DNA of 64,000 nucleotides from Octopus vulgaris. Taxonomy: Eukaryota. A program made the position numbers and the translations under genes. This document shows, one piece after another, positions 1 to 64,000 of this stretch (position 1 is the first letter of the stretch; each line of letters opens with the position of its first letter). The notes beneath the pieces are model-generated. The model was not told where the DNA came from, ran no database searches, and worked only from the letters and a program-made list of their open reading frames with translations. The DNA is taken from assembly GCA_951406725.2 (NCBI GenBank), contig OX597818.1, positions 89,652,001-89,716,000 on the forward strand, written 5' to 3'.

Positions 1-71
1 TGTGTGTGTATAAGCTTGACAGTCTTAAATAGACGAATGTCGGCATATCTACACAGCTGTGCCCCTACTCG

Positions 72-578
72 ACTTTGTTTCCTCATAACTTTCAGAAAAA
101 TGGATATCTTTTATTGAAATTTTCTACAGAATTCTTTTGAGATGATACAGATTACGATTATATCGGAATTTAATGTGAAAAAAATTTTTCGAGTCTGAGG
201 TGAGAAGTTTCGGAAGATTCACGCGAGTTGGATTAGATTTCTTATATTTTTCAGAAAAATAGTCATTTTTTTGATAAAATGTTCTACAAATACCTTTCAA
301 AGCGTGTGCATTACAAATAGATCGGAATATAATATTAAAAAACAAAATAAATTGGTGGATTCGTTCTCATACATTCTGATACACATAATTTTTTTTCGAA
401 ATCTCAAGTTTCGTTTTGTAGATATGTGACGTGTGTTAGTATGTAATGTGTATTAGCCTACCAAATCTTTTTTCATATCAAATTCCGATATAATCCCAAT
501 CTATACACTCTGAAAGATATTTATAGAAAATTTCATTAAAAAATTATCCATTTTTCTGAAAGTTATGAGGATACAAAT
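72..578. mobile_element. MITE-like fold-back element with imperfect inverted repeats
   Basis: TCCTCATAACTTTCAGAAAAATGGATA...GAAATTTTCTA (80-126) is the reverse complement of TAGAAAATTTC...TATCCATTTTTCTGAAAGTTATGAGGA (525-571); no ORF; ends approximate. Confidence 0.5.
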
Positions 579-679
579 CCGACTTGTGTAAATCGTCCAA
601 AACTTTTCACCCCATCCTTAGTATATAATTGGAATCTACACCGTCTGAAGCGTATTTGTTGAAAATTTCATTAAAAAAG

Positions 680-1040
680 TGGTAAGAAGTCTACTTCTCA
701 AACACATGGTTCCGGGTTCAGTCCCACGTGGGCAAGTGTCTTCTACTACAGCCTTAAGCCGAGCAAAGCCTTGTGAATGGATTTGGTAGACTGAAACTGA
801 AAAGAAGCCCGTCGTATATGTGTGTGTGTGCTTTTGTATTCATGTCTGTCCTCCATCACCGCTGGACAACCGGTGTTGGTGTGTTTATGTCACCGTAACT
901 TAGTGGTTCGGCAAAAGTAACCGATAGAATAACTACTATGCTTAAAAATAAATAAATCCTGGGGTCGATTTGTCCGACTAACACACTTCAAGGCGATAAT
1001 CCAGTATGACTAAAACAAGTAAAAGAATAAAAAATAAATA
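680..1040 (+). mobile_element. SINE family A (tRNA-like head, internal microsatellite, GAAACAAGTAAAAG tail)
   Basis: GGTTCAGTCCCAC B-box-like motif, GGGCAAGTGTCTTCTACTA core and TGACTAAAACAAGTAAAAG end. The same sequence recurs more than 10 times (e.g. 2946, 10543, 15385, 20660-, 29203, 35783, 38565-, 41018, 57310-). Confidence 0.8.
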
Positions 1041-1629
1041 AAAGAATTTTCTTGAATTTATGAGGAAACAAATTCGGTGAAGTATAGGTATGAGGTATAG
1101 GTACTTGTATAGGTATGTACCTGGTGTTATATATGTTATTCCATGATGAGGTGACTTACATATACACAAAAATTCAGGTGCGTGTGTACGTATATGGATG
1201 TGTGTAGGTGATTGGTGTAGGAAAATTACCAACATTTATATAATGTGGTACACAGATATGTCCAATTGACATCATATAGCGTGACATTATCATTTCAACA
1301 AGGACATTGTGGAGGAGTGGGTGAAACGATTGTCTTTAATTCTTTCGTTCTTAAGCAACTTCAACATTTGTACTTTACTGACGGTTCAACACTTACCCAG
1401 GGCACGCGGGGACAAATAGACACACACACACACACCACACATACATAATATGCACACCCATACGCAATATACACGTACACACTCGCACACACCATGTATA
1501 TTATTGCATATATATGCAGGTGTGGCGTGGCTGTGTGGTAAGAAGTTTGGTTCCCAGCCACATGCTTCTGGGTTTAGTCGCCTTGCGTGACACTTCAGAC
1601 AAGTGCCTTCGGCTAAAGATTTGGGCCGA

Positions 1630-1940
1630 CCGGGCTTTGTGAGTGTTTATTGAGCAAAAACACCTAAATCTCCACGAGGTTCCGGCAGGGGGAGGTAGTG
1701 AACCCTCCTGTACTCTTTCACCACAACCTTCTCTCATTCTTTCTTTCTATTTCTGCTGTACCTGTATTTCAAAGGGCCAGCCTTGTCACACTTTGTGTCA
1801 CGCTGAATCTCCCCGAGAACTACATAGAGGGTACACGTGTCTGTGGAGTGCTCAGCCACTTGCACGTTAATTTCACGAGCAGGCTGTTCCGTTGATCGGA
1901 TCAACCGGAACCCTCGTCGTCGTAACCGACGGAGTGCCAG
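1630..1940 (+). mobile_element. SINE family C body (ends ...CCCTCGTCGTCGTAACCGACGGAGTGC)
   Basis: Near-identical to 31556-31926 and to minus-strand copies at 11890-12210, 40215-40535 and 62120-62458. Confidence 0.75.
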
Positions 1941-1946
1941 TCATGC

Positions 1947-2041
1947 ATGTATGTATGTATGTATGTATGTATGTATGTATGTATGTATGTATGTATGTAT
2001 GTATGTATGTATGTATGTATGTATGTGTATGTATATGTATG

Positions 2042-2077
<36 letters not shown>

Positions 2078-2118
2078 TGTATGTATGTATGTATGTATGT
2101 ATGTATGTGTGTATGTAT
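1947..2118. repeat. (ATGT)n microsatellite
   Basis: Read directly; source of the MYVC/HTYI pseudo-ORFs. Confidence 0.95.
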
Positions 2119-2945
2119 CAATCTTCACTGTAAAAATAAATGCGCCCTTTTAAAGCCTAGCCAGGCTCATGGGCCCGGTTTCCCGGTTTCTATGGCGTAT
2201 GTGTTCTCTAGCTAGATGGGTCGCCAGTCCATCGCAGCGTTACCCATTTTTGCCAGCTGAGTGGACTAGAGCAACGTGAAACGAAGTGTTTTGCTTAAGA
2301 ACACAACGCATCGCTCGGTCCAGGAATCGAAACTACAATTTTACGATCACGATGCAGACACCCTAACCACTAAGCCACGCGCTTCCACCCATCTTCACTG
2401 TAGGTAAAGTTAAAATGTAAACACATTCTTTCTATAGTATAGAAAGAATGCGTTTACAGTCCAGTTTGGATAATTCTTATCTGATAATTCTGATAAGTCA
2501 TCGAAGAATCACCATACTGACGCAGATCTAGCCTGATTTAAAATGTCAAGTATGTTGATTAAAGACAAAGTAACGTATGAGATAATAGTATAAGAGTGTA
2601 TATGACCGGACTATGAACTCTATCGTCTCTAGAATGTATGTTTACAATATTTATATGTACACTACTGTCTTTGAAATATATTCCATCTTTGATCGATGTT
2701 GTTGAAATAGGGGTTGTTAAGAAAGTTCGCTTTGTAACCGACGTAATTTCGGGTTCAGTCCCACTGTGGGGAACCTAGGACAAGTGTCTTTTACTATTGC
2801 CCCGGGCCGACCAATACCTTTTCAGTGAATTCGGAAGTCGGAAATTGTGCGCACGCACACATGCATGTGTCCACCCGCCGTTAGGTTACTGGTAGAAAAA
2901 GCAGGGTTTTGTATAGAAAACAGGAATGGTTTTTTTCTTCTCATA

Positions 2946-3113
2946 GGCGCAGGCGTGGCTGTGTGGTAAGAAGCTTGCTTCCCAACCACATGGTTTCGTG
3001 TTCAGTTCCACTGCATGTAACCTTGGGCAAGTGTCTTCTACTATAGCCTCGGGCTGACCATAGCCTGTGAGTGGATTTGATAGAAGAAAACTGAAAGAAA
3101 CGCGTCATGTATA

Positions 3114-3186
<73 letters not shown>

Positions 3187-3199
3187 GTCTATCTATCTA

Positions 3200-3268
<69 letters not shown>

Positions 3269-3448
3269 GTATGTGTGTGTTTGTGTTTGTCCTCCACCAC
3301 CATCGCTTGACAACCAGTGCTGGTGTGTTTAGGTCCCCGTAGCGGTTCGGCAATAGAGTCCGGCAGAATAAGACCCTAGCTTTTAAAAACATAAGTACTG
3401 GCGTTTATTCATTCGACTTAAAATTCTCCAAGGTGGTGCCCCAGCATG
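2946..3448 (+). mobile_element. SINE family A, 3'-truncated at the junction with LINE sequence
   Basis: Full head GGCGCAGGCGTGGCTGTGTGGTAAG, internal (CTAT)n/(TA)n; breaks off at GGTGCCCCAGCATG where other copies continue GCCGCAGTC. Confidence 0.8.
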
Positions 3449-3721
3449 AAAGTTACAACATAAATGTAATACCAAGTGCAACCAAAAGTATCAGTGGGGA
3501 GGCGGGGCTCGTGGGGTCCGAGCTAAACCCGCACCCACTCCACCCGTAATGTCTTCCGGTCTGTCCTATCACTCGATTTCTGTCCATTTATTGTTATTCA
3601 TGAAAATTTTTAAACCCGATTTATTGTAAAAACCCATTCGTTTGTCTGACCCCATCATCAGATTGTATTGTCCCATCTGTGTTCGCCCCTTGTGGGTAAT
3701 AATAAAACAACATGGAGGAAA
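3446..3721 (+). repeat. 5' copy of a 276-bp direct repeat (last ORF2 codons + LINE 3'UTR + 15-bp flank)
   Basis: Identical to 8704-8979 except one C/T (GTCCTATC vs GTTCTATC). Confidence 0.95.
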
Positions 3722-3939
3722 TCAATTTATTGCGTTATTAGTAAGTTGATATATATTTTTGCTCACATACTACTTATCTCTGTTATTATATACTGTTGGT
3801 CTACCTTTTTTTGTCCATTGTTGTCTAACGGACGAAGTCAACCTTCGCGCGAAGACTTCGCGTTGGTGTTCCCCCCTCAGTGGGGGAAAACTACAATCAA
3901 TTTAGATTACCAAAGGCTTGTTAAAGCCATTTGTTCAAG

Positions 3940-4947
3940 ATGGAGTCCCCCATCACTTATTCGCCCGTGACGAGCGAGGATGAATACCCGGCGTTGTCGC
4001 CAAGTAAAAAAGAGGCGTTGTCGCCAAGAAAAAAAGAGGCGCTGTCGCCGAAGAAAAAAGAGGCGGCGTCGCCCAAGAAAATGGTAAAACCAGTACCAGC
4101 ATCAACTCCAGCAAAAAAATTCGCTGAAGTGGCTGGGAAGAAAATTAAAAAAATTAACGTGGACAACCTGGGAAAACATGCGGACTGTGTGTCAAAAGAG
4201 GGCACGGAAGTAACCGTGGCTTCAAACGCCCAAATACAGGAGGATATTTCGAATAGGAGAATAATCTATAAGACATTCAGTATAACAAACAGAGCAATCC
4301 AAAAAATAGAGGAGAAAAAGATTGAAAACTGCTTAAAGCCAATAATGGATAAAATTACGTATATCAATCGAGGGAAGAAATACGGCACAGTGGAGGTGAG
4401 ATTCACGTCAGAGGAGGTAGCGAAGAAGCTATCCATGGAACCCATAAAAGCGGAGGATATTGTTCTCCTACCCCTGTATAAAGGCAAGAGAACTTCCAAG
4501 ATCACAATGAACAACATCCCGCCAGAAGCGGATGCCGAAGTCCTAGTGGCAGCAGTTATGGTAGGCCTGGAGGAAAAAATAAACATCCTCCAGGCCACCG
4601 TAGAAGAAGAAGAATTCTGGAAAGGGCAAAAGATAATAATAGCCATACAAGCAGAAGTACAAACCCTGGAAGAGATCCCAGAGACTCTAAGGATAAGCGA
4701 AGATGAAAGAGTCACAGTCTTCGTAGAGGGCAGAAAGCCGAGGTGCTTCGGCTGCGGTAAGAAGGGGCATGTAAGGGCGGAATGCCAGCCCCAACCCAAA
4801 CCGCAGGAAGCACCTAAGCCAAAAGGAAAAGAAGACAATGTGTCACCAGAAGCAGCGTCAGACGGCCCAGAAGGGAAGACTGAAGGTGTGGAGGTGATGG
4901 TAACAGCAGAACCAGCGGCGGAGAAAAAAAGAGCGAGGAAAAGATAA
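3940..4947 (+). CDS. LINE ORF1p (gag-like nucleic-acid-binding protein, CX2CX4HX4C zinc knuckle); probably extends to 5316 through three 1-bp homopolymer frameshifts
   Basis: First ATG at 3940; CFGCGKKGHVRAEC knuckle; N-terminal SPKK-type repeats; lies directly upstream of ORF2. Confidence 0.88.
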   Translation: MESPITYSPVTSEDEYPALSPSKKEALSPRKKEALSPKKKEAASPKKMVKPVPASTPAKKFAEVAGKKIKKINVDNLGKHADCVSKEGTEVTVASNAQIQEDISNRRIIYKTFSITNRAIQKIEEKKIENCLKPIMDKITYINRGKKYGTVEVRFTSEEVAKKLSMEPIKAEDIVLLPLYKGKRTSKITMNNIPPEADAEVLVAAVMVGLEEKINILQATVEEEEFWKGQKIIIAIQAEVQTLEEIPETLRISEDERVTVFVEGRKPRCFGCGKKGHVRAECQPQPKPQEAPKPKGKEDNVSPEAASDGPEGKTEGVEVMVTAEPAAEKKRARKR

Positions 4948-5325
4948 ATGAGGAGGGGTGGGCAAAAATTATCGGAAAAAAAAAAGAAAAACGGAAACCA
5001 CCCCTCCCAGAGTAATTTTAAAAAAGAAAAAAGAGTCAATGAACTCATATATGGCCGTAAAAGCATCAAATAGCAGACTCGGAAACGTGTTGGCAGCCAT
5101 GGCCAATGTGAAGAGAGTAGAGAAAAAAATGACTTTGTAATTTACAAAATAGACCGGAAGGATTACGGGCGGATAAAGTCAGAATTCTTCCATGACGTAG
5201 GCCCACTTAGGTTGGATGTAACATCTCCACATATATTCGAGGGCCTACGTCAGACTCCCCCACGAGGCCCAGAAAAAGAGAAGGAAGAAGAAGAAAAAAC
5301 CGAACCACTGATATAAAGGTAAGTA

Positions 5326-8300
5326 ATGGATTACATTTATGTTGGTTGTTTAAATGTGCGCGGCCTGGGAGCAGGCTGGAAGCAAGGTCGCTTCCTGCAT
5401 GATATCAGGTCGCGTAATTTAGATGTTATTGTTGCTACAGAAACCCGGCTAGAGGGGCCAAGAGGTCTACTCCCGCTGTTTGACGGCTACGAGAGTTTTT
5501 TCTCTCCTGGCAGTCCTACAGGCGGGAGTGGGGTGTTGGTCCTATTAAAAAGAAACCGGGTTTCTGAGAAAAAGTTAATTTTTGCAGATCCAGAAGGTAG
5601 GCTGGTCGTCATGGATTTGACGTTCAGTAATGGTAAAGTTATCAGACTGGTTGCAATTTACGCACCCAACCATACAGGGCAAAGTGATTATTTTCGTGAA
5701 CTAGAAAACTTTCTTGGTACTTCGCATTCATTAGTGGTGCTAGGAGACTTTAACACAATTTGCAAAGCGGATGTAGATTATGTTGGCTCGTGTCCAGATA
5801 GAAAAGGCAACAGTGGCTTCATGGAACTGCTAAGCCGCTTTGAGCTAGCAGATCCTTATAGGCTGGAATTTCCGAACGCTCCATTGTGGACATGGTCAAA
5901 CAGCGACGGATCTTCCAGGTCGTATCTAGATAGAATACTAATTAGAAAAGTAGACAGTAAAATAGCTAAGTGTCCACAGTTTTACCCGATCAGCTACAGT
6001 GATCATAAAATGGTCACTTGTAAGCTTGACATAGATAAGGTTAAAAATAGAGGATCCGGTTACTGGAAACTTAATACGTCCCTTTTGGCGATTAAGGAGT
6101 ACAAAGACCGGATTAGGAATATAATTCAGAGGGCACTATCTGGTACCATCATTAATAACAAATGGTGGTACGCCCTCAAACGAGCCATCAAGTTTGAGTC
6201 TATTAGATATAGCATAGGAGTAGTGGCTAGAGAGGCTAGAAGGGAAACTACTCTAGTTAAGGAATTAGAGGAAGCCATGAAAACTGGCTCTGCGGCTCAG
6301 GTGGCGGCCAAGAGACTGGTGTTAAACCAGCACCTCGAGGCCAAACACATGGGCTGCATTGTCAGGGCTAGAATCCGTCATATGGGATGTGAAGGAATCA
6401 ACGCCGTGAGATGGGCCCGAGTGGTGGAAGCTCAGCATGGTAACGATGCCACGATTCGATCTTTGACGAACCAACAAGGTGAGTTGATAAACGAACCCGA
6501 GGAGATGTGTGAGGCTTTTCAGGAGCACTTCGCTCAGCTTTTCGGTGAGTGCGGCGGACTGGATAGGAGGAGGGCCTTTACGGACCTACTCGACGGTCTA
6601 CCGCGCTTATCGGGGCGAGATGCGGAGGGCTGTGAAGGGCCAATCACGCCTGAGGAGGTGGTTGAGGCAATGGCGGACTGCGGCGCGGGCAAGGCGCCGG
6701 GTTTGGATGGTCTACCCTATGAGTTATATAAGAGTATGCCAGACTTGTTCGGGCACCTACTGGCGGAGGTCTACGCGAACTGGCAGCAGAACGGGCTTAT
6801 ACCCAGATCTGTGCGCCGGGGAGTAGTGACTCTCGTCAGAAAGGACCCGAGCAAGGGGGAGTGCATTGATAATTTCAGGCCCATCACTCTGCTAAACACA
6901 GAGTTGAAGATTTTGGCCAAAGTGTTATCGAAAAGATTGGCGCGTGTCGCGGATGGTCTGATCGGAGGGGCACAGACATGTGCCGTTCCGGGCAGATCCA
7001 TTCAGGATAATCTCCATCTAATGCGGTACACTATAGAGGGGTTTAATAGTGATTCTGGCAAGGGTGGGGCACTGGTCCATTTAGACCAATCTAAAGCTTT
7101 TGATAGGGTCGACCATCGTTACCTGGTATCTGCCCTGGCACAGTTCGGGCTGAGCCTTGGATTCCTCAGGTGGATTATCGAAATTTATGATAACATCGAC
7201 TCGGTAGTTCGGGTGAACGGCTTCTTGTCGAAGCCGTTCAAAATCAAACGCTCGGTTCGTCAAGGGTGTCCGCTCTCCCCGCTTTTGTACGTGATGGCTC
7301 TTGAGCCATTACTGCGAAAACTGAGCGGCATCCCGAGACAGCCAGGTAATGGAAAATCAGTGTCAGCGTACGCGGATGACATCACCATCATCGTAACCGA
7401 AATGGACCACCTATGTAAAGTAGGCAAGGCCATAGAGGTGTACGAGACGGTGACAGGAGCAAAAGTTAATCGCGAAAAGTCAGTCGGCTTGCAACTCGGC
7501 ACCTGGAGAGGCAAGTCGATGCCTCCTGACAGCGTCGTGGGACGTTGGACGGAGGGTCCGATTAAACTGCTAGGGGTCTGGTTCGGTCCAGACCTCCAAA
7601 TAGAGAAGAATTGGGGCGAGGTAACGAGCAAGGTGGCTGCAGTAGCCAAGACCTGGTCTTGGCGGTGGCTATCCCTGAAAGGGAGGGCGGAGGTGGCCAA
7701 TGTGTTTATCGCATCGGTTATCACCTACCGCCTTTCCGTCGTTCCTTGCCCTGATTCGTGGTTGATCAAGTTGGAAAGACAGCTCTTCTACTTCTTGTGG
7801 AAGGGCGGGAAACCACTTGTGAAACGCTCTACTTGCTGTCAACAACCGTTAAAGGGTGGGCTAGGGATGCCTTGGCTGATGATGCGCAGACATGCGCTGA
7901 GGTTAAGACATCTGTGGCTCTACCTGGATGGTGAACGGGTGTGGTCTTTGCTAGCAAAACTGATGTTTCCCAAGTTCACTAGTTTCGGTGGATGGGAAAC
8001 CTGGCTGAATCGTAGATCGAAACTTGGTACTTGGTACACGGAGTGTCGCAAGGCTCTCCTGCTATTCCGTCGCTCGGGCAACGCCTGCGGTGGGGGTTCC
8101 ACCACATTCTTCTATAGAGGGTTGGTAGAGGCGGAATGTGAAGATACCTTGGGGGAAACCCTAGGTCTCGACGATAATCAGCTGGCCAGTCTGTTCCGAC
8201 GTACGTTCGAGCCAAGGACACTGGACAACTTCCAGAAGTCTCTGGCATGGCAATGCTACAGAGGAGCTCTACCTGTTCGGGATAAACTCGCAAGGCACGG

Positions 8301-8721
8301 TGGCCAAGACAGTCCGATATGTCCAAGATGCGGGCGGGATAGGGAAACCGTCCCGCACGCGATTGTTCATTGTCCGGACGTGTCTGAGGTGTGGGTTTAT
8401 GCCGAACACCTGTTGTCAGGTACACGAAGAGTACAGCTGTCGACTGAGTCGATTACAAAAATTGACCCACCGGATTTCCTCGTGAATGAAGGTAAGTTTC
8501 GTTTTCTCGTTGTAGTAGCAATCGCGAAAGAGGTGATATGGAAGACGAGAATGAAAGGTTTACAGTCAGGCAAGTTCATCTCCGGCCCTGGTTTGATGAA
8601 TTATTTCATCTTTCATCTGAAAAGGAAGATAGGGCTGGAGAGAATATGCCTGACTAGGAGAGCGTATGAAGAACGATGGAAGGATGTAGCACGGAAGTTG
8701 CGAATGAAAGTTACAACATAA
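5326..8721 (+). CDS. LINE ORF2p: APE endonuclease + reverse transcriptase + C-terminal zinc finger (Tx1-like), uninterrupted
   Basis: APE motifs LNVRGL, ATET, IYAPN, VLGDFN, SYLDRI, SDH; RT motifs APGLDG, FRPITLLN, DQSKAFDRVDH, QGCPLSP, YADD; CPRC...HAIVHC finger; 1131 aa without stops. Confidence 0.97.
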   Translation: MDYIYVGCLNVRGLGAGWKQGRFLHDIRSRNLDVIVATETRLEGPRGLLPLFDGYESFFSPGSPTGGSGVLVLLKRNRVSEKKLIFADPEGRLVVMDLTFSNGKVIRLVAIYAPNHTGQSDYFRELENFLGTSHSLVVLGDFNTICKADVDYVGSCPDRKGNSGFMELLSRFELADPYRLEFPNAPLWTWSNSDGSSRSYLDRILIRKVDSKIAKCPQFYPISYSDHKMVTCKLDIDKVKNRGSGYWKLNTSLLAIKEYKDRIRNIIQRALSGTIINNKWWYALKRAIKFESIRYSIGVVAREARRETTLVKELEEAMKTGSAAQVAAKRLVLNQHLEAKHMGCIVRARIRHMGCEGINAVRWARVVEAQHGNDATIRSLTNQQGELINEPEEMCEAFQEHFAQLFGECGGLDRRRAFTDLLDGLPRLSGRDAEGCEGPITPEEVVEAMADCGAGKAPGLDGLPYELYKSMPDLFGHLLAEVYANWQQNGLIPRSVRRGVVTLVRKDPSKGECIDNFRPITLLNTELKILAKVLSKRLARVADGLIGGAQTCAVPGRSIQDNLHLMRYTIEGFNSDSGKGGALVHLDQSKAFDRVDHRYLVSALAQFGLSLGFLRWIIEIYDNIDSVVRVNGFLSKPFKIKRSVRQGCPLSPLLYVMALEPLLRKLSGIPRQPGNGKSVSAYADDITIIVTEMDHLCKVGKAIEVYETVTGAKVNREKSVGLQLGTWRGKSMPPDSVVGRWTEGPIKLLGVWFGPDLQIEKNWGEVTSKVAAVAKTWSWRWLSLKGRAEVANVFIASVITYRLSVVPCPDSWLIKLERQLFYFLWKGGKPLVKRSTCCQQPLKGGLGMPWLMMRRHALRLRHLWLYLDGERVWSLLAKLMFPKFTSFGGWETWLNRRSKLGTWYTECRKALLLFRRSGNACGGGSTTFFYRGLVEAECEDTLGETLGLDDNQLASLFRRTFEPRTLDNFQKSLAWQCYRGALPVRDKLARHGGQDSPICPRCGRDRETVPHAIVHCPDVSEVWVYAEHLLSGTRRVQLSTESITKIDPPDFLVNEGKFRFLVVVAIAKEVIWKTRMKGLQSGKFISGPGLMNYFIFHLKRKIGLERICLTRRAYEERWKDVARKLRMKVTT

Positions 8722-8979
8722 ATGTAATACCAAGTGCAACCAAAAGTATCAGTGGGGAGGCGGGGCTCGTGGGGTCCGAGCTAAACCCGCACCCACTCCA
8801 CCCGTAATGTCTTCCGGTCTGTTCTATCACTCGATTTCTGTCCATTTATTGTTATTCATGAAAATTTTTAAACCCGATTTATTGTAAAAACCCATTCGTT
8901 TGTCTGACCCCATCATCAGATTGTATTGTCCCATCTGTGTTCGCCCCTTGTGGGTAATAATAAAACAACATGGAGGAAA
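8704..8979 (+). repeat. 3' copy of the 276-bp direct repeat
   Basis: Matches 3446-3721. Confidence 0.95.
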
Positions 8980-9240
8980 GCACCTTCGAAAAGTGTCTTG
9001 GTGCGACTATGAAAAGTATCTAATCAGAGGCGGTAAATTCGCCACAATAGAAGCAATAGAAGCAATCGAGCAAGTGGAAATATTTTATTTTTACCTTTAT
9101 ATCTGGTACGTAGGACGTGCCGGAAAAAAATTTGAAATTCCCCCCCCCCCCCGAAGTAAAGGTAGGCTGGATTGTAGCCACACTTCTATACAAGAGGGAG
9201 GACAAGATACAATTGATCGAAATTACAAGAGACGGGCTAA
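8965..9240 (+). pseudogene. Decayed ORF1 fragment of a related Tx1-like LINE
   Basis: Frame-shifted translation MEESTFEKCLGATMKSI/YLIRGGKFATIE...[47 protein letters not shown] aligns by eye to ORF1p IEEKKIENCLKPIMDKITYINRGKKYGTVE...DIVLLPLYKGKRTSKITMNNIPPEADAEVLVAAVMVGLEEKINILQAT. Confidence 0.75.
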
Positions 9241-9385
9241 CAATTCCAGTCTGTTATATATTTTGAGTATTGTTATCACTAGCGATATCAAGATATAACT
9301 TTGTATTTTGTATTTTATGTGTAGATGTATATATATATAGATGTACATGTAATATGTACACATATATATACACATATATACATGC

Positions 9386-9425
9386 ACTAGCACTATGACC
9401 CGGCAACGACGGGTCTTTAATGCTA

Positions 9426-9468
<43 letters not shown>

Positions 9469-9515
9469 TACATGCACTAGCACTATGACCCGGCAACGAC
9501 GGGTCTTTAATGCTA

Positions 9516-9517
<2 letters not shown>
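9386..9517 (+). repeat. Two tandem 42-bp hairpins (period 90 bp) resembling Helitron 3' termini
   Basis: ACTAGCACTATGACCCGGCAACGACGGGTCTTTAATGCTAGT at 9386 and 9476; GACCCG/CGGGTC stem followed by CTAG|T; similar to the reverse complement of 21535-21574. Confidence 0.7.
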
Positions 9518-9554
<37 letters not shown>

Positions 9555-9726
9555 CACACACATATATATACATATATACATATACATATACATATATATA
9601 CATATATATATATATACATATATATACATATATATATACATAAATATATATACATATATATATATGCACACATATACATATACTTATACATATTTTATAC
9701 ATATATATATATATACACACACATGT

Positions 9727-9767
<41 letters not shown>

Positions 9768-10081
9768 TATATACATATATATATATACATATATATTATA
9801 TATATACATATATATATACACATATATATATTCATATATATATACATAAATATATACATACATATATTCATATATATATACATAAATATATACATACATA
9901 TATATACATATATATATACATAAATATATACATACATATATATATACATAAATATATACATACATATATATACATATACATATATATATACATATACATA
10001 TATATATACATATATATATACATATACATATATATATACATATATATATACATATACATATATATATACATATATATATAC

Positions 10082-10128
<47 letters not shown>

Positions 10129-10157
10129 TATACATATATATATACATATATATATAC

Positions 10158-10200
<43 letters not shown>

Positions 10201-10373
10201 TATGCATATATATACATACGTATATATGTATACGTATATATATGTATATATATATACATATCTATATATACATATCTATATATATACACACATATAGATA
10301 TGTATATATATATATATATATACATATCTATATATATACACACACATATATATATATACATATATATACATAT

Positions 10374-10414
<41 letters not shown>

Positions 10415-10541
10415 TATACATATACATATATAACATATATATACATATACATACATATATATATATACATATACATATATACATATACATTTATACATAT
10501 ACATTTATATATATGTGTGTGTGTGTATATATATATATATA
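9518..10541. repeat. ~1 kb compound (TA)n/(CATA)n microsatellite
   Basis: Read directly. Confidence 0.95.
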
Positions 10542-11321
10542 GACGCAGTCGTGGCTGTGTGGTTAGAAGCTTGCTTCCCAACTACGTATGTCTTCTACTC
10601 TAGCCTCGGGCCAACCAAAGCCTTGTGAATGGATTTGGTAGACGGAAACTGTAAGAAGCCCGTCGTGTGTGTGTGTATGTGTGTCCATCACCGCATGACA
10701 ACAGGTGCTGGTGTGTTTACGTTCCCGTAACTTAGCGGTTTGGCAAAAGAGAGCAATAGAATAAATCCTGTGGCCGATTTGTTCGAGGAAACTCCTTCAA
10801 AGGGGTGCTCAGATGACTGAAACAGCTGAAAGAATAAAAGAATGTTGACCATAGCCGGAGACAAAAAGTTTGCTTCGCAACCACTTGATTTCGGGTTCAG
10901 TCTCACAACGCGACACCACCAATGTTTTGTGAGTGAATTGATTAGATAGAAAACTTGAGTCTGTCGCGTGTGTACGTGCGTGTATTTTCTGTTCCCACAC
11001 CGCTTGACAACCGGTCTCACAACGCGACACCACGGGTATAATCAATGTTTTGTGAGTGAATTGATTAGATAGAAAAACTTCGCGAAAGTCTGTCGCGTGT
11101 GTACGTGCGTGTATTTTCTGTTCCCACACCGCTTGACAACCGGTGTCGGTTTGTTTCATTCCCGTAACTTAGCCGTTCGGCAAAAGAGACCGACAGGTGC
11201 AGGGTTCGATTCCCTGTGGAAGCTTTCTGGCCAGTTTTATCCATCTTCTAAAGGGTATTTACTTAATTTTCTAAGTTAGCCATCCTGCGTTCGCGAATTC
11301 CTTTATTTTCTGTAAAATATA

Positions 11322-11527
11322 TTTCTTTATTGCCCATAGTGGGCTAAACATAGAGGGGACAAACAAAGGGATTAAGTCAATTACATCGACTCCAGTGCAT
11401 AACTGGTACTTATTTAATCGACCCGGAAAGGATGAAAAGCAAAGTCGACCTCGGCGGAATTTGAACTCAGAACCTAACGACAGATGAAATACCACTAAGC
11501 ATCCCGCCCGGCGTGCTAACGATTCTG
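11322..11527 (-). mobile_element. SINE family B (GAGTTCAAATTCC B-box, central GCCTTTCATCCTTTCGGGGTCGAT domain, Tx1-like tail)
   Basis: Matches the reverse complement of 31205-31434; other copies near 15006, 16030-, 25200-, 37905-, 42505-, 54028. Confidence 0.8.
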
Positions 11528-12324
11528 TAAAACAGCGACACACGTGGCGCCTATAAGTTTATTTACAAGACTTAAAGAAAAAAAAGAAAAAAACGCAAAA
11601 ACAATATGCAGAAAACAAAAAAAACAACCCTTCAAGATAGTGCCCTTGTATGGACGTTGTCCAATGACTAAGACAAGTAAAAGAATATTCTTTTTTACTC
11701 TAGACACAAGGCCCTAAATTTTGGGGGAGGGTACTGGTACTTACTTTTTCGACTCCGAATGGATGAAAGGTAAAGTCGGAATGATGTGAACACTTTAAGT
11801 ATGCCTGGATGTAGTTTTGATTTCTCTACTGTCTTTTACTTGATCGATTTACCTGGCACTGTCACGAAATGGTACAGTTACCAGGAGCAATCCGTCGGTT
11901 ACGACGACGAGGGTCACAGCTGATACGATCAATGGAACAGCTTGCTCGTGAAATTAACGTACAAGTGGCTGAGCACTCCACAAATACGTGTACCCTTAAC
12001 GTAGTTCTCAGGAAGATTCAGCGTGACACAGAGTGTGACAAGGCTGCTGGCCCTTTGAATTACAGATACTACTCTTTTTTGCCAGCTGAGTGGACTGGAG
12101 CAACGTGAAATAAAGTAGTGTCTTGCTCAAGGACACAACGCGTCACCAGGAATTGAACTTACGACCTTACAACCGTGTGCCGAATGCCCTAACCACTAAA
12201 CTTCGCGCCTTCACACAGTTAACAAGTGTTTGGTAAAGGTATCTAATATGAAATGAATACACTGCAACAGTACTCTTGCAGTATTTTACTATTTAATTTA
12301 GAACTATCATATATAAAAAAAAAC

Positions 12325-12610
12325 ATTCCTTTGGTCACCGTGATAGAGAAGCACCAAAGAAGAGGTACAAGGACTTCCTGAAGAAATCCCTCAGTGCTTG
12401 CTACATTGATCTGCGATCCAGTGGTCTGTTGTTGCCGTTGACCGTGAAGCTTGGCGTTTCACTGTCCCCCCGGGCAACGGCCTCCTTTGAAGACACTCGC
12501 AGGACTATCCTTGCAGACAAGAGAAGAAGCAGGAAAAATAAGGATATTACCCTGACCTACCCACCATCCTATGCAGTCTTTGAGTTCGTACCTGACTGTC
12601 CCGGATCGGA
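12325..12610 (+). mobile_element. RTE-clade LINE, ORF C-terminal fragment (decayed)
   Basis: GHRDREAPKKRYKDFLKKSLSACYID/QWSVVAVDREAWRFTV...FEDTRRTILADKRRSRK follows the RTE C-terminal pattern G-R-G-P-KRYKD-LK...W...A-DR--WR. Confidence 0.7.
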
Positions 12611-12618
12611 GTTTAGGC

Positions 12619-12955
12619 TAGTCGTTCTCAGTTGGGGTCACTATGGCCCCTGGAGGTCCATTTAAGAATTTTGGGGGTTCACGCAAGCAAAATAGTTAAT
12701 TGGGGATCCACATTAGTATTCTAAGAGTCCACGAAAAAGAAATGTTACTGTGGATATATTTAGGGCAAGAAACATTTAGGTTTCTTTCTCTGACGTTTTA
12801 CATAAGTTCAAACTACATAAGTTTAATGTATGGCATGAACCTTGAAAGGGGTTTGTATAAAACTAGTTTTTAAGCATCGAATGGCTATGGGAATCCATCA
12901 GAATAAAATAGTAAAGGGGTCCATAAGTATAAAAAAAAACCGTTGAGAATTACTG
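12619..12955. mobile_element. hAT (Charlie-like) MITE
   Basis: TIR-like ends TAGTCGTTCTCAG / GTTGAGAATTACTG; 8-bp TSD GTTTAGGC (12611) vs GTTTAGAC (12956). Confidence 0.75.
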
Positions 12956-13570
12956 GTTTAGACTTTGTTTCATTATATTTTCTTATTTTTGTATTTGTTT
13001 CAGATATTGCACTGCAGCCATGCTGGAGCACTGCCTCGTTTGGTTCGTCGAAAAACCATCCCCAGTTCTTAAATATCTTTAAGCTTTATTTTTCTTGCCT
13101 TTTTTCTTTTTTTTTTTTTTTTTTTTTTGAAGTTTGGTATAGTTTCTGTCGCACGCTTATTGTCGAACCGCTAATCTACTACGTAAACAAACCAACACCG
13201 GTTGTCAAGCGGTGCGTGTCAAAAACCTACACACACTCACACACACACACACATACATACACACACTCACGTACAGACACATTCTTACATATGCACACAC
13301 GAGCACACACGCTCATGCACGCACACACACACACACATACACACACATACTACAAACGCACACACACCCATACATAGCATATATACACACATAATACTGC
13401 ATTGCTGTGTGGTTAAGAAGTTCGCTACGCAACCATATGATTTTGCGTTCAGTCCCACTACGCAGCACCTTGGCTTGTTTCTTCTAATATAACTTAGAAC
13501 GTAGTGACAGACGAAATACAGCAAAGCATTTCGCCCGGCGTGCTAACGATTTCTGCCAACACGCCGCCTC

Positions 13571-13571
<1 letters not shown>

Positions 13572-13610
<39 letters not shown>

Positions 13611-13633
13611 TAATATTAATAATAATAATAATG

Positions 13634-13676
<43 letters not shown>

Positions 13677-13879
13677 TAATAATAATAATGATAATAATAA
13701 TAGTGATAATGATAATAATAATAATAATAATAATGATAATAATAATAATAATAATAATGATAATAATAATAATAATAATAATAATGATAATAATAATAAT
13801 GATAATAATAATAATAATAATAATAATGATAATAATAATAATGATAATAATAATAATAATAATGATAATAATAATAATG

Positions 13880-13913
<34 letters not shown>

Positions 13914-13947
13914 TGATAATAATAATGATAATAATAATAATAATAAC
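13572..13947. repeat. (AAT)n/(GAT) trinucleotide microsatellite
   Basis: Read directly; source of the poly-N/I/L pseudo-ORFs. Confidence 0.97.
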
Positions 13948-14099
13948 TGTTTCAGATTTTGACACAAGGGGCAGCAATTTTGGGGGAGTGGATGAGTCGA
14001 ATATATTGACCTCAGTATTTCACTGGTACTTATTGTATCGATCCTGAAAGGATGAAAGACAAAGGCGAAATCGGCGGAATAATAGTAATTATAATGATT

Positions 14100-14268
14100 T
14101 CTTTTATTGGCCACAAGGGCTCAAGACATGGAGGACAATATCGAAGGACGAGTTACAGCAAAAAAAAAAAAAAAAATTACATAGACATGTAGTGTTAACA
14201 TGAATCTCGGGGAGATGCTACCACATTAAAGGATATAACAGAAGATATATAAATAGAAAGTAGAAACA

Positions 14269-14303
<35 letters not shown>

Positions 14304-14600
14304 ACAGAATCCCCAATAGTGGGGCAGTCCGCTTAGGGTATTCCGGGGTAAATCTAAAAAATCTCGGATTACTCTGACATCTCCAAGGCATGGGTAAGTG
14401 CACTCACCGGTCTTGCCTCTGTCGACCACCTTTTGATAAACACACTAGAAGGCAACACCTCCCACTCTACCCCCACCTTCCGCTTCGACTGATATTTGAA
14501 GAAATTGATGAGGGCTTGACCAGGTAGGAATGTGTCTGTCTTCAAACCTTTCAGACGTGTCCACCACACAGCCTCTTTTGCAACAGCCACTAAGCAGAGA
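14100..14600 (-). mobile_element. Tx1-family LINE 3' fragment
   Basis: VAVAKEAVWWTRLKGLKTDTFLPGQALINFFKY matches the ORF2 C-terminus; 3' end GCCCTTGTGGCCAATAAAAGAAA. Confidence 0.85.
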
Positions 14601-14601
14601 A

Positions 14602-14635
<34 letters not shown>

Positions 14636-16778
14636 TTTTTTTCTTTATATAGTTATGATTTCTTAGTTGGAAAAATTATTTTTTCAGCTGACTTGATGTC
14701 CTTCCTAGTGTTCAAAATTGATCAAAACAAATGTGAAGTCCATTCAGTCAAGGTACATAACTCTAGACATAACTCTAGCCAAAGCAGAGTTACGTTTCTT
14801 GATACGAAGCTAATGTTTTTATCACCAGAATCACAAACACACGTATTTCAGCCTTTAGCATTTAAACCAGCCATATCAGGTCAAAAATATTCTACCTGTT
14901 TCATGTCAAAGCCGACCGGATCGGTCTTCTTTCATCTACTGCTCAATATTATACTAAAAATATGCTATTACATCATCGAAACTTCAACACAACGTGAATA
15001 GCATTGTGAGTTGGCAGAAACGTTAGCACGCTGGGCAAAATGCTTAGCGGTGTTTCGTTTGCCGTTACGTTCTGAGTTCGAATTCCGCCGAGGTCGACTT
15101 TGCCTTTCATCCTCTCGGGGTCGATTAAATAAGTACCAGTTACGTACTGAGGTCGATGTAATCGTAATTGTTTGTCCCCTCTATGTTTAGCCCCCTGTAG
15201 GCAATAAAGAAATAAAATTACTGAGTAATCCAAATGCGTAAAGAGTTAAGGGAGATGTATAGTCAATGTGGTTCTTTTACTGTTTCAATGTCATGAACTT
15301 ATCGGTCTCTCTTTTGCCGAATGTTTATGTCATGGGGACATCAACAAACCAACAACAGTTACCAATCGGTGGTGGGGTACAAAGACGTGGCTGTGTGTTA
15401 AGTAGGTTGCTGATCTACCACATGGTTCCGGGTTCAGTCCCACTGCGTGGAATCTTGGACAAGTACCTTCTACTATAGCCTCGGGAAACTGAATGAAGCC
15501 GTCGTATATATATATTTGTGTGTCTGTGTTCGTCCCCCGCCACTCTCACTTAACAACAAATGTTGGTACATTTACGTCCCTGTAACTTAGCGGTTCGGCA
15601 AAAGAGAACGATAGAATAAGTACTAGGCTTATAAAGAATAAGTCCTGGGGTCGATTTGCTCGACTAAATGCGGTACTCCAGCATGGCCGCAGTCAAATGA
15701 CTGAAACAAATAAAAAATAAAAGAATATGTGAGTTTATCTCTCTCTCTCTCTCTCTCTCTCTCCACGTAACCGACCACGCTATCAGATGTTGCACATCGC
15801 TGGTTACAATGTGCCTTTTGCTTTGTTTTAGCCTTCAAAAGATGCTATCCTGCTGGCTAGGCGAGCAGGCCAACATTCGAAAGGTGGAGTGGAGCATAGT
15901 GAAATGAAGCGCGTTGCTCAAGAACACGTCGTGCCACAGATCGTGAGTGCAACAGCCTAACCACTCCGTCACTTATTTTTAATATTAGACTGCGGCCATA
16001 CTGGGCTACCATCTTGAAGAATATTTATTTCTTTATTAACCACAGGAGGCTAAACATAGAGAGGACAAACAAAGGGATTAAGTCGATTATATCGACCCCG
16101 GTGCCTAACTGGTACCTATTTAATCGACCCCCAAAAGGATAAAAGGCAAAATCGACCTCGGCAGAATTTGAACTCAGAACGTAACGGCAGATGATATACC
16201 GCTAAGCATGTCGCCCGGCGTGCTAACGTTTCTGCCAGCTCGCCACCTTCTTGAAGAATATTAGTCGAACGAATCGACCCCAGGGCTGATTTTTCTTTGA
16301 AGTCTGGTACTTGTTCATTTGATCTTACGGAGACGTAAACACACCAACACCAAACGGTTATGAGGATAAGCAGAGACACGAACACATACAAATGACCCGC
16401 TCCTACAGTTTCCGCGTACAAAATTCATTTGCAAGACGTAAGTCTACAGTTGAAGATACTCGCTCAAAATGTCACGCTGTGGGACTGAACCCGAAACCTT
16501 GTGGTTGTAAAGAGAGCTTTTTAACCACGCTACCATGCTTGTACCAGTCTACATTGTTACAATACACCTCATATAGTGTGACAGGGTTGAACAAAACTAT
16601 AGTACAGGTTACTAGCACACACAAATCTTCCTTTGATATTTATGCGAACAGGAAATGAAACGCTACTTATGTTACCGTGCGTACTATATTACTATTAATG
16701 GCTTCAAATTTTGACACAATGCTGGGAATTTAGAAGGGGTGGGAAGTCGATTTACAGTGCTAAACTGGTACATATTCT

Positions 16779-17347
16779 GGAAAGACTTCCGCCCGTTCCC
16801 ACCCATTTTCTCCCAAATTTGTTTATTAAAATGTTTTTTGCCAAAAAGCCCCGTTTTCGGATACGGAGGTTCCGGAAAATTGGCATTGTGAAAATCCACA
16901 CACCCCCACCAACTTCTTCAATTTTGACTTTTTTCCGCAACACTAACCCGAAAACCCTAACCCTAAAACCCTAACCCTAAAACCGTAACCGTAAGTACAG
17001 AAATGTTTTGAAATTTTTGTCCGAATCCTGATGTCCGTATTTTTGCGCATATTTCGAAAAGAAAAAATTCTTAAAAAAAAATTTTACAAAGATTTTTGGA
17101 AATTTATTTACAGAATCATAATCTCCGTATTTTTCCGCATATTTTAAGAAAAAAATAAATTCTGAAAAGAAGTTTAAAATGAAGGAAATGGGGGTGGGGG
17201 TAATTTAGAAATGTCGATTTTTGCTAATTTTTTTGCAGATTCGCATTCCCCGTAGCTGAAAAGGGGAGGGGGGTTTGTGTCGAAAAAAAAAAGTTTTAAA
17301 AAAGTGTGTTTTTTTTTTGGGGGGGGGGGACAGGCGGAAGTCCTGCC
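16779..17347. mobile_element. GG-terminated TIR element with internal telomere-like repeats, 8-bp TSD
   Basis: Ends GGAAAGACTTCCGCCCG / CAGGCGGAAGTCCTGCC; TSD CATATTCT at 16771 and 17348; CCCTAA/CCCTAAAA repeats at 16942-16992. Confidence 0.85.
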
Positions 17348-17953
17348 CATATTCTATCGGTATCTTTTGCTGAATCGCTAGCTTACGAGGGTGAGGGAAT
17401 GCAGAAAAAAACCCCCATACAACCATAGACTCTGGCAGGCTAAGTTGACCTCGGCGGCATTTGAACGTAAAACGTATAGAATTCAGAAGAAATACCACGA
17501 TGCACTTTGTCATGTGTGGTAACGATTCTGTCAACTTGCTGCCTTGTTTCGTATCACTGTTAATAAAACAGAGCACTATGTGATAGGTCGGAGGTCCTGA
17601 TAAATCTATAAATTTCTCTTGAATTAAACGTCGTGGATAGATTTTCGGCAAGCGTCTTTTAAGATGTGTATTAAGACGTTTAATTCTTTTGCATATAAAT
17701 CTCTCTCTTCCCACACAAACACACACACACATACACACCTAGACACACACACAAATCGCCAGTAAAGTTATATAAGTGAGTCAAGAGCTGAACGTTTCGT
17801 GTATTGCACGGTGAAATGCACGGATCTCTCACCCTTGAGTTACACAATGGGAGCGAAAGAAAGGGGAAGAGAGAGAGGGAGAGGGAGAGAAAGACAAGAG
17901 GAGAGAGAAAGACAAGAGGAGAGAGAAAAGAGAGGGAGAGGGAGAAAAAGCGA

Positions 17954-18364
17954 GGATCTTTTCAGTGAAATTGTTACCCTTAATTATGACCCTAATATCG
18001 ATCTATTGCATTTCAATCTGTTTTAGGGTTAGGGTTAGAGTTAATGTTAGTTAGGGTTAGGGTTAGGGGTGGGGGGAAGGGTATCTTTTTTTTCTTCAGA
18101 AATGTAAATAAACCCAATCTGCTTCTTAAACGAGGGACATATTCATACGGCACAGAATGTTTCACCTCAATAGACGTCATTGATTGGTTGAAATTGCAGA
18201 AATTGAAGAAAAAACAACAAATATCTTATAAACTATAGAATTTTCGCAATAAAGCCAAGAGAAAGAGATGTTTTATAAACACATTCTACCAGTATACGAA
18301 ATTTAAAAGTGTATAGTTACGTGGAAATTATTTTAAAAAACTGCCGTTCAAACCGAAAAGATCC
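17954..18364. mobile_element. GGATCTTT-terminated TIR element with (TTAGGG)n, related to 58331-58704
   Basis: GGATCTTTTC ... GAAAAGATCC ends; TTAGGG repeats at 18022-18069; shares ACGTCATTGATTGGTTGAAATT and CATTCTACCAGT with 58331-58704; no clear TSD. Confidence 0.75.
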
Positions 18365-18509
18365 GAGAGAATAAGAGAAAGAGAGAGGAAGTAAGTATGT
18401 GTGTGTGTGTGGTGCTCGTAATGTGTGTGATTATATAATTGTAATTTTTCTCAAGGGCAAAAACTCTACAGATTTTTAAACTAAGGGAAATTACTATTCA
18501 TATTTCAAA

Positions 18510-19658
18510 ATGGCTTCTACCTATAGAGACGACGACGAAGGTACTGATATATTTCGTGAAGAATTTAAGCGATATAAGCGAAAAGAACCACCTCCCGATT
18601 TTTCAGAGGTAATTGATTTTACTAATGAGCTAATTACAAATAATAACTGTAATGTCATTCCTTTGAACCACGCAGAAACAACGAAAACTGAACCACGCCT
18701 GTTCGGCTTACGACCGGTGTACGAATGGAAAGTGTATTATTATAAAACAAATCCGGGGTTTGTGTTTATCAGTAATCCTTTCACGGCTGCTGCTCAGCGT
18801 TACTGGACTCATCGATGTCTGCATGACTATCCTTCCAAACAAAATGTTACTAATCTCGATTTTATCGAAAAGCAATGTGGGATTAATCGGCCTGACAATA
18901 TCTGGACAGCCAGCGAAAATTACGAAAGCGGTAAAGCACAATGTTTTGTCGACAGTCTATCTTTCGATATGAGATTTCATATGAATAAACTTCGGTGGGT
19001 CACACTGGGTTACCATTATAACTGGAACGATAAAACGTATAGCAAAAACCAGGTGTCTACATTTCCATTTGATCTAGAAATTTTGGCTAAATATATCGCT
19101 TCTGTGGTCGGCTTTAAGGAATATAATCCAGAGGCCGCTATAGTAAACTATTACCATATGGGATCTACTCTAGCTGGGCACACTGATCACTCGGAGTTTG
19201 ACCATGACTCACCAATTATTTCTTTCAGTTTTGGTCAGGACGCAATCTTCCTGTTAGGTGGGGTAACTAAAGCAGTAAAACCCGCAGCTTTTCATCTTCG
19301 ATCTGGTGATATTTGCATTATGGCCGGAGATTCAAGACTGTGCTATCATGCTGTACCCCGGGTGCTTCCATCAAAACATTTCGAAACTTCGTGTAATGCA
19401 AGGGTGGCTGACGAGCTCGCGGAATTAAATTCATTTGTATATCAAAACACGCCGAACTCGAGAGAAAACTCGGGACTTGGTTTGATTAACTCTACGGACT
19501 GTGATAAAATAAACAAAAAGATATTGACCACGTTGAATTCTTTACATTGGGAGAATTACGAAAACTTCTTGAAGGAGAGCAGAATAAATATTAGTGTGAG
19601 GCAAGTTTTAAAAATCGGGCAGAGTTTCCCAGATCATACAAACAGTGAAGTAAAGTAA
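18510..19658 (+). CDS. ALKBH1: Nucleic acid dioxygenase ALKBH1 (AlkB homolog 1), single coding exon, 382 aa
   Basis: FREEFKRYK...DFSEVIDF N-terminus, GFVFISNPF...QRYW, KLRWVTLGYHYNW, EAAIVNYY, HxD motif GHTDHSE, SFSFGQDAIFLLGG, SGD...SRLCYHAVPRV and RINISVRQV 2OG-binding arginines; start context CAAAATGG. Confidence 0.95.
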   Translation: MASTYRDDDEGTDIFREEFKRYKRKEPPPDFSEVIDFTNELITNNNCNVIPLNHAETTKTEPRLFGLRPVYEWKVYYYKTNPGFVFISNPFTAAAQRYWTHRCLHDYPSKQNVTNLDFIEKQCGINRPDNIWTASENYESGKAQCFVDSLSFDMRFHMNKLRWVTLGYHYNWNDKTYSKNQVSTFPFDLEILAKYIASVVGFKEYNPEAAIVNYYHMGSTLAGHTDHSEFDHDSPIISFSFGQDAIFLLGGVTKAVKPAAFHLRSGDICIMAGDSRLCYHAVPRVLPSKHFETSCNARVADELAELNSFVYQNTPNSRENSGLGLINSTDCDKINKKILTTLNSLHWENYENFLKESRINISVRQVLKIGQSFPDHTNSEVK

Positions 19659-19834
19659 CAATAAGTTGTATGCAGGGAAACAAAATTGTGTTATACTTGA
19701 TGTTTCCAGCTGTTTGGAAGTTCGAAACCACTTTGCAGTAACTTATACACCTGCTCACGCTGTCAGGTGAAATAACACCAACTTTTTTATTTATTGTTTC
19801 CCCAATCTCAAAACACACACTACCAGCGAACAGT

Positions 19835-20058
19835 GGTCCCGGTGCGCAGTCGCGCATCCGTGCTAGCTAGTCGTAAGTAGTCGATCCTACAACGACTTTT
19901 TAATCCTAACCCTAACTCTAAACCAAATTTTTTAACCCTAACCCTAACCTTAGTTTGTTTATAAAAATAATTTATTTACTTGAAATACAAACATATGCGC
20001 AAGTCATTGTAGGATCGACTACTTACGACTAGCTAGCGCGTGTGCGCGCACCGAGACA
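19835..20058. mobile_element. Short TIR element (~55-bp inverted arms) with CCCTAA repeats
   Basis: GCTAGCTAGTCGTAAGTAGTCGATCCTACAACGACTT (19862-19898) is inverted at 20001-20037; CCCTAA-type repeats at 19904-19951; no TSD seen. Confidence 0.75.
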
Positions 20059-20059
20059 T

Positions 20060-21175
20060 AAGTAAAAAGTTCGTTATAGGAATGTATAAGATAAAGTCTT
20101 ATATATAAAAAAAAACCACTACTAACTATTATAAAAATGGAGAAGAGATATTAAAAGTTCAAATTAGAATTTAATTTCCACATACGACCGGTTCAAATGG
20201 CAATACAAACATGTAAGAAAAACCATTAATTATAATAATAATAATTAAAATAGTTATGTATTACCATTCTCGTCAGTGTAAAAAATTAAAGGATAAAAAC
20301 CTCAAAAAAGGTATTGCCAAAAAAATTTAGAAGGAAAAACAAAAAGGTTATGTCGGAGAAGTTGACCCAATATTTGCAAATAAATTGTAAAAGCGGAAAA
20401 AGAAAGAGAAACAGGGACTCGAAAATACATTAACATGTCCCCGTTTCCCATCTTTTTTCCCCCTTTTACAATTTATTTGCAAATAACCGGTCAGCTTCTC
20501 CGACATAACCTTTTTGTTTTTCCTTCTAAATTTTTTTTGGTTATACCTTTTTTTGATGTTTTCCTTCAATTTTTTACACTAACAGAGAATGGGGATACAT
20601 AACTATTTTAATTATTATTATTATTATTATCATTATTATTATTATTATTATTATGGTCATATCTCTTTTTACTCTTTTTACTCTTTTTACTTGTTTCAGT
20701 CATTTGACTGCGGCCATGCTGGAGCACCACCTTTAGTCGAGCAAATCGACCCCGGGACTTATTCTATCGGTCTCTTTTGCCGAACCGCTAAGTTACGGGG
20801 ACGTAAACACACCAGCATCGGTTGTCAAGCAATGCTAGGGGAACAAACACAGACACACAAACATATTCACACATACATATATATATACATATATACGACA
20901 GGCTTCTTTCAGTTTCCGTCTACCAAATCCACTCACAAGGCATTGGTCGGCCCGGGGCTATAGCAGAAGACACGTGCCCAAGATGCCACGCAGTGGGACT
21001 GAACCCGGAACCATGTGGTTGGTTAGCAAGCTACTTACCACACAGCCACTCCTGCGCCTATGTAGAAATTAAATTCTAGTTTGAACTTTTAACATCTCCA
21101 TTTTTATAACTGTTAATAGTGTTTTTTTTATATAAGATTTTATCTTATACATTCCTATAACGAACTTTTTACTTG
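20060..21175. mobile_element. Fold-back (inverted) Penelope-like terminal repeat; right arm interrupted by a minus-strand SINE A (~20660-21060)
   Basis: 20060-20184 is inverted at 21060-21175 and 20230-20418 is inverted at 20437-20620; degenerate minus-strand hammerhead CTGACGA-stem-GAA-CCGG-TC at ~20180-20283. Confidence 0.7.
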
Positions 21176-21318
21176 TTATTTTCATATTTTAATTGCTTGC
21201 TTCAACAGGCTGTCATTTTGAAATGATGGATATTTATTAGAAACATTTCTTTCTGGACTCCCCAAAAAGTTTGAATTGTTCTATTTGAACTTATTCTTTC
21301 TCACATATATACATAGGT

Positions 21319-21355
<37 letters not shown>

Positions 21356-21535
21356 TGTATGTAAATTATATGGTTTTTATGGGTATTTTTATATTTATAA
21401 ATATATATCATCTACTGATCCAGAGATCTTTTCATGGTTATGGTGTGTTTTTATTATATATTTTCTTTTTCAGTTTAAGTACTAATATGCACACATAAAT
21501 ATACTTTCATTCAAGGAATGTATTTAAACTTAATA

Positions 21536-22020
21536 CTGGCATTATGACTCGGCATTGCTGGGTCTAGTGCTAGTGTTTCTTGTTCATTTCCGGGTTGCAG
21601 TAAAAATTTCTCACTAAATCAAGAGCTAAGTTTCTTATCACATTTCAGCCCGGACCAGTTTTGTTGTTTATGAGCTTTTTATTTGAGCAATTAAATATTC
21701 ATTGGACTTCGGTTTTCACACCTGGAATGGCATAATCATGGAAAATTAGCGGGACTGTGCACATGCCATTAGTCGGACAAAAAAGGAGGCAGAAGAAAGT
21801 GAAAAAATCGAATTTGGCCGCAAAATAACTTATGGGTATAAGGGGTCGGTTTATCTTTTTTTTTTAATGGCTTTCTGGAGTGACTGGGGAAATGGAAAGA
21901 TCTTCACGACCACCCTCAGTCAGTTTTGAAAGCCCAAAGAAAATGCGAGCCTTTTTACTTGAAAAACTGTGGATTTGTATAAAGGACTCACAGACATTTT
22001 GCCGTTTATAGATATAGAGA
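21536..22020 (-). mobile_element. Non-autonomous Helitron
   Basis: Minus strand starts TC after A (TCTCTATATCTATAAACGGC) and ends with a hairpin + CCAG before T. Confidence 0.6.
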
Positions 22021-22660
22021 TTAAAGTACACACACATGTGTTTATGAATTAATACAAGTTTTAATGCACATACACCAGTCACATGTGATTCACTTGTATA
22101 TGTAATTGGTGTATGGTGTCGACATCAGCAACTAGTTTAAATGCATAAATTTAATTCACTGATTGTAGATAGACATGTAAGTGTGGCAAGAAGCTGGTTT
22201 CCCAACTACATGGTTCCGGGTTCAGTCCCACTGCGTGGCACCTTAGGCTGACCAAAGCCTTGTGAATGGATTTGGTAGATGGAAACTGAAAGAAGCCCAT
22301 CATATATATATAAGTTGATATATTCATGTGCGTGTGTCTGTGTTTGTCCCCCCACCTCGCTTGACAACCAATGTTGGTGTGTTTAGTCCCCATAACTTGA
22401 CAGTTCAGCAAAAGAGACCGATAGAATAAGTACTAGCCTCACAAAGAATAAGTCTTGAGGTTGATTTCTGTGGCTAAAACCCTTTAAAGTGGTGCTCCAG
22501 CATGGCTGTAAGCAAATGACTGAAACAGGTTAAAGAATATATATATATATATATATATATATTCCAGGAGATGATAAGTTCAAAAAAAGCCATGTCCAGC
22601 CACTTAGAATAAGGATAAGTCTAACATTTAATCTACTGTCGTTAGTCTGACAAAATATAT

Positions 22661-22912
22661 TTTGCTTTGGTTCTAAACAGCTGAATGCCCTTCCTAATGC
22701 CAACCACTTCACAGAGAGTACTAGATGCTTGGCGGAATTCTGGTTCAAGCACACCTCATAACTTACTTCTGTATTTTTTATAAAATTTTTGTGAATTTGT
22801 GTTCTAGACATAGGAATTCATATGATTATACAAAAACAAACCCACCGCCAATAAATACTAAAATTTCCTCCCTTTTCCGAATTTCGTTGCTGTATGGTAA
22901 GAAGCTTGCTTC
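22661..22912 (+). repeat. ~250-bp inverted duplication, partner at 26679-26940
   Basis: The same MLGGILVQAHLIT... translation appears at 22725(+) and 26872(-); high identity by eye. Confidence 0.85.
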
Positions 22913-25813
22913 TAAAGAGCTATAGGCTAGGCTATATAATTTTACAATTTATTTGCAAATATTGGGTCAGCTTCTCCGACATAATTTTGGATTAAATATT
23001 TTATGAACAAGGCCCTAAGCTTTTAATATTAGTTTCAAGTTTTGGCACAAGGCCAGCAAGTTCGTTAAGCATTTTGCCCAGTGAGTTAATGATTCCACCC
23101 GCTCACCTCTTTCCTAAGTCTTTGATATTAATGATATATAACTATTAACCTTGACTAGAAAATAGTACAGGTTCTCTGACTTTTGTTTAAGCTAGATTTG
23201 GTTCAAACCTGCCATGATTAGCATAGATATTTATGTTTTTGTTTTCCAGCCTTTTGTAGCTCACTGTCCCCTTATATAGAATTGCATTTAACAAACTCAC
23301 CTCAGCATATTTTTTTTAAAATGCAGGAATTTTGGGTTTTGATCTTATTGTGTGATACCTTCCTTGGGAGTGCTCTACTGTAGCACTGAGTTGACCAATT
23401 CCATTTGAGGTAATTTGGGAGATGGAAACTGCAGGAGACCCTTCACATGTATGTATATATATATACATATATATATATGTGGCACATAAAAAGCACCATC
23501 CGTCCGTGGCCGTTTGTCAGCCCCGTCTGGCACCTGTGTCGGTGGCACGTAAAAAGTACCCACTACACTCACGGAGTGGTTGGCGTTAGGAAGGGCATCC
23601 AGCCGTAGAAACACTGCTAGATCAGACTGGGCCTGGTGCAGCCTTCTGGCTTCCCAGACCCCAGTTGAACCGTCCAACCCATGCTAGCATGGAAAGCGGA
23701 CGCTAAATGATGATGATGATGATGATATATATGTGTGTGTGTGGATATAAGTCAAACTACTCAACCTATGCCAGTATAGAGGATGACAATGATATGTATA
23801 TGTCTGAATGTGTGGTGATATTTGTATTCCACAGTTGTCTGTACTCGAGTGAAGAGGTGCAGTTGTTGGCATTCCTTGTTGCCATTATGATTCTTTGTAT
23901 AACTGTATGAAGACAGACATGAGTAAAATAACAAAATATCACTTATTGACTAAATACCTGGACATTGTATGCTTCTTTTACAGAGAGTACTTTTCAACTG
24001 TGCTTTGATTTCTCAGAAATGGCTGCCGAATATTTAACAAATTACTTCATGCCATCTTAAATTAAGAAAATAAACATTCTTATTAAAAAATGTTGGGATG
24101 GTCTCAGTTGTATTGCCATTGGTCATAGGTCTGTAATGTCAGAGCTGACATTACAGCCAATGAACAAACACACCGTATAGAAAGTTACAGAAGTTATGTA
24201 CGTTCATCTGATATATATGTATGTGTGTATGTGCGTGTGTGTGTGTGTATATTCTTTTTTTTAAATTTTTGCGCCCTTTTCAAGCCTAGCCAGGCTCATG
24301 GGCCCAGTTTCCCAGTTTCTGTGGCGTATGTGTTCCCTCCAGCTGGACGAGACACCAGTCCATCGCAGCGTTACCCAAGAAACAGGAAGAAAGAGTAAGA
24401 GAAAGTTGGGGCGAAAGAGCACAATAGGGGTCGCCACCATCCCCTACCGGAGCCTCGTGGTGCTTTAGGTGTTTTCACTCAATAAACACACACAACGCTT
24501 GGTTTTGGAATCGAAACCGCAAGTATATATATATATATATACACACACAGACATATATATCATCATCATCATCAGCAAATGAAGTTAAACGATGCTGATG
24601 ATGTGTGTGTTTGTGTGTATGTATCTCTTATCTTGACATCGTGTGATAATTGTAAATGATAGTCACTGTCATACAAGCAGTGTGATTCATTTCTAATATT
24701 CTGTGTGAACATATCTGGCAGTGGGGAAATATTACCTTGCTTGGAAACAGGTGAGTGTTGATGACAGGAAGGGCATCCGACTACAGAAAATTTTCCTCAA
24801 TAAACTCCGTCCGACTCATGCAAGCATGGAAAAATGAACATTAGATAATGATGGCGACAAAGGTAATCTTAATGAAGAGATTATAATTACAAGATAAAGT
24901 TGACTGAAATAACTTTAGTCATTGAGTCAGTGTTGTCTTTCCTTCACATAATTATTTCTAATTAGATTTTTGGATATTTATTACATAAAACATATTCCTT
25001 TCTATGCTAGGCACAGGGCCCAAAATTTTTGGGGTGGAGGCCAGCCGATTACATCGACCCCAGTATGCAACTGGTACTTACTTTATCGACCCCGAAAGGA
25101 TGAAAGGCAAAGCTGACCTTGGTGGAATTTGAACTCAGAGCATAAAGACAGATGAAATGCCACTAAGCATTTTGCCCTGTGTGCTAATGTTTCTTATTTC
25201 TTTATTGCCCACAAGGGGCTAAACATAGAGGGGACAAACAAAGGTATTAAGTCGATTAGATCAACCCCAGTGCCTAACTGGTACTTAATTTATCGACTTC
25301 GAAAGGATGAAAGGCAAAGTCGGCCTTGGCGGAATTTGAACTCAGAATGTAACGGCAGACGAAATACCACTAAGCATTTCGCCCGGTGTGCTAATGTTTC
25401 TGCCAGCTCGCCGCCTTGATTACATTAAAAATATGAAGACTCTTTTATCTTTTCCTTTTTACTTGTTTCAGTCATGAGACTGTGGCATTACCTTTAGAAA
25501 TATTTAGTCAGCTGTATCAACCCCAATATTTATTTTTTTAAAGCCAGGTACTTATTCTATTGGTCTGTTTTGTCGAACCGCGAAGTTACTGGGACAAAAA
25601 CACACCAGCACTGATTGTCAAGCAGTGGTGGTGGTGGGAGGGAACAAAACACACACACACACAAATATATATACATAGTTTGCTTATCAACCACATGGTT
25701 CCAGGTTCAGTCCCACTGCATGGCACCTTGATCAAGTGTCTTCTACTATAGCCTCAGACTGACCAAAGCCTTGTGAGTGGATTTGGTAGACAGAAACTAG
25801 AAGAAGCTCATCG

Positions 25814-25848
<35 letters not shown>

Positions 25849-26174
25849 ATATGTTTGTCTGTGTTTATCCTCTAAGCATCACTTGACAACCGATGCTGGT
25901 GTGTTTATGTCCCTGTAACTTAGCGGTTTGGCAAAAGAGACCGATAGAATAAGTACTAGGCTTACACAGAATAAGCTCTGGGATCGATTTGCTCGACTAA
26001 AGGCGATGGTCCAATATAGCTGCAATCAAATGACTGAAACAAGTAAAAGAGTAAACTGACAGAATACAAAGAATAAGTCCTGGAGTCAATTTGCTCAACT
26101 AAAAGCAGTGCTCCAGCATGGCCGTAGTCAAATGACTGAAAGAAGTAAAAGAATGAAAAAAATATATATATATA

Positions 26175-26549
26175 CTAGCAGTATCGCCCGGCGTTGCTCG
26201 GGTTTGTAAGGGAAATAACTATATAAGCATTTTTAGAGAGTTATAGCCAAAAAATAGCAAAAAAATGCATTAAAAATGGAAAAAAATTATGGTAAATTTT
26301 TTTTTAAATCGTTGACTCATCGTAGACATTTTTAGAGAGTTACTTCCCTTATATAATAGCGAAAAATATGCATTAAAATGAAAAAAAATGATGGTAAATT
26401 GTAGACGCGTGCTAATACCCAGAAGGGCTCGATATGAATCACGACTATAAGATACCCGGTTTTGGTTAAACTGCACCGCAAAATGTGGGAGTAGTTAGGA
26501 ATCTAAATTGTAGGAGACAGACACACAACTTCTCTTTTATATATAAAGA
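26175..26549 (-). mobile_element. Non-autonomous Helitron
   Basis: 5'-TC (TCTTTATATATAAAAGAG), subterminal CCCG-AGCAACGC-CGGG hairpin, CTAG-3'; inserted between A and T with no TSD. Confidence 0.85.
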
Positions 26550-26678
26550 TATACAACAGGCTTCTTTCAGTTTCCATCTATCATTCACTCGCAAAGCTTT
26601 GGTCAGCCTGAGGCTTTATTAGAAGAAACTTGCCCAGATTGCCAAGTAGTGGGACTGAACCCCGAACCATATGGTTGG

Positions 26679-26940
26679 GAAGCAAGCTTCTTATCACACA
26701 GCAACGAAATTTGGAAAAGGGAGGAAATATTAGTATTTATTGGCGGTGGGTTTGTTTTTGTATAATCATATGAATTCCTATGTCTAGAACACAAATTCAC
26801 AAAAATTTTATAAAAAATACAAAGAAGTAAAAAAGTTATGAGGTGTGCTTGAACCAGAATTCCGCCAAGCATCTAGTACTCTCTGTGAAGTGGTTGGCAT
26901 TAGGAAGGGCATTCAGCTGTTGAAACCATACCGAAGCAAA
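26679..26940 (-). repeat. Inverted partner of 22661-22912
   Basis: Reverse-complement match. Confidence 0.85.
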
Positions 26941-27159
26941 CATTGTAGTTTGATGCAGTCGTCTGGTTTGCTAGCAGAGAAAACTGATGTTAAATGATGA
27001 TGATGATGATGAATCTTTGATACTCAACCTATTATGACCTGCTGGATGTAACCAATACAGTAGAAAGGATTATTATTATTATGGTGACTGTTTCTAAAGG
27101 TTTAAATCTGGATTCTTATGATTCCTGTAAAACTAAAAATTACATAATACAGTTCTATA

Positions 27160-27440
27160 ATGAGAAATTATGTACATTATTTACATTATTTCCATGGGCA
27201 TATGGCGTAGTTGTTAAGAGCATGGGCTTCTAACTCCAAGATTCTGAGTTCGATTCCTGGCAGTGACCTGAATAATAATAATAATAATAACATCGAAAAA
27301 TACCTTAGGAATAAGAACCCAGGTTCGAAATTTCTCCCAAGACACCTGATGAAGGCTGGAGGGTATATCAGTCGCAATGTTATGTTAACAACAAAGATGA
27401 GGACAAATATCTACCGAATGTAAATAATATAAAAATTACA
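27160..27440 (+). mobile_element. Penelope-like terminal repeat with a tRNA-like segment and a degenerate hammerhead
   Basis: TGGCGTAGTTGTTAAG / GAGTTCGATTCC A/B-box-like motifs, then ACAC-CTGATGA-AGGCTG...CAGTC-GCAATGTT (decayed core). Confidence 0.45.
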
Positions 27441-29379
27441 TTGTTAATAATTTTCTTTTGTGTGTGTGTGTTTGTGGGTGGGGGGAAGGGTTGTGTTAGG
27501 CTATAATTATATTTTTGAGAATTTTTTTTTGTTTTGCTTTTAATTCTCAGCTGGTAACCTACATAGGCAGAGGCGTGGCTATGTGGCTAAGAAGCTCGCT
27601 TTTGCTTGGGTTCAGTCCCACCTTGTAGCTTGAGTAAGTGTCTTCCAAATGTCCTGGCCTGTGTGTGTTGCATCCATTTCCACTGCTTGATAACCAGTGT
27701 TGGTTTGTTTATGTCTGTTAAGTTACTTAGCAGTTTGGCAAAAGAGACCGATAGAATAAGTATCAAACTTTAAAAAATGGAGTCAATTTATTTGGCTAAA
27801 CTCTTTCAGGTGGTGTTCCAGTATGGCTGCAGTCCAATGGCTGAAACAAGTAAAAGGGAAAAGACACCCATTAAAAGCAGCTCCACCCATTCCAAAGAAA
27901 ACAACCAATCAGGTTACAAGAGCCTTCTCTTACATCACCAACCCATTACACCTGAATCCATATTCTTTTATACTTTTATTTGTTTCAGTCAGTTGACTGT
28001 GGCAATGCTGGAGCACCACCTTTAGTCGAACGAATTGACCCCAAGACTTATTTTTTGTAAGCCTAGCGCTTTTTCTATCGGTCTCTTTTACCGACTCGCT
28101 GAATTATGGGGACATAAACACACTAACATCGGTTGTCAAGCGATGTGGTGGTGGTGGGGGGGGACAACACACATTTCCATCTACCAAATCTACTCACAAG
28201 GCTTTGGTTGGCCTGAAGCTATAGTAGAAGACACTGGCCCAAGATGTCACACAGTGGGATTGAACCCAAAACCATATCGTTGGGAAGCAAGCGTCTTACC
28301 ACACAGCCACGCCTGCCCCTAAATTATTAAAAATGGAGCAGATCTGTTGATTCCTCCATTCCTTTACAAACATATTAATACTAGCCATCTCTGAAGATGG
28401 TTAGCAGTGTGGCCAAAAGCTCAGTGAAACATTCTTTTCTCAGTGTGAAAGCCTAGTCATATTAACCAGGTAAACTGCTTAATCTATCTAAAGTTAAATT
28501 AGGTTTTGGCTGTTATTCACCTAGGCCATGTATAATTTAATTGCACCATCTGGAGTAATTTTTGAAGATATATTTTAGGGCATCATAGCCCACACGAGTA
28601 GGGAATAATTGTTTGTCAAAATATATATGCAGATGTTGGGGGTTTGACTAGTAATTTCTTCGGGGAATTTGTCCAGGTTTTGTTTGAATGTTATGAGGGT
28701 GTTTTTCTTTGATTTCTTTTAGGAGGTAACAATGACCAGATAAGGTTATTGTGTTACAATGGTACTAAGTGGTGTGAGATCGATTTTTGTTGGGGTGTAT
28801 GGCTCTGGGTCCAAGCCCTGGGTGATTTGTGAACTATAGACATAACAATAAACGTCGCCCTTTTCAAGCCTAGACAGGCTCATGGGCCCGGCTTCCCGGT
28901 TTCTGTGGTATATGTGTACCTCCCAGCTGGACGGGACGCCAGTCCATCGCAGCGTTACTCAAGAAGAAAGTTGTGGCGAAAGTGTACAACAGGGGTCGCC
29001 ACCACCCCTGCCGGAGCCTTGTGGAACTTTTAGGTGTTTCGCTCAATAAACACACACAACGCCCGGTCTGGGAATCGAAACCGCGAGTCCGCTGTCCTAA
29101 CCACTGTAGCAACGTCAACAATTACGGCGACAGCAACAATAATAGCAGAAGCAGAATAAGAAAATGAAGCTACAACACACAAGAAAAGAGAAAACAACAA
29201 CAGGCGTAGGAGTGGCTGTGTGGTAAGTAGCTTGTTTACGAATCACATAGTTCCGGGTTCAGTCCCACTGCGTGGCACCTTGGGCAAGTGTCTTCTACTA
29301 TAGCCTCGGGCTGACCAAAGCCTTGTGAGTGGATTTGGTAGACGGAAACTGAAAGAAGCCCGCCGCATATATGTGTATG

Positions 29380-29434
<55 letters not shown>

Positions 29435-29525
29435 TTCCTTCTTTCCTGAGCGTCCAATAATACTATATTTGTTCCACGTCCTCGCGTTGTTGTGTTTTTT
29501 TGGGCTTTCTTGTGTGGATTAACTT

Positions 29526-29592
<67 letters not shown>

Positions 29593-30399
29593 TTGTGTGT
29601 CTGTGTTTGTCCCACCCTACATTGCTTGACAACCGATGCTGGTATGTTTAAGTCCCCGTAACTTAGCGGTTCGCCAAAACTTTTTACTTATAATAAGTAC
29701 TAGGCTTACGAAGAATAAGCTCTGGGGTCGATTTGTTCGACTAAAGGCGGTGCTCCAGCATGACCACAGTCAAATGACTGAAACAAGTAAAAGAGTAACC
29801 AGAAGAGCAGAAACAAAAGCTAACACAGTAGCAACTACCCATTACCGGATCTTTCAACTGGAGAACGAAGGGATGAGAAATTTGTTCAAATCCACAAGGT
29901 TAAAATCTCTGAAACAGGTGGAAGCTTTTGATGAACACGCCTTTGAGTCCCTTATCAAACGTTTCTCACATGTAGGAGTTTTAAATAAGTATCCTGGACA
30001 CCGTGTGTTGGGAGGCCCTTTCAAGAGTTCCTAAAAAACAGAGCAGGTAAGTGATACCCAACACAATTTAAAAGCAGTTCCGTATCCTCTTGGAATGGCC
30101 GCACTGAGAATAGGCGGTACAAAGGTGCGTTACTTTGTAACTGACTATGCACCGAAAGCAACTGGGTTGTCGGATTTCTTTGGACGTTAAACAACGTCTG
30201 TAAGAATAAGTTGTTCAATAGTGTTAAATGGTAATTTGGATGGAATCTTGGATTTACGCAAGTATTGTGTGGGAGAAGAGAAGCTAATGGAACAGTGAGT
30301 ATAAAAGCTTCGCTAGCTTGCTCAAGTAGTGTCTGACAGGCTTCGTCTAAATTTCCCAACTGCACTAACGTGGACGTAGACAAACGTCTGAACGTGTCT

Positions 30400-31183
30400 G
30401 AACGTGTCAAAGTGCTGTCATCTGCCTGTTGGCTCTCCTCCTGCAACTCAACTTGATTTCGAGCCGGGTCATCTGCTGCTGGAGAGGACCGATCAGGTAA
30501 AGGACCTGGGTATCTTGGTGGATTCCTCCTTTTCACCTTCGGCCCAGTGCGTCCATGCTGCCAACAAAGCACGCGGAATTCTGTTCTTGATTCGACGGTC
30601 ATTCGGAATGCTCACAGCAGCCATATTCCTACCACTCTATGTCACGCTGGTGAGACCCATATTGGAGTACGGGATTCAAGCCTCTTCTCCTTATCTCCTC
30701 AAAGACATACAGCATCTCGAAAGAGTCCAGAAGCTGGCTACCCGCATGGTTCAAGGTCTCAAAAATTTGTCCTATGAAGAAAGGCTGAGGACGCTCGACC
30801 TTTATTCTCTTGAAAACGCCGCCGCCGTGGTGATCTCATTCTCGCCCACAACATCATAAGCGGAAAGTGTAACCTCTCGAAAGAGCTGTTCTTCACTCCT
30901 GCTCCAGAGCGTCGGCTGCGGGGTCATTCCGAAAAGCTCTACCTGCGACGATTTCATCTCAATCGAAGGAGAGGAGCTTTCTCCGTCCGGGTTGCGGATC
31001 CGTGGAACAAGCTGCCAGACGAGATGGTGAAGATGCCGACGACCGCTTTGTTCAAAGCCTCCCTTGACCTCAAGTGGCCTGAACCCTTTACATGAACACC
31101 ACCCTGTACTTAACTCCATGTCCCCCTACATGGCCTTGCTATTTGCTTTTGAGCCAAATTAACTAACTAACTAACTAACTAAC
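30400..31183 (+). mobile_element. CR1-group LINE, 5'-truncated, (CTAA)n tail
   Basis: KDLGILVDSSFSPSAQC...LYVTLVRPILEY...LERVQKLATRMV...SYEERLRTLDLYSLE, continuing after a 1-bp shift as RRRRGDLI...RGHSEKL...WNKLP; TAAC repeats at 31160-31183. Confidence 0.9.
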
Positions 31184-31201
31184 AAACCATATAGGATCAC
31201 T

Positions 31202-31434
31202 AAAGGCGGCGAACTGGCAGAAACGTTAGCACGCCGGGCGAAATGCGTAGCCGTATTTCGTCTGCCTTTACGTTCTGGGTTCAAATTCCGCCGAGGTCGA
31301 CTTAGCCTTTCATTCTTTCGGGGTCGATAAATTAAGTACCAGTTATGCACTGGGGTTGATGTAATCGACTTAATCCGTTTGTCTGTCCTTGTTTGTCCCC
31401 TCTGTGTTTAGCCCCTTGTGGGTAGTAAAGAAGT
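31202..31434 (+). mobile_element. SINE family B, full length, 13-bp TSD
   Basis: TSD ATATAGGATCACT at 31189 and 31435; A-box TGGCAGAAACGTT, B-box GGTTCAAATTCC. Confidence 0.9.
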
Positions 31435-31555
31435 ATATAGGATCACTTAGATCGTAGTTAAAATTTTCGTCAGGTTAGTAGAAAGGCATAGTGTAAGTTG
31501 TTTATAGTTTTAAGATAGTTGGTTACACGGACGACATACTGTCAACTTAGACAAA

Positions 31556-31926
31556 GGAGGCGCAATGGCCCAGTGGTTAGGGCAGCGGACTCGCGGTTTC
31601 GATTCCCAGGCCGGGCGTTGTGAGTGTTTATTGAGCGAAAACACCTAATTCTCCACGACGCTCCGGCAGGGATGGTGGTGATCCCTGCTGTACTCTTTCA
31701 CCACAACTTTCTCTCACTCTTACTTCCTGTTTCTATTGTACCTGTATTTCAAAGGGCTGGCCTTGTCACTCTCTGTGTCACGCTGAATATCCCCGAGAAC
31801 TACGTTCAGGGTACACGTGTCTGTGGAGTGCTCAGTCACTTACACGTTAATTTCACGAGCAGGCTGTTCCGTTGATCGGATCAACCGGAACCCTCGTCGT
31901 CGTAACCGACGGAGTGCTTCCAAACA
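31556..31926 (+). mobile_element. SINE family C, full length, 11-bp TSD
   Basis: Head GGAGGCGCAATGGCCCAGTGGTTAGG, B-box GGTTTCGATTCC; TSD AACTTAGACAA at 31544 and 31927. Confidence 0.85.
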
Positions 31927-32662
31927 AACTTAGACAAGGAAGCTGAACGTCTCTTTTCGTTATGAAAAGATTTCAAGGATTAGCGAACTGATCAAGTGAT
32001 TATTGACAGGCCATCATCAATAACAAGTAATGGGGGCCCTCTAAAGAGGAAAATTACAGTATATTCTGTTAGCTTTAAGAATGAGCTGCAAAAAATATAA
32101 ATTCAGTCATTTAGAAGAGCTTCATGGAAGGGACATCGCAAATGTCATGCTTACAGCGAGAATGGCCCTTGGCCAATTTCATCGATGCGAAGCACGGAAG
32201 ATGCATTGTTCAACTTTGGACGCAAAGACAGGAAGTTAATTTGAAGACCCAAACAGCCAGTATGTCTGAGTCCAGCGAGGCTGTAGATTCACAAATTATG
32301 GTATATTCCTGGTAAATTGCATCAGACGCGAGCTATCTGATACTTAACAAATATGTACAGTTATTCGAGCAGCACTTTGTGGACTGTTCTCGAGAAACAG
32401 CAGACTAAGATTGTAAAAGTTCGATGCTTATTTCGGTGTTCTGCTGCAACTTTAGATCAGAGAAATGGAGTTCTGTGATGTGGCGGACGTGTCGAACATC
32501 TTAGCGAGGGAGAAATCGACGGGTTAGGATGGCCTGCCTTATGAACTGTACTTCTACACGCCTGACTAAATCAGTACTACTTTGTCAGCTGTCTATTGCA
32601 TTTGGTCGCTGACTGTAAGATATCCAGTCGTGAAAGCTCGGGACTCGTAACACTATCGAGGA

Positions 32663-33089
32663 TAGCGCTGGATTAACCATTAAGCAAAATAAGCATATGC
32701 TGAGGGCATCAAGGGAAGGAGGGGGCGTCACAGAAATAGTAAATGGTTTACGGCACAAAAGAAATTACTTTAAATTTCGTAAAATAATATTCGGGATGCC
32801 TTCATCTCTACTAAGTATAGATGCAGATGTGTTATCTAAGATTAATTTTGAGGATCTGATCAAAGACTTTGCTATTCAAAAAAATAGGAGGGAACTTTTC
32901 AAACATAAATGAAGTGGAAGTATACAAAAACAAACACTATTATCCCCTGTAACTGTTTTGTTTCGTTTTGAAAAATTAAAAATCATTTTTTGGTTTGTTA
33001 TTGTTTATATTTTGGATTACATAATCTTTTATGGGGGCACTAAAATCTTTTAAGTGCTTAGGGTCTCGATGGGTCTTAATCCGGTCCTG
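32663..33089 (+). mobile_element. hAT deletion derivative retaining the transposase C-terminus
   Basis: Ends TAGCGCTGGATTAA / TTAATCCGGTCCTG; SLLSIDADVLSKINFEDLIKDFAIQKNRR resembles the hAT C-terminal dimerisation region. Confidence 0.65.
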
Positions 33090-34419
33090 GCTGAGGAGGA
33101 ACCCAAACAGAAACATACGCTAGAGAATTTCAAGTTCATAATTCTGCTGTACACGCGTGAAAATTTTGGCAAAGGCATTCGCCAAACAGGAGGAAAGAGG
33201 AAAGCAGGGCTGGTCCTTTTGATGCCATGGTAACATCGGATCAGTGGGGTTCTTCGATTGTTCTTAGGCCAATATCCTATTCTAAGAACGTTTAAAATTT
33301 TTATACAATGTGTAGAATTTCATTTTTAATTTCATTTTTCTTTTCCAACTTTTCTTTGAATTTATGTGTAAAACGCGACACAATTTTGTAATCTGTCAAT
33401 GTAATGTTCTCTCACATGTAGTCTTTGTGGCAAATAAAAGAAATCCAATTCCTCATTCTCTTCTTCTTCTTCTTTTTCTGAAGGTGGATTAGCTGAATCG
33501 TTTGATATTAGCGAGTTCGAATCCTGCCAAGGTCAACTGTGTCTTTCATCTTCAGGGACGATAGATTAAAACACCATTCAAAGAGTGGGGTCAATGGTGT
33601 TCCCCAATGGTAGAATCATTAGCACGCCGGGCGAAATGCTTAGGAGTATTTCGTCTGACATTATGTTCTGAGTTCAAATTCCGACGAGGTCGACTTTGCG
33701 TTTCATTTTTTCGAGGTCGATAAGATAAGTACCAGTTGAGTACTGGGGTCGATGTAATCGACTAGCCCCCTCCCCCATAGTTTCAGGCCTTGTGCCTACA
33801 GCAGAAACGATTATTATTATTAAAGATTTATATTGTCATTGATCTCGATCACATCATGAAGAACCTCCTCCTCCTCCTTATCATCATCATCACTACCAGC
33901 AACACCACCATCACCCCAATCGCCACGGCGACCACCACCACCACCGCTAAGGGAACCTCTACGTGGTCTCTGGACATGCTAGGTATAGGAAACAAATTTC
34001 CCTCAAATCACAATTCCTACCGGATAATGTGGTGCTGGGTTTCTCTGTATTCTGGAAAATGACTAGTTGGTCACGGTTGGAATGTCTCTCACCATAATAA
34101 GCCTGCTCAAGCAGGAATGATCAAGGGCGAAAAAAACCCCCCACCCCTTTTACCACCATCATCGCCATCTCCCAACACCATCACCACCACCACCTCCTTC
34201 TCCTCCAGGATGTAACACAAACGAAAAGTGACCGAATGGAAAGAATTGATGACTGCATCAAGCAGTCAGAGCAGAATCCGCAGCAGTAGCAGAGGAAGGA
34301 CAGCAACGACATCTATAGACAGAAGCTACTGTCATGGCCGTCTTGACAAAAGAAGTAAAAAGGAAAAGTAAATAATAAAAAAATAAAAACAAGACATCTT
34401 CCCAGTTGTTCCTGCTTCC

Positions 34420-34710
34420 ACCTTTGTCTTCTCTCTCTCTCTTTATCTATCTACCTATCTATCTATCTATCTATTTATTTCTCTCTCCTCTCTTCGCCCC
34501 TCTTCTCTCTCTCTATTTCTCGTGTTTCCTTCTCGACATGCTGTTTCTCACTCTCCTCTTCGTCGTCTTTTTTCTCCTCTCATATCTGTACTTCTGTTTT
34601 CAACCTTATACTGTCTTGTTCCCCCGCCCCCCTCTCTCTATGCAGACACACACACACACATCCTTACCGATCTTTCCTTTTTTTCTATTTCCTTTCTCTC
34701 TCCCTCTTTC

Positions 34711-34744
<34 letters not shown>

Positions 34745-35190
34745 CCTCTCTCAGTTTATATATATAGCTTTTCTTTTCTCCTTCATCTCCAATCTCTCTC
34801 TCTCCCTCTCTTTCTCTCCCTCTCTTTCTCTCCCTCCCTCTCTCAGTTTATATATATAGCTTTTCTTTTCTCCTTCATCTCCAATCTCTCTCTCTCTTTC
34901 TCTCTTTCTTCGCTTGCTTCTTTCTATCTGCTTCCTCTCTCACCCCTTCGCTGTTTCCCACTCCTTCCTCTCCGTATCCTGCAAGCCCTTCCTTAAGATT
35001 TCCCTTTCTCTCTCTCTCTTTCCTATGTTCTCTTTCTCTTTCTCCCTCTCTCATCTTATGCCTCGTTCTTCCCCCTCTCACTTCTTATTCCTTGTTTTCC
35101 TCCCTCTCTCACTTTGTATACTGTCCCTCTGTCCCTTCATCCCCTCTCTCACACCACCACTCTTCACCCCCATATCTTTCTCATACTCCA
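34420..35190. repeat. Polypyrimidine (CT)-rich low-complexity tract
   Basis: Read directly; includes an internal ~95-bp duplication at 34740-34900. Confidence 0.9.
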
Positions 35191-35683
35191 TCTAGTAATA
35201 TGTCCCTTCTATCGAGTGTGCCACACTAGAGACATCAGATCCTATAGATAGATTTCATATGAATGATATCCATTGATACTACATTTTTTTCCAGGGAACT
35301 TCCTTACTACAGCGACACCAGGCCCCGTGAGTTATCGATATATCTATATATCTATTATATCTATAAGAACGATATACACACACACACACACAGACAATAT
35401 ACTTACTCTGACGGACATATTTTTATTATAAGATGCCATATATTTTGCTTATATATATATATTTTTGCTTATATATATTATATATATTATACATGTATGT
35501 AGCATCTCATCACATCTAGACAATAAAAGGTAGATTGATTGATTGATAGATAATGACCATACATATATATACTTGTATATTAAAATATATATTTACATAT
35601 GTATATAAATATATTTGCATTTATTACATCTATGTTACATATGTATAAATGTGTGTGTGTATATATATATATAAATATATATA

Positions 35684-35744
<61 letters not shown>

Positions 35745-36191
35745 GCATATATATATATATAAACACACACACATATGTGTGTAGGCGTAGGAGTGGCTGT
35801 GTGCTAAGAAGCTTGCTTTCCAATCACATAGTTCCGGATTCAGTCCCACTGCGGAGCATCTTGGGCAAGTGTCTTCTGCCATAGCCTCGGGCCGACCAAA
35901 GCCTTGTGAGTGTGTCTGGTAGACGGAAATTTAAAGAAGCCCGCCGTATATATGTGTATGTATATATATATATATATATATAGTTAATCCAAACAAGAAA
36001 ACACAAAAAAAAAACACAACAACGCGAGGACGTGGAACAAATAAATATAGTAGTATTGGACGCTCAGGAAAGATTGAAAGAAGGACACATACATATATAT
36101 ATATATATATTATATATTATATATATGTATATATACATATATATATGTGTGTTATATATATATATGATATATATATATATATATATATATA

Positions 36192-36242
<51 letters not shown>

Positions 36243-36265
36243 ATATATATATATATATATATATA

Positions 36266-36316
<51 letters not shown>

Positions 36317-36320
36317 ATAT

Positions 36321-37641
36321 CCGCACCTCTCCTTTGCATTGTTCTGAAAAGTTTTTTTCGGATTCCTACGTTTTTTTATGTCAGAGATTACGAATATGCA
36401 AAAAAAAAAAAAAAAAAAAATTAACCCCCTCCCCCACTCCCATATAAAAGTTTGAACTTGTTCGAAAGTTTTTTTTCCCTGCTTTTTTTTATTATATGAT
36501 GAAGATTCCGAATATGCAATTGACCACGTTTTCAAAATTTTTAAATTCAAAAAGCATATAGATATGTGTGTAAATAGATAGATATGAATGTGACTTGACA
36601 AATATATTTTATAAATAAACGGACACGGAAAAAATGGATAGACGGATAAATAAATTAATGGATGAAAAAGTTCAAAACTTAAATTTGGGGGAGGGGGTGA
36701 AATTTGAGCCCCTTATATAAACTTTATAACATTAATTATTAAATATTGTTTCTCATATAATATGGTATATATATATATATATATATATAAGTTATTATTT
36801 ACGATTATTTCAGGCCAACACAAGTAAAACGCAAATTCTTTCCACTTTAATTTCGATTTGCATATGCTCGTCAATTCGCTACGATCTCTTTAAAAGTAAA
36901 GAAAATCAAAAATTATAATGAGGCTGGTGCAGTTCCGCACCTCTCCTTGAAAAATGCATTGTTTTTTTTTTTTCGGATTCCTACGTTTTTATGTCAGAGA
37001 TTACGAATATGCAAAAAAAAAAAAAAAAAAAAATTAACCCCCACCCCCACTCCCATATAAAAGTTTGAACTTGTTCGAAAGTTTTTTTCCCCCTTTTTTT
37101 AATTATATGATGGAGATTCCGAATATGCAATTGACCACGTTTTCAAAATTTTAAATTCAAAAAGCATATAGATATGTGTGTAAATAGATAGATATGAATG
37201 TGACTTGACAAATATATTTTATAAATAAACGGACACAGAAAAAATGGATAGACAGATAAATAAATTAATGGATGAAAAAGTTCAAAACTTAAATTTGGGG
37301 GAGGGGGTGAAATTTGAGCCCCTTATTAAACTTTATAACTTTAATTATTAAATATTGTTTCTCATAAAATTTACGTTAAATTATTATTTACGATTATTTC
37401 AGGCCAACACAAGTAAAACGCAAATTCTTTCCACTTTAATTTCGATTTGCATATGCTCGTCAATTCGCTACGATCTCTTTAAAAGTAAAAAAGATCAGAA
37501 ATTTTAAGGGGGGGGGGGAATGAAAAATTTTTTTTTTTTTTTGCATTTTCGTTATCTCCGACATCTAAAACGTAGGAATCCGAAAAAAATTTTTCACAAA
37601 ACAATGCATTTTTGAAGGTGAGGTGAGAAACTGCATAAACC

Positions 37642-37643
<2 letters not shown>
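36321..37643. mobile_element. Long-TIR MITE (~36920-37643) preceded by a ~600-bp tandem partial duplicate (36321-36915)
   Basis: 36321-36915 closely matches 36936-37505; ~130-bp arm GCAGTT..CACCT..AATGCATTG..TTCGGATTCCTACGTTTT..GCAAAAA is inverted at 37520-37640. Confidence 0.75.
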
Positions 37644-37683
<40 letters not shown>

Positions 37684-37748
37684 TATATAGAAGGAGCTTC
37701 TACAGGACTAGAACTGTTTCATTCAAGAGAAATCTTCAGGAAGCTCCT

Positions 37749-37801
37749 GAGCTTCCTGAAGATTTCTCTTGAATGAAACAGTTCTAGTCCTGTAGAAGCT
37801 C
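37749..37801 (+). ncRNA. Type I hammerhead ribozyme motif (Penelope-associated), with a mirror copy on the minus strand at 37694-37746
   Basis: GAGCTTC-CTGAAGA-TTTC.TCTT.GAAT-GAAA-CAG.TTCTAGTC.CTG-TA-GAAGCTC: 7-bp stem I, stem III and a GUA site; the base of stem II is a U-U mismatch. Confidence 0.7.
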
Positions 37802-38782
37802 CTTCTATATAATAAATTAATTTTACTCTGCTATGTATTGAGTACCTTATTTACTGTGGTTAACCCCGAATCAACCCGGGACCTACATATATATATATAT
37901 ATATTTCTTTACTGCCCACAAGGGGCTAAACATAGAGGGGGACAAACAAGGACAGACAAAGGGATTAAGTCGATTACATCGACCCCAGTGCGAAACTGGT
38001 ACTTAATTTATCGACCCCGAAAGGATGAAAGGTAAAGTCGACCTCGGCGGAATTTGAACTCAGAACATAAAGACAGACGAAATACCGCTAAGCATTTCGC
38101 CCGGCGCGCTATCGTTTCTGCCAGCTCGCTGCCGTATATATATGCATGTGTAGATGAATCTAGACCAAATTAGATGCGCATACGCGCGCGTGCTTACACA
38201 CACACACACACACACATACTCACACACACAGGTCGCTAGCTCGTTGAATTGAGTGAGCGAACTGATTTGAATTGGTAAAGTTAACAACTTAACAAACTGA
38301 CCCATTCGGAAAGGGATGGGGGACAAGAGACAAGTTATTCATTATTCTTATTTTTATTGATTTTGGAAGATGTATGTATGTATATATGTATGGTTAACGG
38401 AGTGTTATATGCAACAAAAAACAGGGTAATTAAAATGAAAAGATTAAAATGAAAAGATTAAAACATACAAACATAAATGGCGGTGCCCCAGCATGGCCAC
38501 AGCTCGTGAGCTGAAACTAGAATCAATCAATCAATACAAACATTTACTATCAAGTATGTTCTATATTCTCTTTTACTCTCTTTTACTTGTTTCAGTCATT
38601 TGACTGCGGCCATGCTGAAGCACCGCCTTTAGTCGAGCAAATCAACCCCGGGACTTATTCTTTGTAAGCCCAGTACTTATTCTATCGGTCTCTTCCGCCG
38701 AACCGCTAAGTGACGGGTACGTAAACACACAGGCATCGGTTGTCAAGCAATGCTTGGGGGACAAACAGACATACAAACACAT

Positions 38783-38829
<47 letters not shown>

Positions 38830-39440
38830 TACGACAGGCTTCTTTCAGTTTCCGTCTACCAAATCCACTCACAAGGCATTAATCGGCCCGGGGCTATAGC
38901 AGAAGACACTTGCCCAAGATGCCACGCAGTGGGACTGAACCCGGAACCATGTGGTTGGTAAGCAAGCTACTTACCACTCAGCCCCTCCTGTTGTTTTCCT
39001 TATATACATAGCGATACAGCGTGCATATGATCAAGATATTAATGAACTCATTCTGGTCACTCATTCTGGTCACCCTCTCACCTGCTGATGAAGGCGACAT
39101 ATGCTGAGATACCCTTCGGTCATGACACAGACCATGGGATTGCACCTAGAAAGTTACCCTCTCAGGCAAAAGTCCGGGCAAGGTTGTTTATGGAAGACCA
39201 GCAGTCGCCCATGCATACCGGGCTCCCCCATCCACGCCACCAGTGTTATCCAAGGGAAAGGCAGAGGCCGATACAGCTTGGCACCTGTGACGTCGCAACG
39301 CATTTCTACAGCTGAGTGAACTGGAGCAACATGAAATAAAGTGTCTTGCTCAAGAACACAACACACAGCCCGGTCCGGGATTCGAACTCACAACCTCATA
39401 ATCGTAAGCTCGACGCTCTAACCACTGAGCCATGCACCTT

Positions 39441-39499
<59 letters not shown>

Positions 39500-39639
39500 A
39501 TGACGGTCTTCTTCCACTCATAAGGCTTTGGTCGGCCCGCGGCTATAGTAGAAGACATTTGCCCAAGGTGCCACGCAGTGGGACTGAACCCGGGACCATG
39601 TGACTGGTAAGTAAGCTACTTTATTTCATGAAAATTCGC

Positions 39640-40075
39640 CATTAAGGCGTTACATAGAGGGGACATACAAGTACAGACAAACATATAGGGTGTAGTAGCT
39701 TAAATCGTTTTAGTATTTACAATATAATGTGTACACTATTTACTATATAAAGTTTACAAATTCAATATTACACAGTAGGGCAAGGAACCCAGCCATCTGG
39801 GTAGAACCTTTACTTCTTGATCCGGCCACACTTACCTGGTGCCAAATATACCCAGCTTGCAAGCTACAGACTTCCATCTTTTCACAAACATATCTCATGA
39901 CAGACACCTCTTCTCCAGCCTGATCTTACTACCGAGGTGGTAACTAAAAAAGTTAACCAACCCCTGGCCGGATACAAAGGTACCTGTCATTATACCTTTC
40001 GTACGCGTCTTCCATACTGTTTCTTTCAGTATGGCTACTACGCAGGAAAAACAAGCCTTACTTTCCCTGCTGAGG
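39640..40075 (-). mobile_element. Tx1-family LINE 3' fragment
   Basis: SREsKACFSCVVAILKETVWKTRTKGIMTGTFVSGQGLVNFFSYHL matches the ORF2 C-terminus; TTGTATGTCCCCTCTATGT tail. Confidence 0.8.
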
Positions 40076-40825
40076 ACCACACAGCCACTCCTATATATAT
40101 ATAATTTCCTAAACACATATCCACTTGAAATATGGTTGCATTTCCAAGGAAAGTAAAGAATATATATCTATCTGTCTATCTATATCAATGTTTTTTTTTA
40201 ATGTTCAATTAAAAGACTCCGCCGGTTGCGACGACGAGGGTCCCAGCTGATACGATCAACGGAACAGCTTGCTCGTGAAATTAACGTGCAAATGGCTGAG
40301 CATTCCACAGACACGTGTACCCTTAACGTAGTTCTCGGGGATAATCAGCGTGACACAGAGAGTGACAAGGCTGACCCTTTGAAATACAAGTACAACTCAT
40401 TTTTGCCAGCTGAGTGGACTGGAGCAACGTGAAATAAAGTGTCTTGCTCAAGGACACAACGCGTCGCCGGGAATCGAACTCACAACCTTACGATCATGAG
40501 CCGAATGCCCTAACCACTAAGCCACGCGCCCTCACTAATGTTCAATTATAATAAAAATGATTTTACATTAATCTGATGTACTTGTTTTTTTTTGTTTTTG
40601 TTTTTTTTTCTTTTGTAAAATACAAATTTGTTATTCATATACAAGAATTTTGTTGACAATGATCTCGAAGTTTCAACCAGCTAAGCCGTCGACCACTCCA
40701 TTTTTGCCAACTTGTGAACTGGAGGAACATGAAATGTAGTGGTTTGCTTATGAACAACGCATTGTCCGGTCTAGGAATTGAAACCATAGTCTCATGATCG
40801 TGAATGCAACACCCTAACCACTAAA

Positions 40826-40894
<69 letters not shown>

Positions 40895-41205
40895 AAATTA
40901 GTGTACATTTAAACACAAAAGAGGTAACCCTAACAGGACACCTATCATGCTAGAAGGAACAGTCAAAGTCCAAACCACGGTTAAGAGCAATTCAGAAGGG
41001 AATGGAAAATACAATGGTGTAGGAGTGGCTGTGTGGTAAGTAGCTTGCTTACCAACCACATAGTTCCGGGTTCAGTCCCACTGCGTGGCACCTTAGGCAA
41101 GTGTCTTCTACTAAAGCCTCGGGCCGACCAAAGCCTTGTGAGTGAATTTGGTAAACGGAAACAGAAAGAAGGCCGTCGTGTATACATACATACATACATA
41201 CACAT

Positions 41206-41249
<44 letters not shown>

Positions 41250-41278
41250 TACATATATATATATATATATATATATGT

Positions 41279-41800
41279 AGTTAATCCAAACATGAAAACA
41301 CAAAGAGAAAACACAACAACGTGAGGACGTGGAACAAGTATAGTGTTATTGAACGCTCAGGAAAGGAAAGAAAGAAGGAGGATTTAACGTTTCGAGCGGA
41401 GCTCTTCGTCAGAAATATAGGGAAAGGAAAGATCCAAGGAAGGGAAGATGGAGGAAAAAAATCGTCAACGATACACACGCGGTTTTGTATTGTTTTTACT
41501 GTCTTGTTTTGTTCTTACTGTCCTGTTCTTGTTACCACTTTTACCCCTTCACAAAAAAATCCCAAAGTTTATTTAATTTGCTTTGCGGGAAGGACTGTTT
41601 TAACGAAGTCGCGTCTTGTCCTTACCTTCAAAACGCGGAGTAGACGAAACAAGGACAACTGAAGAAGGGGAATATTCCTTGTGTTGTATGTCTTGTACTC
41701 TGTTTTTTCGTTGCTTGAAAAAAAGTTCGTCTCCATGTTTTTGTTTTTATGTTTTCGTTTCTCATTGTGTTCAACGTTTTTTTTTTATGTCCTGTACTCA
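41279..41800 (-). mobile_element. Penelope-like terminal repeat inserted in (TA)n
   Basis: Contains a minimal hammerhead; the same terminal sequence occurs at 29430-29525 and 35982-36085. Confidence 0.6.
41382..41416 (-). ncRNA. Minimal hammerhead ribozyme motif (Penelope type)
   Basis: Minus strand ATTT-CTGACGA-AGAGC.TCC.GCTC-GAAA-CG-TT-AAAT, with palindromic AACGTT in place of stem III. Confidence 0.7.
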
Positions 41801-42084
41801 TATATGCATGTATATATACATATAGATGTAGGTACGTACATATATGTATGTATAGATGCATATATATATTATATTATATGTGTATATATATATTATATAT
41901 ATGTATGTGTGTGTGTGTCCCCTCTCCCCATCACCGCTTGACAACCGGTGTTCATATGTTTACGCCCCGTAACTTAACGGTTCGGCAAAAGAAGCCGGTA
42001 GAGTAAGACCTAGGTTTTTAAAAACCTGGGGTCGATTTGTTTCAGTCGTGTGACTGAAACAAGTGAAATAATAAAAAGAAAGGA

Positions 42085-42116
<32 letters not shown>

Positions 42117-42504
42117 CTGTATGTGTGTATATGACTGTATCGATCAGACTATCGGACGATTTTTATACACAACTGGTCGCAATGCGCTTCCTTGCATTAT
42201 TGTAGTTTTCGAATGATGTCACCTCGCTAAGATAGGCAGGCAGGCCGACATTCCCCGTTAAACGGAACGACAATCTGTGTGGTTTAGAGCTGAAGAACAT
42301 AGCGCACTGTCAACCTGGGAATCGAAACTGCGATCTCGCGATCGTGGGTGCAACAGCCTAATTAGGTCACGCGCCTATACGCTCATACACGCGCGCCTTA
42401 ATCACCTGCTAAGTCTTGCGGAAAGTACAGTGCACAAGACCTTTTTCAAACACCATTACCGACACGTTAAAGTTAATGTTTCGTTTAAACTGAAGTCAGC
42501 TTCT

Positions 42505-42906
42505 TATTTCTTTATTGCCCAGAAGGGGCTAAACACAGAGGGGACAAACAAGGACAGACAAAGGGATTAAGTCGATTACATCAACCCTAGTGCGTAACTG
42601 GTATTTTATTTATCGACTCCGAAAGGATGAAAGGCAAAGTCGACCTCGGCGGAATTTGAACTCAGAACGTAACGGCAGACGAAATACCTATTTCTTTACT
42701 ACCCACAGAGGGGTCAAACAAGGACAGAAAACCAATTAAGTCGATTACATCGACCCTAGTGCGTAACTGGTACTTTATTTATTGACCCCGAAAGAATGAA
42801 AGTCAAAGTCGACCTCGGTGGAATTTGAACTCAGAACGTAGCGGCAGACGAAATACCGCGAATCGTTTCGCCCGGCGTGTTAACGATTCTGCCAGCTCGC
42901 CGCCTT
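42505..42906 (-). mobile_element. SINE family B head-to-tail dimer with a single 14-bp TSD
   Basis: TSD TGAAGTCAGCTTCT at 42491 and ~42907; internal junction GAAATA|GGTATTTCG. Confidence 0.85.
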
Positions 42907-42920
42907 GAAGTCAGCTTCTG

Positions 42921-43200
42921 TCGGACAGACATGAGCAAGGAAGAGATTCCGGAGAGACGATGTCCTGGGGAGAAAAGATTTGGTAGAGTGAGTAGTTGGT
43001 GTCGGGCGAAGATAGTTGGGGGTAGCAAGCCTGACGAGAGGTGGAAAGACGAATGGGACTGGGGAACTCAAGTTGTGGAGCCAACTTTGTGGGACAGGAG
43101 GAATTATAGAAGCGACAGAGGAGACGGCACCCCTGTTGAGAAGAAAGGTAGCTGGAGCGTGTCTGTGAGTGATTTGATTACAATCAGGGGTTCTGAACCA
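42921..43200 (-). mobile_element. Decayed CR1/L2-group LINE RT C-terminal fragment, split by the SINE dimer
   Basis: RGAVSS...HSTKSFLPRTSSLRNL...CPT, continuing QFKRNIN past the SINE; resembles the SFFPRTxxLWNxLP...FKxxIN ending. Confidence 0.5.
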
Positions 43201-43846
43201 TTTTTTAACCTTTCAGTATGCTGTATTTATTTACTGACACTCCACTGGTAAAAATGAGTAGTACCTGTATTTTGAAGGGCCACCCTTGTCACACTCTGTG
43301 TCACGTTGAATCTCTCTGAGAACTACGTTAAGGATACGCATGTCTGTGGAGTTCTCAGCCACTTGCAAGTAAATTTTACGAGCAGGCTGTTCTTTTGATC
43401 GGATCAACTGGGACCCTCGTCGTCGTAACCGACGGAGTGCCAGTCGGTATGTTGTAACTTTTTGTCAGTATATAAATACTAAAGGGTCCAGTGCATTGAT
43501 TTTCTCGAGGTCCTCTTAGGTCTAGGACTCCACTTTCTGCTTTATATATGCTGTGGTTTGATGTCAATAGAGAAATATAGGGCCCACAGGATTTTCCCGG
43601 GGACTTATAATGTTGTTGAAATGGCCTTTGCAACCCCGGACAATTCACACTCTAGCTACTCCTCGGCCTAATCCATGTCTACACACGGAGTATGTCGTTG
43701 TTCAGTTTTATTTCAAGATTTCTTGCCAGTAGAGGAAGAGCCGGTTTCTAACCCAGATCCAAGGCTCCTTCATTGGAATTAACCACAGTCACAGTCATGC
43801 TGTGCTTACATACATAAATTCACACACACACACACACAGACACACA

Positions 43847-43885
<39 letters not shown>

Positions 43886-44438
43886 TGACACACACACACA
43901 TTGACACACACACACACACACTGACACTGATACACACACACACACACACACGTACATATAAACATTGTTGTTATATATAAAAACAATTTTATATAAAACT
44001 AAAGGATTTACTAAATACGTTTTTGTTGAGCAAATGCTTACTATATTTTTACATTATAATGGTGACAGTGACTTCGAAATTTCGGCCTGCTAGCCTTCAT
44101 CAGATTATCCAATGAAAACCAGCTGGCCGAAACATACGCGCGCGCGCACACTCACATATGAAGGGTTTATCAATTTCCCTTATTTATGTAGGATAAAATG
44201 ATATACAAAAGATTCATTGCTCATTCTTCTATTGGGCATACAAAAGTTATATTAGCAGGATTAATTGGGGCGGGATTATTATAGGTCGAGAAAAGACTGT
44301 ATTAATGATGGTTTGTCATGGGTTATGTTCATGGGGGTTATATATATATATGTAACATATGGTATAATTATAAACTGGGCAAATTTTAGCCATTCCTCCA
44401 CACACTGAAAAAAAAATGATTTTATATATATATATATA

Positions 44439-45700
44439 CTGGCTGTTGTAGCCGGCATTGCTCGTGTTTTCCGTGTTGAAGTTAAGCCCACCTCTGACCT
44501 TGTATTGAAATCTTCTACGTTTCCTGTGCCAACTATTACCCATTAAGATGTTATATCTGGTTCGGCAGGGATTTTACCCGGTTAACGCTTTCGACGTACT
44601 CCTACATACTGGACCGTCTGAAATCGCAGTCAGACTTTTGGGTGCATCTCGATCCGTTGAGAGGGATGTTTGTTTATTTCTCTCCCCTTAATGCCACCCT
44701 CTGTATAAAATTGATCAGCATGCCCAATCTCAGCAAAACCCGAAGAAAGGTGTTAAGGTTATGTCATAAAATAGAATCCATGTGACCATTTACATGAAAA
44801 TATCCCATTCACTTTTAAATCCCAATACATTATATGAATAATCGATATTTCATATGTCGGAAGTGCTAATTTTACTCATGGGTCAATTTTCTTCAAAATC
44901 AGTTAATTATTTTATTGTGAGTGAATTTTGACGATTTCTGTCTTTCACCAGTTTAATTTTAATTCTATTTCCTGACTCCGACCATAAACTTTACCTAAAT
45001 ATCAAATTTCACCAAAATCGGATGAATTCTGTAAAAGTTACAGCATAAAATATTAATCCTACGGGTAATTGCATACAGAAGCCTAATGATTCCTTAAAAT
45101 CCCCCGGTTACGCGCAGTTATCAATTTCTTTTCCTGCTGGCATTAACTAATGTACATGAACTGTAATCACGTGCAAAATTTCTACAAAATCGATAAGAAT
45201 GTCTCTAAGAAAATGCTTATTTGCCTTCGTACCCTTTCAAACCCTTTTAAATTAAATAAATAACTTTACCGTCTTCCTCACCACGAAATTTACCTATATC
45301 TCAAATTTCATTAAAATCGGATAAAAAATATAAAAATTACGGCCAAAAATAAAATACCTATGGGTATTTGCACGCAAAAAGCCTATTGATTTTATAAAAC
45401 GACTGCTCAGGCGCAGTTATCGATTTTTTGTCAACGCCATATACTGACATCAACTTACTGCTATGAGCTTACTGCCGGAAAAATATCATCGTTATGGGAA
45501 TTTCAATTCAAACGTCCGATTGAGCTAAAAAAAATCGATGCCAACTGAGCATTATTGAGTTTTCAAAAAATTCCGGCCTTATTTGGACTTCAGGGCATGT
45601 GAACTACCTATGTGCCAAAATTCATTAAAATCAGTTGGACGGTGTAGGGGGAGTTAGATTAATCCCAAACACACACATAGACAGACACCAATACACATTT
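44439..45700 (-). mobile_element. Non-autonomous Helitron-like element with internal ~300-bp subrepeats
   Basis: CTGG...GCCGGCATTGCTCG terminus like 26175; repeated CAAATTTCA..AAAATCGGAT blocks; CAGA/CA repeat near the other end. Confidence 0.6.
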
Positions 45701-45715
45701 ATGTATGTATGTATG

Positions 45716-45754
<39 letters not shown>

Positions 45755-46189
45755 CATCATGTGTGTGTGTGTATTCACGAGAAGTTTTCATTATAACTTT
45801 ACTGAAAGTTTTATTCACTTGTTACGCCCCATTCTGAAGTAACCCCTGTCATCTTTATCCTACACGGAGGGGCTTGCATTCCATCTTGAGAAACATTGGT
45901 CTCTCCCTCAAGTCGATGTTGACATACTGTGTCTCTTTGCTGACATCTAAATACTATGTTTGAGTATAGAGTGGCTACCTACCCTCTGTATTTGTTTCTA
46001 TCTAATCCCTGAAGGATTTGGGGTAGAGATTCGGGTAGCGGTTCCCCACCCCACCCACGCCGGACGACTTTTGAGTCTCCTCCATAAGCTCGAGTAGGGT
46101 GGTTGATCGGGACGAAGCAGAACGGGTTACGGCAAATTCAATGACTAAGGCATAAGCATACTGCACAGTTACCTGGGACCCAGTTTTGA

Positions 46190-46930
46190 TCTGTGTATGT
46201 TGTGGCTTGTTATCAGTAAATAAATACTACAGGGCCCCCGTGCATTGATCTTCCTGGGGGCCTCTTAAGTCTAGGGACCCAATTCTGCTCTGTGTATGCT
46301 ATGGTTTATTGTCAATAAATAAATAAGATAGGACTCCGTGCATTGATCTGCCAGGGGGCCTCTTAGGTCTAAGGGCCCAATTTTGCTCTAGGTATACTGT
46401 GGCCTGCTGTCAGTAAATAAATATTATAGGACCCCGTGCATTGAGCTGTTAGGGGGCCTTTTAGGTCTAGGAACCCAATTCTGCTCTATGTATGCTGTAA
46501 CCTGCTGCCAGTAAATAAATGCTATGGAGCCCCGTCCATTGATCTGCCTCGGAGCCTCTTAGATCTAAAGGCATCCAGTTCTGCTCTAGGTATGCTGTGG
46601 CCTGTTATCAGTAAATAAATCCTATAGGGCCACGTGCATTGAGCTGCCAGGGGGTATCTTAGGTCTAAGAACCCAATTCTGCTCTAGGTATGCTGTAACC
46701 TGCTGCCAGTAAATAAATGCTATGGAGCCCCGTCCATTGATCTGCCTCGGAGCCTCTTAGATCTAAAGGCATCCAGTTCTGCTCTAGGTATGCTGTGGCC
46801 TGTTATCAGTAAATAAATCCTATAGGGCCACGTGCATTGAGCTGCCAGGGGGTATCTTAGGTCTAAGAACCCAATTCTGCTCTAGGTATGCTGTGGCCTG
46901 CTGTTAGTAAATAAATACTATAGGGCCCAG
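46190..46930. repeat. ~98-100-bp minisatellite, ~7.5 units, with a recent 198-bp dimer duplication
   Basis: GTAAATAAAT recurs at ~46217, 46312, 46413, 46511, 46611, 46709, 46809, 46907. Confidence 0.9.
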
Positions 46931-47151
46931 TGTTTTTATTTTCCCGAGGATCTATAAAGCTGCTGAAATGGCCTTGGCTACCATGGACGGTACATACTCT
47001 AGCTAAGCCTCTGCCTAAACCACGTCTACACACGAAGTCCTTCAGTTCCTCCACTTAGTCACTACACATTGTATCTATCTGGTCAATAAATATTTACACG
47101 CTAAGTCACTTTATACAATGTACATCATCTACGCACCGGATCTGTCTATGC

Positions 47152-47400
47152 CAGCCGTTCCCAACCATTTTTTGCCTATGGACCCTTTTGATTCCTATTT
47201 TACTCTACCAGGCCCCTATGTTTTTTTTTAAAAATTCCATCATATTTCTATGATTAAATATTATTATGAATTGTATAGAAAACATTGTTAAACTATTTTG
47301 TTTTGTAAGAAGTATAACTGATTTTATTGCACAAAAACTTTAAATAGAAACTTTTATGTGGACCTCCAGAGGTCACATGGACTCTAGTTGAGAATCACTG
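47152..47400. mobile_element. hAT (Charlie-like) MITE
   Basis: CAGCCGTTCCCAAC / GTTGAGAATCACTG termini; TSD decayed. Confidence 0.65.
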
Positions 47401-47736
47401 ATTTATACCATAACAAAAACACAAGAGAATGATTGCTGCTTTAGATTCGGTTTGATTCCTAGCTGTACCGTTTCACTCAAACCCCCGTTAATGTCTCCCT
47501 TTCATTTTACTCATAACCTCCTTAAAATGTAAGATCTCATTTTTACGTAAAAAAACCCCCAAATATATAAACAAAAAAAAAACATAACGTAAGTGAAGAT
47601 TCTTAAACGATTTCAATCTCTAGTTGAATTTAATTTACATTTTTTATCTTTTACTTGTTTCACTCATTGGACTGCAATCATGCTTGGGAACTATCTTGAA
47701 GAGCTTTAGTCCAACAGATCAAGCCCAGTATTAGGG

Positions 47737-49445
47737 CTACCTGCTGTCGTCTCTTCTGTGCGTATTGACACTCGAGCCACTGCTGCAGAAACTGGAACAG
47801 CTAAGGGGCATCCCTTTCCAACTGGGACAAGGAAGGGTAGTGTCGACATACGCGGACGACGTCACTGTCATGGTGTCGGACGCCTCCGAAGTGGAAACGG
47901 TCGGAACCATCCTAAAGGAATATGAGTCCGTTGCAGGTGCTAAAATCAACGCCGACAAATCGGTGGGTTTGCGGTTGGGCTCCTGGAGACGGTGTCGTCG
48001 CACGCTGCACCGACGGGCCAGTTAAATTGTTCGGGGTCTGGTTTGGTCTCGACCTCCAGGTTGATAAAAAAATGGGCAGAAATGGGCTGAGAGGAAGTTG
48101 TCCTTGAAAGGTCGGGCGGAGATGGCGAATGCTTACATCTCCGTATTTCATTTATCGCCTGACCGCCGTGCCTTGTCCCGGTTACTGATTGAACAGGTTG
48201 GAATGTCTCTTGTTTAAATTCTTATGGAGAGGATGCGCTCCAATTATCAGGTGGTCAGCCTGTTGCCAGTATCCTCTGAGTGGCGGATTAGGTATGCCGT
48301 CACTCCTAATGCGCAGATACGTTCTTAGGTTATTCCACCTGCAACGATTTCTGGACGGAGAGCGTGTGTGGGCTCCGTCTGAGAGGCTCGTCTTTTCGCT
48401 GCTCGTCTCCTTGACGGAGTTGAGTGAAGATAAAAACCGAGACTGGGCGCCTGGCACCTAGAATGTTATCAGGTGCTCACATCTCTCTAGCAGTAGGGCG
48501 GTGGGATCGGTGGATGTTCTGCTTTAGAAATGTATAGAGCATTAGTTGCGGGGAAGTGCAACGACGCTCTCGGGGAGACTCTGGGCGTCGACAAGAACGA
48601 ACTGGCTAGTCTGTTCCGGTCAAGAACTATCATGAATAATTTCCAGATATCCTTGGCCTAGCAGTGCTACCGGCGGGCGCTACCGGTTCAAAATACACTC
48701 TACTGGCACGGATGTGCTGTCAGACGGGCTTGTCCGAGGTGTACGCAGTGACGAAACCATTCTGCACGTCCTCGTTCAGTGTCCAGGCATTGCTGACTTG
48801 TGGGGTTATGTCGAACAGCTGCTGTCACGTGTGGGGCGTTTCCGACTGTCGCCCGAATCTGTAGTGATGATCGCACCGCTGCCCTCCTCAATCAGGCAGG
48901 CAAGGCAGTTTTCCTTTGCCTGGTTGCAGTGGCGAAAGAGGCTGTTTGGTGGACAAGGCTGAAAGGCATGAGGACAGATACATTCCTATTTGGTATAGCT
49001 CTCATTGACGTCTTCAAGTTTCACTTAAAAGTTTCACTTAAAAGTTTCACTTAAAAAGGAAATAGAGAGTGGAGAGGAAAGTGCTGTCTTCGAGTGAGTT
49101 TACTGAAAGATGGTGAAAGTTGCTAAAATGGCAAGAATCAATGGTACCTCTCTAAGTGTTGACCTGTGAAGTCGGAGAGAAGGAATTGGAGAGGCCACTT
49201 GTTCCTGGGGTTTCAGAGAAATCTCAGACAGTGGCCTTCCCTAGAGGCCTTCCTGTACCAGGAGGGCCACATTTCTATCATTCTCCTGTCATTTAAAAAA
49301 AAAAATAACCCTTCTCTTTCAGTGTATACCGTGTATACTTAATTTCTTTCTTTCTTTTTTTTTAATCCTTTCATTATATGTAAACCCCCACACTTTGAAT
49401 GTCTGTCTGTGTGTTGTCTCCTCATCATTCGCCCTTGTGGCAAAG
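47737..49445 (+). mobile_element. Decayed 5'-truncated Tx1-family LINE
   Basis: LEPLLQKL...YADD...GAKINADKSVGLRLGSW, GGLGMPSLLMRR, ETILHVLVQCP; several frameshifts; 3' end GCCCTTGTGGCAAAG. Confidence 0.9.
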
Positions 49446-49839
49446 ATTATTATTAGTAATGATCAGATGAGCTGGCAGAATCGTTAGCATGCCGGGCGAA
49501 ATGCTTAGCGGTATTTCGTCTGAGTTAAGGCGGCGAGCTGGCAGAAACGTTAGCACGCCGGGCGAAATTCTTAGCGGTATTTCGTCCGCCGCTACGTTCT
49601 GAGTTCAAATTCTGCCGATGTCGACTTTACCTTTCATCCTTTTGAGGTCGATAAATTAAGTACCAGTTGAGTACCGGGGTCGATGTAACCGATTTAACCC
49701 CTCTCCCAAAATTTCAGGCCTTGTGCCTATAACAGAATGGATTTGGCAGAATCGTTAGCACGCTGGACGAAATACTTATCGGTATTTATTCAATTTTATT
49801 CAACAAAAGCAATAACAATATTTAACAAAAACATCTTTA

Positions 49840-49993
49840 AATGATTATTCCGACCGTCTGCCAAGCAAATGGGAAGCAGTAATTGAAGTGAATGGTGAAT
49901 ATGCTCTGGAATAATCATTTAGAGATGTTATTATTGTCTTTGTTGAATCAAATTTGAAAAAAAAAGCCGCAATAATTATGCACCAACCCAATA
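49840..49993 (+). mobile_element. Tc1/mariner 3' remnant
   Basis: RLPSKWEAVIEVNGEY matches the mariner transposase C-terminus; TIR TTATGCACCAACCCAATA followed by TA. Confidence 0.7.
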
Positions 49994-50804
49994 TTATTAT
50001 TATTATTATTATTACTAAGCATCGTCATCATCATCATCATCATTATTATTATTATTATTATCATTATTATCATCATTATTATTACTATCATTATAATCAT
50101 TATTATCATTATTATTATTATTATTATTATTATGTTTATTATTATTTTTATAATTACTATTTAAAATCTGGTGCTTATTCTGTTGGTGTCTTTTGCCGAA
50201 CCACTAAGTTACCGGAGCATAAACAAACCAACAAAGAAATGGGTTCTCCACACACACACACACACACACACACGATGGGTTTCTATACACTATCCGTCTA
50301 TCAGATTCACTTACAAGGCATTGGTCGGCCTGTGGTTATATAACACAAGATACTTTGCACGGTGTACTGTGTTGTGATACTGAATTTGAAACCACGCCAT
50401 TTGTTGTTGTAAAACGAGCATTTTTAATCACACTTCATTATATCTACATCCAGCAAGGTGGACCGAGTCTGCATGAGTTAATCAAAATATCTCGTTCATG
50501 AATGAATTCAGTATAGTTTTCTAGCGACGAACAGGACACGGAAGCTGGCTATCTTCTGCCTTATATCTGTTACTCTATCTACTTGGTCAGTTTATTCCTC
50601 TGCCGTCTACAGCAATATTTCTCTGCATACCACACATGTTGCTGCGCAGTAACATCGTAGCAGACAACATGCATATCACACATGCATATATCACAGTGCA
50701 TTCTGTGAAAATATCTAACAAGTGAGACAGTGGGGGGTGAGGGGTGCTGTATGAGTAGTAGTAATACATCTCTTTCTGCATCACTTCTCTCCCCTCTCTC
50801 CGCT

Positions 50805-50824
50805 CTCTATCTATCTATCTACTC

Positions 50825-50877
<53 letters not shown>

Positions 50878-51325
50878 CCTACCTACCTACCTACCTACCT
50901 ATCTATCTATGCATACATACCGATCTACCTACCTACCTACCTACCTACCTATTTACCTACCTGCCCTTGTCTCTATCCACCTATCTACTCACCTACCAAC
51001 CCTCCTGCGCGTACCTATTTATCTACAACTGCACCAATCTACCACACCACCTACCTACCTACCTACCTACCTACCTACCTACCTACCTACCTACCTACCT
51101 ACCTACCTACCCACCTACCTATCTATCTATCTATTTGTTTATCAGCCTACCTAGCTGTCTACCTCTCTATCTTACCTCTCTACCCACTTATGCCTACCAC
51201 CCTTTTCATTCTACTCATAACAGTCCATCTATTCCTACCCACCTAACTACCTATCTATCTACCTGCCTATCTTTCTACCTACCTACCTACCTACCTACCT
51301 ACCTACCTACCTACCTACCTACCCA
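50805..51325. repeat. (CTAT)n/(CTAC)n microsatellite
   Basis: Read directly. Confidence 0.9.
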
Positions 51326-51594
51326 GCAAACAATCCATTTAGCCGTCAAGGCCTGCATGCATTGCTCTGTCTACCTGTCCATCAGTCTACCTGTCTGTCT
51401 GTGTGTATCTAGGTATGGTGCAGTAACAAAAGTATCGATCGCAGTCGATGAAAGATCAATCACCCGCTTTAGTATCTGGTGTCCCTAACGTGGCAAACAC
51501 TCGTCAGAAAGCGATTAACTGATCGAATGCCGACCGATCTATCTAATTACTAATGCACGCACATCTGTTTCACGTACAGCACCGCTACAATAAG

Positions 51595-52340
51595 CACCAC
51601 CACCAACAGCACCATCACCACCACCACCACCACCACCACGGCCGCCACCATCACCGCCGCCGACGCGACCAGCTACAGCCAACAGCACCACCACCACCGT
51701 CACCAACGCCGCCGCCGCTAACTCATCCGTCGTAATCATCATCCCCGTCATCACAATCTACATTTACTGCAGTCGCCACTACCGCCAACGCCGCCACCAC
51801 CACCACCGCCACCCTCGCCACGAGCGCCACCACCACCACCACCACCACCGCCGCCACGAGCGCTACCACCACCGCCGCCTCCGCCGCCGCCATCATCATC
51901 ATCATTAGCTTCCACTGTCCTAGAGCTGCTACCTGACGCTTACACAGCAGAACCACCTGTCGCCAGCACCGCCACAATGCAAACCACAACAGTTACCACA
52001 ACTAACACCAGATGCCGCCAGCATCGCTGCTGCAATCACAACACCAAACACTACGACAACGACGACCACCACCACCACGACGACCACGACAGCTGTTGCT
52101 GCTGCTGCTGCTACTTTCACCACCACCACCACCAACAACAACAACACCCCACCACCATCATCACTCATTTGTAGTGCAGCAAATGCCACTACAATACACC
52201 ACTACGACCACGACCACCGCCATCACCGCAACCACCACCACCATCACCATAATGATCTTCGCCGCCGCCGTCGTCATCACCACGATAATCATTGCCGCCG
52301 CCGCCGCCACATTGCAATTACTGCAGCTATGCATCCACTA
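51595..52340. repeat. Degenerate (CAC/CGC/CAT)n trinucleotide low-complexity tract
   Basis: Read directly. Confidence 0.85.
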
Positions 52341-52538
52341 CCACCAGTTGGTATTGGCGGTTCATTGATCGATGGTGACTGGTGGTTAGAGGGAGTAGAA
52401 GTGAGAGGTGAGTCAGTGTGTTCGAATGAGAAGCATGCTAGAACTCACACACTAACATTCACAAAGGCGCACATACGAGCACGCACTCACACTCGCACAC
52501 ACATAGGCATGTCATGTTATATCAATCGTACAGAAGTC

Positions 52539-52583
<45 letters not shown>

Positions 52584-52709
52584 TGCGTTATACAGAAGCG
52601 TTTAAATATAGGTATATTGATAGATAGACACTAGACAAACAGATGATAGATACCTATATGCATATATACACACAAACATACATCTCACATGCAGGTAGAT
52701 ACTTTGATA

Positions 52710-53500
<791 letters not shown>

Positions 53501-53769
53501 AGAACAAGGAAAAAGATAGATGACGCGTTGTTTGAACCTTGCTAGTTATCCTACAATAGCTACGTTGGTATCTAACAATTTATCACGTTAGCTAGCTAGT
53601 TAGCATGTCATCTATCTATCTAGCTTGCCCAGTGACTTGCTACGTAGCTAGCAAGCAAGCAAGCTATCCGGGATAAATTGCTAGCTGGATGAAATGAAAA
53701 ACAAAACAAAAAAATGATTAAATATATGTGTATGCGTGTGTTTGTATTAAGATGAGGAAGAGAACAGAG

Positions 53770-53800
<31 letters not shown>

Positions 53801-54026
53801 CAGAGGAAGCTGGAAAGTGTTTTGCAGGTTGGCTCTGCAAGAAATCTGTTGCTGCTAGCTGCTACAACAGTGGTTACTGCTGCTGCTGATGATGTTGCTG
53901 TATGATGTTGTTGATGGTGGAGATGGTGGTGATGTTGTGAGGGGTTTTATTAACGGTGCGTGCCTGTGGTGGTGCTGGTGGTAGAGTTTTGATGCTGGTG
54001 TAATGATGTTGGTATTGTGACGATGA

Positions 54027-55075
54027 AAGGCGGCGAGCTGGCAGAAACTTTAGCACGCCGGGCGAAATGCTTTGTGGTATTTCGTCCGCCGCTGCGTTCT
54101 GAGTTCAAATTCCGCCGAGGTCGACTTTGCCTTTCATCCTTTCGGGGTCGATAAATTAAGTACCAGTTACGCACCAGTGCGTAATCGACTTAATCCGTTT
54201 GTCTGTCCTTGTTTGTTCTCTCTGTGTTTAGCCCCTTGTGGGTAGTAAAAAAATAGGTATTTCGTCCGCCGCTACGTTCTGAGTTCAAATTCCGCCGAGG
54301 TCGACTTTGCCTTTCATCCTTTCGGGGTAGATAAATTAAGTACCAGTTACGCACTGTGGTCGATGTAATCGACTTGATACGTTTGTCTGTCCTTGTTTGT
54401 CCCCTCTATGTTTAGCCCCTTGTGGGTAGTAAATAAATAGGTATTGTGACGATGAAAGGCGGCGAGCTGGCAGAAACGTTAGCACGCCGGGCGAAATGCT
54501 ATGCGGTATTTCGTCCGCCGCTGCGTTCTGAGTTCAAATTCCGCCGAGGTCGACTTAATCCGTTTGTCTGTCCTTGTTTGTCCCCTCTGTGTTTAGCCCC
54601 TTGTGGGTAGTAAAAAAATAGGTATTATGACGATGATGGTGACGATGATGATGATGCTTGCTGATGTTGTTGTTTAGCCCCTGGTCACATACCCTCGGTC
54701 GAAGCAGAATTCTATGATCAAAGTTACTGAACACAAAACTAATTCAAATTCCGTTCTGAGTTCTGAGTTCAAATTCCGCCGAGGTCGACTTTGCTTTTCA
54801 TCCTTTCGGGGTCGATAAATTAAGTACCAGTTACGTACTGGGGTCGATGTAATCGACTTAATCCGCTTGTCTATCCTTGTTTGTCCTCTCTTGTGGGCAG
54901 TAAAGAAATAGGTATTTCGTCTGCCGTTACGTTCTGAGTTCAAATTCCGCCGAGGTCGACTTTGCCTTTCATCCTATCGGGGTAGATAAATTTAGTACCA
55001 GTTGCGTACTGGAGTAGATCTAATCAACTGGTCCCCTTCCCCAAAATTTCAGGCCTTTGTAGTAGAAAGGATTAT
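54027..55075 (+). mobile_element. Tandem array of SINE family B units
   Basis: At least five full or partial units; GGTATTGTGACGATGA repeated at 54011, 54440 and (one mismatch) 54621. Confidence 0.85.
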
Positions 55076-55490
55076 TTAGTCACAGGTCATCATTGATCGA
55101 AGTGAGTTTTGATAAAAAGTGGTCAAGACATAACAGTCCAGTTCCCCACTCCACCTGTCTTTATTCAAAGCATTATTCTATTTTAAGTCGGTAGAGTACG
55201 ATTTGAGGGAGACCCGACTTTTATTTCTTGCGGATCGATTGAGCACGTAGGGGCATCCTTTATAAGAGTGTGTAAATGTTTATGAGTGATTACAAAACTA
55301 ATCTTTTCCTTGTTTCGGTCGTTGCACTGCGGCCATACTGGGTCACTGCATGAAAGGTTTCAGTCGAACGAATCGAATTCATTTCTTCAAAGTTTGGTAC
55401 TTATTCTATCAATTCTTTAGTATCGATCTGCTAAGTTACGGTGACGTAAACAAACCAAGGCCGGTTTCCAAGCATTGGTAGCAGACAATC

Positions 55491-55538
<48 letters not shown>

Positions 55539-55577
55539 TTATATATATTAATATTTAGCAGAAGTAACAGAGTGATT

Positions 55578-55888
55578 GTTGTTGTTGTTTGTTCCTTCTC
55601 GAGCCATACCTGGCTCATAAGGGCCGGTTTCCCGGTTTCTTGGCGTATAGGTTCCCCACCTGGACGGGACGCCGGTCCGTCGCAGGTGAGCTGCAAGATG
55701 CAGGAGGAAAGAGTGAGAGAAAGTTGTGACGAAAGAGTCAGCAGAAGTTTCGCCATTACTTTCTGCCGGAGCCGCGTGGAGCTTAGGTGTTTCGGTCATA
55801 AACACACACATCACCCGGTCTGAGATTCGAACCCGCGATCCCTCGACCGCGAGTCCGCTGCTCTAACCACTAGGCCATGTGCCTCCAC
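55578..55888 (-). mobile_element. tRNA-derived SINE (family C-related) with (AAC)n tail, 13-bp TSD
   Basis: A-box TGGCCTAGTGG, B-box GGTTCGAATC; TSD TAACAGAGTGATT at 55565 and 55889. Confidence 0.9.
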
Positions 55889-56829
55889 TAACAGAGTGAT
55901 TCAAAGTCCGAAAGCTTCGTGCGCGAAACTCTCTTGAGTCACTCTGTTACTTCTGCTAAATATTAATAAAAAATATACATATACTCATATTTGAGTTCTA
56001 GTTTTTCTGTTTGCACCAACATACATACAAACATATATACAACATGCTTCTCTCAGTTTCCGATAACCAAATGATTATCAAATCCACTCACGAGGCTTTG
56101 GTTGGTCCGGGTCTAAAGCAGAAGACACTTGCCCAAGGTGCTACGCAATGGGAGTGAGCCCGGTACTATATGGTTATATGGTTAGGAAGGAAACTTCTTA
56201 CCAAAGAGCTACGCCTGAAAATATCCAAATGACTAATTGTGACTGTCTATGTGACCAAAAGTGGAGGTGTGTGGCTTAGTGGTTAGGGTGCCAGCATCAT
56301 GATCGTAAGATTGTGGTTTCGATTCCTGGACCGGGCGACGCGTAGTGTTCTTGAGCAAAACACTTCATTTCACGTTGCTCCAGTTCACTCAGCTGGCAAA
56401 AATGAGTAACGCTGCGATGGACTTGGCGTCTCGTCCAGCTGGGGAACACATACGACCTTGAAAACGGGAAACCGGGACCATGAGCCTGGCTAGGCTTTAA
56501 AAGGGCGCATTTGGAGGCGCAATGGGCCAGTGATTAGGACACGCGGTCGGAAGATCGTGGTTTCGCTTCCCAGACCGGGCGTTGTGTGTGTTTATTGAGC
56601 GAAAATACCTAAAAGCTCCACGAGGCTCCGGCAGGGGGTGGTGGCGACCCCTGTTGTACTCTTTCTCCACAACTTTCTCTCACTCTCTCTTCCTGTTTCT
56701 TGAGTGACGCTGCGATGGACTGGCGTCCCGTCCAGCTGGGGGGGAACGCATATGCCGTAGAAACCGGGAAACCGTGCCCATATGCCTGGTTAGGCTTGAA
56801 AAGGGCGACGTTTATCGTTATGTGACCAA

Positions 56830-56940
56830 AAAGGGATGCCGAAAAGTTCCTGTCTTTAAGGGTGTCGCGAAAGGCCTGGCTGGTGGTCCTCCTGTATTTT
56901 CTATTACCCAACGCCAAGAACTTTTCAGTCCACCCTCGTA
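56830..56940. mobile_element. Short mariner-like MITE
   Basis: Right end AAGAACTTTTCAGTCCACCCTCGTA (TACGAGGG-type TIR); decayed left end GAAAAGTTCC. Confidence 0.5.
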
Positions 56941-57487
56941 TGCTTATGTCTGTGTGCATGCGTGCTCAGAGAATGAATAAGTGCAAGTGATACAAGCTTA
57001 GCGTGAAATAATCGATGATTGGCTAAGCTCATGAAGAAGAGAGAGTAGTGTGGGGGAGAAATAAGTTAAATGTTGACCTGTGAAAGTTAGACAAAGGACG
57101 ACGTATGGTGTGGTGGTAGGATAGGAGGTGGCGATTAGGCGATTCTTGAATTTACACACACACAGGGAGGCACGTAGATGCAAAACAAGGCCGATGAATA
57201 GTACTCGAATACCAAAGGTGGAGCATCATTCTTTTTATTAAAGCCGAAAATATCTTCACAAACTGTTCTTCGGACAGTTGTGATCATACTAAAAAAGTAT
57301 ATATATATATTCTTTTAACTGTTTCAGTCATTTTGACTGCGGCCATGCTAGAGCACCGCCTTTAGTCGAGCAAATCGACCCCAGGACTTATTCTTTGTAA
57401 GCCTAGTACTTATTCTATCGGTCTCTTTTGCTGAACCGCTAAGTTACGGGGACGTAAACACACCGGCATCGGTTGTTAAGCGATGTT

Positions 57488-57579
<92 letters not shown>

Positions 57580-57807
57580 GACAGGCTTCTTTCCGTCTAC
57601 TAAATCCACTCACAAAGCTTTGGTCGGCTGGGGGTTATGGTAGAAGACACTTTACCAAGGTGCCACGCAGTGGGACTGAACCCGGAACCATGTGGTTGGT
57701 AAGTAATCTACTTACTATACAGCCACTCCTGCGCCAATATATACACATATATATATATGTGGATATGTGCATAATGCATACGAACACATAAATCGCCTCT
57801 ACATGTC

Positions 57808-57925
<118 letters not shown>

Positions 57926-58330
57926 CGCGTGCGTGTGTCTAAGAAAAAGTTCTCTTGAATTCAACCAGAACAAAAATGAAACTATAAACGTCTGGAAAGG
58001 CCGAATATGTAATTTAGGGCCATTTTTATTACAGCTAGTTTGCTGCAATAAACTAGTAAGGAAATGCAGAAGATTTAAAATAAAAAGATAAATCTTGAAC
58101 GCATTTGTGGACCTAACAGAACACACATACATACACACAATATGTAAATACGATCCAGGAATCCGAGTGTAGGAAGTTTGTAAGCTACAAGCAGTAGGCA
58201 GCTAGCAGTGAGAACAAAAGTGGACATTACACGAAAGGATATATAACAATTTATTCGCATTACAATTCACTGTCAGTAACAAATGCCTTAAAAATGTGAA
58301 TAAAATTCCAAATTCAAATAGATAAAATTT

Positions 58331-58704
58331 GGATCTTTACTTTTTGACCTACAGATTTAAAAAATACTGCTGTTGTTTGTCAACAAGAACTTCCGGCGGT
58401 GTATATTTCGTTTGTCACTGTTATTTATGATAACCCTAACCCTAAAACCCTAACCCTAAAACGTTAACCCTAACCCTAACAAACAACGGCAGTAATTTTA
58501 TTCAGCTGAATACACGTCATTGATTGGTTGAAATTACCTAAATACGAGAACTTTAAGGTGAAATATCTTCGTAAATATAAGTTTTTCTCAAAAATGCTGA
58601 GTAAAACATGTTTTATATGACCCATTCTACCAGTGTCCGAAGTTTGAAAGTGTTTAGTTACAAAAAATTATTTTTTAAATCTGTAGGTCAAAAGGTAAAG
58701 ATCC
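58331..58704. mobile_element. GG-terminated TIR element with CCCTAA repeats, 8-bp TSD
   Basis: 36-bp TIR GGATCTTTAC(T/C)TTTTGACCTACAGATTTAAAAAATA with one mismatch; TSD TAAAATTT at 58323 and 58705. Confidence 0.92.
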
Positions 58705-58782
58705 TAAAATTTTAGTTAAAAAACATATATTAAGAAACCCATGTAGCTTACATTTTACCTCTTCCACTCCTTTAAATTTTGG

Positions 58783-58966
<184 letters not shown>

Positions 58967-61752
58967 CAATTTCATATAGTCAGTTACACAGATCACAAGT
59001 TTGTGACTTGTACACTTGACTTAGATAAGACACATAGGCAGGGTCCTGGTTACTGGAAACTGAACGCGTCTTTTACAGCACGACAGGTTTACAGGGACCG
59101 GATCTGCACATTAGTTAAGAGAGCTTTGACGGGTACCATCATCAACAACAGATGGTGGTATGCCCTAAAAAAAGCGATTAAAGCAGAATCAGTCAGATAC
59201 AGTAGAGCCCTAGCATTAGACCGAAATAGATTAGAGGGAGATTTAGTTAAGGTTTTAGAAGAGGCACTTAGAACTGGCATCGCGTCCAACGTACTGGCGG
59301 CGAGATTGGCCCTCGACCAACACCTCAACGCCAAACACGAAGGATGCGTTGTCAGAGCTAGGATGCGTGCTCTGAGGAACGAAGGAGTTGGAGCCGCCCA
59401 AGAGGCCCGAGTGGTGGAGACGCAACGAGGCAACAGAGCCACCATCAAGTCTCTTATAGATGAACAGGGGCGCGAATTGCTCGAGCCTAAAAGGATGTGT
59501 GGGGTTTTTCAACAACACTTCACCCAACTGTTTGGGACAAGTGGTGAGTCAGAAAGCAGAGTGGACTTTAGTGCCTACCTGCATGCCTTGCCACGACTCT
59601 CAGCAAGGGAGGTGGAGTCTTGTGAAAAGCCTATCACAGCTGCGGACGTACAGGATGCGATGGTAGGCTGCGCGAGAGACAAGTCACCAGGCTTGGATGG
59701 TCTGCCCTACGAATTTTATTTTCATATGCCAGACTTGTTTGGAGGCGTCTTGGCAGCTGTCTACTGCAACTGGCAGCAGAACGGGAGTATTCCTGCTTTT
59801 GTAAAGCGAGGAGCAGTGGCACTGATCAAGAAAGACCCAAACAAGGGGGACGCCATAGATAATTTCAGGCCCATCACTCTGCTCAACGCAGATTTGAAAA
59901 TTTTGGCCAAGGTGTTAGCCGAGAGGTTGGCGCTTGTCATCAAGAAACTAATCGACAAGGCGCAAACATGTGCCGTGCCGGGTAGAAGTATTCATGACAA
60001 CCTCCATCTGATGCGCTACATCATAGACAGGGTAGTTAAAAATCCTGGCATGGGTGGGGCGCTGATCAATTTGGATCAATCAAAAGCCTTCGATAGGGTA
60101 GACCATCACTACTTGGAGGCTGTCCTCAAAGCGGCTGGTTTCGGTCCAGTTTTCCGCGGTTGGATCGCTGCCTTATACAGCGGCATCCGCTCAGTAGTTC
60201 GCGTAAATGGTCACCTATCCAGACCTTTTAACATCATGCGTTCGGTTCGTCAGGGATGCCCCCTCTCATCGCTGCTGTATGTACTGACTCTTGAGCCACT
60301 ACTGCGGAAACTGGCGACGCTGAGGGGCATCCCACGAGAGCTGGGATGCGGGAGGAGCGTGTCTGCATACGCGGACGACGTCACCGTCATAGTGTCGAGC
60401 TACGAGCACATCGAGCTGGTCGGCGAGACACTGAAAGAATACGAAGCGGTAACGGGAGCAAAAATTAACCGGGAAAAGTCAGTGGGCTTGCGGCTCGGCA
60501 CCTGGAGAAGCAAGCCCATGCCGTCCAACAGCGTCTCCATCGTGGGACGCTGGACGGACGGACCGGTTAAATTGCTCGGGATCTGGTTCGGTCCGGACCT
60601 CCAAATGGAGAAGAACTGGGGCGAGATAACGACTAGGGTGGCTACTCTCACCCAGAAATGGACTGAGAGAAAGCTATCCCTAAAAGGTCGGGCGGAGGTG
60701 GCGAACGCGTACATCGCATCCGTCATCGAGTATCGTCTGACCGTCGTGCCTTGCCCCGACCCTACCATCACCAAACTGGAACGCATACTCTTCCGCTTCT
60801 TGTGGAAGGGAAACGTTCCGATGGTTAGGCGATCCATTTGCTGCCAACACCCGCTAAATGGAGGGCTGGGCATGCCGTGGTTGATGATGCGCAGACATGC
60901 GCTGAGACTGCGACATCTCCGGCGCTTCATAGACAACGGTGAACAGGGGTGGTCGCCTTTTGTGCGGCGCGCTTTCCCGCAGCTCGTCTCCTTGGACGAA
61001 CTACAGTCATGGATCAAGCAGAGACCGAGGCTAGGCGAATGGCACCGCGAGTGTCGCGTTGCTCTCAAGCAACTCTGCCGTCCGGGATCGAACTTGTGCG
61101 ACTCCATCACAACAAAGGCATTCTATAGAGGATTAGTGGAGGGGAGGTGCGACGACGAACTCGGGCAGAGTCTGGGCGTCGACGAGGAATACCTGACCCG
61201 CCTGTTCAGGACAACTTTCGGGCCGGGACCTATGAACAATCACCAAAGATCCCTGGCCTGGCAGTGCTATCGAGAAACATTACCTGTTCGGGATAAGCTC
61301 TACAGACATGGTTCCAGACACACTGGACCGACTTGCCCGAGATGCGGTCAGAGCGACGAAACCGTTCTGCACGCACTCGTGCAATGTCCAACCATTTCCG
61401 ACCTGTGGGCTTATGCCGAACGGCTGCTGTCACGTGTGGGACGAATCCGCCTATCGGCCGAGTCTATCGTGAGAATTGCTCCGCCCCCTTCCCTCAACCG
61501 GGAAGGCAAGGCAGTTTTCATCGTACTGGTGGCCATGGTGAAAGAATGTGTGTGGTGGACTCGAGCGAAAGGATTAGAGACAAACACTTACCTCTCTGGC
61601 CAATCGCTCATCAACTTTTTCAAGTACCACTTGAAAAGGAAGGTGAGAATGGAGAGGAAGTTTTGTCTCGCGAAAGATTCAAAAAAAGATGGGTGAATGT
61701 TGCAAAGATGGTGCGTGCTAGTAACGAAACCATTTTGAGCATGATCCTGTAG
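58967..61752 (+). pseudogene. Truncated ORF2 (RT + zinc finger), lacking most of the APE domain and a start codon; one 1-bp frameshift near 61660
   Basis: SPGLDG, FRPITLLN, DQSKAFD, YADD and CPRC...HALVQC present; the C-terminus VLSRERFKKRWVNVAKMV lies in the adjacent frame ending at 61752. Confidence 0.9.
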
Positions 61753-62053
61753 ATCGTAAAAAAGAAAGAAAGAGAGCATTTTCGATCTCATGTGGTTATT
61801 TCCTCCCTGACTGGGGTTCCCGTGGTCTTTTCTGTAGGCTGTTCTTCCCACGGATGAACCCAATCTTGTTATATCAATGTTTACATCATTATTTCTGTGA
61901 TACACGATTTCCTTTTTTTTCCTCCTCTCGATCCCTTTTGATCGCAATCTTACATTTTTTATTTTTTTCCACCCTCGAAAATGAAAAGCTCTGCATTTGT
62001 ATTTGTCCCCTCTGTATTCAGCCCTGTGTGGCTAATAAAAGAAAGAAAGAAAG
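58967..62053 (+). mobile_element. 5'-truncated Tx1-clade LINE (second subfamily) inserted in (TATC)n
   Basis: Starts in frame at QFHIVSYTDHKF (end of the APE domain); 3'UTR ends GCCCTGTGTGGCTAATAAAAGAAAGAAAGAAAG, then (TATC)n. Confidence 0.93.
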
Positions 62054-62094
<41 letters not shown>

Positions 62095-62119
62095 CATCCA
62101 TCTATCTATCCATCCATCC

Positions 62120-62458
62120 GGTGAGGGTTCCAGTTGATCCGATCAAGGGAACAGCCTGCTCTTGAATTTAACGTGCAAGTGGCTGAGTATTCCACAGACA
62201 CGTGTAATCTTAATGTAGTTCTCGGAGAGATTCAGCGCGACACCACAGTGTGTGACAAGTACTACAGAAACAGGAAGAAAGAGTGAGAGAAAGTTGTGGT
62301 GGAAGAATACAGCAGGGTTCGCCACCACCCCTGCCGGAGCCTCGTGGAGCTTTAGGTGTTTTCGCTCAATAAACACTCACAACGCCCGGTTGGGAATCGA
62401 AACCGCGATCCTACGGCCACGAGTCCGCTGCCCTAACCACTGGGCCATTGCGCCTCCA
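62120..62458 (-). mobile_element. SINE family C
   Basis: Head TGGAGGCGCAATGGCCCAGTGGTTAGG on the minus strand. Confidence 0.8.
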
Positions 62459-63351
62459 CATATATGTATGGTGATATGAAAGGAAATAGAGATTTGGTTT
62501 TCTGTGTATACATACATACATACAGACAGACATACATGGTGGCTGCCCCTCGTTGTCGAGTATGGCCATTGCACGAAGCTTAATCAATGTTGTTATCGTG
62601 CAATGCCTGTGCAAGAAGATTTTTTTTTAAAGTGAAGAAAGGCTGTGCACTAAGTCAATCCCACTCACTAAGCAACAGCAGCCATAATCCGAAAAGAAGA
62701 ACAAGTCAACATCATCGGTAACCACTGAGCCGCAGTTTTATGTCGGAGTTATCATAGTTACCTGAGTTACCTTCTCCTAGAAGGATGCCCTAACAAAGTC
62801 TAGTAGTCCTTCACTCCCAATGGTTTAACCGCGCGATCGGGTATTCAGTCCGATTATTTCTATGTCTCTGCGCATGATACAGCCTTAAGACATTTATTAG
62901 ATGGCCGTTGACTCTCAAGGGTTCCTCTGCCCTTTGACGGGTTTTGTTTTTCATCATGCAGGGTGTCCAATAAAAACACCCTCCTCACCAAGCAAGCTTG
63001 GTGGGGTTGCCGGTTTAGTCGCCGACGACCCGACCATGCAACAGATTGTACTGGGTTACATGTTACCAGTAGCACTACATACATACATATATATGTATAA
63101 ACTTTATTATTTCTAAATCTCTCAACGAGAGAGGTACAGTAACAGTACTTTAAAGTAATGATTATTTGTCAGCATAATGTGGCAGTCCCGGTTGGGATGA
63201 ATATTATTGTTGTTTTAGCCCCAGGATACATCGTCTTCAGCTGGCTATTCCACACACATCTGTGTCTTTATATTTTAGAACAGGGGAGCTTAGCATTCCC
63301 ACTCAGTACAAAGTAATACCTATCCATTCATCCATCCATCTATCTATCTGA

Positions 63352-63916
63352 CGGGAAGGAAGAGCTATTTTCATCACACTTGAGGCTATGGCGAAAGAAT
63401 GTATCTGGCGGACGCGTCTGAAAGGATTAGAGACAAACACTTTCCTCTCTGGTCAATCTCTCATCAACTTCTTCAAGTATCACTTGAAAAGGAAAGTGAG
63501 AGTAGAGAGGCAAGTTTTGTCTAGCGAATGTTTAAAAAAAAGATGGGTGAATGTAGCAAGGATGGCACGTATGAATGAAGCCACCTTGAGCATGATCCCA
63601 TGAATCCGGAAAAATTTAAAACAGAGAGTTAATTACTTGCAAATAAATGTGTTAACATGTGACATTACTGACCGAGGTTACCGTGGTCTTTTCCGTAGGC
63701 TTTTCTTTCCACAGACAAACCTTATCTGTTTCCCCCTTTATACTTTACGTCATGACATTTCTGTGATACATGATCCCTATTGATCGTTTTTTTTCTTTCC
63801 TTTTTACGATCCCTTTTGATCGAAAACCTACTCCACTTTTTTTTCTCCCCAAAAAGAAAAGCTCTACTTTGTAATTTGTCCCGTCAGTGTTCAGACCTGT
63901 GTGGCTAATAAAGAAA
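63352..63916 (+). mobile_element. Short 3' fragment of the 58967-type Tx1 LINE
   Basis: MAKECIWRTRLKGLETNTFLSGQSLINFFKYHLKRKVR...; 3' end TGTGTGGCTAATAAAGAAA; flanked by CCAT/CTAT and TATC/TGTC repeats. Confidence 0.9.
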
Positions 63917-64000
63917 CATATCTATCTGTCTGTCTGTCTGTCTGTCTGTAATATAAAAAAAAAAGAAGACACAGATTTATTTATACATTTTCTTCAACCG

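Follow-up and report, generated by a model that had tools for sequence, protein, structure and literature searches.

On balance, the 276-bp direct repeat in the window (the whole 64-kb stretch of Octopus vulgaris DNA that was analysed) seems to derive from two insertions of one young L1/Tx1-type LINE, which probably entered a many-copy repeat head to tail at a single nick. Positions 3446-3721 equal 8704-8979 except at one site (C at 3565, T at 8823; blastn E ~1e-140), and outside these 276 bp the flanking bases of the two copies differ at both ends. The repeat contains the final five ORF2 codons and the stop (8704-8721), the 3'UTR, and then the 15-mer ACAACATGGAGGAAA, which occurs exactly twice in the 64 kb. 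The first-pass annotation had described a 276-bp repeat with one mismatch, made up of the ORF2 end, the whole 3'UTR and these 15 bp; the length and mismatch were borne out by comparison of both copies. A chance origin of the duplication was rejected. Depth, allele and junction data were taken from contigs of public sequencing runs (X2, X6, X11 etc.). The features of the locus are as follows.

2943-3448, + strand: SINE with an internal microsatellite, its 3' part cut off at CCCCAGCATG; many paralogues in the window
3446-3448, + strand: ATG microhomology of 3-4 nt at which the SINE meets the short LINE copy
3446-3712, + strand: 5'-truncated LINE 3' end (last ORF2 codons, 3'UTR, tail), 99.6% identical to 8704-8970
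3713-3721, + strand: target-derived bases between the copies, TGGAGGAAA, likely a target site duplication; identical to 8971-8979, where empty-target contigs begin to match
3722-3939, + strand: 5'UTR belonging to the full-length element; at 3749-3841 its contig depth is comparable in order of magnitude to that of ORF1
3940-5316, + strand: ORF1, gag-like, with a CCHC knuckle (zf-CCHC E=0.053, below the Pfam cut-off)
5326-8721, + strand: ORF2, 1131 aa, unbroken, with AP endonuclease, RT and zf-RVT (Pfam E 1.5e-13, 1.4e-30 and 1.4e-8)
8722-8970, + strand: 3'UTR and tail, the final ~45 nt similar to tails of SINEs and related LINEs in the window
8971-8979, + strand: target duplication, 3' copy (its start shifts to 8968 under the minor target allele)
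8971-9427, + strand: dispersed many-copy repeat serving as target, likely Helitron-like; 14-76 variant contigs per run at 9015
9397-9426, + strand: hairpin followed by CTAG (fold z = -5.4, a stability that none of 200 shuffles reached)

The element carries an ORF1 followed by an ORF2 with AP endonuclease, RT and a C-terminal zinc motif, as in the L1 group. The best PDB match of ORF2 is human L1 ORF2p (E 7e-65), with R2 proteins at 5e-26 or weaker; the atlas neighbours of ORF1 are zf-CCHC and ZCCHC3-type (ZCCHC3-RBD) proteins (score 0.90-0.91). Tx1-clade ORF1 proteins are of the RRM/zf-CCHC type rather than Transposase_22 (PMC5203782), and the Pfam search of ORF1 found no Transposase_22 at E<=0.1, the zf-CCHC match itself being below the cut-off. 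The element is likely a young L1/Tx1-type LINE, with Tx1 membership read from domains and not from a tree; no named Tx1 sequence was among the 120 protein matches listed. In the window, ORF1 is broken where three A-runs (4924, 4976 and 5123) are each one base short, and its stop-free segments change frame 0-2-1-0. The run contigs have one extra base at each gap, and the gaps may be assembly errors. The 5' boundary of the 5'UTR at 3722 was deduced from the target duplication, and the RNA fold of the 3'UTR was no better than shuffles (z +1.4).

The description of the repeat as LTR-like holds for its appearance only. LTR retrotransposons encode integrase, protease and RNase H, and their LTR ends read TG...CA. 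Pfam found none of these three domains, and the repeat begins with ATG and ends in target DNA; a true LTR retrotransposon was rejected. Penelope-like elements, which have pseudo-LTRs, contain a GIY-YIG endonuclease; an AP endonuclease was found in its place, and this candidate was rejected as well. On the reading of two insertions, the 'LTR' would be a by-product without a role in the life cycle of the element.

Relatives were found at several distances. Between the X2 pieces and the window, 11 of 4,199 nt differ; an Argonauta protein shows 64% identity, in keeping with a probable octopod host; the nearest window relative, at 60% aa identity, is bordered by (TATC)n at either end, an arrangement that speaks for the reading of two insertions. 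The 55 distant metagenome relatives share 24-48% identity in the best segment. Direct repeats more than 500 bp apart were present in four of them, two being satellite flanks and the others L026 and L037; most of these contigs end near the element, so that a blank on repeats among relatives is weak. An exact search for the tail in metagenome_contigs gave 0 stretches. For O. vulgaris, a list of 13 L1-Tx1 families with recent activity, comprising 421 insertions, has been published, and 80 L1-Tx1 consensus families are given in the supplement (Bonar et al. 2026, PMC13282606). The element may be one of these families; in contrast to the present element, the parts of that paper covered here describe no target or terminal repeat. 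Another paper (PMC9115989) describes RTE elements, and Tx1 has 0 occurrences in it.

The target bases were delimited by empty-target contigs. Their match to the window starts at 8971 (X6, 33 contigs; X11, 9 contigs) or at 8968 (X11, 1 contig) and takes in no more than the final 9-12 of the 15 flank bases; 9-12 bp of duplicated target are therefore certain. The bases between the copies thus amount to 12 bp, from 3710, under the minor target allele. The ACA or ACAACA before the certain target bases may be the element's own tail. The right edge of the short LINE copy falls within 3706-3712, giving a copy of about 261-267 nt. Of the 15-bp TSD proposed earlier, 9-12 bp stand as target, and the remaining bases may belong to the tail.

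The 3' flank is a dispersed, multi-copy sequence. Contig depth summed over 9129-9300 reaches 30-47x the value for the LINE 5' part. Elsewhere in the window the flank repeat was not found, except for the hairpin end, which is duplicated in a 90-bp tandem (TRF 9362-9552, period 90). Helitrons end in a 3' hairpin followed by CTRR; they also have a 5' TC end, no TSD and a linked RepHel partner. A hairpin followed by such a tetranucleotide was found at 9397-9426, which we take to be a Helitron-type 3' end. Lying ~400 bp into the 3' flank, the hairpin and CTAG suggest a Helitron-like element, and we infer that 8971-9300 and the hairpin end are parts of one element. Exact searches for the target in viral_contigs and genome_contigs gave 0 stretches each. 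The Rfam search of 2400-9600 returned 53 matches at E<=5, none at the gathering score, which speaks against an RNA-gene target. The flank ORF (8888-9298) matched no Pfam family.

The left junction has a different make-up. The last 20 nt of the cut SINE have ten other copies in the window, all continuing into a normal SINE tail (<=4 mismatches). The rest of this SINE had been reported as absent downstream, and indeed blastn of 8965-9430 did not find the tail. The ATG microhomology noted at this joint is present, with its length better given as 3-4 nt, as one window SINE copy reads CATGA. Beside 3446 neither an upstream target motif nor a target duplication was found; the cut SINE stands in their place. 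The upstream half of the flank repeat is missing at the locus, and a deletion must therefore be assumed, in which the upstream target half and the SINE tail were lost at the microhomology.

Two insertions at one nick, as the first-pass annotation had proposed, fit this anatomy, and the predicted multi-copy target was found. The 15-bp TSD did not stand in full, and the implied site specificity is a candidate trait for the family as a whole. The endonuclease would nick the bottom strand immediately upstream of TGGAGGAAA, and an RNA tail ending in ACA would pair with the AACA motif that resembles it in the target, priming reverse transcription. The full-length insertion would leave a target duplication that still resembles the site. 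A second RNA could then be primed at this duplication, with only ~260 nt being copied, and the short second copy would be linked through microhomology to upstream DNA some distance away. Had the short copy come first, the structure would be identical. The 11/4,199 divergence predicts ~0.7 mismatch over 261 nt, and the single mismatch seen there is compatible with two young copies of separate origin. Some observations speak against this reading. The X2 unitig has its start at 3680, as would be seen if tails run on into other flanks or other target alleles beyond AAAACA; no loose contig ends were found at the element's ends among the 24 listed of 1,692; and the target's upstream half, which would show the pre-insertion allele, is missing.

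The same or a similar tail is also joined to a second fixed place in the flank repeat (8963/3705 to 9239) in all three DNA-type runs, and this joint is absent from X2. With the present locus, this second tail joint may reflect a site preference for the flank repeat. The short side of these joints is just 20-40 nt and could be SINE tails. They may be SINE tails that landed by chance, SINEs being abundant, or one insertion amplified with the repeat.

Similar arrangements are known from other non-LTR elements. R1 elements target 28S rDNA and belong to a clade different from L1/Tx1-type elements. In Drosophila R1 tandems, a 14-bp TSD lies between copies, and insertion occurs into the TSD 5' of an earlier copy (Stage and Eickbush 2009, PMC2718515); non-LTR dimers often include truncated copies (McGurk and Barbash, 10.1101/158386). 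The octopus locus shares with R1 the head-to-tail non-LTR copies, the target bases between them (3713-3721, as at 8971-8979), the multi-copy target, and probably re-insertion into the TSD. It differs in having a dispersed repeat for its target, an upstream copy of ~260 nt and a deletion of the target's upstream half, which a double insertion of the R1/SINEU-3 type would be expected to retain. SINEU-3, likely mobilised by Tx1-Mar, forms tandems sandwiching the TSD, and both crocodilian elements target Mariner-N4, in which Tx1-Mar has two hot spots (Kojima 2015, PMC4494074). Other Tx1 families also target transposons, such as Xenopus Tx1 (Tx1D piggyBac) and Tx1-9_AMi (Harbinger), and a family is regarded as target-specific when >20% of flanks lie in one target type (PMC4494074). 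The likeness covers the endonuclease-RT ORF2 with a knuckle ORF1, the many-copy transposon-like target, the TSD sandwiched in a tandem, and possibly two target hot spots, as in Tx1-Mar. The differences are the mollusc host and the likely Helitron-type target, the clade here being read from domains. No precedent for a Helitron-like repeat as a Tx1 target was found in the mainly open-access literature, with Repbase outside its scope.

A single concerted or repair event, without any need for site specificity, is an unlikely but serious alternative. Reverse transcriptase, after the full-length cDNA, might copy the short target overhang and switch to the 3' end of another RNA; alternatively, a break arising upstream at a later time might be repaired by invasion at the 3' TSD copy, with ~260 nt copied before rejoining at the ATG. 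A single step would then account for the shared site, for the target bases lying at the junction and for a deletion bounded by microhomology. For R2 and for Tx1-moved SINEU, template jumps and 5' additions have been reported, and the two copies at this locus are 99.6% identical. However, a fresh local DNA copy predicts 0 mismatches and one was seen, though perhaps an error, and the second tail junction in the same repeat family, weak evidence in itself, is not predicted.

It is more doubtful that transcription from the upstream 3'UTR reads through the tail and target, so that daughters inherit a piece of upstream 3'UTR in a HeT-A-like manner. A 340-nt contig of X2, possibly an RNA run (by guess), covers 3680-4019 unbroken. 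It shows no branch at 3721 towards the 3' flank and has family alleles at 3765 and 3939 unlike the window; X2 depth is also flatter over the element (ORF2/5' ratio 2.4 vs 4.4-11.9 in DNA-type runs). However, if abundant transcripts begin near 3722, occasional reads crossing the junction would be drawn into that unitig, any tandem locus with weak read-through would yield such a contig, its alleles are not phased to the junction, and X2 may be DNA or derive from the assembled animal. The AATAAA followed by U-rich sequence at the junction would be expected to terminate read-through RNA, and the target duplication expected outside a travelling tag is absent left of 3446. As in HeT-A/TART, the upstream 3'UTR abuts a full-length element, making read-through possible (Maxwell et al. 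2006, PMC1636488). The structural parallel with TART drawn earlier did not hold. TART carries a copy of its 5'UTR and ORF1 start at a subterminal place in the 3'UTR (PMC1636488), a layout unlike the present repeat. The telomeric head-to-tail arrays of HeT-A/TART have no target DNA between copies, whereas this locus is not a telomeric array, being flanked by a SINE and a dispersed repeat, and target bases occupy its junction.

Unequal exchange between the TSDs of one insertion, giving a full-length dimer, followed by a deletion at microhomology that took away the greater part of the first copy along with the upstream target and SINE tail, is very improbable: it would produce the same end structure and account for the missing upstream DNA, but needs recombination over 9-15 bp of homology and a second event within the short age of the copy. 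An assembly artefact (a duplicated contig end) is the least credible explanation: the three ORF1 homopolymer gaps suggest an error-prone long-read consensus and none of the contig pieces listed spans the whole stretch, but target bases and an edge of microhomology are present at the junction, and the short-read X2 contig spans the tail/target/5'UTR junction (42 letters on one side, 298 on the other), which argues against misassembly.

The preferred reading of two insertions at one nick likely represents a pattern already known from site-preferring elements, and the locus is likely one more same-site double insertion. It draws attention to a young L1/Tx1 family in cephalopods, with a Helitron-like repeat as its possible target. 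That this octopod family routinely re-inserts at its own target duplication in the Helitron-like repeat, with the upstream 3'UTR as promoter, is a doubtful extension. If true, it would be HeT-A-style tandem promoting away from telomeres and a living LINE-to-LTR-like intermediate; a tandem promoter holding family-wide would offer a non-telomeric model for how LINEs gain LTR-like ends.

The tandem consists of the following parts.

3446-3721, 5' copy of the direct repeat
3722-3939, 5'UTR of the LINE, its 5' boundary deduced from the duplication
From 3940, ORF1
5326-8721, ORF2, 1131 aa, unbroken, with AP endonuclease, RT, and zf-RVT domains
8704-8979, 3' copy of the direct repeat

Sequence comparison bore out the first-pass annotation of a 276-bp direct repeat with one mismatch. 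Both copies are 276 bp long and differ only at 3565/8823, and the flanking bases are unlike on both sides. The repeat contains the final five ORF2 codons and the stop, followed by the 3'UTR and a 15-mer, ACAACATGGAGGAAA, of which the window has exactly two occurrences. The 5' copy follows a SINE truncated at CCCCAGCATG. This edge motif recurs ten more times in the window, each time continuing into the SINE tail, and the missing tail was not found in 8965-9430; the annotated absence of the rest of the SINE downstream is confirmed.

The closest solved structure of ORF2 is human L1 ORF2p (E 7e-65), while R2 proteins scored 5e-26 or weaker. ORF1 contains a weak CCHC knuckle (E 0.053), a domain search found no Transposase_22, and in the atlas it lies next to zf-CCHC and ZCCHC3-type clusters. 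According to PMC5203782, such an ORF1 is consistent with Tx1, and by ORF1 type the LINE is a candidate member of this clade. Among the few named protein matches listed was an Argonauta protein (64% identity across 41% of the query), which makes an octopod the likely host. ORF1 as written ends at the stop at 4945. The run contigs have one extra base relative to the window in each of three A-runs (4924, 4976, 5123), and the stop-free segments shift frame to match, reaching a stop at 5314. Three one-base gaps interrupt ORF1, whereas ORF2 is intact; these gaps may be long-read or assembly errors.

Other repeats were also noted. A 5'-truncated LINE at 58967-62045 (60% aa in ORF2) has (TATC)n on both sides, and a second fragment at 63190-63920 likewise ends in TATC/TCTG repeats; these flanks suggest a microsatellite-preferring sister family. 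The same LINE group has left older, decayed fragments at 47735-49113, 39853-40074 (-), and 14411-14602 (-), and a satellite-like tandem array (98/198-bp) lies at 46178-46970. In SINE copies at 54209-54618, 31389-31428, 25194-25241 (-), and 42504-42551 (-), the final ~45 nt are 82-88% like the LINE tail; a partnership between these SINEs and this LINE group is likely, judging from the tails. Distant metagenomic relatives carried little information on the tandem. Two L1-like relatives from metagenome contigs, L033 and L034, are 92% identical to each other and 24% (aa) to ORF2. Their flanks (L033, 1-440 and 5228-5401; L034, 1-270 and 5034-5156) meet an AT-rich ~213-bp tandem repeat at about the same point, and they possibly represent a satellite-targeting eukaryotic family. 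PMC13282606 reports 13 recently active L1-Tx1 families in Octopus vulgaris, and its consensus library may already include this LINE family. A text search of one of its supplements found no target-site description. No literature on a cephalopod Tx1 target or such terminal repeats was found in a search that left most subscription journals and Repbase outside.

Among the 24 sequencing runs listed, 20 contained at least half of the query words, and none was recorded as RNA. Contigs of four of the 24 were compared with the window: X2 (guessed RNA), and X6, X8, and X11 (guessed DNA). The results rest on 24 of 1,692 loose ends, 15 of 118 joints, and 32 of 29,428 pieces. In X8, single ORF1-region contigs had depths of 791-1087, whereas most joints with one contig had ~15-37, a difference suggesting that near-full-length copies number in the tens. 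By sequence the family is young: across 4,199 nt, the X2 pieces and the window disagree at 11 positions.

The 3' flank belongs to a many-copy repeat, represented at 9015 by 14-76 variant contigs in each run. Its summed depth, which is not copy number, is 30-47x that of the LINE 5' part. Empty-repeat contigs begin matching the window at 8971 (33 in X6 and 9 in X11, with loose letters ending GATTTGAACACC) or, in one X11 contig, at 8968. The bases that are certainly target therefore number 9-12 bp. The annotated 15-bp TSD stands to that extent; the remainder may be the LINE's own ACA-type tail, similar to the target's AACA. About 400 bp into the flank lies a stable hairpin followed by CTAG, which we take to be a Helitron-type end. 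This end is present twice as an exact 90-bp tandem (9362-9552), and a similar one lies on the opposite strand near 26187 (26170-26210). A second place of the flank repeat, 9239, is joined to a tail in all three DNA-type runs but not in X2, with 5 shared letters. These may be SINE rather than LINE tails, because the short sides are only 20-40 nt.

The tandem probably, though by no means certainly, arose by double insertion at one target site. A head-to-tail arrangement with target bases in between is the signature of double insertion (10.1101/158386). Drosophila R1 tandems form when a new copy inserts into the TSD found 5' of one already present (PMC2718515). SINEU-3, likely mobilised by Tx1-Mar, forms tandems around the TSD within a Mariner target that has two hot spots (PMC4494074). 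As in these accounts, the LINE copies here are head-to-tail with target bases between them. The short copy would have joined the upstream DNA at ATG, with loss of the target's upstream half and the SINE tail. We infer the nick position, tail priming, order of events, and target specificity.

A single concerted or repair event would give the same structure without any specificity, and is a realistic but minor possibility. It is rather doubtful that the upstream 3'UTR copy promotes the full-length LINE and travels along, as the annotation had alternatively proposed. A 340-nt X2 contig covers 3680-4019 gap-free, with 42 letters to the left of the 3721/3722 junction and 298 to its right, and has no branch toward the 3' flank; its alleles at 3765 and 3939 are unlike the window, and the X2 depth profile is flatter than in the DNA-type runs. 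However, transcripts starting near 3722 would add no branch, so that a trace of read-through would be absorbed into the same unitig; the alleles are unphased with respect to the junction, and low-depth DNA would likewise give a flatter profile. The junction also carries a poly(A)-type signal, and 3446 is without flanking duplication. According to PMC1636488, HeT-A transcription starts 31-93 nt inside the upstream element's 3' end, and the TART repeat is copied from 5'UTR/ORF1; both lack target DNA between their copies, whereas this tandem has it. TSD recombination followed by deletion is improbable. Misassembly is more improbable still: the X2 contig places the junction outside the assembly's own consensus, although its source could be the same animal.

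The locus is a real, young tandem insertion. Double insertion as such is already known; the target is possibly new, and the host group is new.

What the first reader, a model, noticed from the sequence alone, without database searches (positions are those of the whole stretch)
8921..8964. An abundant SINE shares its ~45-nt 3' tail and terminal stem-loop with the Tx1/L1 LINEs: candidate Tx1-SINE partnership, with a near-intact LINE in the same window
Seen: the LINE tail TTGTATTGTCCCATCTGTGTTCGCCCCTTGTGGGTAATAATAAA (8921), the SINE-B tail TTGTTTGTCCCCTCTGTGTTTAGCCCCTTGTGGGTAGTAAAGAA (31389) and the second LINE tail TTGTATTTGTCCCCTCTGTATTCAGCCCTGTGTGGCTAATAAAAGAA (61997) align, while the rest of the 3'UTRs do not. 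A small hairpin just before the A-rich end is kept in all subfamilies with altered pairing: GCCC-cttgt-GGGT/GGGC, AGCC-ctgtgt-GGCT, GCC-cttgt-GGC (14100-, 49431). Known: shared 3' tails mark stringent LINE-SINE pairs (typically CR1, L2, RTE), whereas mammalian L1 recognises poly(A). Inference: this Tx1 lineage recognises a 3' stem-loop and mobilises SINE-B. SINE-B TSDs of 13-16 bp match the 15-bp TSD of the LINE.
Basis: partly seen in the sequence, partly recalled or inferred. Interest (0 to 1): 0.8.

Follow-up and report, generated by a model that had tools for sequence, protein, structure and literature searches.

The report
Octopus SINE borrows Tx1 LINE tails
An abundant short octopus retroposon ends in the same 45-60 bases, with a small predicted hairpin, as a group of Tx1-like long retrotransposons, so it likely borrows their copying enzyme through tail recognition, an arrangement well known in other LINE groups but not found by our searches for animal L1/Tx1 elements.

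Summary
The host is an Octopus. SINE-B1 tails match the 3' tails of 6 of 6 Tx1-like LINE copies tested in the window, whose ORF2 C-termini are only 43-77% identical, while LINE-A and LINE-B 3'UTRs align nowhere else. A second subfamily, B2, has the same head and body but another tail. That tail matches a sister LINE group (ORF2 about 39-40% identical) found as tandem arrays in a contaminated MAG. A model built from those tails alone ranks the five B2 tails first in the window. Nearly all tails keep a 3-4 bp stem around a CUNGU-type loop, with one C-G/G-C swap. Caveats: the hairpin is not the best fold of LINE-A or of one B1 tail; the swap is a single event; the TSD argument rests on one LINE; LINE-A has a broken ORF1 and may be site-specific; no named Tx1 reference was in the tree; no genome, Repbase or Dfam check was possible. 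Verdict: new variant of a known kind (stringent SINE-LINE pair); hairpin recognition is inferred, not shown.

The parts
3722..8964 (+). LINE-A, full-length L1/Tx1-like element
   Evidence: ORFs, Pfam EN+RT+zf-RVT, flanked by 15-bp duplication
3940..4947 (+). LINE-A ORF1 with CCHC knuckle; probably frameshifted near 4930-4945
   Evidence: (motif shared with relatives lies in another frame)
5326..8721 (+). LINE-A ORF2, open, 1131 codons
8893..8964 (+). LINE-A 3' tail shared with SINE-B1; core 8921-8964; predicted hairpin 8943-8955
8965..8979 (+). 3' TSD of LINE-A, part of a high-copy target repeat
3446..3721 (+). 5'-truncated copy of the LINE-A 3' end (tail 3663-3706) plus the 15-bp TSD, directly ahead of LINE-A
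   Evidence: 99.6% identical to 8704-8979
58963..62044 (+). LINE-B, 5'-truncated, ORF2 60% identical to LINE-A; tail 61997-62044; in a (TATC)n tract
63352..63916 (+). LINE-C 3' fragment with tail; stem has one mismatch
14098..14602 (-). LINE-D 3' fragment with tail and hairpin; SINE-B fragment starts 18 nt behind it
47733..49445 (+). LINE-E decayed 3' part with tail and hairpin; SINE-B head starts 23 nt behind it
39620..40078 (-). LINE-F 3' fragment; tail matches SINE-B1 at 28 of 31 nt; variant loop
31205..31432 (+). SINE-B1 reference copy; tail about 31371-31432; 13-bp TSD
37905..38133 (-). SINE-B1 copy
54029..54617 (+). SINE-B1 cluster: dimer plus a third unit, with a 16-bp duplication present three times
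42508..42904 (-). SINE-B1 dimer; the upstream unit lacks the 5' arm of the hairpin; 14-bp TSD
16029..16247 (-). SINE-B1 copy with decayed stem; 14-bp TSD
11323..11527 (-). SINE-B1 copy
15012..15211 (+). SINE-B1 copy
24992..25415 (-). SINE-B1 unit followed directly by a SINE-B2 unit
33608..33815 (+). SINE-B2 copy: same body, second tail type
49529..49743 (+). SINE-B2 copy
54760..55076 (+). SINE-B1 unit (hairpin 5' arm deleted) followed by a B2 unit (3' arm partly deleted)
11684..11779 (-). 5'-truncated SINE-B2 copy
13945..14080 (-). SINE-B3 fragment, third tail variant, decayed stem
23025..23107 (-). internally deleted SINE-B3 with intact hairpin

Best explanation
SINE-B is a short octopus retroposon, likely tRNA-derived and Pol III-transcribed, whose interchangeable 3' tails are homologous to the 3' ends of one Tx1-like LINE lineage, and it is likely copied by that lineage's ORF2 protein, which would recognise a C-rich tract plus a predicted 3-4 bp stem with a CUNGU-type loop just before the A-rich end. 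Shown: tail homology; its restriction to the last 45-60 nt; its conservation across LINE subfamilies of 39-77% protein identity; two SINE tail types that each match a different LINE sub-lineage; and a consensus hairpin with compensatory change. Inferred: the SINE gained and later swapped tails by template switching during target-primed reverse transcription; ORF2 binds the stem generally and reads the loop (by analogy with zebrafish L2, PMC4176376 abstract); the endonuclease nicks beside A-rich ends, giving 13-16 bp TSDs and repeated insertion just behind existing tails. The driver of B1 is probably a LINE-A/F-like subfamily rather than this LINE-A copy. The octopus partner of B2 is predicted but is not in the window.
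For: Tail matches against shuffles: B1 hits 6 of 6 window LINE UTR tails and 0 of 4 array-LINE UTR ends; B2 copies hit 4 of 4 and 3 of 4 array-LINE ends. A covariance model built only from 7 array-LINE tails ranks the 5 B2 tails as hits 1-5 of 14 in the window (E 0.0007-0.05, rough) and a B3 tail 6th; its best E is 0.25 in 89 other loci. Window LINEs and array LINEs fall in one RT clade (18 rows, SH-aLRT 98, quick tree). The stem is present in 42 of 42 array loci (overlapping, one source) with loop CUUGU, CUCGU or CUAGU; a relaxed motif is in 0 of 55 outgroup loci, many 3'-incomplete. RNAalifold gives the same 4 pairs; one pair is G-C in 10 and C-G in 6 of 16 rows; 90.6% of cells pair vs 27-56% when slid. 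Motif count in the window is 14 vs 0.47 expected (motif defined after seeing the data). Summed contig depth rises 10-12-fold at the tail in 4 of 4 runs, with a SINE-body loose end in one. SINE-B starts within 30 nt behind 2 of 7 LINE tails (0.7% each by chance, post hoc). B1 tails do not match the CR1-like 3'UTR next door (80-424 of 500 shuffles as good).
Against: No functional test. The hairpin is not the minimum-energy fold for LINE-A or two B1 copies; window tails have z -1.0 to +0.9; its pair probability ranges from about 0 to 0.99 with context. The C-G/G-C swap maps to one branch, and the B1/LINE-A stem change involves a slip in a C run. One of 5 terminal B2 tails lacks the 3' arm. LINE-F has another loop, so loop reading is not strict. 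B3 (14080) matched no LINE end. Only one LINE has a clean TSD. LINE-A sits in a high-copy repeat and may be site-specific, while B1 sites share no sequence. Other octopus LINE clades could not be screened beyond one CR1-like fragment.
Confidence: 0.65

Rival explanations
1. The Tx1-like lineage does mobilise SINE-B and supplied its tails, but the hairpin is not what ORF2 reads. The tail is kept as primary sequence, or for RNA stability, 3' processing or a host protein, and priming depends on the A-rich end.
For: Weak folding of window tails and a competing pairing with the upstream C tract; one covarying event; loop variants in LINE-F and the arrays.
Against: Stem sequence differs between groups while pairing is kept; several B1 tails lack the AATAAA of the LINEs yet keep the stem; the stem is deleted in 2 of 4 internal dimer tails and 0 of 8 terminal B1 tails (too few to be significant).
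Confidence: 0.2
2. Direction reversed: relaxed, poly(A)-reading LINEs picked up SINE-B tail pieces by template switch or insertion, so the match says nothing about recognition.
For: SINE-B is abundant (24 body fragments in 64 kb) and often sits directly behind other tails; LINE-F's tail is 90% like B1.
Against: The match is at the very end of 6 of 6 window LINE subfamily copies with no SINE body ahead of it. The related tail is in all 42 array loci of an assembly in which no SINE-B was found (best E 0.26) and whose sampled flanks share no dispersed repeat with the window. Tail type follows the RT tree.
Confidence: 0.07
3. The tail came from this lineage long ago, but another LINE clade in octopus (RTE, Dong-R4, CR1) now copies SINE-B.
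For: These clades have recently active families in O. vulgaris (PMC13282606 Table 1); B1 sites do not resemble LINE-A's target.
Against: No match to the one CR1-like 3'UTR in the window; SINE-B lies right behind 2 of 7 Tx1-like tails.
Confidence: 0.06
4. Chance similarity of low-complexity TGT/CCC/AAA-rich ends.
For: The tails are short and compositionally biased.
Against: 0-1 of 200 and 0 of 500 dinucleotide shuffles reach the B1 scores; matches fall at both termini; cross-prediction by an independent model.
Confidence: 0.01

Closest known systems
Maize/sorghum ZmSINE2, ZmSINE3 with LINE1-1_ZM; Chlamydomonas SINEX-3_CR with L1-1_CR (Ohshima 2012, PMC3472496, main text read)
   Same: L1-clade LINE group with a conserved last ~45 nt shared with SINEs, a predicted hairpin with compensatory changes, conserved loop and variable stem; inferred stringent recognition.
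   Different: Plants and algae, loop UCU, stronger predicted fold (-10.8 to -17.7 kcal/mol, PMC3747384 legend). Here: an animal Tx1-like lineage, loop CUNGU, a 3-4 bp stem, and two tail types on one SINE body.
Crocodilian SINEU with Tx1-Mar (Kojima 2015, PMC4494074, passages read)
   Same: A SINE thought to be mobilised by Tx1; Tx1 families that target other repeats and microsatellites.
   Different: That pairing rests on shared target preference; no LINE sharing the SINEU-1 3' end was found there, SINEU ends in poly(A) and has snRNA heads. Here the evidence is the shared tail and hairpin.
Stringent L2 pairs: eel UnaL2/UnaSINE1 (recalled; cited in papers read) and zebrafish ZfL2-1/ZfL2-2 (PMC4176376, abstract only)
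   Same: Working model: ORF2 binds a 3' stem-loop, the stem generally and the loop specifically.
   Different: L2 clade, shown by assay and binding; nothing is assayed here.
Mollusc SINE superfamilies with swapped tails (PMC4824008 parts 2-3; PMC4758252 passages; PMC11481361 section 13)
   Same: One head and body carrying different LINE-derived tails of 35-61 bp at 72-95% identity.
   Different: Partners reported are CR1, CR1-Zenon, L2 and Nimb, not L1/Tx1; here both tails come from one Tx1-like lineage. SINE-B's body does not resemble the BivaMeta-SINE1 sequence in the supplement (by eye).
Octopus SINEs OK, OR1, OR2 (Ohshima and Okada 1994; not seen, only cited)
   Same: tRNA-derived octopus SINEs; SINE-B may be one of them or a Repbase/Dfam entry.
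   Different: Could not be compared; no partner LINE for them was mentioned in the passages read.

Membership tests
L1 superfamily (L1/Tx1) LINE | ORF2 with APE endonuclease, RT and C-terminal zinc domain, closest to L1 | tested here: met
   Pfam; best PDB hit human L1 ORF2p E 8e-65 vs R2 5e-26
Tx1 clade | RT groups with named Tx1 elements in a tree | tested here: inconclusive
   No curated Tx1 reference in the tree; of two proteins auto-named TX1, one was dropped as too short and one falls far away
Tx1 clade | Type I ORF1 (RRM/zf-CCHC) rather than Transposase_22 | tested here: met
   CCHC knuckle in sequence; Atlas neighbours zf-CCHC and ZCCHC3-like, 0.89-0.93; no Pfam hit; criterion from PMC5203782
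Tx1 clade | Target preference for repeats or microsatellites (many members) | tested here: inconclusive
   LINE-A twice at one site of a high-copy repeat; B and C in (TATC)n, D and E beside (ATT)n; few sites
tRNA-derived SINE (SINE2) | tRNA-like head with A and B boxes | tested here: inconclusive
   A-box-like and B-box-like motifs by eye against recalled consensus; ARAGORN 0 hits, Rfam no tRNA hit
tRNA-derived SINE (SINE2) | Short, dispersed, non-coding, with TSDs and 5'-truncated copies | tested here: met
   24 body fragments; 14 aligned copies 84-96% to their majority sequence; TSD of 13 bp or more in 5 of 9 B1 units
Stringent SINE-LINE pair | SINE and LINE share the 3'-terminal sequence | tested here: met
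Stringent SINE-LINE pair | Conserved 3' stem-loop with compensatory changes | tested here: inconclusive
   Consensus hairpin with one clean swap, but weak single-sequence folding
Stringent SINE-LINE pair | ORF2 requires the tail for retrotransposition | not testable with these tools
   needs reporter and binding assays
Stringent SINE-LINE pair | Concurrent activity of SINE and LINE | not testable with these tools
   no genome held
MetaSINE | 66-bp Meta domain after the tRNA head | tested here: inconclusive
   Compared by eye only with BivaMeta-SINE1 in the supplement; no resemblance; not filed here

The most novel reading that the evidence does not exclude
An old invertebrate branch of Tx1-like LINEs is a stringent-type L1-clade lineage that reads a CUNGU hairpin; one octopus SINE body has survived by swapping tails between sub-lineages of this branch; and the same tail regenerates the insertion site, so LINEs and SINEs pile up behind existing tails and build head-to-tail arrays of more than ten full-length units. 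This would be the animal test case for Ohshima's proposal that the L1 ancestor was stringent.
Probability: 0.3. Interest if true: 0.72.

Novelty: new variant of a known kind. Interest (0 to 1): 0.55.

Why it matters
L1-clade elements are the standard example of relaxed, poly(A)-reading LINEs. Ohshima's survey found only 3 L1-tailed SINEs among 58 pairs, all in plants or algae, and proposed a stringent ancestor (PMC3472496). An animal L1/Tx1-like lineage with a conserved hairpin, an open ORF2 and two natural tail variants would make that directly testable, and would allow mapping of what mammalian L1 lost. It also names a likely engine for part of the large SINE load of octopus genomes (11.6% in O. 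vulgaris, PMC13282606).

Tried and rejected
No whole genome is held, so there are no genome-wide consensus sequences or age profiles. Viral contigs: no relatives of ORF2 and no SINE-B pattern match. Rfam and ARAGORN: nothing. Earlier findings: none for this genome or these sequences; one diatom analogue that did not bear on the result. Expression: no RNA holder listed; run X2 is only guessed to be RNA. My first guess that SINE-B is a MetaSINE was dropped (by eye). The tail-like stretch at 33400-33445 could not be tied to an ORF2 remnant and matched no SINE-B tail, so it is left out of the counts of 6 LINEs. The idea that the 15-bp repeat is part of the LINE was rejected because it continues into a separate abundant repeat. 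A SINE-A vs LINE-D hit is microsatellite. Folding energy gave no support for window tails. The careful tree did not finish; the quick tree was used, and rows with under 250 aligned RT residues were dropped. Pfam did not identify the CR1-like fragment; that label is recalled from motifs.

Full report
Setting. No genome is held. A single-exon ALKBH1 ORF at 18510-19658 clusters at 90% with O. bimaculoides and O. sinensis proteins, so the host is an Octopus.

The observation. The LINE-A tail matches the SINE tail at 31389 (87.8% over 41 nt, E 1.4e-7) and the LINE-B tail (83.3% over 42 nt). LINE-A and LINE-B align over ORF2 (60% protein, 66.7% DNA) and then only at the tail. The LINE-A/SINE match extends about 16 nt further 5' across an 11-nt gap.

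The LINEs. LINE-A (3722-8964) has an open ORF2 with endonuclease, RT and zf-RVT domains, closest among solved structures to human L1 ORF2p. Its ORF1 has a CCHC knuckle and resembles zf-CCHC/ZCCHC3-type clusters, the ORF1 type that PMC5203782 links to Tx1 (passages). A motif shared with relatives lies in another frame past about 4930, so ORF1 looks frameshifted. Five more 3' parts of related LINEs (B-F) are in the window, 43-77% identical at the ORF2 C-terminus. 'Tx1-like' is my label: no curated Tx1 reference was in the tree.

More than chance. Two SINE-B1 copies gave their best local alignment at the tail of 6 of 6 window LINE 3'UTRs, with 0-1 of 200 shuffles as good. In 44 control comparisons with four other repeats, three reached 2 of 200 or fewer, and none joined two 3' ends. 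B1 tails do not match the CR1-like 3'UTR at 30860-31190. In 4 of 4 public runs, summed contig depth rises 10-12-fold at the tail, and one run shows a SINE body as the loose end there (contig depth is not a copy number).

A second tail and a second LINE group. SINE-B copies with the same head and body end in other tails (B2, five copies; B3, two). A scan with the ORF2 alignment found 42 loci at about 39-40% identity in one assembly, G001, titled as an Arenicella MAG. Its small contigs hold microsatellites and an LTR-type ORF, so I infer mis-binned animal DNA. These LINEs form one RT clade with LINE-A and LINE-B (18 of 89 rows, SH-aLRT 98, quick tree). They end in a C tract, a 4-bp stem and a second hairpin. 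Two B2 copies match 4 of 4 and 3 of 4 of these ends; B1 matches 0 of 4; B2 matches window LINEs only weakly (at best 4-11 of 200). A covariance model made only from 7 array tails ranks the five B2 tails first among 14 window hits and a B3 tail sixth, and finds nothing below E 0.25 in 89 other loci. No SINE-B was found in G001, and its sampled flanks share no dispersed repeat with the window. So the tail belongs to the LINE lineage, and the SINE has taken two versions of it (inference).

The hairpin. The stem is present in 42 of 42 array loci, which overlap and come from one source; the loop is CUUGU, CUCGU or CUAGU. A relaxed motif is in 0 of 55 outgroup loci, many of them 3'-incomplete. Against this: the swap is one event; none of 10 window tails folds better than shuffles; in LINE-A and two B1 copies the G run pairs with the upstream C tract instead; and stem probabilities run from about 0 to 0.99 with context. 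Three of 4 array tails do fold well (z -2.5 to -4.4), largely through the second hairpin. LINE-C has a stem mismatch, LINE-F another loop, and one terminal B2 tail lacks the 3' arm.

TSDs and targets. TSDs of 13 bp or more occur at 5 of 9 B1 units (1% of 300 random pairs) and 0 of 2 B2 units; of 6 LINE insertions only LINE-A has a non-microsatellite TSD. That 15-mer continues into a separate, more abundant repeat, so it is target-derived. It also follows a truncated copy of the same tail directly upstream (3446-3721). Tail, short spacer, next element is also the layout of the G001 arrays and of the B1 cluster at 54029-54617. SINE-B starts 18 and 23 nt behind 2 of 7 LINE tails (0.7% each by chance; post hoc). 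This suggests shared insertion behaviour. It also suggests that LINE-A may be site-specific, while B1 sites are diverse, so the actual B1 driver is unresolved; LINE-F matches 28 of 31 nt of the 5' part of the B1 tail.

Mechanism. Most likely (0.65): ORF2 of this lineage binds the C tract and hairpin, primes at an endonuclease nick on the A-rich end, and copies SINE RNA in trans; tails were gained by template switching. Homology and conservation are shown; binding, trans-mobilisation and Pol III transcription are inferred. Rivals: the tail is kept for another reason (0.2); the LINEs took SINE tails (0.07); another clade is the driver (0.06); chance (0.01).

Known systems. Stringent pairs are standard in CR1, L2 and RTE. 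In the L1 clade, Ohshima 2012 found 3 among 58 pairs, in maize and Chlamydomonas, with a similar 45-nt conserved end and hairpin (main text read). Kojima 2015 paired SINEU with Tx1-Mar by target preference and found no shared 3' end for SINEU-1 (passages). Mollusc surveys name CR1, CR1-Zenon, L2 and Nimb partners. The O. vulgaris repeat paper lists L1-Tx1 and 893 unclassified recently active SINE families, and has no occurrence of 'partner' or 'tail' in text or supplement. Ten searches listed no Tx1-tailed SINE. Repbase, Dfam, SINEBase and the 1994 octopus SINE paper were not seen and may already hold the elements.

Verdict. A real feature and a new variant of a known kind; interest 0.55.

Noticed in passing
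window 3446-3721 and 8704-8979: A 276-bp direct repeat (99.6%) makes LINE-A look LTR-flanked; it is a truncated 3' copy plus the TSD, i.e. two insertions at one site. In run X2 two contigs run on after the TSD, with a consensus about two-thirds like LINE-A's 5' end, which may be a sister subfamily at the same site.
   Followed up: partly
G001 contigs C3-C19 (L081-L120, L123, L125): A genome titled as an Arenicella MAG holds eukaryote-like contigs with head-to-tail arrays of full-length Tx1-like LINEs (64 of 66 motif matches, mostly 6.4-6.9 kb apart), each array with its own 12-17 nt spacer. Likely host contamination of a bacterial genome record, and an unusual array architecture.
   Followed up: partly
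window 8965-9350: LINE-A's target is an unidentified repeat with much higher contig depth than the LINE; it occurs once in the window.
   Followed up: partly
window 58783-58962, 62055-62118, 63330-63352, 63921-63949: LINE-B and LINE-C both sit in (TATC)n-type tracts; LINE-D and LINE-E lie beside (ATT)n, suggesting subfamily-specific microsatellite targets.
   Followed up: no
window 42704(-) and 54891(+): Two upstream units of SINE-B dimers have lost the 5' arm of the hairpin (2 of 4 internal tails vs 0 of 8 terminal B1 tails).
   Followed up: partly
window 18510-19658 (+): ALKBH1 is encoded by a single open frame of 382 codons, so it is intronless here; possibly a retrogene.
   Followed up: partly
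window about 30020-31190 (+): Decayed 3' part of a LINE that looks CR1-like (label recalled, no Pfam hit), ending in (TAAC)n just before the SINE-B1 at 31205.
   Followed up: partly
window 9362-9552: Two 90-bp units with a GC hairpin followed by CTAGT, resembling Helitron 3' ends (recalled).
   Followed up: no
window 46178-46932: 98-bp tandem repeat, about 7.5 copies.
   Followed up: no
L135:9521-10093: A 286-bp tandem repeat carries the same 11-nt stem-loop motif without the C tract; relation to the LINE tail unknown.
   Followed up: no
window 33400-33445: A decayed tail-like stretch with no ORF2 remnant directly upstream, followed by SINE-B pieces.
   Followed up: partly
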